In this document: in pieces, positions 1-37,316 of the stretch | Layout: every line of letters starts with the position of its first letter | Position numbering within the stretch: the first letter of the stretch is position 1 | NCBI RefSeq assembly: GCF_001194135.2 | Contig: NC_069000.1 | Coordinates: 15,452,416-15,489,731 of the forward strand | Direction of reading: 5' to 3' | DNA length: 37,316 bases | Source of the DNA: Octopus bimaculoides | Lineage: Eukaryota | Translations under genes and position numbers: made by a program | The notes under the pieces: model-generated | Told to the model about the DNA's origin: nothing | Seen by the model: only the letters and a program-made list of their open reading frames with translations | Database searches by the model: none

Positions 1-249
1 ATATATATATATATATACATACGTGTGTTTGTGTGTGTGAGACATTTGGAGCACGGAGAAGACTATACGGTTAGGTAGAAGGCCACACTACTTTATAAGA
101 TGTTTCAAACGTGAAGAAAGCAGACAGTGTCGTCAGCCAGATATTGTTGTGCAGTATCGGTTGGTTAAGAACAAATTAATGTAAACTGATAGCAAATAAC
201 ACAATCAGCTGTTGGAGATGCTTAGTCATGGCATCAGCGGCGTATTTGT

Positions 250-450
250 TGATGGTGGTGGTGATGGTGGTGGTGGTGGTGGTGGTTGTGATGTGTGTGA
301 TGACAATGTTGACGATGGTGGCGGTTTTGTATGTGTTGATGGTGGCGGCTGTGGTGCCGGCAGTAGTAGTAGTAGAGATGTATGTGATGATGATGTTGAT
401 GATGCTGATGGTAATGGTGGTGTTGTTGTTCCTATTGGTGGTGGTGTAGA
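250..450. repeat. Imperfect (GGT/GAT/GTT)n trinucleotide low-complexity tract; another at 883-930
   Basis: Seen directly; explains the overlapping low-complexity ORFs. Confidence 0.85.
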
Positions 451-509
451 GGATAGTGACCCAATAAATGCTAAATATGCTGAACAAGGACTCGAGCACT
501 ATGGTGTGG

Positions 510-548
<39 letters not shown>

Positions 549-550
<2 letters not shown>

Positions 551-666
551 GAGAATATACAAAAAATAACAACAGACGAGGACAGGTGGTGTAAATAACA
601 AAAGTATATATTAGTATGACGCTCGGGAATACGGAAAGTCTTTGACGTTTCGAGCTACGCTCTTCA
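549..666 (-). mobile_element. Short interspersed element (hammerhead-like family) embedded in (TA)n
   Basis: Shares GAATACGGAAAGTCTTTGACGTTTCGAGCTACGCTCTTCAA exactly with 18640-18680; (TA)n on both sides. Confidence 0.6.
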
Positions 667-1247
667 ATATATATATAAATATATATACATCGCTGCTATT
701 CTGCAAAAGTGTTGTAAGATCAACACGTTGCTTTTTCAGAAAAACGAAAAAATAGCAAAACCGTTATACTACACATTGACAATTTTTGATATCTTGGCAT
801 CTGAAGCAGCTGGAGATACGATAATTTGACCAAAAGAACCAGCTATTGCAAGCAAAAATAAATATTTTCTCTACTTATGTAGATGATGATGGTGATGATG
901 ATGATGTTGATGATGATGATGGTGGTGGTGAGCTGGTTAAGTGGATTAGATGCAATTCCCTTAATCCTAATAAGATCGTACAAGTATCAAGGAATGGATT
1001 TCCTTTCTAGCAGATTTGCTTTTCTTCGCAGAATAAATCCAAGCTTTTCCAGAACGAGTGTGGGAACGTGGGAACCCCTAGTGGTCACTCGACCTGCTAG
1101 AAATAGCTGGCAAACAATTCTCAACCACCTTAAATTAGGAATGTTACGTTATTTCATGTAGTCCTAGATATATTATGTCTGCGAAAAAAAGAAAAAAACT
1201 CCTTAAATCAGTCATTCTCGTATGCTGTTTTAATTACCAAGTGTGTA

Positions 1248-1291
<44 letters not shown>

Positions 1292-1454
1292 CACACACAC
1301 TCGCAGACTCTCGCGCACGCACAGATATTCACTCTCCTGTCTTAGAAAGAACTTTTCCCCCACCACCTCCTCTTCCGGTCCTTTCACAATGTAACCTTGT
1401 GGGCATCGGTGTCATTTTCCTTTTCCTCCGTTTTTCCATTCTCCGAACTTTCTG

Positions 1455-1490
1455 TCTTTCCGACGAAGGGCTCCGCCCGAAACGTCATAC
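1455..1490 (+). ncRNA. Degenerate minimal hammerhead-like motif in a related short repeat (about 1370-1560)
   Basis: CCGACGA-A-GGGC(UCC)GCCC-GAAA-CGUC; stem I pairs poorly. Downstream TTCCCGAGCGTC is shared with the 549-666 element. Confidence 0.4.
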
Positions 1491-1742
1491 TCTCTCTCCT
1501 TCCTTTCCCGAGCGTCCAATAACACTATCCGTATCACGTGCTCACTTTGTTGTTTTTTTTGTTATTGTTTTTTGTGTTTTTTTGAACTTACATATATATG
1601 TGTGTGTGTGTGTGAATTAATTCGTCTCCGTTTTTCTTTAATTCGAGTAAGGAAAATGCCAGGATATTTAGAAAACGTGAAAGTATCACCTCACTGGTGG
1701 ATATGCTGTTGTTAGCTCCATATCAGTTTCTTATTTCTGTAT

Positions 1743-1955
1743 TGCCCACAAGGGGCTAAACATAGAGGGGACAAACAAACGGATTAAGTCGATTACATCG
1801 ACTCCGGTGCGTAACTGGTACTTAATTTATCGACCCCGAATGGGGATGAAAGGCAAAGTCGACCTCGGCGAAATTTGAACTCAGAACCTAGCGGCAGACG
1901 AAATACCGCTAAGCATTTCGCCCGGCGTGCTAACGTTTCTGCCAGCTCTCCGCTT
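1743..1955 (-). mobile_element. tRNA-derived SINE family B (Deu/Nin-like central domain)
   Basis: The minus-strand head has an A box (TGGCAGAAACGTTAG) and a B box (GTTCAAATT). Many near-identical copies occur in the window. Confidence 0.8.
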
Positions 1956-2189
1956 TAGCTCCGTATCATTTTCTACCGAGTAGATTTATGACTAAAGGTG
2001 TTCCACTTCTGCCTGCCATCCCCGTTGAACAAATCAACCTCAGTATATGTCTATTTTTTAAAAATCTGGTACTTATTCGATCGTTCTCTATTGTCGAAAC
2101 ACTAAGTTACGGGAACGTATTCAAATCAACGCCGCTGGTGGGGCAAGCATAACCACACGGACTTCTACACAGTTACTTATTTCTTTATT

Positions 2190-2384
2190 GCTCACAAAGG
2201 GCTAAACAAGGGAATTAAATCGATTACATCGACCCCAGTGCGTAACTGGTACTTAATTTATCGACCTCGAAAGGATGAAAGGCAAAGTCGACCTTGGCGG
2301 AATTTGAACTCAGAACGTAACGGCAGACGAAATAACGCTAAGCATTTCGCCCGGCCTGCTAACGTTTCTGCCAGCTCGCCGCTT
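2190..2384 (-). mobile_element. SINE family B copy
   Basis: Near-identical to 1743-1955. Confidence 0.8.
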
Positions 2385-2626
2385 CTACACAGTTTCTGTC
2401 AACCAAATTCACTCAAAAAGTACCGGTTAACCCGAGACTATAGTAGAAGGCACTTCCCAAAGACACCTCGCAGTGGGATTGAACCCAAAAGTATGCGAGT
2501 GAAAAGTAAGCTTCTTTAAACACACAGCCATACTGAAGGAGTTTTCTTAATGTTTCACAAGTAGCAGAATCATTAAGACACCAGCTATTCATTAGCAATT
2601 TGTTATCGATGTTTTTAGTTTACCTT

Positions 2627-2838
2627 AAGGCGGTGAGCTGGCAGAATCGTTAGCACGCCAGGTAAAATGATTAGCGGCATTTCGCCCATCTTTGCGTTCA
2701 GAGTTCAATTTTCGCCGAGGACGATTTTGCCCTTCATCCTTTGGGGGTCGATGAAGAATAGTAGTTGAGCATTTGGGTTGATATAAATCGACTTAATCCC
2801 TTCCCTGAAATTGCTGGCCTTGCGCCAAAATTTGAAAT
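2627..2838 (+). mobile_element. SINE family B copy (diverged)
   Basis: Begins AGGCGGTGAGCTGGCAGAATCGTTAGC; inverted relative to 2190-2384. Confidence 0.75.
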
Positions 2839-3247
2839 TAGTACATTACTTTACCTCACTACTCACGCTTGGTGATCTTATTGGTCAAATCAATATAGCT
2901 CAGAGTGACCTGACCTGAGATGGACAATTTCAGATCCTATTGCAAATGATTTACGAGTTTAGGAGAAACGAAGTTTCATATTAGCAGGGAAAATAATATT
3001 AGATTTCATTAAAAGAATAGCTGGAATGACATTTATTGCTAGGAATCTTATTTCAAGCGAATCCAAAGATTCAGTTTTCAGCATACAAATGGTGTTAATA
3101 ATAGCTAATTTTTTTTTTGTTGAAAATATAACCATCTCCGTTATTCCAAATCAATACAAAAAAATAAATAAATAAATAACAATGCAAGGGGAATAACTCT
3201 TTTGAGCAACAAAATTCGCGTAAACTGCTTTGCTTAGATATGCTAGA

Positions 3248-3365
3248 TAAGGTGGTGAGCTGGCAGAACCGTTACTGCACCGAACAAAATGCTGAGGGAC
3301 ATTTCTTCCAACTTTACTTTTAATTCTTTTGGGGTTGATAAAATAAGTAATCGACTTCCCCACTC
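3248..3365 (+). mobile_element. SINE family B fragment
   Basis: AAGGTGGTGAGCTGGCAGAACCGTT head and diverged body. Confidence 0.6.
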
Positions 3366-3734
3366 CTGAAATTTACTGGTCAAGAAAGGCTTACTAATTA
3401 ACACGTTAGTTTTTCCACTCTTCCGTGAAACGAAAAGCTCTGCGTCCTGCCATTTATTGCAGTTCTTAGCTATCTTCTATCTAAAGTTCAGCCCCTTCTG
3501 AAGTAAGCGTTCATCCCATCTTTTCCTTCCACAGGCTCCTTGAGTTGGAACCTTCATTACTTCTTCATACAGCTATCATCTCTCAATGAACATCACACTC
3601 AGACCAGCTTAGTCTCTTTATTACACATTACATCTCATCTAATACCTACTGTTCTGTCAGCTCACTCTGTGGGAGCTACTTCGACGTGTGATCTACAATC
3701 TAAAGGGCGATTACTTTATGTTACTTTTGAATTT

Positions 3735-3950
3735 CTAAAAACCCTTAAGATGGCTAAAAAATTTACAATGTGATCAGCAACGAGATGAAGGCAGTTGCAC
3801 TTTTACAAAGAAATGGCCTTTTAGAGATGATGAAGAAAATGTTGCATCATGTCATCAATGAGGTGGAGAATTGAAGGAAGCTCAAAGAGAAGGATAAAAC
3901 GGTGAAATTTTGCAAAATTTGCAGCTGCCACACTTCTGTGACCTACAAGT
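3735..3950 (+). mobile_element. Possible Merlin/ISXO2-type transposase N-terminal remnant
   Basis: Frameshifted reading EMKAVALLQRNGLL / DDEENVASCHQ*GGELKE resembles the zinc-ribbon N-terminus of such transposases; judged by eye only. Confidence 0.3.
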
Positions 3951-4517
3951 TTATTCTTGATTTCTTATTATTATTTACTAAGACATAAACGAAACATGGT
4001 TTTATTATTATTAAAATAGTAAGAATTTTGAAAAGCATACATTTACAGTGCTATGTACAAAAGAATTTACTAAAAAAATTTAGAAATTGAAAACTAAAAA
4101 CTGAAAGTAATCTCCCTTTAAATTGTAGACCACACGCCAAATAATACCCATCTTGTACCCTGTCGTTTGTTCATACAGATTAACCTTGTACAAAGGGTTA
4201 CCCAAAAGAAACTGGAATTTTGCAATATTATCAATTCACTTAGTTTTACATGTTTTACATGGAAACAGGTAAGGGTTGGCAACAGGAAGGACATCCAGCT
4301 GAAGAAAGTCTGATACACAAACTTTATATATCTTGCCCTTTTCTCAAAGGCATATATTCTGAAATTTGAATGATTGCAATACATAGAAGTAGACACACCA
4401 ATGTGGCAATCTTTGTATTTAGAACATTACTTTTGTTTTTTACCAGCTTGCCACGTTAAACTTAATAATAATAACAACAAGAAACAAAGAAACTGGACAA
4501 TTATGAATAATATTGTG

Positions 4518-4702
4518 CTATTTCAAATCAAAGATATCTGTTAGGTAGCTTTGCAATTTGCCAGTATCTTCAAGAAGTAACATATCTTGTACAGCTGATG
4601 GAAGAGCCATGCTATTGATGAAATCTTTGTTGTATGTATTCTGGTTTCTTAGAACATGGATCAGTTTTAATCGACTTAAATGTGATAAGGTGTTGCAGTT
4701 TT
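4518..4702 (-). CDS. ASB3: ASB3 coding exon 7, SOCS box (NTLSHLSRLKLIHVL...INSMALPSAVQDMLL) and stop
   Basis: Polypyrimidine acceptor ttcacag; SOCS-box pattern; TAG at 4518-4520. Confidence 0.88.
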
Positions 4703-7664
4703 CTGTGAAGAAGAAAAGAAAAAAAAAAGAAATATTAAAATTAACAAAAATGTAAAGAGATTGAGAAAAATGAAAAATGGGATAAAAAGAGAAAATTTCA
4801 ATAAATATAATCTCATAATTTACTTGATGTAGAGTGGTCGGTCATAGACATCATTGTATAATAAAGAAGTTTGCTTTATAACCACATGATTCCAAGTTCA
4901 ATTCCACAGTACTGTACCTTGTATAGATATCTTCTACCATAGCCTTGGGTTGACCAAAGACTTGTGAGTAAAATTTAATGAAAAGAAATGATGTGGAAGA
5001 CTATCAAATGGACTGAGAATACAAATTGGTTGAATGGAAGAGTCAACGACGATCCAGATGAAAGGTAGGCGACTCATGCTCTGTCCTGTCAGCATCAAAT
5101 ATCAGTGGTTATGACATTTAACTCGTCAGCATTCAGATTGCTTCGTCAAATGTAATGCTTATTTATTTGCATTGTTTTGAATTTATCATGCATGATCTCG
5201 CAGCTTCGAGATTCGATGGTGTGATTATTTATTTTTAGGATGACATTGTAGGGTAGGGGTGAGAGACCAGATCTGAAGATAAAACAGGTCGAATATTTTG
5301 GTTGGAAATGGCCAGATGAAATGCTAAAGAGAATACTTACTGCAAGTCTGTTTGACTGATTGCCACTCAGCATCTTCGAAGTATGCAGCAAATGATTCGT
5401 TGAGATTTGTTAGGGCACCACTTTTGAAAATCAACAAATTGAATATGATGTCAAAGTGCATGAAGTGAAGTCGATGGAAGCAGAGGAGGGATGCAATACT
5501 TTGTACAGTGAGAGACTCTGGTGATGGCTGTCTCTGGAATACCAGACAAGATCTCACTTCAACCTTCTGCCTCAGCAGTAAAAGCAGGAACTTGCCAATG
5601 AATGTAGATGTGTGAACACTTTGAGTCATGAGATCATTGTGTATTGCATAGAGGACTGTGAAGTTTCCGAAGACATTTGGATGATAGATGTTCGATTTGG
5701 CACCGTACTTCCAAAACAGTTTCAAACACTCTTCTCTCATCGTTTCAAAGGCTGCCATTATTGGTGGCATCAGGTTTTCACGAAGGTCGTTCACTGGAAA
5801 GCCGTATTGCAGCAGGATTTCAATGCACTGCACATCAGAACATTCTAGAACTGCATAGCTGAGCAGTGGCACAGTTCGTGGGTAGACACGACCAGACGAA
5901 AGTTGGTAAGTGACCGTGATATCAGTAGAAACATCATCCAACAATAGAAACTGTAAGATGCTCTGGTGAGACAAATCCAGAGACAGGGGTAGGGGAAACC
6001 ATTCAGAGAAGCATTTCTTGTGGATTTCTTCAATCTTAGTTACTTTGTACAGCAGCTTCACACATCTAGCAGAAGGAAAGAAATATATGTATTTATGTAG
6101 ATAATATTTTGAATGAAATAGTTGTAAGCTTTTTAGAGCAATATTTTGTCAATGAACAATTTATTGTAAACAGATTATCCATTCACAAAATGTTTGTTGT
6201 TTGATAGACTGGGAGATCATTACTTTGCTTAAAAACAAGTTGGGGGTTGGTAACAAGAAGGGCATCAGGTTGTAGTAAAATTGTTGAAGAAATGCCCCAG
6301 GGTGGTTGCAGTCTAATGACTAAACATTAGTGTAGGTGCTGATGCCTCATAAATAACACTGGTGATGGTGCCATGAAAAAAAGCACCCAGTGCACTCTGT
6401 GCAGTGGTTGGTACTAAGAAGAGCATCCAGCTGCAGAAACTAAGCCAAAACAGATCATGGAACCTGATGTAACCCTTGGCTTTGTCAGTTCTTGTGAAGC
6501 CGTCCAACCCATACCAGCATAGAAAACAGACATTCAATGTTGATGATGATAATATATATAACTTACTCAAGATTGTTACAAACAATGGCTGACTGCAGGG
6601 GACACACTGGTTCAGGATCAGAAGTGAAAAGGTTAGGGTTGGCATGATAAGATATCAACAGCTCAACACAGGAAGTATGGCCCTGTTGTGCGGCTACTAA
6701 TAATGGTGTGGCATTATCAAAAGCAGAAGCATCAACGAGATGAGATTTTCCTGTAAAAAAAAAAAAAAAAAAGAGAGAGAGAGAGAGAGAGGGAGATACA
6801 TTAAAGAAGTTTGATCATTTCTTATATTGCTCTTATCTCTTGCCTGTTCTAATCTGCTTTTGTTTTGATAAGCATGTCTGGTTTTAAATACTTGAGATTT
6901 CATTAACCAAGGAAACAGTTGATAGCATGATATACTTTAACCCTTTAGTGTTCAGATTACTCTGTCAGATGTAATGCTTGTTTATTGACATTGTTTTGAA
7001 TTAATTCTGCATTATCTCACAGCTTTGAGATTTCAATGATGTGATTGTATATTTTAGAAATGACATTGTTGAGTAGTGGAGCATACTAACTTCATTTCTT
7101 TCAAGTCCAACAGAGCATAAGAATGTAAAGGGTAAATGAATGACCACAGGATTGCACCTAGAAAGTTCCTCTTTGAGGCACAAGTCCGAGCAAGGCAGTT
7201 AATGGAAGACCAGCAGTTGCCCATGCATACCAGCCTCCCCTCTCCACACCACCAATGTTATCTGAGGGAAAGGTAAAGGCCAATACAGCTTGGCCCCAGT
7301 GATGTTGCAACTCATGAACTAGAGCAATGTGAAATAGTGTCTTGCTCAAGAACACAACAAACAGCCTGGTTCGGGAATCGAACACACAACCTCATGATTG
7401 TGAGCCTGATGCTCAAACCACTGAGCCATATAGATACTGATTAAGAATATCAGTAATATGGTGGAGGGAAAATATATCAGCAAATTAAATACAAGTATGT
7501 CTGCCCAATTAGGATTGAACTTGGACTAAATGATAACAATGAGATTATCATATCAGACTGCAAATGACTGCACAACATTATTTACATTGGACGGCTGATA
7601 TACCTTCATCAGGTGTCTTGGGGAAATTTCGAACCTGGGTTCTCATTCCTAAGGTATTTTTCGA

Positions 7665-7709
<45 letters not shown>

Positions 7710-10700
7710 CACTGTCTGGAATCGAACTCGGAATCTTGGGGTTAGTAGCCTGTGCTCTTAACCACTATGTCATATGCCTGTGGGCAATTATGGAGTGAAT
7801 TTAAGGGCTTATAAATCTAATATTTTCCTATCTTTCCTTAATACTGGTTCCCATATGCTATTCATATCTGCACTCAGTCTGCTTAGGAGGTTGTTGTGTC
7901 CTAGCATATGTGCTGTTTCTTTTAGTTTTCATATTTTCCAGTAGTGTTCTATGTCAAATGAAGGCTGGAGGGTATATCAGCCGAAACATTGTGTTAACAA
8001 CAAACAAGATGAGGACAAATATCCATCAAATGTAAATAATGTACATAAATCCTCATCTCTTAAATATAGAACTGTATGACTGCACAACATTCAAAAGATT
8101 AGCTCTCAATTTATATTTCTCAAGACAAAACAAGTCAATGTGTTATCTTAAGATTGCATGATTCAAAAAAGAAGTCTCTACATGGTTACTTGACCAGCTA
8201 GAAAAAGCAGTTAAATTTATCTCAACCCACCAATTACTGTCTTAAAAAATAAAAATGGATAATCGTCACCATTTAACAACCATTTTCCATGGGTTGGATG
8301 GTTTGATAAGAGCTGACAAGCCAGAGGACTATGCCAAGCTCCAATGTCTGTTTTGGTCTAGTTTCTATGGCTACAGCTCTCCCTAATGTCAGCTACTTTA
8401 CAAAGTGTACTGGGCGTTTTTTTTTTTTACATGGTACCAGTACCAGGTAGGTCACCAAATAACTTGTAAGACAAGACTCCGTTCAACTGAGACGAGAGTA
8501 GTATTGAGGGAGTTGGTTTTATACCAGGTGGAGAGAAGTTAAAATATGATAGAGAGACAAGTGCCTTTCAGTAGAGGAGATACACAGCTACTCCAGTTGG
8601 CCTAGGAAGAGAGAGAAGTAGATAAAGTAGAGCGATTGTAATTGGTTAAAACATAGTCACAAGTTACAAATAACAGTAAATCATAATAAAGGATTAAAGC
8701 AACCATAGTAACTTATAATTCTAATTTTGACACAAGACCAGCAATTTTGAGGGTAAGGGTGAATCAATTACATCAACCCAAGTATTTGACTGGTACTTTA
8801 TCAGCCCTTGAGGGATGACAGACACAGTTCACCTTGGCAGTATTTCAACTCAGAACATAAATAGTTTGAAGAAATCCCACTAAGCATTTTGTCTGATGTG
8901 CTAAAGATTCTGTCAGCTCAAGCTTTATAACAGTTTTAAAACTAATAGAAAATTACAAGAGATAATAATTTTCTTTTATCAAGTCAGGTAAATTTCTTAG
9001 ATAAACCATCAAACCTTCTTCAACGGATTTCTCCAACAGTAATTTCAGACATTCATAATTCCCTCGTTGAGCAGCCATAAACAGTGGAGTCAGCAAATTT
9101 TCGTCAACAACATCAATGTTGGCTCCAGCCTTCAATAGGAAATTGACTATTTGAACCACATTTAAGTCAACAGCTTGATGCAGCGAAGTAGCTTGGGTAT
9201 AATTTTTATTTTCAATGTCAGCACCTTTGTCGACCAGTAGATTCACACACGGAAAACTGCGAGCAGTAACAGCTTGAAATACACAAAAGAATACAAAGAG
9301 ATTTTAGGCTTTGATGAGAGAATCAAATCAACTTCATGTTACAAATAGATTGAATGAAATAAGAAACAAAGTTATTTGTCAAGTTAGTATGTTCAACCTC
9401 TTTTGCCCAACTGCTAAGTTACAGATACACCAACATCGGTTGTCAAGCATTTTTTTTTTTGGGGGGGGGAGCAAACACGGACACACACAAATATATACAA
9501 NNNNNNNNNNNNNNNNNNNNNNNNNNNNNNNNNNNNNNNNNNNNNNNNNNNNNNNNNNNNNNNNNNNNNNNNNNNNNNNNNNNNNNNNNNNNNNNNNNNN
9601 NNNNNNNNNNNNNNNNNNNNNNNNNNNNNNNNNNNNNNNNNNNNNNNNNNNNNNNNNNNNNNNNNNNNNNNNNNNNNNNNNNNNNNNNNNNNNNNNNNNN
9701 NNNNNNNNNNNNNNNNNNNNNNNNNNNNNNNNNNNNNNNNNNNNNNNNNNNNNNNNNNNNNNNNNNNNNNNNNNNNNNNNNNNNNNNNNNNNNNNNNNNN
9801 NNNNNNNNNNNNNNNNNNNNNNNNNNNNNNNNNNNNNNNNNNNNNNNNNNNNNNNNNNNNNNNNNNNNNNNNNNNNNNNNNNNNNNNNNNNNNNNNAGAT
9901 ACACCAACATTGGTTGTCAAGCATTTTTTTTTTTGGGGGGGGGAGCAAACACGGACACACACAAATATATACAAATACACACACACACACACAGACACAC
10001 AAATATATACAAGGGCTTCTTTTAGTTTCCATCTACCAAATCCACTCGTGAGGCTTTGGTTGGCCCAAGGCTATAGTAAAATACACTTGCTCGAGGTGCC
10101 ATGCAATGGGACTGAACCTGGAACCATGTAGCTGGGAAGCAAGCTTCTTACCACACAGCCATGCATGTGCCTATAATGCAATAAACTGAAATAAATTTTA
10201 TGCTAAGAAGAAGAGATTTCAAACAATTTGAGTAGAAGTTTTCACTGGAGAGAGATGAGTGTGTACTCCAATGTTTGATCTTTTTGCATTACCATTTTTA
10301 AACATAGCCCAACATACCTTTCTTTGGACTCACCTATTTCACTATATAATTATAATTTCATATCAACCCACATCAGACAACATTTGGTATTATGATACAA
10401 AACTGGTTGTTTCAAAATGTTTATATTTGAATTAAAACTTTCCATCATAATTTTATATAAGAACCTTCTGTTATGTTCCTAACACAAGGTTAATAATAGA
10501 AAAAAATATTTAAATTATTAATTTCCGACTAATTTGTTGTTCATTGTTGTTAACAACAATGAACAACATATTAGTTGGAAATTAATAACTCCTTCCTTGA
10601 AAATCCTCCTGAACATCATCTTTGTACAACATGTGCTTTAAGGATAATTGAGAGTGTAGACATCCAACAGCAACAATATTTCTGTGAGGAGCAACTGGCA

Positions 10701-13295
10701 CTCCGTTGGTTATGACGATGAGGGTTCCAGTTGATCAGATCAATGGAACAGACTGTTCATGAAATTAACATACATGTGGCTGAGCACTCCACAGACACGT
10801 GTACCCCTAACATAGTTCTCAGGGAGATTCAGCATGACACAGATTGTGACAAGGCTGGCCCTTCGAATTACAGGTATTCCTCGTTTTTGCCAGCTGAGTG
10901 GACTGGAGAAACGTGAAATAAAGTGTCTTGCTCAAGGACACAATGCGTAGCCGGGAATTGAACTCACGAGTAGCCTTCAGATATAAATAACTTTGAAAAA
11001 AAAATTAACGATGATAGTATATAGCCAGCTCACAATATAGCAAGGACAGTTGAAATAATCTGAATGCCTGAACGCAAGTGAGTTGAAAAAAATGAATGAG
11101 CTAAGGTATACAAGAAGTATGATGTTTCAACCAGTGGATTGGACATGTTGGGGCACTGCTTTCAAAATTTTATTTTTTATTAATTATATCAATTGCAGTC
11201 TCGTACTTATTTTACGACTTCTCTCCAAGGAATGATCGAGTTCAACGAGTTATAACCACTAATTAGAGTTATCTCCCTTTTATTTTTTTTTCGCGAGCAG
11301 TATTAGTCAAAGCAGCAACCAATTACGTGACACTTCCCCTTAATTTCACTTTCATTTTACATTCTTTTATAACAAGACTGAACAATTCATGCAAACCATT
11401 TAATTATGGTTTATTGCTACATTGTCTGTAACATTAATCTTATATAAAATACTGCTTAGTAGTTGTAAGAAACTGTAAGGAGAGCTGAACAGTAGAAGCT
11501 CTTTAGAGAAGCTCACCACTATCTTATGCAAGTGTTCTGGACCTTAACACACTACACTCTTAGGGGGGGGCTGTGCCACATCCAGGTCATGACACTTGGA
11601 TAACCTACTGTTGCCACGTTCTGTGCTGTTGTCTGCAATGCAACCTCCTGAATGGTTGAGGCACCATAGAGCCAAGGTACATTGGGTATCGTATCAGTTC
11701 AGTCTGACATGTTAGTTGACTGTAGGATAAATTATGCTAAAGATATATTTTCATGGTTCCTTAATGAGGTTCCAAGAAACAGAGTAACTCCTTGAGGATT
11801 CTGATATTAGCACATCAGCAAGATACTTCAAGTCTTTATGGTTGTTGTCTGCAGTCCTCTCTCTTTCAAGGCTGAAATCCTGAATACTCAATGAAGTCAG
11901 TGTACTTATGCTCAAACCTAAACTGCTCAGAGCAAAGCTTAAATGTTCCATAAATAATAATAAATGCGCCCTTTAAAAGCCTAACCAGGCTCATGGGCCC
12001 AGTTTCCCGGTTTTTATGGCGTATGTGTTCCCCAGCTGGACGGGATGTCAGTCCATCGCAGCGTTACTCATTTTTGCCAGCTGAGTGGATTGGAGCAACG
12101 TGAAATGAAGTGTTTTGCTCAAGAACACAACACGTCGCCCGGTCCAGGAATCGAAACCACAATCTTACGATCATGATGCCAACACCCTAACCACTAAGCC
12201 ACGCGCCTTCACTTAAAATGCTCCATGCTCAATTTAAAAACAAACTAATAAAAAAAAAACTTTGACCTGCAAGAAATAACAGTTAAATCTGTCCCTAGTC
12301 ACATCCAAATGTTTGAAACGAAAACTACATGTGACCAAAGGATGCACAGAAGAAAGATAGGAGGGTCACAGTCGGACTGCTTTTGACCATAGTGTCAGCA
12401 TGACCAGAGATGACCAGATGCTAAACAACAATAACTAAACTAAATGTTGTAGACTTTGCATAGATTGCAGGCATAGTGGAGAATATTTAGCAATATTTAC
12501 CTTCCCACAGTGGACTGAGACCTTCAGGTGTTGTTAGATTTGGATCTGCTCCACAATGCAACAATGCAGAAACACACTGATAGTGTCCTTTACGCGCAGC
12601 TAGAAGGAGGGGAGTTTCACCAGCAAAGCTTTGTACATTAACATCCACTTTTCCTAAATTGAGAGAAAAAAAAAAAAAAAAGATTTAAATATACATAAAC
12701 ACAACTCAGTCTTGGAATTGAAACAACAATCTTGTAATCAAGAGTGCAATTCCATAACCATTCAGCCATGCAACATATACTCTTTTACTTGTTTCAGTCA
12801 TTTGACTGTGGCCATGCTGGAGCACCACCTTTAGTCAAGCAAATCGACCCCAGGACTTATTCTTTGCAAGCCTAGTACTTATTCTATCGGTCTCTTTTTG
12901 CTGAACCGCTAAGTTACGGGGACGTAAGCACACCAGCATCGGTTGTCAAGCGATGGTGGAGGGACAAACACAAACACACATACATATATATATATANNNN
13001 NNNNNNNNNNNNNNNNNNNNNNNNNNNNNNNNNNNNNNNNNNNNNNNNNNNNNNNNNNNNNNNNNNNNNNNNNNNNNNNNNNNNNNNNNNNNNNNNNNNN
13101 NNNNNNNNNNNNNNNNNNNNNNNNNNNNNNNNNNNNNNNNNNNNNNNNNNNNNNNNNNNNNNNNNNNNNNCTCACAAGGCTTTGGTCAGCCCGAGGCTAT
13201 AGTAGAAGACACTTGCCAAAGGTGCCACGCAGTCGGACTGAACCCGGAACCATGTGGTTGGTAGGCAAGCTACTTACCACACAGCCACTCCTGCG

Positions 13296-13331
<36 letters not shown>

Positions 13332-13614
13332 AAAAATGGAGAAGAGAAGATGTTAAAATTTAAGAGAAATGCAATTTAACTCTTGCATGGGAACTGTCAG
13401 TGACCCAGTCATAGTTAATGAGAAAAAATTTGCCACCTCCATCCTCCCATTCTTTCCAAGCCTGTCTCTTTGCTTTTATGGCTTCGTGTACCCCCCTTGG
13501 TCTAGCTGGAACTTTCAGCCAGTCACAAATTTAGTCCATTACCCCCAGTAGGTTGCTTCAAGAGAACTTGTTCCCCTCTATTTTATAAGTCTATCTCGTT
13601 AACTGCGTCAATTC

Positions 13615-13648
<34 letters not shown>

Positions 13649-15952
13649 AACGTGTTTATGTGTCCTTGTTCCCATTTGTACTTCTCTGAAAATCTCTGTG
13701 TCACAACACTGGTGACGTCATTTTATTTACCAACAAATTATCTGCTGGGTATTTTGTCTCCAAAAAGACATCCCTTTCATGAAAAACAGGTAAGGGTTAG
13801 TGACAGGAAGAGCATTCAGTTGTAAAGCAGCGCCTCAGAAATATATTTGGCTAACCCATACTAGCATGTGAAAATGGGCATGAAAATGAGCCAACAAACA
13901 GAGGAATACAATGGGCTTCCACAAAGTTTTCAGTTGACCAAATTCCACAAAAATCATCTTGATCAACCCAAAGAATGGTAGTAAATATTTGTCAAAGGTG
14001 CTGTGCAGTGAAATCAAATCTGGTACCATGATGTTGCAAAATGACCTTCTTAAAAAATAGATGGGATACTCACATCTGGAATACCTTTGATCATAAGCTT
14101 GCTCAATCAGGATTGCTTTCAGTCTGCCTAACAACTATAAAAAACAGTGGTTCACAAATGTGACATAATTACCCCAATCAGGATGGAAACTGTATTTGGT
14201 TGGGGTTATATGAGAGGTGCAGTGAGGGGAGTCCATAGTTTCATGCTCTCCCACTTCACAAAAGGGAGTGGTTCCTCCTAAATGATTAAAAAGAATTGTG
14301 CTCTTTACAGACTATGCCAGAGATACAGGGTAAATGCAAAGCTGTAAGTAGCGGTCTGTAGTTGATGGTAAACCATCCATCCATCTTCTCTGTCCACTGT
14401 TCTTGGGAGGGTTGTAGAGATAGAGTCCTCAAGCACCTCCTCCACAGAGTCCCATCAGAAGCAGCTGTCATGAGACTTTCCAGCTGGATTCCCAGGTGTA
14501 ACCAACTGAGACTGGATATTATCCAACCACACCCTGTTCTTGGTCTTCCCCCTAGGTTCCCTGCTGTTTGACTTGACTTGAAAGATCTGCCTTCCTACAA
14601 TGTTCTAATCACACATAGTATAGGAGCTGTGATCTCTCAATGTGCTTATAGTAATCCATTAAAAAAAAAAAATCAAATTTGTTCTGTAAATGAGTGTTTT
14701 TATATATTGTGAAAGGTCAGCTCAGGTTAGATTATTTTGAATTAGTTTAGTTTAGACTGCATACAGTTTTCACTGTGCTGAATAAGGGCCCGTATTTTCC
14801 CCCATGCTACAGTAGCTGATCTGTACAAAGCCAGACTTTTTACTCCTGAAGGGGTTTGTTCAAAGCTTAGAGATAAGGTTGGTTATGTCAAAGACTAAAG
14901 TACACATCCAACATTTGGAAACTAACACTATAACAGTACTGTACTGTACATGCTGCATTGTAATAGAATTGTGCATTAGTGTTATGCATATCATAACATT
15001 TTACAAAGGGTGATGAAGACGTCAACCATTGACTTGAAGCATTTTCTGTCAAGTTGAGATCGATAACTTAGTGACTCACCTCTGTGTAACAAAACTTGCA
15101 AGCAACCAGTATTATTCCAAAACGCTGCTTCGTGTAATGGTTCCCAGCCCCTGTTGTCTCGGACGTCAACCGGCCTCCCTGGTTAAGAGAACGAGAAAGT
15201 TCATAATGAGCAACTTGACAGGAAAAATAGAAAGAATATTAGTCATGGATATCATACGAGAATTTTAAGAAAATCCTCATACAATCTCCAGCTTCTTGCT
15301 AATTCAATGATTTTGAAGCTTTATACCAAAGTTTAAAAATATCAATTAAAAACGTCTTAAAAAGTAGGGGTGGGGCAAAATGAGTAACTTCTGATTTCTT
15401 GTTATTTTTTTTTTTTTACTTGTTTGAAATTATGACATGGCAAGTATTACATTGTCATTTTGTATTGCTACCTTATATTTAGGAGAAACAATTGGTCAGC
15501 ATAGTTGTTGATGAAGTTGTGGGAGCCCAAAACATAGTCAGGTGGCAGGTCCTCTTTTTTCAAGAAATTTTTCCTCAACTTTTGTACCTAATTGTAATTG
15601 AGGTTGCTAATAAAATAACTGGATAATTTTCGGTGTTTAACAATCAATATTCTTTTCTCTGTTGGATTACAAGTCAATTTTTTAACCCACACCAATGTCT
15701 AATTTGATAATTTTCAAGTTCCCAAAAATTGATGTATAAAATAGGGTAAAATGAGTATTGACTAATTTCAATAATTTCTTCTCTTTAACTGCATGGTGTG
15801 AGAATATATCACGAAGAGGACACTCCAGCATATCATGAAGAAGCTATAGAGAATATTCTATGTTAAGTTACTGTTTTTCTTAGTCAAGTTTCGTTAATTT
15901 GATATCATGTACTATTTTTACCGTTATCTTCTTTCATTTGACCTAGATATTG

Positions 15953-15986
<34 letters not shown>

Positions 15987-17069
15987 ATTTATGATTTTTC
16001 TGATGTCCAAGGATGGATATTGATGTATATGAGTCTGTTTTCTGGAGAAGTGAAGCGGCAAATTTACATAATCCTGTCTTACTCATTTTGCCCCGGTCAA
16101 AATTTGTCTTTTACACGCTCAAAGAGAATGGCGATAATTTTCTGAAATGGTACCCAAATTATGTTATAATGCATTTAGGGAAGGCCATTTGCTTAACTGG
16201 TATAGCTTTCGTAAGGTAGCGAACATTTGTCAAAAACATATTTTGTTTCAAAGAAAGAAATACAGTAAAAACACCTCATTTTGCCCCACCTTCTATATCT
16301 AAACGTATTAAGCAAACAGGTAAATGTTTGCAATCGTTTAAACACATAATATACGATGCAAACAAAGGAAAAAAAAAACACTACAAAAGTGAATTTTCTT
16401 TTCTCAGAGAATAGTTTTAGTTGTGCTATATAATAATAACCTTGTAATAAAAGCAATTATACAAAAAATCCAAGCTATAATTATGAATAATAGATAAACA
16501 CTAAACAACTTTAACTCAATTAGATTCATAAGCTAATTGTCCACAGGATTAAAATGAAAACCCGCTTGTTTAAAAATTAAAAGTCCGCTTCTTTTTTTTT
16601 TTTTTTTTTTTTTCCACACACACACACACACTCACAAACAATGAAGTGATTAATTTCAACTTATAATTAAAAAATCAAAAACAGGTACATATATAGTTTA
16701 TTTGTATTGAGCAAGTATTAACATTTCTTGTTTGTAAATTCAATAGATGACGTTTTTCTTTCTGGATACATCTTTCTATAAGAAAATTTAAAAGATGAAT
16801 TGAAGAGAGAGGGAATACCCAGGGACACCTGCTGCATCAGAAACTAAGAATAAAGTGAACACAAAGACAATTAATTGTAAGCCAAGAAATGGTTTTAAAG
16901 TTAAACTATAATTAAAATTAAATAAAAAAATTGCAGACGTAATGACAAAAATTGGAATGCTTCTTATGTTACCTTGTGTAAGTAATGTTTGCAGAGCACA
17001 AACGTCACCGACTCTTGCGGCTGCTCCTATCGTTGAACAAGTATCAGCGTAAGCTTCCGAGAAGTCCAT
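4518..17069 (-). CDS. ASB3: Ankyrin repeat and SOCS box protein 3 orthologue; join(16973-17069, 15080-15178, 12501-12653, 9015-9272, 6567-6750, 5341-6065, 4518-4702); 1701 nt, 566 aa
   Basis: The N-terminus [51 protein letters not shown] closely matches vertebrate ASB3 ([23 protein letters not shown]...VDVADNRGWMPIHEAA, recalled). All introns are GT-AG with consistent phases, followed by tandem ankyrin repeats and a C-terminal SOCS box. Confidence 0.92.
5118..5260. repeat. Interspersed repeat (MITE-like), second copy at about 6947-7075
   Basis: Both begin TTAAC(C/T)C...CATTCAGATT and share TGTAATGCTT...TTTTAG(A/G)ATGACATTGT. Confidence 0.55.
5341..6065 (-). CDS. ASB3: ASB3 coding exon 6 (725 nt; degenerate ankyrin repeats and helical linker)
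   Basis: Open frame of 241 codons between acceptor ctgctag and donor GTAAGT; contains ankyrin-like CIEILLQYGFPVN. Confidence 0.88.
6567..6750 (-). CDS. ASB3: ASB3 coding exon 5 (GKSHLVDASAFDNATPLLVAAQQGHTSCVELL...CNNL)
   Basis: Long poly-T acceptor ttacag, donor GTAAGT; matches ASB3 [21 protein letters not shown]. Confidence 0.92.
7172..7430 (-). mobile_element. CORE-type tRNA-derived SINE
   Basis: GTGAAATAGTGTCTTGCTCAAGAACACAAC core; B box in GGGAATCGAAC. Confidence 0.65.
7580..8075 (-). mobile_element. 5'-truncated Penelope-like retroelement with inverted terminal segment, in ASB3 intron 4
   Basis: 16-bp direct repeat ATGACTGCACAACATT at 7564-7579 and 8076-8091. Minus-strand remnant 7809-7952 reads IEHYWKI*KLKETAHM...SIWEPVLRK, like the GIY-YIG C-terminus of PLEs. 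The terminal segments are inverted copies of each other. Confidence 0.75.
8728..8925 (-). mobile_element. SINE family B copy (diverged)
   Basis: CACAAGACCAGCAATTTTG...ACTGGTACTT...AACTCAGAAC...CTAAGCATTT pattern. Confidence 0.6.
9015..9272 (-). CDS. ASB3: ASB3 coding exon 4 (AVTARSFPCVNLLVDKGAD...TPLFMAAQRGNYECLKLLLEKSVEE)
   Basis: Acceptor atttcaag; donor GTTTGA is weak but phase-compatible with exon 5; ankyrin repeats. Confidence 0.88.
9395..10172 (-). mobile_element. SINE family A copy interrupted by an N gap
   Basis: CTAAGTTAC...CGGTTGTCAAGC...CTACCAAATCCACTC...ACCACACAGCC, shared with 12783-13297, 19625-19878 and 36870-37150. Confidence 0.7.
10696..10970 (-). mobile_element. SINE family C variant with CORE segment
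   Basis: TGGCACTCCGT...GTGGCTGAGCACTCCACAGACACGTGTACCC tail shared with 22645, 27334 and 33105. Confidence 0.7.
11952..12212 (-). mobile_element. CORE-type SINE with degenerate TSD
   Basis: CAGCTGAGTGGATTGGAGCAACGTGAAATGAAGTG core; flanks CTTAAATGTTCCAT / CTTAAAATGCTCCAT. Confidence 0.75.
12501..12653 (-). CDS. ASB3: ASB3 coding exon 3 (GKVDVNVQSFAGETPLLLAARKGH...SPLWE)
   Basis: Acceptor caatttag, donor GTAAAT; ankyrin motif TPLxLAAxxGH. Confidence 0.92.
12783..13297 (-). mobile_element. SINE family A copy spanning gap 12997-13170
   Basis: CTTTTACTTGTTTCAGTCATTTGACTGTGGCCATGCTGGAGCACC tail; tRNA-like head ending GCCACTCCTGCGCCT. Confidence 0.8.
14350..14590 (-). mobile_element. RTE-clade LINE 3' end remnant
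   Basis: Minus-strand translation GGRPRT...IISSLSWLHLGIQLESLMTAASDGTLWRRCLRTL matches the GRPRxRW...DRxxWR C-terminus of RTE ORFs. Confidence 0.65.
15080..15178 (-). CDS. ASB3: ASB3 coding exon 2 ([33 protein letters not shown])
   Basis: Acceptor ttaaccag, donor GTGAGT; ankyrin motif. Confidence 0.92.
16973..17069 (-). CDS. ASB3: ASB3 coding exon 1 ([11 protein letters not shown]...LLTQ)
   Basis: ATG in CAAAATGG context; donor GTAACA after 16973; phase 1. Confidence 0.92.
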
Positions 17070-17677
17070 TTTGAATGTTTTGATAAATCGATCCTTGAAA
17101 ACAATCTTAACAGCTTTTTTTGTTTTTGTATTCGGGATAGAACAATGTTGCGATTAAGAAATTATTATGGCAAAATAGAATATATAAAAAAAAAATTTTT
17201 CTTATTTTTATCAAGTCACCATGATGTCATAGTAGATAATTCTCTGTTTCTTTGATACATTATACTCTTAATCGAACATTACAATTAATTTTTAATTAAC
17301 GAAAAATTACAAAAGACACTCAACTTTGTTAAGTTTGTTTTGCAGCAGAAATTTACGAAAAAACGCTGTTAACTGATAACGGTGATAACCTTAGAAATCC
17401 CTCCTGTAATATTTATACGGGGGAACAAATTAATGTATGAGAAATTATAATATCTGGCTTAATTGATTGGCGATAAATAGCATCCGTGTTCAATAATTTT
17501 AACAATTTTGTAATCTCAGAGAATATTTTAGAATATAAATAATTCTATCGAGTTATTTCTCCAATCGTGTGTGTTTATATCATTTCACATGGAATCTAAT
17601 TAATTAAATTTACATAATTTTTAAACACCGAATCTAAGGGAGAGAACTGAAATACTGTCTTCGGTTTGTTTACAAAC
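17070..17677. promoter_or_regulatory. Probable bidirectional promoter and 5' UTRs of ASB3 and SPATA24-like
   Basis: Divergent start codons 608 bp apart, with no interspersed repeat in between. The SPATA24 start overlaps a YY1-type motif (reverse complement CGCCATGTTT). TSSs cannot be seen in the sequence. Confidence 0.6.
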
Positions 17678-18397
17678 ATGGCGTCGGATTGTGGTGAAAG
17701 TTCGGCGCCGACTCTAACAAGTGGTGTTACCACTGGTTACGAAGTGATACAGCAACAGTTTCAAGATTTATTGCAACTCAAAGACTTTTTAATTAACAAA
17801 ACTACGGAATTATCCTCCAAAGCTTCTGGACAGTCAAACAGTCACAATGAAAGTGCTACTGTTATGTCAGATTTTGATCATTCGAAATCATCAACTTTTA
17901 AGGGATCCGAAATATTGGATTCAGTGGTTTCCTGGAAACGATATGAATCAGTAGCTCAGGAATTGGAGATCGAGAAATTAAACCATTGCCGAACCAAAAC
18001 ACGCTGCTGTGAGCTAACTGATCATTTAGAAATATCACAGCAGCAAGTAGCCGCTCTACAGAAGCAGATACAAGACGACCGTGAAAGTTTCCGAAGAATT
18101 TTAAACTCCTTGAATAAATCTGTGAAACTTGAAAATGAAAAGAAATGTGAACTGGAGACCCGATGTAGTCAGCTTGAAGAGCAGAATAAGAAGCTGGATG
18201 AAAAATTAGCTTCTAGAATCTCGGAAGTTAAAAAGTTAAAAGGAAATTTACAAAAACAGAAAGAATTACAGAGCCGTAATTTGATGGAACTAGAAGTGAA
18301 CCGATGTCAACAAGACTACATTTCAAATTATCTTGATCAGTGTCATCAAACACGTATCAAGAAGTGTGAGCAAAATTATGCAACAAACAGAAAATAA
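17678..18397 (+). CDS. SPATA24: SPATA24-like coiled-coil protein, single coding exon, 239 aa
   Basis: ATG in ACAAACATGG context. VSWKRYESVAQELEIEKLNHCRTKTR...DDRESFRRILNSL...CQQDYISNYLDQ aligns by eye to human SPATA24 VSKEEFQAVEKKLVEEKAAHAKTKVL...EKLAFEKALSSV...QQESYMAQVLDQ (recalled). Confidence 0.8.
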   Translation: MASDCGESSAPTLTSGVTTGYEVIQQQFQDLLQLKDFLINKTTELSSKASGQSNSHNESATVMSDFDHSKSSTFKGSEILDSVVSWKRYESVAQELEIEKLNHCRTKTRCCELTDHLEISQQQVAALQKQIQDDRESFRRILNSLNKSVKLENEKKCELETRCSQLEEQNKKLDEKLASRISEVKKLKGNLQKQKELQSRNLMELEVNRCQQDYISNYLDQCHQTRIKKCEQNYATNRK

Positions 18398-18590
18398 GAA
18401 AAACGGCTTTACCCAAATGAACTCAACCAAGTCTGAATTTGCCGAATTGAAACTGCATAGGATTATACATTACACCACTATGATTTGATTTACTGCGGGG
18501 TTTGTAGCCTGGTCGACTAAAGGAGGTTTTTTTGTGAGTACCACCGGATTAAATATATATATATATCAAGCTCCCTCCCCCTCACTCTCT

Positions 18591-18629
<39 letters not shown>

Positions 18630-18639
18630 NNNNNNNNNN

Positions 18640-18716
18640 GAATACGGAAAGTCTTTGACGTTTCGAGCTACGCTCTTCAACAGAAAGAATACGGAGACAA
18701 GGAGAAAAAAAATTGA
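18640..18716 (-). mobile_element. Second copy of the (TA)n-embedded hammerhead-like element
   Basis: Identical core to the copy at 626-666; flanked by (TA)n and a 10-N gap. Confidence 0.6.
18652..18688 (-). ncRNA. Minimal type I hammerhead-like motif (variant core CUGUUGA)
   Basis: UCUUU-CUGUUGA-A-GAGC(GUA)GCUC-GAAA-CGUC-AAAGA: 5-bp stem I, 4-bp stem II, palindromic ACGU stem III. Confidence 0.45.
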
Positions 18717-18717
18717 G

Positions 18718-18748
<31 letters not shown>

Positions 18749-19178
18749 TACAAATAAAAGGGTAAAGGATTATCAATTTATTAATTTATTAATAAATTAA
18801 TAAAAGTTCTTATACATTTATAAACATAATTAAGGGATCAGCAACAGTTGCTTCACCACATACCGAAGTTCAGAAATAGCAGCTGAAGTGCTGAAACTCC
18901 AACAAATATATATATACATAAATTCAGTATCTCATGCAGTGCGGAGCATCATTAAAACTACTAGAGAATTTACAGGTATTTAAGTTCATGATACAATCCA
19001 TAGTCCCTTCCGACTATTTGTCACTCATAAAGACGTTCATCCAGTTAAATTATTCCATTGTTACTTAAGGAAGACAGTTTTCCTTAAGCACTTGTGCCAA
19101 ATCTATTACCAAGTTTTCTTCTGGTTCCCTCTGGAAATTTCTAATCACATCTCTGCTATCCTATATGAGTCCAATATC

Positions 19179-19290
19179 CTGGGCACAGGACATTGCAAAC
19201 AAAACGTAGACGAGAAAACACACAAGCCACATAGAGAACATTCTACTTCATCAGCTACCCACGTTTCAACACCGGCGTTTCGACGAGCTT
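19179..19290. repeat. Dispersed repeat, inverted copy at 23540-23648
   Basis: About 110 bp, highly similar reverse-complement match (CATAGAGAACATTCTACTTCATCAGCTACCCACG). Confidence 0.75.
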
Positions 19291-19624
19291 AATCACTAAC
19301 CAAATAAAAATTAAAAAAAACTTGATTGGTACATTGCTAACCTTATAAACACGCAAGAAGAAACTTATATTTTTATAATAATTTATTGATTTCTTAATTA
19401 ATAGCATTTCTTCACTTTTCTTTAGATTGCAAAATAGAAATATGTTGCAGTATCTAGATTTGTGGAACTTTTAAACAGCATGAATATATATATGTACATC
19501 TTACGAAATATTAAAACAAAATTGTTATTTTTGTTTTTTTTTTTGTAATTTATTTTCTATATGTGACAGTGGATTTTCATCGATGAGTTCATGAACCTTG
19601 GTTCTTTTCCCTAAAACTATATAC

Positions 19625-19878
19625 TCTTTTACTTGTTTCAGTCATTTGACTGTGGCCATGCTGGAGCACCGCCTTTAGTTGAGCAAATCGACTCCAGGAC
19701 TTATTCTTTGGAAGTCTAGTTACTTATTCTATCGGTCTCTGTTGCTGAACCGCTAAGTTACGGGGACATAAACACACCAGCATCGGTTGTCAAGCGATGT
19801 TGGAGGGACAAACACAGACACACAAACATATACATACATATATACGACGGGCTTCTTTCAGTTTCCGTCTACCAAATC
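19625..19878 (-). mobile_element. SINE family A copy (truncated by gap)
   Basis: Near-identical to 12783-12996. Confidence 0.8.
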
Positions 19879-20767
19879 NNNNNNNNNNNNNNNNNNNNNN
19901 NNNNNNNNNNNNNNNNNNNNNNNNNNNNNNNNNNNNNNNNNNNNNNNNNNNNNNNNNNNNNNNNNNNNNNNNNNNNNNNNNNNNNNNNNNNNNNNNNNNN
20001 NNNNNNNNNNNNNNNNNNNNNNNNNNNNNNNNNNNNNNNNNNNNNNNNNNNNNNNNNNNNNNNNNNNNNNNNNNNNNNNNNNNNNNNNNNNNNNNNNNNN
20101 NNNNNNNNNNNNNNNNNNNNNNNNNNNNNNNNNNNNNNNNNNNNNNNNNNNNNNNNNNNNNNNNNNNNNNNNNNNNNNNNNNNNNNNNNNNNNNNNNNNN
20201 NNNNNNNNNNNNNNNNNNNNNNNNNNNNNNNNNNNNNNNNNNNNNNNNNNNNNNNNNNNNNNNNNNNNNNNNNNNNNNNNNNNNNNNNNNNNNNNNNNNN
20301 NNNNNNNNNNNNNNNNNNNNNNNNNNNNNNNNNNNNNNNNNNNNNNNNNNNNNNNNNNNNNNNNNNNNNNNNNNNNNNNNNNNNNNNNNNNNNNNNNNNN
20401 NNNNNNNNNNNNNNNNNNNNNNNNNNNNNNNNNNNNNNNNNNNNNNNNNNNNNNNNNNNNNNNNNNNNNNNNNNNNNNNNNNNNNNNNNNNNNNNNNNNN
20501 NNNNNNNNNNNNNNNNNNNNNNNNNNNNNNNNNNNNNNNNNNNNNNNNNNNNNNNNNNNNNNNNNNNNNNNNNNNNNNNNNNNNNNNNNNNNNNNNNNNN
20601 NNNNNNNNNNNNNNNNNNNNNNNNNNNNNNNNNNNNNNNNNNNNNNNNNNNNNNNNNNNNNNNNNNNNNNNNNNNNNNNNNNNNNNNNNNNNNNNNNNNN
20701 NNNNNNNNNNNNNNNNNNNNNNNNNNNNNNNNNNNNNNNNNNNNNNNNNNNNNNNNNNNNNNNNNNN
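19879..20767. other. Assembly gap; other gaps at 9501-9896, 12997-13170, 18630-18639 and 32013-32376
   Basis: Runs of N. Confidence 0.99.
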
Positions 20768-20979
20768 TGTGTGTGTGTGTAGATAAGGTTGTGTGGTTAA
20801 GAAGCTCGCTTTGCAGCCTTGTGATTTCAGGTTCAGTTCTGCTAAAACATTGGAAATGAATTTGGTAGACAGTAACTGTGAGGAAGCCCTTTTTGTGTGT
20901 GTGTGTGTGTGTGCGTGCGTGTGGCTATATATGTGCATATTTAAGTGTTTATGTTTGTCCTCTCTTCACCAGTTGACAG

Positions 20980-21135
20980 CTAAAAGAATTAAGAAACCTA
21001 CATCGTGTGTATGTAAATGTCTTCAAAGTGCAACTGGACGTTCTACTGTCTAGAATTACAAATGGACCTTCTTCACAGCAGGAGACACACAACTAACGAT
21101 AATAACTTCAGACTCCCTTATTCATCAAATACCAA
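20980..21135 (+). mobile_element. CR1/L2-like LINE ORF2 C-terminal remnant
   Basis: Translation LKELRNLHRVYVNVFKVQLDVLLSRITNGP...SDSLIHQ resembles LPxxIRN...FKxxLDxxLxxIPDxP...SNSL. Confidence 0.5.
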
Positions 21136-21711
21136 AGAAGGAGGATCAGTGTAATTGTAACAACACCAACAGGAATTTGCTGTGGATAATTATTACCTAC
21201 CTGGAAACAAGGGTTGGCGACAGCAACGGCATTCGGTTGTAGAAAATTTGCCTCAAAGGTCCATGGGAAAGTAAACATTAAAATGATGATGAAAAGGAGT
21301 TACTGTTTTAAAGTGTGTATACACGACAACATCTCTGTATGTTTTCTTTTATAATCTTGCCTCTCAGACTCAGTGTTTCCAACTCTGTTCTTTTCTTCGA
21401 TGTTCTTCCTCTGTAATTATTCCACATCTTTCACTGATAACGGCTGGTTTTCTCTAAGCAACACAAAGCTTTCATTATCTTTATTTCCAGTCTTTGCTGA
21501 TACGCACAAGGGAGGCTATTCTCGTTCACTTTGCTAAATTTACCTCCCATATGGTAGCTGGGAGTAGTTAGCAACTCCATTGTTAGTAGTAGTCTCATCT
21601 CGTAGCAGTAGCAGTCAGCGGTCAGTCGACCCACCAACGTGGTCTGAACTAGTAATAAACATGAGTTTTACTCATCTCATAATTGAGCAGTGTCACCCAA
21701 CAAATATTTAA

Positions 21712-22030
21712 GGCGCGTGACTTAGTGACTAGGGTATTCGTCTCACGGTCGTAAGGTCATGTGTTCAATTCTCGGCAACGCATTGCGTCCGTGGGCAAGA
21801 CACTTTATTTCACGTTGTTCCAGCCCACTCAGCTGGTAAGAATGAGTAGTACCTGTATTTCAAAGGGCCAGCTTTGTCACATTCTGTGTCACGCCGAATT
21901 TCCCTGTGAACTACATTAATGGTACGCTTCTCCGTGGAGTACTCAGCCACTTGCACGTTGATTTCACGAGCTGGCTGTTCCGTTGGTCACATCAGCCGGA
22001 ACCCTCGTTGTCGTAACCGACGGAGTGCCA
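21712..22030 (+). mobile_element. SINE family C variant with CORE segment
   Basis: tRNA-like head (GTGTTCAATTC B box), GGGCAAGACACTTT core, tail ending GACGGAGTGCCA. Confidence 0.7.
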
Positions 22031-22118
22031 GTTGTTTTATTAACCTTGGCAGTATTTTGGCTAAAGATTCTCAGAGAAGTCAATTGAGCACCAAATACAG
22101 GCACTGCTCTTGTGTGTG

Positions 22119-22119
<1 letters not shown>

Positions 22120-22205
<86 letters not shown>
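22120..22205. repeat. Long (TA)n microsatellite; other (TA)n tracts at 513-548, 13298-13325, 18595-18629 and 23732-23766
   Basis: Seen directly. Confidence 0.95.
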
Positions 22206-22209
<4 letters not shown>

Positions 22210-22644
22210 CAAAGGACATACTAAATACGTCTACCTGCTTGAAATAACAGTCAAAATCCGTTATTTAATCGCCAAAAATACAGTGGTAAGTATTACAGAA
22301 ATCAAACGATATATATATATCAGTCAATGTCTTTAAAACTGCTTCCTTGGACATCAAGATGTTTCCTTGTTTCCTTAAAAATAACAAAAGAGTCCCTCTG
22401 TGTGTGTGTGTGTGTGTGTGTCTGACTTGCTATAAACAGAAACCTAATCTCCTTCAAAATTATGAACGGAAAGGACTGATTGAATAGCGTTGTGCGAGAT
22501 GATACTGCATTGTGCATGAAAAGAAGCAAATGCCATTCCATTGAGCCAACGAGGAAACCTTCAGTTGTATCGTTCCTCAAAATAATTTGAAACCGTCAGG
22601 GTCTCTAACACTGTAATTTTCTCAAGATAACGGCATAGAGAAGT

Positions 22645-23012
22645 TGTTGGCACTCCGTCGCTTACGACGTCGAGGGTTCCAGTTGATCCGATCAACGAAA
22701 CAGCCTGCTCGTGAAATTAACGTGCAAGTGGCTGAGCACTCCACAGACACGTGTACCCTCAACGTAGTTGTCGGGGATAATCAGCGTGACACAGTGTGAC
22801 AAAACTGACCCTTTGAATTACAGGCATAACAGAAACAGGAAGTAAGGGTGAGAGAAAGTTGTGGTGAAAGAATACAGCAGGACTCACCACCATCCCCTGC
22901 CGGAGTCTCGTGGAGCTTTAGGTGTTTTCGCTCAATAAACACCCACAACGCCCGGTCTGAGAATCGAAACCGCGAGTCCGCTGCCCTAACCACTGGGCCA
23001 TTGTGCCTCCAC
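22645..23012 (-). mobile_element. SINE family C copy
   Basis: Near-identical to 27334-27698 and 33105-33444. Confidence 0.8.
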
Positions 23013-23095
23013 TATAGAGATGTTAATAATAATAAAAAATACGAAAAAAAAAACCGAAAAGAAGATGAGATGAAATAAAGCAGACAAGGAAAATA

Positions 23096-23101
23096 TTTAT
23101 T
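23096..23101 (-). terminator. Candidate polyadenylation signal (AATAAA) of the peroxidase gene
   Basis: AATAAA about 70 nt after the stop; a second AATAAA overlaps the stop codon (CAATAAAG). The motif is common in AT-rich DNA. Confidence 0.4.
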
Positions 23102-23168
23102 CACAATCATATTCCATAGACATTTATATATTCATTTCATTATCATCGTTGTCTTGTGCTTATATCCT

Positions 23169-23379
23169 TTATTGCTGGCCTCGGTTTCGACACACTTGTA
23201 CTTGGGTTTCTACTGCTACCCCATCGCAAGAACAAGGACCATCAACTGGGGCGGCACAAGTTCTAGTTCGACTCATCTGGCCATCAACGCAAGCAGTCCA
23301 AGCAGACCAAGCACCGTAACTTCTCACCAGAGCGCAGACATCAGCAGCTGGCAAACTGTCACAGTCCACCAAGGGGTTA
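23169..23379 (-). CDS. Peroxidase last exon: domain end plus TSP1-like module (NPLVDCDSLP...YGAWSAWTAC...SRTRTC...CSCDG...VC)
   Basis: Polypyrimidine acceptor tcaacag; WxxWxxC and RxRxC motifs; TAA at 23169-23171. Confidence 0.88.
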
Positions 23380-23725
23380 CTGTTGAAAAAGAAAAAGAAA
23401 ATAGATTAAAAAATGTACTATTAAAGAATTATATATATATATATCGTTATACACTCTCTGTGTATGTGCGTGCGCGTAGCTGTTTGCATTTCCGGATAAT
23501 ATGTAGTCGTTTTTAATCTCCACTATAGCTGAAGGCCCGAAGCTCGTCGAAACGCCAGTGTTAAAACGTGGGTAGCTGATGAAGTAGAATGTTCTCTATG
23601 TGGCTCGTGTGTTCTCGTCTACGTTTGTTTGCAATGTCCTGTACCCAGATATGCACCTATACATACAGGTGGATGTCGGTATGCACATACCTGTACGTAT
23701 ATATGCATATACTCATTTACTTTTG

Positions 23726-23768
<43 letters not shown>

Positions 23769-26700
23769 GGGACGGGGTGTAGAGGTAAGATCCAAGGATC
23801 AAGGTGTAGGAAGTTAGTAAGCCTCGAGCAATCCGTAGAAGGTATTAAAAAAACAACTTTCACTCTTTTACTGTATGTTTTTAGCTAAGAACATGCTGGA
23901 CCACCATCTTGCTTTTCATACGACACACACACACACACACACACACGTATGTATAATGGATTTGTCCAATATTTTTGTCCTGACTTTCTCCTGAAACACC
24001 ATATTGTATATGTGTAACATATGTTCATGTTCATGCAGACAATTCGCTCTTACCAATCGAAAGTACCACGAAACCACTCGAGATTATCTCAGATAAACAT
24101 GTGACTAGTTATATATTAATTAACATCGGTGGAGAAGTACAACTCATAAGAGCGCTTTTTTTAAAAAAAAGCAAGCCATTTGTTTACTAAATTTCTTCAT
24201 CTCTGATGACAGAATACACCAAATGTTTACCTAAGTGAGCAACATATGCTGTAACATAAAACGAAATAATATAAACTAAACAAAACTTACGTGTCAGAGA
24301 TTCGCAGAAAAGCATCAGCTTGGATCTGTTCGATGTTGGTGTTGTCACAGATTAATCGAGACATTGTAACATTTCTTACAGCAGCCAAAGTATCTAAAAT
24401 GGAACATTGTTAGAGAGGGATATTTATTATAGGCCAGAAATTCACCTGTTAGAAATATCTTTACCCGAAAATAACCCCGTACACCACTTAATCCGAGACA
24501 GTTGACACCTTCCACTTATAACATATATTTCTTTTCCTAGCCTTAAAACAAACAAACAAGCAAACAAAGACAAAGCCGTTTCAATCTCCAAGGCCGTGCT
24601 ATTGTAGAGTGAAGAACCTCGACTACAATTAAGAGATGGTATAGCCAAGAATGGCACCATGTCACTAATCTTTTGAGAGAGGAATAAAATACTTGATCTC
24701 TTCTTTATCGATACAATAATGGTAAAAAAAAAAAAATCAAGTCGACAGGTGAGATTCGAAGTCAGGACATAAGTGAATACAACAATCATTATCTATCGAT
24801 GATATTTCACACCTACACGTTAAGACGAGGAAATCATATTCCCTTACATTGTTAGTGTTCCAAGTTCGTCAGCAATCGTAACACCACTACCGGCTATCAG
24901 AGTCTTGACCATAGCTTGGGTTGGTTTCAAAATGGTGACTCTAGGTGCGTGACTTTGGCAGTGTCCGGCAAAATGCAAATTTTCCTGCTATATTTCCCGT
25001 CAATAGAAGATGTGGCCATAGAGTTGCTCACTGGTCACTTTCTGCATCCAGCTTACGCTAAGCCCACTTGGAAAATCCGAATGTTGCAGCTATCGTGATT
25101 ACTGCTGTGTAGGCAATTTAACTGACTGAATTGACTCCAAATAACATTAGAGACTCACAACGAAGTATCTCGTTTTGTCTGGCTCTCTACCGAGATATCA
25201 CATTTTGTTTGACTTTCTATCGAGATACCACATTTTGAGTGACTCTACTGATTTTGGCATCCTAACGCCGTTCTAATTTAAACATACATAAAAGCTGGTC
25301 ATTAAAAGACTTTTTGTATTACCGAGCGATAACTGGTTGGGGCCGGCATTTTCGTACCAGAATCTGTCTCCGACTTTCAAAGCTTGGAACTGTCGTGCTG
25401 TAATGCAAGCTAATGTAGGACCAACACCGCCACCTGCAACTTGAGTTTCAGACACACCACCACTCCATACGTCAATATCGGCAACACTCCTGAAAAATGT
25501 AAAGACAAAAATGTGTTATTAGTATAAATGGGGGTAATGGGAAAAACTGAGATCTCTTACATGCAGAAATGTGTTTGTTTGGGCGTATGGTTAAAACGTT
25601 CACTTCTCAAATTTCAGGTTCAGTCGTATTGCGCGGTTTCTTGAGCATATGTCTTCTAGCTCCGGGTCAACTAATGCATTGTGAGTGAATTTGGTAGACG
25701 GAAACTGTGTGGAAGTCGAGCTGACAGAATCGTTAGCACACCGAGCGAAATGCTTAGCGTTATTTCGTCTGCCTTTACGTTCTGAGTTCAAATTCCGCCG
25801 GGGTCGACTTTGCCTTTCATCCTTTCGGGGTCGATAAATAAAGTACCAGTTACGCACTGGGGTCGATGTAATCGACTTAATCCGTTTGTCTGTCCTTGTT
25901 TGTCCCCTCTATGTTTAGCCCCTTGTGGCCAATAAAGAAATAGAAAACTGTTGGAAGTCCATCATACATATATATTTATGTGTGTGTGTGTGTGTGTCTT
26001 TGTGTTTGCATTTTTCCCATCCTGTTTGACAACTGGCGTTGGTTTATTTAACTTAGCAGTGACCGCTGGAATAAGTACAGAACTTAAAAAGTACGTACTG
26101 GGGGTGGGGTCGACTTGTTTGATTAAACCCCTTCAAATTTATGCCCCAGAATGGCTGCTTTCCAATGAGAGAAACAAGTAAGAGATAAAAGATGCGATAA
26201 GAGAAAGTTACCCGAGGAATTAACATACGTTAAAGACGAGCTAATTTCGATTTTTGATAGTAACTTGGTTGCAGGAATGTCTGTGCGTTTAAGAAGCTGT
26301 TTCGCAACTATGTGGTTACGGATTGGCTGCCTCTTTTTTGCGTAGCACTGCACAACAATTTCAGTAATGTCTGATCTCCGATCAAGGGATAACTTACGCA
26401 CTTCTTCATGGACACCCTTATTATTTTAAAACTTCAAAATATATGTAATATAAACTCAAGGCACCCTTCGTGTTGCGGAATCGTTGCATTCCTGAAAATA
26501 TTTCTGTAACATGGAGTTCCGTAACGAGAAACCCACTTATCACTGGCTTTCTCTTTGCATAGAAGTTAAAGTGAGAGGAAATTATTTTGCGTCACGAAAT
26601 CTTACACCGCGGCAAAGTTCTCAAGAATGTCATACTGTGATAAAGCGAAGGGCGCCTATATTTGACTCCATGTTTATATTCGTAGGAAGGGCTGGAAAGT

Positions 26701-29570
26701 TAAAAGGAATAATATTTATAAATCTGATAACATGAATATCGTTAGATATTGATTTCTAATACTGGCACTAGGCATTACGTGGGTGTGAATGTGTGTGTGT
26801 GTGTGAGAGAGACAGACAGACAGACTGACAGAGCGGGAGAGGGGGAGAAAGAGAGAGAGAGGGGAGAGAGAAAGAGAAAAGGAGAGAAAGAGGAAGGGGA
26901 GAGAGGGAAAGGGAGAAAAAGAGACATAAAGAGAGAGAGAGAGAGATGAACTCACTCGTAAAGTTGTGAAAGAAGGTTTTGATTTTCTTCAGTGTGGTCT
27001 ACGAGGTCTGTGAAGTTTTCAGGAACAGACAATCCACACCACTGTCTCCAAGCTGTGTATGTTGGGATTCCGTTATCACGTCCTTGCTGGATGTCTAGTG
27101 CAGCTAAATCCCAGCCATTTCCTGGGGCTGTTTCAACTAATCTGTTGGTTAGATCTTCCGACATCAGTCTGCAAAAAAAAGAAAAAAAAAAGAATAACAA
27201 TGTACACATAACGGCTACCGTAACTATTGTTATTTAGTTCAGCTCCGTTCGAACCGAGAAGACTGATGGTCAAAGGCATTCTAGCTGTTACAATCCTATA
27301 TGTCTTCATCTTTTAAAACTATTTTGTTACCATGTGTGTTGGCACTCCGTCGCTTACGACGTCGAGGGTTCCAGTCGATCCGATCAACGGAACAGCCTGC
27401 TCGTGAAATTAACGTGCAAGTGGCTGAGCACTCCACAGACACGTGTACCCTTAACGTAATCCTCGGGGAGATTCAGCGTGACACAGTGTGAGAAGGCTGG
27501 CCCCTTTGAAATACAGGCACAACAGAAACAGGAAGTAAGAGTGAGAGAAAGTTGTGGTGAAAGAGTGCAGCAGGGTTCGCCTCGTGGAGCTTTAAGTGTT
27601 TTCGCTCAATAAACACTCACAACGCCCGGTCTAGGAATCGAAACCACGATCCTATGATCGCAAGTCCGTTGCCCTAACCACTGGGCTATTGCGCCTCCAT
27701 TTTGTTACCATATTTCTATTGAAATATTCTGCCTTTTTGTTGTGTCTGGGGAGAGTCATTCTCTTTTAGTGCCTTATTTGATACACTCACCGGTAAAGTT
27801 TCCACTCACGAACTCACATAAAGGATCTTGTAAACCAAATCCAAAAGCGAAATACACTGCTTTTTATTTCTATAAAATAACAAACCTGTTCATTTGTAAC
27901 GTAATTTTTCCTAAACGCTCTAACAAAATGTAAAAAACGAAAAGAATCGAACGATGTCTCCCGACAGTAACTTAAAAAGAAAAATTATTTTGAAAATTTC
28001 TTCGGATTTTAAAGTTTTAACACAAAATAATTACTTTAAACAAGTAATTACAGATGTCGATAAAGAAATACAAACAGGTGTTTCTAAAAATTGTATTTAG
28101 GTGAAAGATAGGTTTAAATGAATGTAAATCAAAACGGCAATAATATATTAACTTTTTTTCTCTGTCGTTGAGAGAAAGGTTTAAATGTGGCTTCTGTCGG
28201 AAAGCCGCACTTAATCTTTCAAAATGATACACTTACTCCTTCAGAAGGCCGCAAGTTCTCGGTGTCGGGAATGAAGTTCTTAGACAAAAAGAACATCAAC
28301 ATCGACAATAAAAATACTCAAACACTATAAGGAAGATGTAATTATACCGTTATTCGATACTAGCTGAAACATCCCCTCGGAGGATGTTGTTTCAGCAGAT
28401 ATTGAATAAAGTATCAATATAGGTTACATTATGTATGAAAACTCAAACGTCTTTGCTCTTAGCGTTACTATCCTCAACAAATGGTTTTACCTGTCAACTT
28501 CTTGTGCCAAATCAGAGATAAGTCCTCGGTAAACTAAAGTAGGGGCATCGGTTTCTCCATAGAAAACATCTGCGTTATAGAACAGGGAACTAAGAGCATT
28601 CTGAGTTTCTCCAATGGAAATAAGGCTTCTAATTCCGGAGTGACTGTAGATAATACCAGCAGCGCCGAAACCATTACGAACAGCAGGATTGATGTTACCT
28701 ATGTACAAGGAGTAACCTTCTGTAAGTGAGTTCAGATTGTAGGTGTTCATAATATCAGGGCCGAGTACTTTGGGTAGATATTCGTCGTATGCAATGTGTT
28801 GCATCTCAGAAATGACGATTTTGCGAGCTTCTTGAAAGACGATTTCGTCGGTCCAATCTGGTTGGGCGGTGCTCAGAACGTTAGCTACGCGGTTGTGTTC
28901 TCGAAGGAAGAGTGTGTGTTGGGACATCATCATAGGTTGTACATTAACTCGATTATCACCTGAAGCGGGGAAAAAACATAACAAAAATAAAACCAAACAA
29001 AAAGCATGTTAAAATGAGTGAAGTGTTATATTGATATGAAACGGTAATGGAAATAAATACAGGGCGCGACAGAAAGGTTGCCCCAATTTCAAAGATTAAT
29101 AAAAAAAAAACAAAAAAAACCGCTTGAAGGTACAAGAAAAAACGATGCTCCAGGCGATGGTGGATACTACCTGAAACGGAAAAAATGACATTTAATGAAC
29201 TTCTTAGAAATCCAACGTTTTTTCATGCATCTTCTTCTGTATATTTTTTTTATTAATTATTGAAATCAGGGCAACCTTTCTGCCGCACCATGTATATTGT
29301 AAATGTATTGATGACGTAAACTTGTACCGGATTCCTCGAAATTCTAGATAGATTTTACTTTATAAATCACGTATTTAGTACAGAAGAGGTCTGTTAGTCA
29401 AGTGTCATTGTTATTTAGCAATTGCCTGGAACAGTGGAGTAGTGGTTAAGGTTGGACTACCCAAACACTATGTGTTCTTGTATTGAAACTCGCTCGCAGA
29501 AGATTTTATCCATCTGCCTATCTCTCCCTTTCTTTCAACCTATCTATCTCGTCCCACATATGCACACACA

Positions 29571-29601
<31 letters not shown>

Positions 29602-32600
29602 GCGAATAGAGAGGGAGAAAAGCGGTAGAAGTAGAAACATGGTCCTAACGTGTTAAAGAATTCCATTTGATGTTTTGTTTTGACACACATCATTCAAATA
29701 TTGAAGTAAATTGGTATTTTACATTGGCACATTATTTTATCACACACACAATCGCACACACACACACACACACACACAGAGGCTTTCACACAGTTATCGT
29801 TTAGCAGATTCACTGACAAGTCATTTGTCGGCCTGGAGCTATTGTAGAAAGCGCTTGCCCAAGGTACCGCACAGTGGGACCGAACCCAAAAGTCATGTGT
29901 TTGCAAAGCAAGTTACTAAAGTATACAACCTCTAAGAAAAGATCAGTGCTCAAGATCCTTTAAAGGGTTTCCGATAATGTTGGAAGAAGGGAGGAAGATA
30001 TTCTAGTCCCGGAGACCTGACCTCAATGTTTACAACAGGGTTGACTCCGCTGAAGACCACCAAGGATCAGGTGGTGGTGTTAAACCGGGTGACGCTTGGA
30101 GTCTACCAACTAAGTTGGCCGTAATGAGATTTGAACCCAGAACCGTCAGAGGTGGAACGAATATCGCAAGGTATTTGGTCCCACACTTCAACGTTTCTGC
30201 CAGTCTACTGCTATAGTTCTTATACTTTATATATCGACCCCACGAAGGATAAAATGCCTGATTAACTTCGGTGGAGCCTGAATAATTACCGCAGTGCATT
30301 TCATCGACGTCCCTAAAGTGAGTCCACTGTAAGAAGCATAAGGATGATTTCCCGGTTTCTCTGATGTATATACACCTCCCTGCACGGGACGGGACGCCAG
30401 TCCGTCGCAGGATTACTCATTTTCACCAGACGAGTGGACTGGAGCAACGTGAAACGAAGTGTTTTGCTCAAAAACACAACGAATCGCCCAGTTCAGGAAT
30501 CGAAACAACACTCTTACGATCGTGAATCCAACACCCTAACCACTAAGCCATGCACCTCCCTAAAGACTGCTAACTCTGTTAAAATATACATTGATAATTA
30601 AGAGAATAACCCACCTCCAATGAAGCAGAGGTTTCCTTCAGAGGCAAGACAGAATGTGGTGTTAGACTGGGGTAGAAGGTCGAGGTCATCAGTCGGGGTT
30701 GTTCGCATTAGTCCTGCAAATATAGAAGACAAAATAATTTAAATCGACCTCATAAGAACGAATACAAATTATGTATGCATACACGCGTACGTACGCATAA
30801 ATAGGAATACTCTCTCTCTTTCTCTCTCCTACACACACACACACAAGGAAAAGACATGATGGACATAACATACACTCACCCACAAACATAAAACTTACCA
30901 CCAGTCATTGTCCTTAGTGTGGTTTGCCTAGTCAAATCTGAGCCATACACTTGAGATGCATCTATGTAGCTAGTTGCGCCGTTCAACTGTTCACGTGGAC
31001 CTGAAATATGATAATGAAAGAAACTATTTTACAAACTGTTACACGCATCAACAAAACGACATTCATGATACTGATTTTGAATTTTGGCACAAGGCCAGCA
31101 ATTTAGGGGGAGGGGCTAAGTCGGTTATATCGACCCCCAGTGCTCAACTGGCACTTATTTCATTGACCCTGAAAGAATGAAAGGCAAAATCGACCAGGGT
31201 CTCTAGAATCAGTGAGGAGAAACGACGAACCAACTCTCCGCCAGGTTTTCTACAACTTTCTCGCCAAGATTACTCTTACATTTTCGAAGCCACAAAGATT
31301 CATAAATTAGAAATAAAGTAAATAAATACATATACATCGCATCTGGACATTTGAAATGCTTGTCGAAACTAAAGCTGCTGTTAGCAAGCAGCATCTAAAT
31401 TCGTGAATTGTTTTGTTATTTGCCTTTAATATTTTTCGAAAAAAAGCAACATTTTTATTAATTTTTCCTCAGACAAAGATTAAGAATAATCTTTTATACT
31501 TTAGGCACAAGGCCCGAAATTTTGGGGAGTGGCGCAGTCGATTATATCGACCTCAGTATGCAACTGGTACTTAATTTATCAATCCCGAAAGGATAAAAGG
31601 CAAAGCCGACTTGGGCGGAATTTGAACTCAGAGAGAAGAAATACCGCTAAGCATTTCGCCCGGCGTGTTAACGTTTCTACCAGCTCGCCGCGTTAAATAT
31701 TACAAATAATCTTTTCTACTCTAGGCATAAGGCCCGTAACTTTTGGGGAGGAGGCCAGTCGATTAGGTCGATCCCAGTACGCAACTGGAACTTAATTTAT
31801 CGACCCCGAAAGGATAAAAGGCAAAACAGACCTCGGCGGAATTTGAACTCAGAACGTAAAGACAGACGAAATGCCGCTAAGCATTTCGCCCAGCGTGTCA
31901 ACATTTCTGCCAGCTCGCCGCCTTAAAGATTATAAATGACGTAAGCATACTTACCCAAAGCGCAGGAAAGTGGGGGAGTGGCTAGGCTACGGGTGTATGC
32001 CATGCATGTTCTNNNNNNNNNNNNNNNNNNNNNNNNNNNNNNNNNNNNNNNNNNNNNNNNNNNNNNNNNNNNNNNNNNNNNNNNNNNNNNNNNNNNNNNN
32101 NNNNNNNNNNNNNNNNNNNNNNNNNNNNNNNNNNNNNNNNNNNNNNNNNNNNNNNNNNNNNNNNNNNNNNNNNNNNNNNNNNNNNNNNNNNNNNNNNNNN
32201 NNNNNNNNNNNNNNNNNNNNNNNNNNNNNNNNNNNNNNNNNNNNNNNNNNNNNNNNNNNNNNNNNNNNNNNNNNNNNNNNNNNNNNNNNNNNNNNNNNNN
32301 NNNNNNNNNNNNNNNNNNNNNNNNNNNNNNNNNNNNNNNNNNNNNNNNNNNNNNNNNNNNNNNNNNNNNNNNNNNNGGCGGAATTTGAACTCAGAGAGAA
32401 GAAATACCGCTAAGCATTTCGCCCAGCGTGTCAACATTTCTGCCAGCTCGCCGCCTTAAATCAACGATATTCATATCCAATTTTGTTTTGGTGTGATAGG
32501 GATAGAATTTGTTCAAATAAGAACTACCACGTTACATGTGACAAACCAAAACAATAACTTGAATTTAGCAACGTAACTCAGAACGCTCATTAATTTATTG

Positions 32601-34779
32601 CATCGTGTTTCCGTTTAATTACAGCAAGAGGCAGCGAGTTCATATACCAGTGACCTCTTCATGGGATCGTTGAGTACTTATTGGTTCCTACCATGTAAAT
32701 TTCTATATCTAAAATTAAAACGTATCTTTTATCTCTTACTTGTTTCAGTCATTAGACTGCGGCCATGCTAGGACACTGCCTTGAAGAATTTCTAGTCGGA
32801 TGTATCGATCCTAGTGCTTTTATTCTAAGCCTGCTACTTATTCTATCGGTTACTTTTGCCGAAGCGATTTTAATAAGAAATATTTGAAGAAATTTAATGA
32901 AACTACTCAACGAAATTGATAAAGAATAATAAAAATTCAGTGGTATTATATTGGTATAGTTAGACTGCTTAATGTGAAATATGTGTGGCAAATGCAAGTT
33001 ATTGCATCGATATTTAGTTGAGGATCAGAGAGTAAAATTACTGCACTCTTCCAGATTCCGTTCGTTAACAATTCAGCCTCCTCTGGTGTTTATCGATTAC
33101 ATAGTTGTTGTTGTTGTTGGCACTCCGTCGCTTACGACGTCGAGGGTTCCAGTTGATCCGATCAACGGAACAGCCTGCTCATGAAATTAACGTGCAAGTG
33201 GCTGAGCACTCCACAGACATGTGTACCCTTAACGTAGTTCTCGGGGATATTCAGCGTGACACAGTGTGACAAGGCTGACCCTTTGAATTACAGGCACAAC
33301 AGAAACAGGAAGAAAGAATGAGAGAAAGTTGTGGTGGAAGAGTACAGCAGGGTTCGCCACCATACCCTGCCGGAGCCTCGTGGAGCTTTAGGTGTTTTTG
33401 CTCAATAAACACTCACAACGCCCACTGGGCCATTGCGCCTCCACATCGATTACATAGAAACCCCAAAGATCAATATTGATAACTTTGCCGACCACTGAAT
33501 TTCAGTATTCAGCTGTAAGTTCTCATCTGTTTATAGCTACGTGGAGCGTATCTTTTGAGAATTAAGTACCTCGAAAAGAAACAAAGTGCATTGGCTGAAA
33601 CGTCAGCTTCTTAACCATACACACTTCTCATATAACACTGGATGTTGTTGTTTAGACCCCAGGTCAATTCTGATCGAGCTTTTCAGCATGGATCAATGAA
33701 TCACCCCTCGAAAGATGAGATGTGATTCATTGAACCATCTTCTCCTCATAAAATACCGGGTCTTGTTGCTTAGACCCAGGCAGTCTCTCAAAGGACGGGG
33801 TGTGATTCATTGATCCATCTTCCCAGCTATACTATGTCTCTACCCAACTGAAGACCATTAAGTCGCTCAACCAACTGAATTTATACTGGTGAAATTAACG
33901 TGTTAGCGGTTGAGTATTCCGCAAACATTTGTATCTTTAATGTCATTCTCAGACCAAATCAGTGCGATGCTATGTGACATGGCTGGACGTTTTAAGTCAT
34001 ATATGTAGTCCAGAGAGAGAGAGAGAGAGAAAAAAAAAAAAAAGAATTGACCCAAGTAATAAATCGGTACTGTATTTATCGACCCCTAAAGGATGAAAGG
34101 GAAATTTAATTTGAGCAGGTTTGGAACACAGAGAGCAGAGAGCCGAATCGAATACCGTCAAGAGTTCAATCTGACGTTCTGCTAATTCCGTCAATTCATC
34201 ACCTTTAATATGGTATTACTTACATGTCATCAGTTTCACAGCAGTCACCTGGTAGAAAAGAACAAGAAGAAAATAGTCGTTATTTTATAAATGGATTAAA
34301 CAACGAGATAAGGGTACACCAGCCACATGCAGCACAACCATATGTGCGCGACATGGTGATCTCATATCAAGATAAACAGCGCATGACCTCGCAGGTGGAA
34401 CCCAGTTAGAATTTTCCTCAGGTCGAGTAGCCCATCCCGCTCAAAAGTTCCTTGAATAAGGTTTGTTTAAGGATGTTCAGCAAAACACCCATGTTTCCAA
34501 AGGTAAATTATTCAAACCCCAAAGAATTCCTCTCAACAACACATGGCTATGATGCTCCCCCACTACTTCTGCTCACGATCAGAGATGCACATATCGTCAG
34601 CCACCAAGGGACATGCTCAACTGGTTAAGGTCAAACAACTGACAAGCAAATCTGTGGTATTGAGCAGAATATTTGCTGTAGCTCATCTTTTATACCAAGA
34701 CAACACAATGTACATGATAACACTTCCAATCAATTAAGATCAGAAGCCATGAGAGTCACTGCCTGGTACTGCATCCGGG

Positions 34780-34843
<64 letters not shown>

Positions 34844-37316
34844 GTTAATATTATTATTATTATTATTTTACTGGAATTTGACGAAGCCATTGCGAATAAG
34901 AAGCAGTAATGCATTTAGTAAGGGTATCAATTCAGTCTTTGAATTCGATCAAGGAAATTTGGAAAAGTCATTGGCATTGTTCTTGAAGATATCGTAATTT
35001 GAAAGTAACCTCACAGTTTACCTATTCTCTCATCTACAATTTCTTTCTCTCGTAATCACTCCCTCTTTCCCTCTTACCTTTTCTCTCTTTCTCATTTCAC
35101 ACACACACACACGTTCACACATATATGAATTTATATTAGACCAATTACATATTCCATATAAGGCCGTGTATATTTATACAAGATCTTACCACTTGTTGGC
35201 ATAGCAGGATAATCTTGAAGATCGTGGTTGAGGAATACACCGAACATTGTTTTCAGATGGGTAAAATCAGGATTGACGTTTTCTTCAGTACTGGCGCCAT
35301 GGAATGTTGTACTAACCAATCGAGCTCCAGGAAGGTTTCCTCCATTAACACCGGTAGCACGAGGAGCGCTGAGATCTATTGAGAAACAAAAAAGAAAATT
35401 CATTTTATTTTATTCACAGTGTATTTTTGAAGTATAAGATTTCTTTTATTATTTTTGAAAATAATATTGTAGAAAACCTCAAATTTGTAGAGAAAGTGAA
35501 ACGGGATGTTATGGTTTCCGTGCGTTTTCGAAATCCGTCAATGAAATGGAACATGAAAGTAAGTAAATAAGTACAAACTGAAAATGGAACTCGAGCCGCG
35601 GATTTACAGAAGAATCGAACCCGCGATGCCATTTTACATGTATGTATGTATGTATGTATGTATGTATGTATGTCATTATTCAATCTTGTTTCAAGATTTC
35701 TTGCTAATAGAGGAAGAGCCTGTTTCTAACCTAGATCCAAGGTTTCTTTGGAATTTCAACAACAACAAGGCATTTTTGTATGTATGTACATACATACATA
35801 CATACATACATATGTAGGTTCTCAAAACCAGAAAGGAGAAAGCAAGACTTTTCTCAAGTTCCAAATGTGAATCGGTTTGTGTTAACTACATCCCAAAGAT
35901 AGAGCCTTGTATCTTTGTTAGAAACCGGCTCCCTCAGTGGAAGAGTTATAATAATTAAAAAATAGAAGAGACATACATACATACATACATACATACATGC
36001 ATACATACATACATACATACATACATACATGCATACATAGGCATAATAAGAAGGAGCACTGGTGGAATGTCTCAGTTAAAACCTCAATAAATTGTAAACA
36101 TAACCAACTTGATATAGTGATTTGGAATAGAGAAGAGAAACTGAGTATAGCAGCAGAAATCAGCTGCCTATCAGATGTTAACCTAAAGCTAACGATCGGC
36201 GAAAAATACTCTACCCAGATTACAAGTTCAGGTTTATTCTTGTAATTATTAGGGCACTAGGATACGTAGCACACTGCCTAAGTAACAATCTTGAGAAATT
36301 AAGGCTTCTCCGAACCAGAAAGGTTAAATCTGATTCGAAGACAACAGATCTAAGTCATCATTGGAACTGTAAAAAGTCGTAGGACTTCCCAGAAATTTAT
36401 CATTTAAGTGCGCATGTCTGGAAATGCAACTATATACGTGAGAAAACAGACATAAAAAAAATCATACAAATCTGCACATGCACTGACTCCAAATACTGCA
36501 CACATAGACACATGCAGTGAAGGAGCCTTGGATCTAGGTTAGAAACCGGCTCTTTCTCTATTGACATTATGATGGGCGTGACATTAATTCCGACTCTTGA
36601 GATTATTCATTCTAACTTACCGTCTTCGTAAACAGCTGGCAAATAACGATCGAAAGGAGTGTTTGATCGGCCAAGATAGGGGAACTGAATGTTGTTACAA
36701 GAGCCATCAGCAGAACGGTAAGGAGCTGCAACATCACAAGTTAAGGCTTCGACGAACGGACAATTCTCAACAAGTTCCAAAGGAGGCTGGACTGCAGGTA
36801 GAAGATTTTCTGCTGTGATAGCTCCATCGTCTAACCTGAAAAATAATTTATTCTTTTCTTAATGGTCACAAGGACTAATATAAATCACAAGACTATAGTA
36901 GAAAGCACTTTCCCAAATGGGACTGAACCTGGTACAATGTGGTTGGGAAGCAAACTTCTTACCACACAGCCATGCCTGCGCCTATGTATATATATATGAT
37001 GAGCTTCTTTCAGTTTCCGCCTACCAAATCCACTCACAACGATTTAATCGGTCCGAGGCTATAATAGAAAACACTTGTCCAAGGTCTCACGCAGTGGGAT
37101 TGAAACCGGAACCATGTTGTTGTGGAGCAAGTTTCTTACAGCCACGCCTTTTTGTTCAACCATTCTAACCATTCTGCCAAGCCGCCGGAGATGGCGGAGC
37201 AACGATGATCATGATGGTGATGATGATGATGAAAAGGTGGAGGGAGAGGAGAAGAAACTAAGCGATCGACTTACAGCTGTTGAATCAGTCTTCCAGTGAC
37301 CACAAATACAAGACCG
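23169..37316 (-). CDS. Animal haem peroxidase family protein (chorion peroxidase/peroxidasin-like domain) with C-terminal TSP1-like module, 5' incomplete; join(37275->37316, 36621-36835, 35190-35375, 34224-34248, 31955->32012, 30899-31000, 30615-30713, 28491-28959, 26956-27168, 25323-25489, 24291-24393, 23169-23379)
   Basis: Family motifs appear in order: [95 protein letters not shown]. All visible junctions are GT-AG and phase-compatible. Confidence 0.92.
24291..24393 (-). CDS. Peroxidase exon (DTLAAVRNVTMSRLICDNTNIEQIQADAFLRISD)
   Basis: Acceptor cattttag, donor GTAAGT; xxICDN motif. Confidence 0.9.
25323..25489 (-). CDS. Peroxidase exon (SVADIDVWSGGVSE...[33 protein letters not shown])
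   Basis: GDRFWYEN motif; AG/GT junctions. Confidence 0.93.
25575..25945 (+). mobile_element. SINE family A head followed by a young SINE family B copy
   Basis: GTGAGTGAATTTGGTAGACGGAAACTG (family A) followed by GAGCTGACAGAATCGTTAGC...GTTTAGCCCCTTGTGG (family B). Confidence 0.75.
26956..27168 (-). CDS. Peroxidase exon (LMSEDLTNRL...[27 protein letters not shown]...QLY)
   Basis: Acceptor ttttgcag, donor GTGAGT. Confidence 0.93.
27334..27698 (-). mobile_element. SINE family C copy with perfect 13-bp TSD
   Basis: ATTTTGTTACCAT at 27321-27333 and 27699-27711. Confidence 0.88.
28491..28959 (-). CDS. Peroxidase exon with distal Arg and proximal His (GDNRVNVQP...REHNR...GIIYSHSG...QEVD)
   Basis: Open frame of 155 codons with family motifs. 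Confidence 0.95.
30310..30560 (-). mobile_element. CORE-type SINE
   Basis: Homologous to 11952-12212. Confidence 0.7.
30615..30713 (-). CDS. Peroxidase exon (GLMRTTPTDDLDLLPQSNTTFCLASEGNLCFIG)
   Basis: Acceptor atttgcag, donor GTGGGT; joins to GDNR. Confidence 0.9.
30899..31000 (-). CDS. Peroxidase exon ([34 protein letters not shown])
   Basis: Ca-binding TSYIDAS motif; AG/GTAAGT junctions. Confidence 0.92.
31495..31925 (-). mobile_element. Two tandem SINE family B copies (further fragments at 31085-31200, 32377-32458 and 34050-34205)
   Basis: Two head-to-tail units of about 215 bp starting (T/C)TAGGCA(C/T)AAGGCCCG. Confidence 0.8.
31955..32012 (-). CDS. Peroxidase exon, 3' part only (RTCMAYTRSLATPPLSCAL); 5' part lies in the N gap
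   Basis: CMxxxRS...C motif and donor GTAAGT; abuts gap 32013-32376. Confidence 0.85.
33105..33444 (-). mobile_element. SINE family C copy with perfect 13-bp TSD and an internal head deletion
   Basis: ATCGATTACATAG at 33092-33104 and 33445-33457; the B-box region is missing (CAACGCCC joins ACTGGG). Confidence 0.88.
34224..34248 (-). CDS. Peroxidase 25-nt microexon (GDCCETDD)
   Basis: Strong polypyrimidine acceptor ttttctaccag and donor GTAAGT; correct incoming phase; supplies the CC motif expected here. Confidence 0.75.
34782..34868. repeat. (ATT)n microsatellite
   Basis: Seen directly. Confidence 0.95.
35190..35375 (-). CDS. Peroxidase exon with distal His (DLSAPR...LPGARLVS...[19 protein letters not shown])
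   Basis: Acceptor ctcaatag, donor GTAAGA. Confidence 0.92.
35972..36040. repeat. (TACA)n microsatellite; complementary (TATG)n at 35638-35672
   Basis: Seen directly. Confidence 0.9.
36621..36835 (-). CDS. Peroxidase exon (LDDGAIT...[39 protein letters not shown])
   Basis: Acceptor tttttcag, donor GTAAGT; YRxxDGxCNN motif. Confidence 0.92.
36870..37150 (-). mobile_element. Two adjacent SINE family A head fragments
   Basis: CTATA(G/A)TAGAA...CCAA...GGGA(C/T)TGAA..CC occurs twice. Confidence 0.65.
37275..37316 (-). CDS. Peroxidase exon running out of the window (GLVFVVTGRLIQQL)
   Basis: Donor GTAAGT at 37274-37269; phase 2 joins the next exon in frame. Confidence 0.65.

What the first reader, a model, noticed from the sequence alone, without database searches (positions are those of the whole stretch)
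26956..35375. Peroxidase with a systematically remodelled haem pocket: possible pseudo-enzyme or new chemistry
Seen: the ORF is intact across all visible exons. It keeps distal His (NHD, 35224-35226), distal Arg (GDNR), proximal His (YSHS, 28640-28642) and the Ca-site TSYIDAS. Established (myeloperoxidase numbering, recalled): Q91, D94 and E242 (ester links), R333 and R424 (propionate contacts), N421 (partner of proximal His) and H428 are normally conserved. Here they read WGQxLDHD to FGVFLNHD (Q to V, D to N), RxxE to RVNV (E to V), FRYGH to IIYSH (R to I), and LNMQRSRDHG to LDIQQGRDNG (N to D, R to Q, H to N). Inference: seven coordinated changes in an otherwise conserved fold suggest non-covalent or absent haem, or a retuned redox potential (a His-Asp proximal pair, as in the unrelated plant/fungal peroxidases). 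The protein may be a structural or adhesive matrix component rather than a halide peroxidase. Cephalopods are known to use this family in the ink gland and light organ.
Basis: partly seen in the sequence, partly recalled or inferred. Interest (0 to 1): 0.75.

Follow-up and report, generated by a model that had tools for sequence, protein, structure and literature searches.

The report
Octopus peroxidase with remodelled haem pocket
This is the Octopus bimaculoides copy of the squid light-organ "halide peroxidase" gene; it and all its cephalopod orthologues keep the catalytic histidines and arginine but have replaced nearly every other residue that normally holds and tunes the haem, which sits badly with the bleach-making role usually given to the squid enzyme.

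Summary
A HMMER alignment to lactoperoxidase and myeloperoxidase confirms Q91V, D94N, E242V, R333I, N421D, R424Q and H428N. His95, Asp96, Arg239, His336 and the Ca site are kept, at the stated coordinates.

The gene lies on the minus strand and is larger than the finding: 12 exons from beyond 37316 down to a TAA at 23171-23169, with every readable junction GT-AG. The N gap is not intronic. It removes about 60 nt from the 5' end of exon 3b, so public octopus models lack 20 residues there.

The substitutions are neither errors nor decay:
- V91, N94, V242 and I333 are invariant in O. vulgaris, Argonauta, Euprymna scolopes (AAA16245.1) and three further loci.
- dN/dS is about 0.17.
- Across about 200 homologues, Q91, R333 and R424 change almost only in cephalopod paralogues.
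- Positions 421, 424 and 428 vary within the clade, so the His-Asp idea is not a conserved design.
- Paralogues that lost a catalytic His sit on much longer tree branches.

Best reading (about 0.5): a secreted peroxidase with non-covalently bound haem, a low redox potential and a TSP1-like tail, unlikely to oxidise chloride. A haem-free pseudo-enzyme remains possible (about 0.25). This is a new variant of a known kind; interest is moderate.

The parts
37275..37316 (-). Exon cut by the window edge (..GLVFVVTGRLIQQL); the signal peptide and N-terminal region lie beyond the window
   Evidence: tblastn of P0035/P0038; donor GTAAGT
36621..36835 (-). Exon: start of the peroxidase domain (CPFVEALTCDVAAPYRSADGSCNN..AVYED)
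   Evidence: 100% match to P0035; AG/GT junctions
35189..35375 (-). Exon with the distal motif FGVFLNHDL: V(Q91) 35238-35236, N(D94) 35229-35227, H95 35226-35224, D96 35223-35221
34224..34248 (-). 25-nt micro-exon 3a (G)DCCETDD, with acceptor ..ctaccag and donor gtaagt
   Evidence: the squid orthologue has the equivalent mini-exon at L001:2325-2369
32013..32376 (.). Assembly gap (364 N) hiding the 5' ~60 nt of exon 3b (expected x-V-C-Y-P-I-x-x-P-x-x-D-x-Y-F-x-x-Y-G) and its acceptor; the upstream flank 32377-32458 is a SINE-like repeat copy
31955..32012 (-). Readable 3' part of exon 3b (RTCMAYTRSLATPPLSCALG), donor GTAAGT
30899..31000 (-). Exon with the Ca-site motif TSYIDAS (T168 30974-30972, D172 30962-30960, S174 30956-30954)
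30615..30713 (-). Exon LMRTTPTDDLDLLPQSNTTFCLASEGNLCFIG
28491..28959 (-). Large exon: GDNRVNVQP (R239 28951-28949, V(E242) 28942-28940) and GIIYSHS (I(R333) 28651-28649, S(G335) 28645-28643, H336 28642-28640)
26956..27168 (-). Exon with LDIQQGRDNG: D(N421) 27095-27093, Q(R424) 27086-27084, N(H428) 27074-27072
25323..25489 (-). Exon SVADIDVWSGGVSE..GDRFWYENAGPNQLS
24291..24393 (-). Exon ..AAVRNVTMSRLICDNTNIEQIQADAFLRISD
23169..23379 (-). Last exon: C-terminal Cys-rich TSP1-like domain (WSAWTACVDGQMSRTRTC..) and TAA stop at 23171-23169
   Evidence: (TSP_1 22.4 bits vs cut-off 21.6 when scanned alone)

Best explanation
This is a functional, secreted cephalopod peroxidase-like gene, the O. bimaculoides orthologue of the Euprymna scolopes light-organ 'halide peroxidase' cDNA product. 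It keeps the animal-peroxidase fold, the Ca2+ site and the minimal catalytic apparatus: distal His95 and Arg239, and proximal His336.

Before octopods and decapods split, its lineage replaced the rest of the haem environment. It lost the halide-binding Gln91 (to Val), both ester-forming acids (Asp94 to Asn, Glu242 to Val) and both propionate-anchoring arginines (Arg333 to Ile; Arg424 to Gln/Ser/Ala/Val). It also lost the fixed identity of the proximal His partner.

Inferred mechanism: haem b is held non-covalently in a more hydrophobic pocket. H2O2 can still form Compound I through His95/Arg239. The redox potential is much lower than in MPO or LPO. The enzyme would therefore oxidise one-electron donors (o-dianisidine in vitro; phenols, indoles or catechols in vivo) and perhaps iodide or thiocyanate, but not chloride and hardly bromide. 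The C-terminal TSP1-like domain would tether it to matrix, mucus or cell surfaces.

Shown here: the gene structure, the residue states, their conservation, purifying selection, orthology and the fold. Inferred: haem binding, the type of chemistry and tethering.
For: Residue mapping is by HMMER to LPO/MPO.

Conservation of the substitutions:
- V91/N94/V242/I333 are identical in O. vulgaris, Argonauta hians, E. scolopes AAA16245.1 and the decapod transcript P0040 (which lacks the region holding residues 91-94), and in genomic loci L001-L003.
- His95, Arg239, His336 and the Ca site are invariant in the clade.

Selection and rates:
- dN/dS on exon 6 is 0.18 (window vs L002) and 0.165 (L001 vs L003).
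- Octopus-to-squid identity is 70.5%, against 54% for the paralogue that still has R333/R424 (P0042's decapod origin is assumed, not checked).
- O. bimaculoides-to-O. vulgaris identity is 93.9%, against 92.5-94.5% for the paralogue.
- In the NJ tree the clade has 100% bootstrap and splits into an octopod and a decapod half. The His-less paralogues P0041 and P0046 have branches of 0.32-0.53, against 0.03-0.10 inside the clade.

Structure and transcripts:
- 75 of 86 family-invariant columns are retained.
- The AlphaFold model has pLDDT 85.5 and matches LPO/MPO with target-normalised TM 0.82-0.86.
- Every readable splice site is canonical.
- A spliced decapod transcript exists (P0040, a 513-aa ORF on a 2.1-kb contig).

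Literature:
- In this superfamily the number of haem-protein ester bonds correlates with E0' and with halide-oxidising capacity. DdPoxA, with one ester bond, cannot oxidise chloride (PMC5787809).
- Gln of the G-Q-x-x-D-H-D motif is implicated in halide binding (PMC4420034).
- From memory, not re-read: Weis et al. 1996 PNAS reported that an antibody to a fragment of the squid cDNA product (LO4) immunoprecipitated o-dianisidine peroxidase activity from light-organ extract.
Against: - No residue is left to pair with the haem propionates (R333I, R424Q/S/A/V, H428N/I).
- Positions 421, 424 and 428 drift within the clade. This is what one would expect if that face no longer touches a haem.
- E. scolopes has Lys at 421, which cannot accept the proximal His hydrogen bond.
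- Three polar-to-beta-branched hydrophobic changes (V91, V242, I333) could equally be pocket infill.
- Cephalopods have several paralogues that clearly lost catalysis, so this family tolerates non-catalytic members.
- No haem, spectrum or activity was or could be measured here.
- The model id returned by the structure tool gives no coordinates for a pocket analysis.
- The squid field describes the orthologue as making HOCl (PMC3843225; PMC6386654), which contradicts my 'no chloride oxidation' inference.
Confidence: 0.5

Rival explanations
1. Pseudo-enzyme: the protein no longer binds haem and acts as a secreted structural, adhesive or binding protein, with the peroxidase fold and TSP1-like tail as a scaffold. 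The peroxidase activity reported for the squid light organ would then belong to another of the many paralogues.
For: - Seven second-shell or linking residues are lost, including both propionate arginines, which are otherwise invariant (112/120 and 112/119; 89/91 and 90/91).
- Positions 421, 424 and 428 drift within the clade.
- The replacements at 91, 242 and 333 are hydrophobic.
- There is a marginal TSP_1 domain.
- Sister paralogues have lost catalytic His residues: P0041, P0046, P0155-P0157.
- E. scolopes has 14 expanded peroxidases, six of them in the light-organ cluster (PMC6386654). From memory, the anti-LO4 antibody also reacted with human MPO, so cross-reaction is plausible.
Against: - His95, Arg239 and His336 and their flanking motifs are invariant across the octopod-decapod split, with dN/dS of about 0.17.
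- Lineages that really lost a catalytic His have 3-5x longer branches.
- The clade is more conserved than its R333/R424-containing paralogue.
- There is no RGD/KGD integrin motif.
Confidence: 0.25
2. Bona fide halide (Cl-/Br-) peroxidase, as the squid literature names it: despite the substitutions, the protein makes hypohalous acid through a pocket solution different from MPO and LPO.
For: Reviews and genome papers state that the squid light-organ HPO converts H2O2 to HOCl or hypohalous acid, citing Tomarev 1993, Weis 1996 and Small & McFall-Ngai 1999 (PMC3843225; PMC6386654; PMC3187790). The catalytic His/Arg/His residues are kept.
Against: - Gln91, implicated in halide binding, is Val (PMC4420034).
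- Both ester-forming residues are absent. In the superfamily, fewer covalent links mean a lower E0', and chloride oxidation is already lost with one ester bond (PMC5787809).
- The halide-dependent assays were, as far as I recall, done on tissue extracts or fractions that could contain several paralogues.
Confidence: 0.15
3. Artefact or decaying pseudogene: the substitutions are sequencing or assembly errors, or neutral drift in a dead gene.
For: The window comes from a gapped draft assembly (five N runs). One exon is partly unread.
Against: - The same residues occur in independent assemblies and transcripts of at least six other cephalopods.
- All readable exons are open, with canonical splice sites.
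- dN/dS is far below 1.
Confidence: 0.02

Closest known systems
Euprymna scolopes light-organ peroxidase-like protein / 'halide peroxidase' (AAA16245.1, UniProt Q24926; Tomarev 1993, Weis 1996)
   Same: Orthologous clade (100% bootstrap). 70.5% identity. A squid genomic orthologue (L001) has the same exon layout, including the mini-exon. Same C-terminal Cys-rich TSP1-like tail. Same V91/N94/H95/R239/V242/I333/H336.
   Different: The squid protein has a long Ala-rich N-terminal insert and K421/A424/I428, where octopus has D/Q/N. The squid gene sits in a lineage-specific tandem expansion expressed in the light organ (PMC6386654). Octopus has no light organ, and no second copy is visible in this window.
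Mammalian myeloperoxidase / lactoperoxidase (family 1 of the peroxidase-cyclooxygenase superfamily)
   Same: Pfam An_peroxidase over the full model. Fold TM 0.82-0.86. Distal His and Arg, proximal His and the Ca site are kept.
   Different: It lacks the distal Gln, both ester-forming Asp and Glu (and MPO's Met243), the proximal Asn, and Arg333, Arg424 and His428. It has an added TSP1-like tail. It shows no sign of the propeptide or heavy/light-chain organisation.
Dictyostelium peroxidase A (DdPoxA, PDB 6ERC)
   Same: A secreted superfamily member with fewer haem-protein links (the distal Asp is replaced) and correspondingly reduced halide chemistry (PMC5787809). It is a structural match (rank 25).
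   Different: DdPoxA still has the Glu ester bond and fully conserved distal (Gln-His-Arg) and proximal (His-Asn-Arg) triads. The octopus protein keeps only His and Arg distally and only His proximally.
DUOX peroxidase-homology domain and other His-less peroxidase-like proteins
   Same: The same fold (ranks 26-34) with a degenerate haem pocket. Cephalopod paralogues P0041, P0046 and P0155-P0157 are of this kind.
   Different: Those proteins have lost the proximal and/or distal His. This gene retains both under purifying selection.
Invertebrate peroxinectins (family 3) and peroxidasins (family 2)
   Same: Secreted invertebrate peroxidase-domain proteins fused to an adhesion- or matrix-type module.
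   Different: There is no KGD/RGD motif and no LRR, Ig or vWC domains. The accessory module here is a single marginal TSP1-like domain. The canonical members of those families keep Q-x-x-D-H-D and R-x-x-E.

Membership tests
Animal haem peroxidase domain (Pfam PF03098; peroxidase-cyclooxygenase superfamily) | Profile match above the curated cut-off, and the LPO/MPO fold | tested here: met
   Full-length model: 501 bits against a cut-off of 25, covering profile positions 1-530. Single exons score 28.6-137 bits. Foldseek TM 0.82-0.86 to LPO/MPO.
Animal haem peroxidase, canonical active site | Distal catalytic His and Arg, and the proximal His ligand | tested here: met
   H95, R239 and H336 are aligned by HMMER and invariant in the clade.
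Animal haem peroxidase, canonical active site | Distal motif G-Q-x-x-D-H-D: halide-binding Gln and ester-forming Asp (PMC4420034) | tested here: not met
   The motif reads G-V-F-L-N-H-D. Gln is Q in 111/118 and 87/91 homologues, with nearly all exceptions in cephalopod paralogues.
Animal haem peroxidase, canonical active site | R-x-x-E motif: Glu forming the second haem ester bond | tested here: not met
   The motif reads R-V-N-V. V is conserved in all orthologues.
Animal haem peroxidase, canonical active site | Proximal triad His-Asn-Arg (N421, R424), plus R333 and H428 (recalled as haem-propionate contacts) | tested here: not met
   The residues are D421, Q424, I333 and N428. R333 and R424 are otherwise invariant. 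The propionate-contact role of R333, R424 and H428 is recalled from the MPO structure literature and was not re-read.
Animal haem peroxidase | Distal Ca2+-binding site (D96, T168, D172, S174) | tested here: met
   NHD and TSYIDAS are present.
Animal haem peroxidase | Binds haem and turns over H2O2 | not testable with these tools
   This needs recombinant protein. There is only indirect literature on the squid orthologue, and Weis 1996 is not held in the library.
Cephalopod light-organ peroxidase-like (EsHPO) clade | Orthology to E. scolopes AAA16245.1: monophyly, gene structure and the C-terminal TSP1-like tail | tested here: met
   NJ bootstrap 100, with octopod and decapod halves. The exon layout is shared with the squid locus L001. 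The tail aligns throughout.
Peroxinectin (family 3) | Integrin-binding KGD/RGD motif; cell-adhesion activity | tested here: not met
   There is no RGD/KGD in P0035, P0037, P0038 or P0039. Adhesion activity is not testable here.
Peroxidasin (family 2) | LRR, Ig and vWC domains flanking the peroxidase domain | tested here: not met
   Pfam finds only An_peroxidase and a marginal TSP_1.
His-less pseudo-peroxidase (DUOX-type domain) | Loss of the proximal and/or distal His | tested here: not met
   Both His residues are retained.

The most novel reading that the evidence does not exclude
The whole clade, including the textbook squid light-organ 'halide peroxidase', no longer binds haem in the canonical way. 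It would be either haem-free or a low-potential non-halogenating enzyme. In that case the HOCl production attributed to it in the squid-Vibrio symbiosis comes from a different protein or does not occur as described. The clade's real role would be something else, such as a matrix- or mucus-tethered binding protein or an oxidase of phenolic or indolic substrates.
Probability: 0.25. Interest if true: 0.7.

Novelty: new variant of a known kind. Interest (0 to 1): 0.55.

Why it matters
The squid orthologue has been cited for thirty years as the enzyme that makes hypohalous acid in the Euprymna-Vibrio light organ. The sequence shows that it and its octopus orthologue lack three things that work on the superfamily ties to halide oxidation and haem anchoring: the halide-binding Gln, both haem ester links and both propionate arginines.

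Either outcome is worth knowing. This fold may be able to run peroxidase chemistry with only His/Arg/His and a hydrophobic pocket, which would be a natural minimal version of the animal peroxidase site and useful for understanding what the covalent links are for. Or the biochemical attribution in the symbiosis model needs revisiting.

The clade also belongs to a graded cephalopod series: amide-type, then hydrophobic-type, then His-less. That series is a natural experiment in how an enzyme pocket is dismantled or retuned.

Practically, the public octopus gene models for this locus are wrong around the assembly gap.

Tried and rejected
- Second peroxidase gene in the window: tblastn with five paralogues found nothing outside the one gene.
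- Hidden part of exon 3b elsewhere in the window: only micro-exon 3a was found. The remainder must lie in the gap.
- Treating the public models P0035 and XP_052831162.1 as proof that the 20 residues are truly absent: rejected.
  - Their junction uses the first two readable bases after the Ns as an acceptor.
  - They lose a Cys that is invariant in at least 90% of homologues.
  - That stretch has pLDDT below 50.
  - The squid orthologue has one continuous exon there.
- Reading Weis et al. 1996 by PubMed id, PMC id and DOI: not held.
- Literature searches for any discussion of the haem pocket of EsHPO/LO4, for the UniProt accession, and for the superfamily term together with Euprymna: nothing found.
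- Sepia 'melanogenic peroxidase': not recovered among the listed top hits (best 120 each) of either protein search, so I could not place it.
- dN/dS between octopus and squid is saturated (dS of 2 or more, or undefined). I used only the closer pairs.
- The first bootstrap tree script timed out. It was redone with a faster distance routine.
- The AlphaFold output gives no coordinates, so the pocket volume and a docked haem could not be examined.
Full report
**What is there**

The window is eukaryotic, about 37% G+C, with five N runs. The finding sits in one multi-exon gene on the minus strand. Three exon translations hit Pfam An_peroxidase on their own.

A protein search shows the window is Octopus bimaculoides. 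UniParc UPI00071D43B6 (P0035) is 100% identical over every readable exon. UniProt A0A0L8FXZ4 and RefSeq XP_052831162.1 are models of the same locus.

With P0035 as a guide, each readable junction has a canonical AG/GT pair and reproduces the protein exactly. The exons are:
- 37316 (cut by the window edge)-37275
- 36835-36621
- 35375-35189
- 34248-34224, a 25-nt micro-exon
- (gap)-32012..31955
- 31000-30899
- 30713-30615
- 28959-28491
- 27168-26956
- 25489-25323
- 24393-24291
- 23379-23169, ending in TAA

The gene is therefore much larger than the 26956-35375 of the finding, and its 5' end lies outside the window.

**The assembly gap**

The Ns at 32013-32376 are not intronic. Coding sequence (AGA ACA TGC ATG = R-T-C-M) starts at 32012, the first base after the gap.

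In a squid orthologous locus (L001, ENA contig ctg122843l) the equivalent exon is a single 120-nt exon, 'SAICYPIALPANDSYFGQYGRTCMEFVRSLASPPLTCTLG', preceded by a separate mini-exon. About 60 nt, or 20 codons, of octopus exon 3b are therefore hidden.

The public models P0035 and XP_052831162.1 bridge the gap by using the first two readable bases (AG) as an acceptor. As a result:
- they lack those 20 residues, including a Cys that is invariant in at least 90% of homologues;
- AlphaFold gives pLDDT below 50 exactly there, at residues 242-251.

A0A0L8FXZ4 instead inserts a repeat-derived pseudo-exon and a retained intron. The O. vulgaris model skips both exons 3a and 3b.

The upstream flank of the gap is one of at least eight copies of a SINE-like repeat. 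Two more copies lie within 500 bp downstream of the exon, which probably explains the gap. Continuity across the gap cannot be proven from this window, but the frames on both sides fit the orthologue's structure.

**The observation**

- Changed: Q91V, D94N, E242V, R333I, N421D, R424Q, H428N.
- Kept: H95, D96, R239, H336, T168, D172, S174.

An unbiased scan adds G335S and a Leu-to-Met change in the helix after residue 242.

The frequencies in homologues are:

| Residue | First set of 120 | Second set of 91 |
|---|---|---|
| Q91 | 111/118 | 87/91 |
| R333 | 112/120 | 89/91 |
| R424 | 112/119 | 90/91 |

Essentially all exceptions are cephalopod paralogues. D94 and E242 are lost more widely: 95/120 keep D and 91/120 keep E, and several bivalves have Val at 242. 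Loss of the ester links alone is therefore not unusual for molluscs.

Of 86 columns that are at least 93% conserved in 108 canonical homologues, 11 are changed in this clade. All five second-shell haem contacts in that set are among them (p about 1e-5, with the residue class chosen post hoc).

**Not an error, not decay**

The same V91/N94/V242/I333 set with H95/R239/H336 is present in:
- O. vulgaris (93.9% identity)
- Argonauta hians (83%)
- E. scolopes AAA16245.1 (70.5%)
- a spliced decapod transcript (P0040; its ORF starts after residues 91-94, so it confirms V242/I333/H336 only)
- three genomic loci from other sequencing projects

Nei-Gojobori dN/dS on exon 6 is 0.18 (window vs L002) and 0.165 (L001 vs L003).

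A neighbour-joining tree with 200 bootstraps gives a cephalopod-only clade at 99.5%. Inside it, this clade has 100% support and splits into an octopod and a decapod half, so the remodelled pocket predates that split.

The clade is at least as conserved as its paralogue that still has R333, N421 and R424:
- octopus to squid: 70.5% against 54% (P0042 taken as the decapod paralogue, which was not verified);
- O. bimaculoides to O. vulgaris: 93.9% against 92.5-94.5%.

**A change of constraint**

Within the clade, positions 91, 94, 242 and 333 are fixed. Positions 421 (D/N/K), 424 (Q/S/A/V) and 428 (N/I) vary, and 421 differs even between the two Octopus species.

The 'His-Asp pair' is therefore not a conserved design. 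The proximal and propionate face looks released from its ancestral constraint, while the distal face is under a new one.

Cephalopods hold a graded series:
- an 'amide' type, Q-N-H / R-x-x-Q / R-H-N-R (P0042-P0045);
- this hydrophobic type;
- types that lost the distal His (P0041, a Sepia transcript), the proximal His (P0046, P0157) or both (P0155, and P0156 from O. bimaculoides).

The His-less lineages have tree branches of 0.32-0.53, against 0.03-0.10 inside this clade.

**Architecture and fold**

Pfam finds An_peroxidase across the whole profile, plus a marginal C-terminal TSP_1 domain. That domain scores 22.4 bits against a cut-off of 21.6 when scanned alone, and is sub-threshold in the full protein. 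There are no LRR, Ig or vWC domains and no RGD/KGD motif.

The full-length models start with a signal-peptide-like MIRPSLILLLAVLPYIVLC, which is encoded outside the window.

The AlphaFold model has mean pLDDT 85.5 and pTM 0.86. It matches LPO, MPO and proMPO with target-normalised TM 0.82-0.86.

**What it most likely does**

Published work on the superfamily:
- defines G-Q-x-x-D-H-D and R-x-x-E as signature motifs, with the Gln implicated in halide binding and a proximal His-Asn pair (PMC4420034);
- shows that reduction potential and halide-oxidising capacity fall with the number of haem-protein ester bonds. DdPoxA, with one ester bond but intact Gln-His-Arg and His-Asn-Arg triads, cannot oxidise chloride (PMC5787809).

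This gene has no ester-forming residue and no Gln, and keeps only His and Arg distally and His proximally. The conservation pattern argues that iron-haem chemistry is still selected for.

I therefore favour (about 0.5) a non-covalent, low-potential haem b peroxidase for one-electron donors, and possibly for iodide or thiocyanate, tethered by its TSP1-like tail.

The squid orthologue is the protein that the symbiosis literature calls the light-organ halide peroxidase and credits with HOCl production (PMC6386654; PMC3187790; PMC3843225).

From memory, Weis et al. 1996 showed that an antibody to a fragment of the cDNA product precipitated o-dianisidine peroxidase activity and also cross-reacted with human MPO. 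I could not re-read that paper. Dianisidine activity fits my reading. Chloride oxidation does not.

With 14 expanded peroxidases in E. scolopes, six of them in the light-organ cluster, misattribution among paralogues is possible.

**Rivals**

- A haem-free pseudo-enzyme (about 0.25) is supported by the loss of every propionate partner, the drift at 421, 424 and 428, and the family's evident tolerance of dead members. It is opposed by the invariant His/Arg/His and the slow rate.
- A true chloride or bromide peroxidase (about 0.15) is supported only by the literature name.
- Artefact or pseudogene is rejected for the readable part (about 0.02).

**Novelty**

The gene and its squid orthologue are known and annotated. 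I found no paper that notes the pocket remodelling. The library is incomplete, and older peroxidase-phylogeny papers may mention it.

I rate it as a new variant of a known kind, of moderate interest. It gives a direct, testable challenge to a long-standing functional attribution, and a natural minimal version of the animal peroxidase active site.

Noticed in passing
window 31955-34248 (minus strand): All public models of this octopus gene are defective around the gap. XP_052831162.1 and UPI00071D43B6 splice micro-exon 3a to the first AG after the Ns and lose 20 residues. A0A0L8FXZ4 uses a repeat-derived pseudo-exon (about 33172) and a retained intron (30416-30033). The O. vulgaris model skips exons 3a and 3b.
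   Followed up: yes
window 1724-1957, 2204-2418, 2625-2802, 25679-25950, 31117-31195, 31536-31695, 31757-31925, 32377-32458: SINE-like interspersed repeat of about 170-235 bp, 77-91% identical between copies. One copy abuts the N gap and two lie just downstream of exon 3b, which is a likely cause of the assembly gap.
   Followed up: partly
window ~33172, ~27460, ~22729, ~10780 (minus strand): A second repeat family whose translation reads CSVDRINWNPRRRKRRSA. It has been annotated as coding sequence in public models (P0036, and the N-terminus of paralogue P0043).
   Followed up: partly
window 37275-37316: The exon GLVFVVTGRLIQQL is conserved in O. vulgaris, Argonauta and E. scolopes, but RefSeq XP_052831162.1 replaces it with an unrelated stretch (CCYCHTFLFNNAYSDSG..). 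That is probably another model error or an alternative exon outside the window.
   Followed up: no
window 17666-18397 (+): A 243-aa coiled-coil ORF matching Pfam SPATA24 (E 5.8e-19); a neighbouring gene or exon on the opposite strand.
   Followed up: partly
window 5324-6061 (-): A 245-aa ORF with sub-threshold ankyrin-repeat matches (Ank_2, 25.5 bits against a cut-off of 27.3).
   Followed up: partly
L001:10971-11072: In the squid orthologous locus, a partial duplicate of the 3' end of the large exon (NTLSSLFYNSDVFYSGTDAPTLVFQGLTTDM) lies about 500 bp downstream of the real exon.
   Followed up: no
L001 and L004 (ENA contig ctg122843l, 195-216 kb and 402-423 kb): The remodelled-pocket gene and an 'amide-type' paralogue (P0004, FRFGHS) are linked about 207 kb apart in the same orientation. 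Retrotransposon ORFs (RVT_1, rve) lie next to the paralogue.
   Followed up: partly
proteins P0041, P0046, P0155, P0156, P0157: Cephalopods carry several further peroxidase-like paralogues that have lost the distal His, the proximal His or both. One of them is an O. bimaculoides protein annotated as 'chorion peroxidase'. This is a family-wide series of pocket decay.
   Followed up: partly
window 34756-34914, 22083-22208, 35958-36071: Long simple repeats (AAT/ATT, TA and CATA-type microsatellites) in introns; ordinary for this genome.
   Followed up: no
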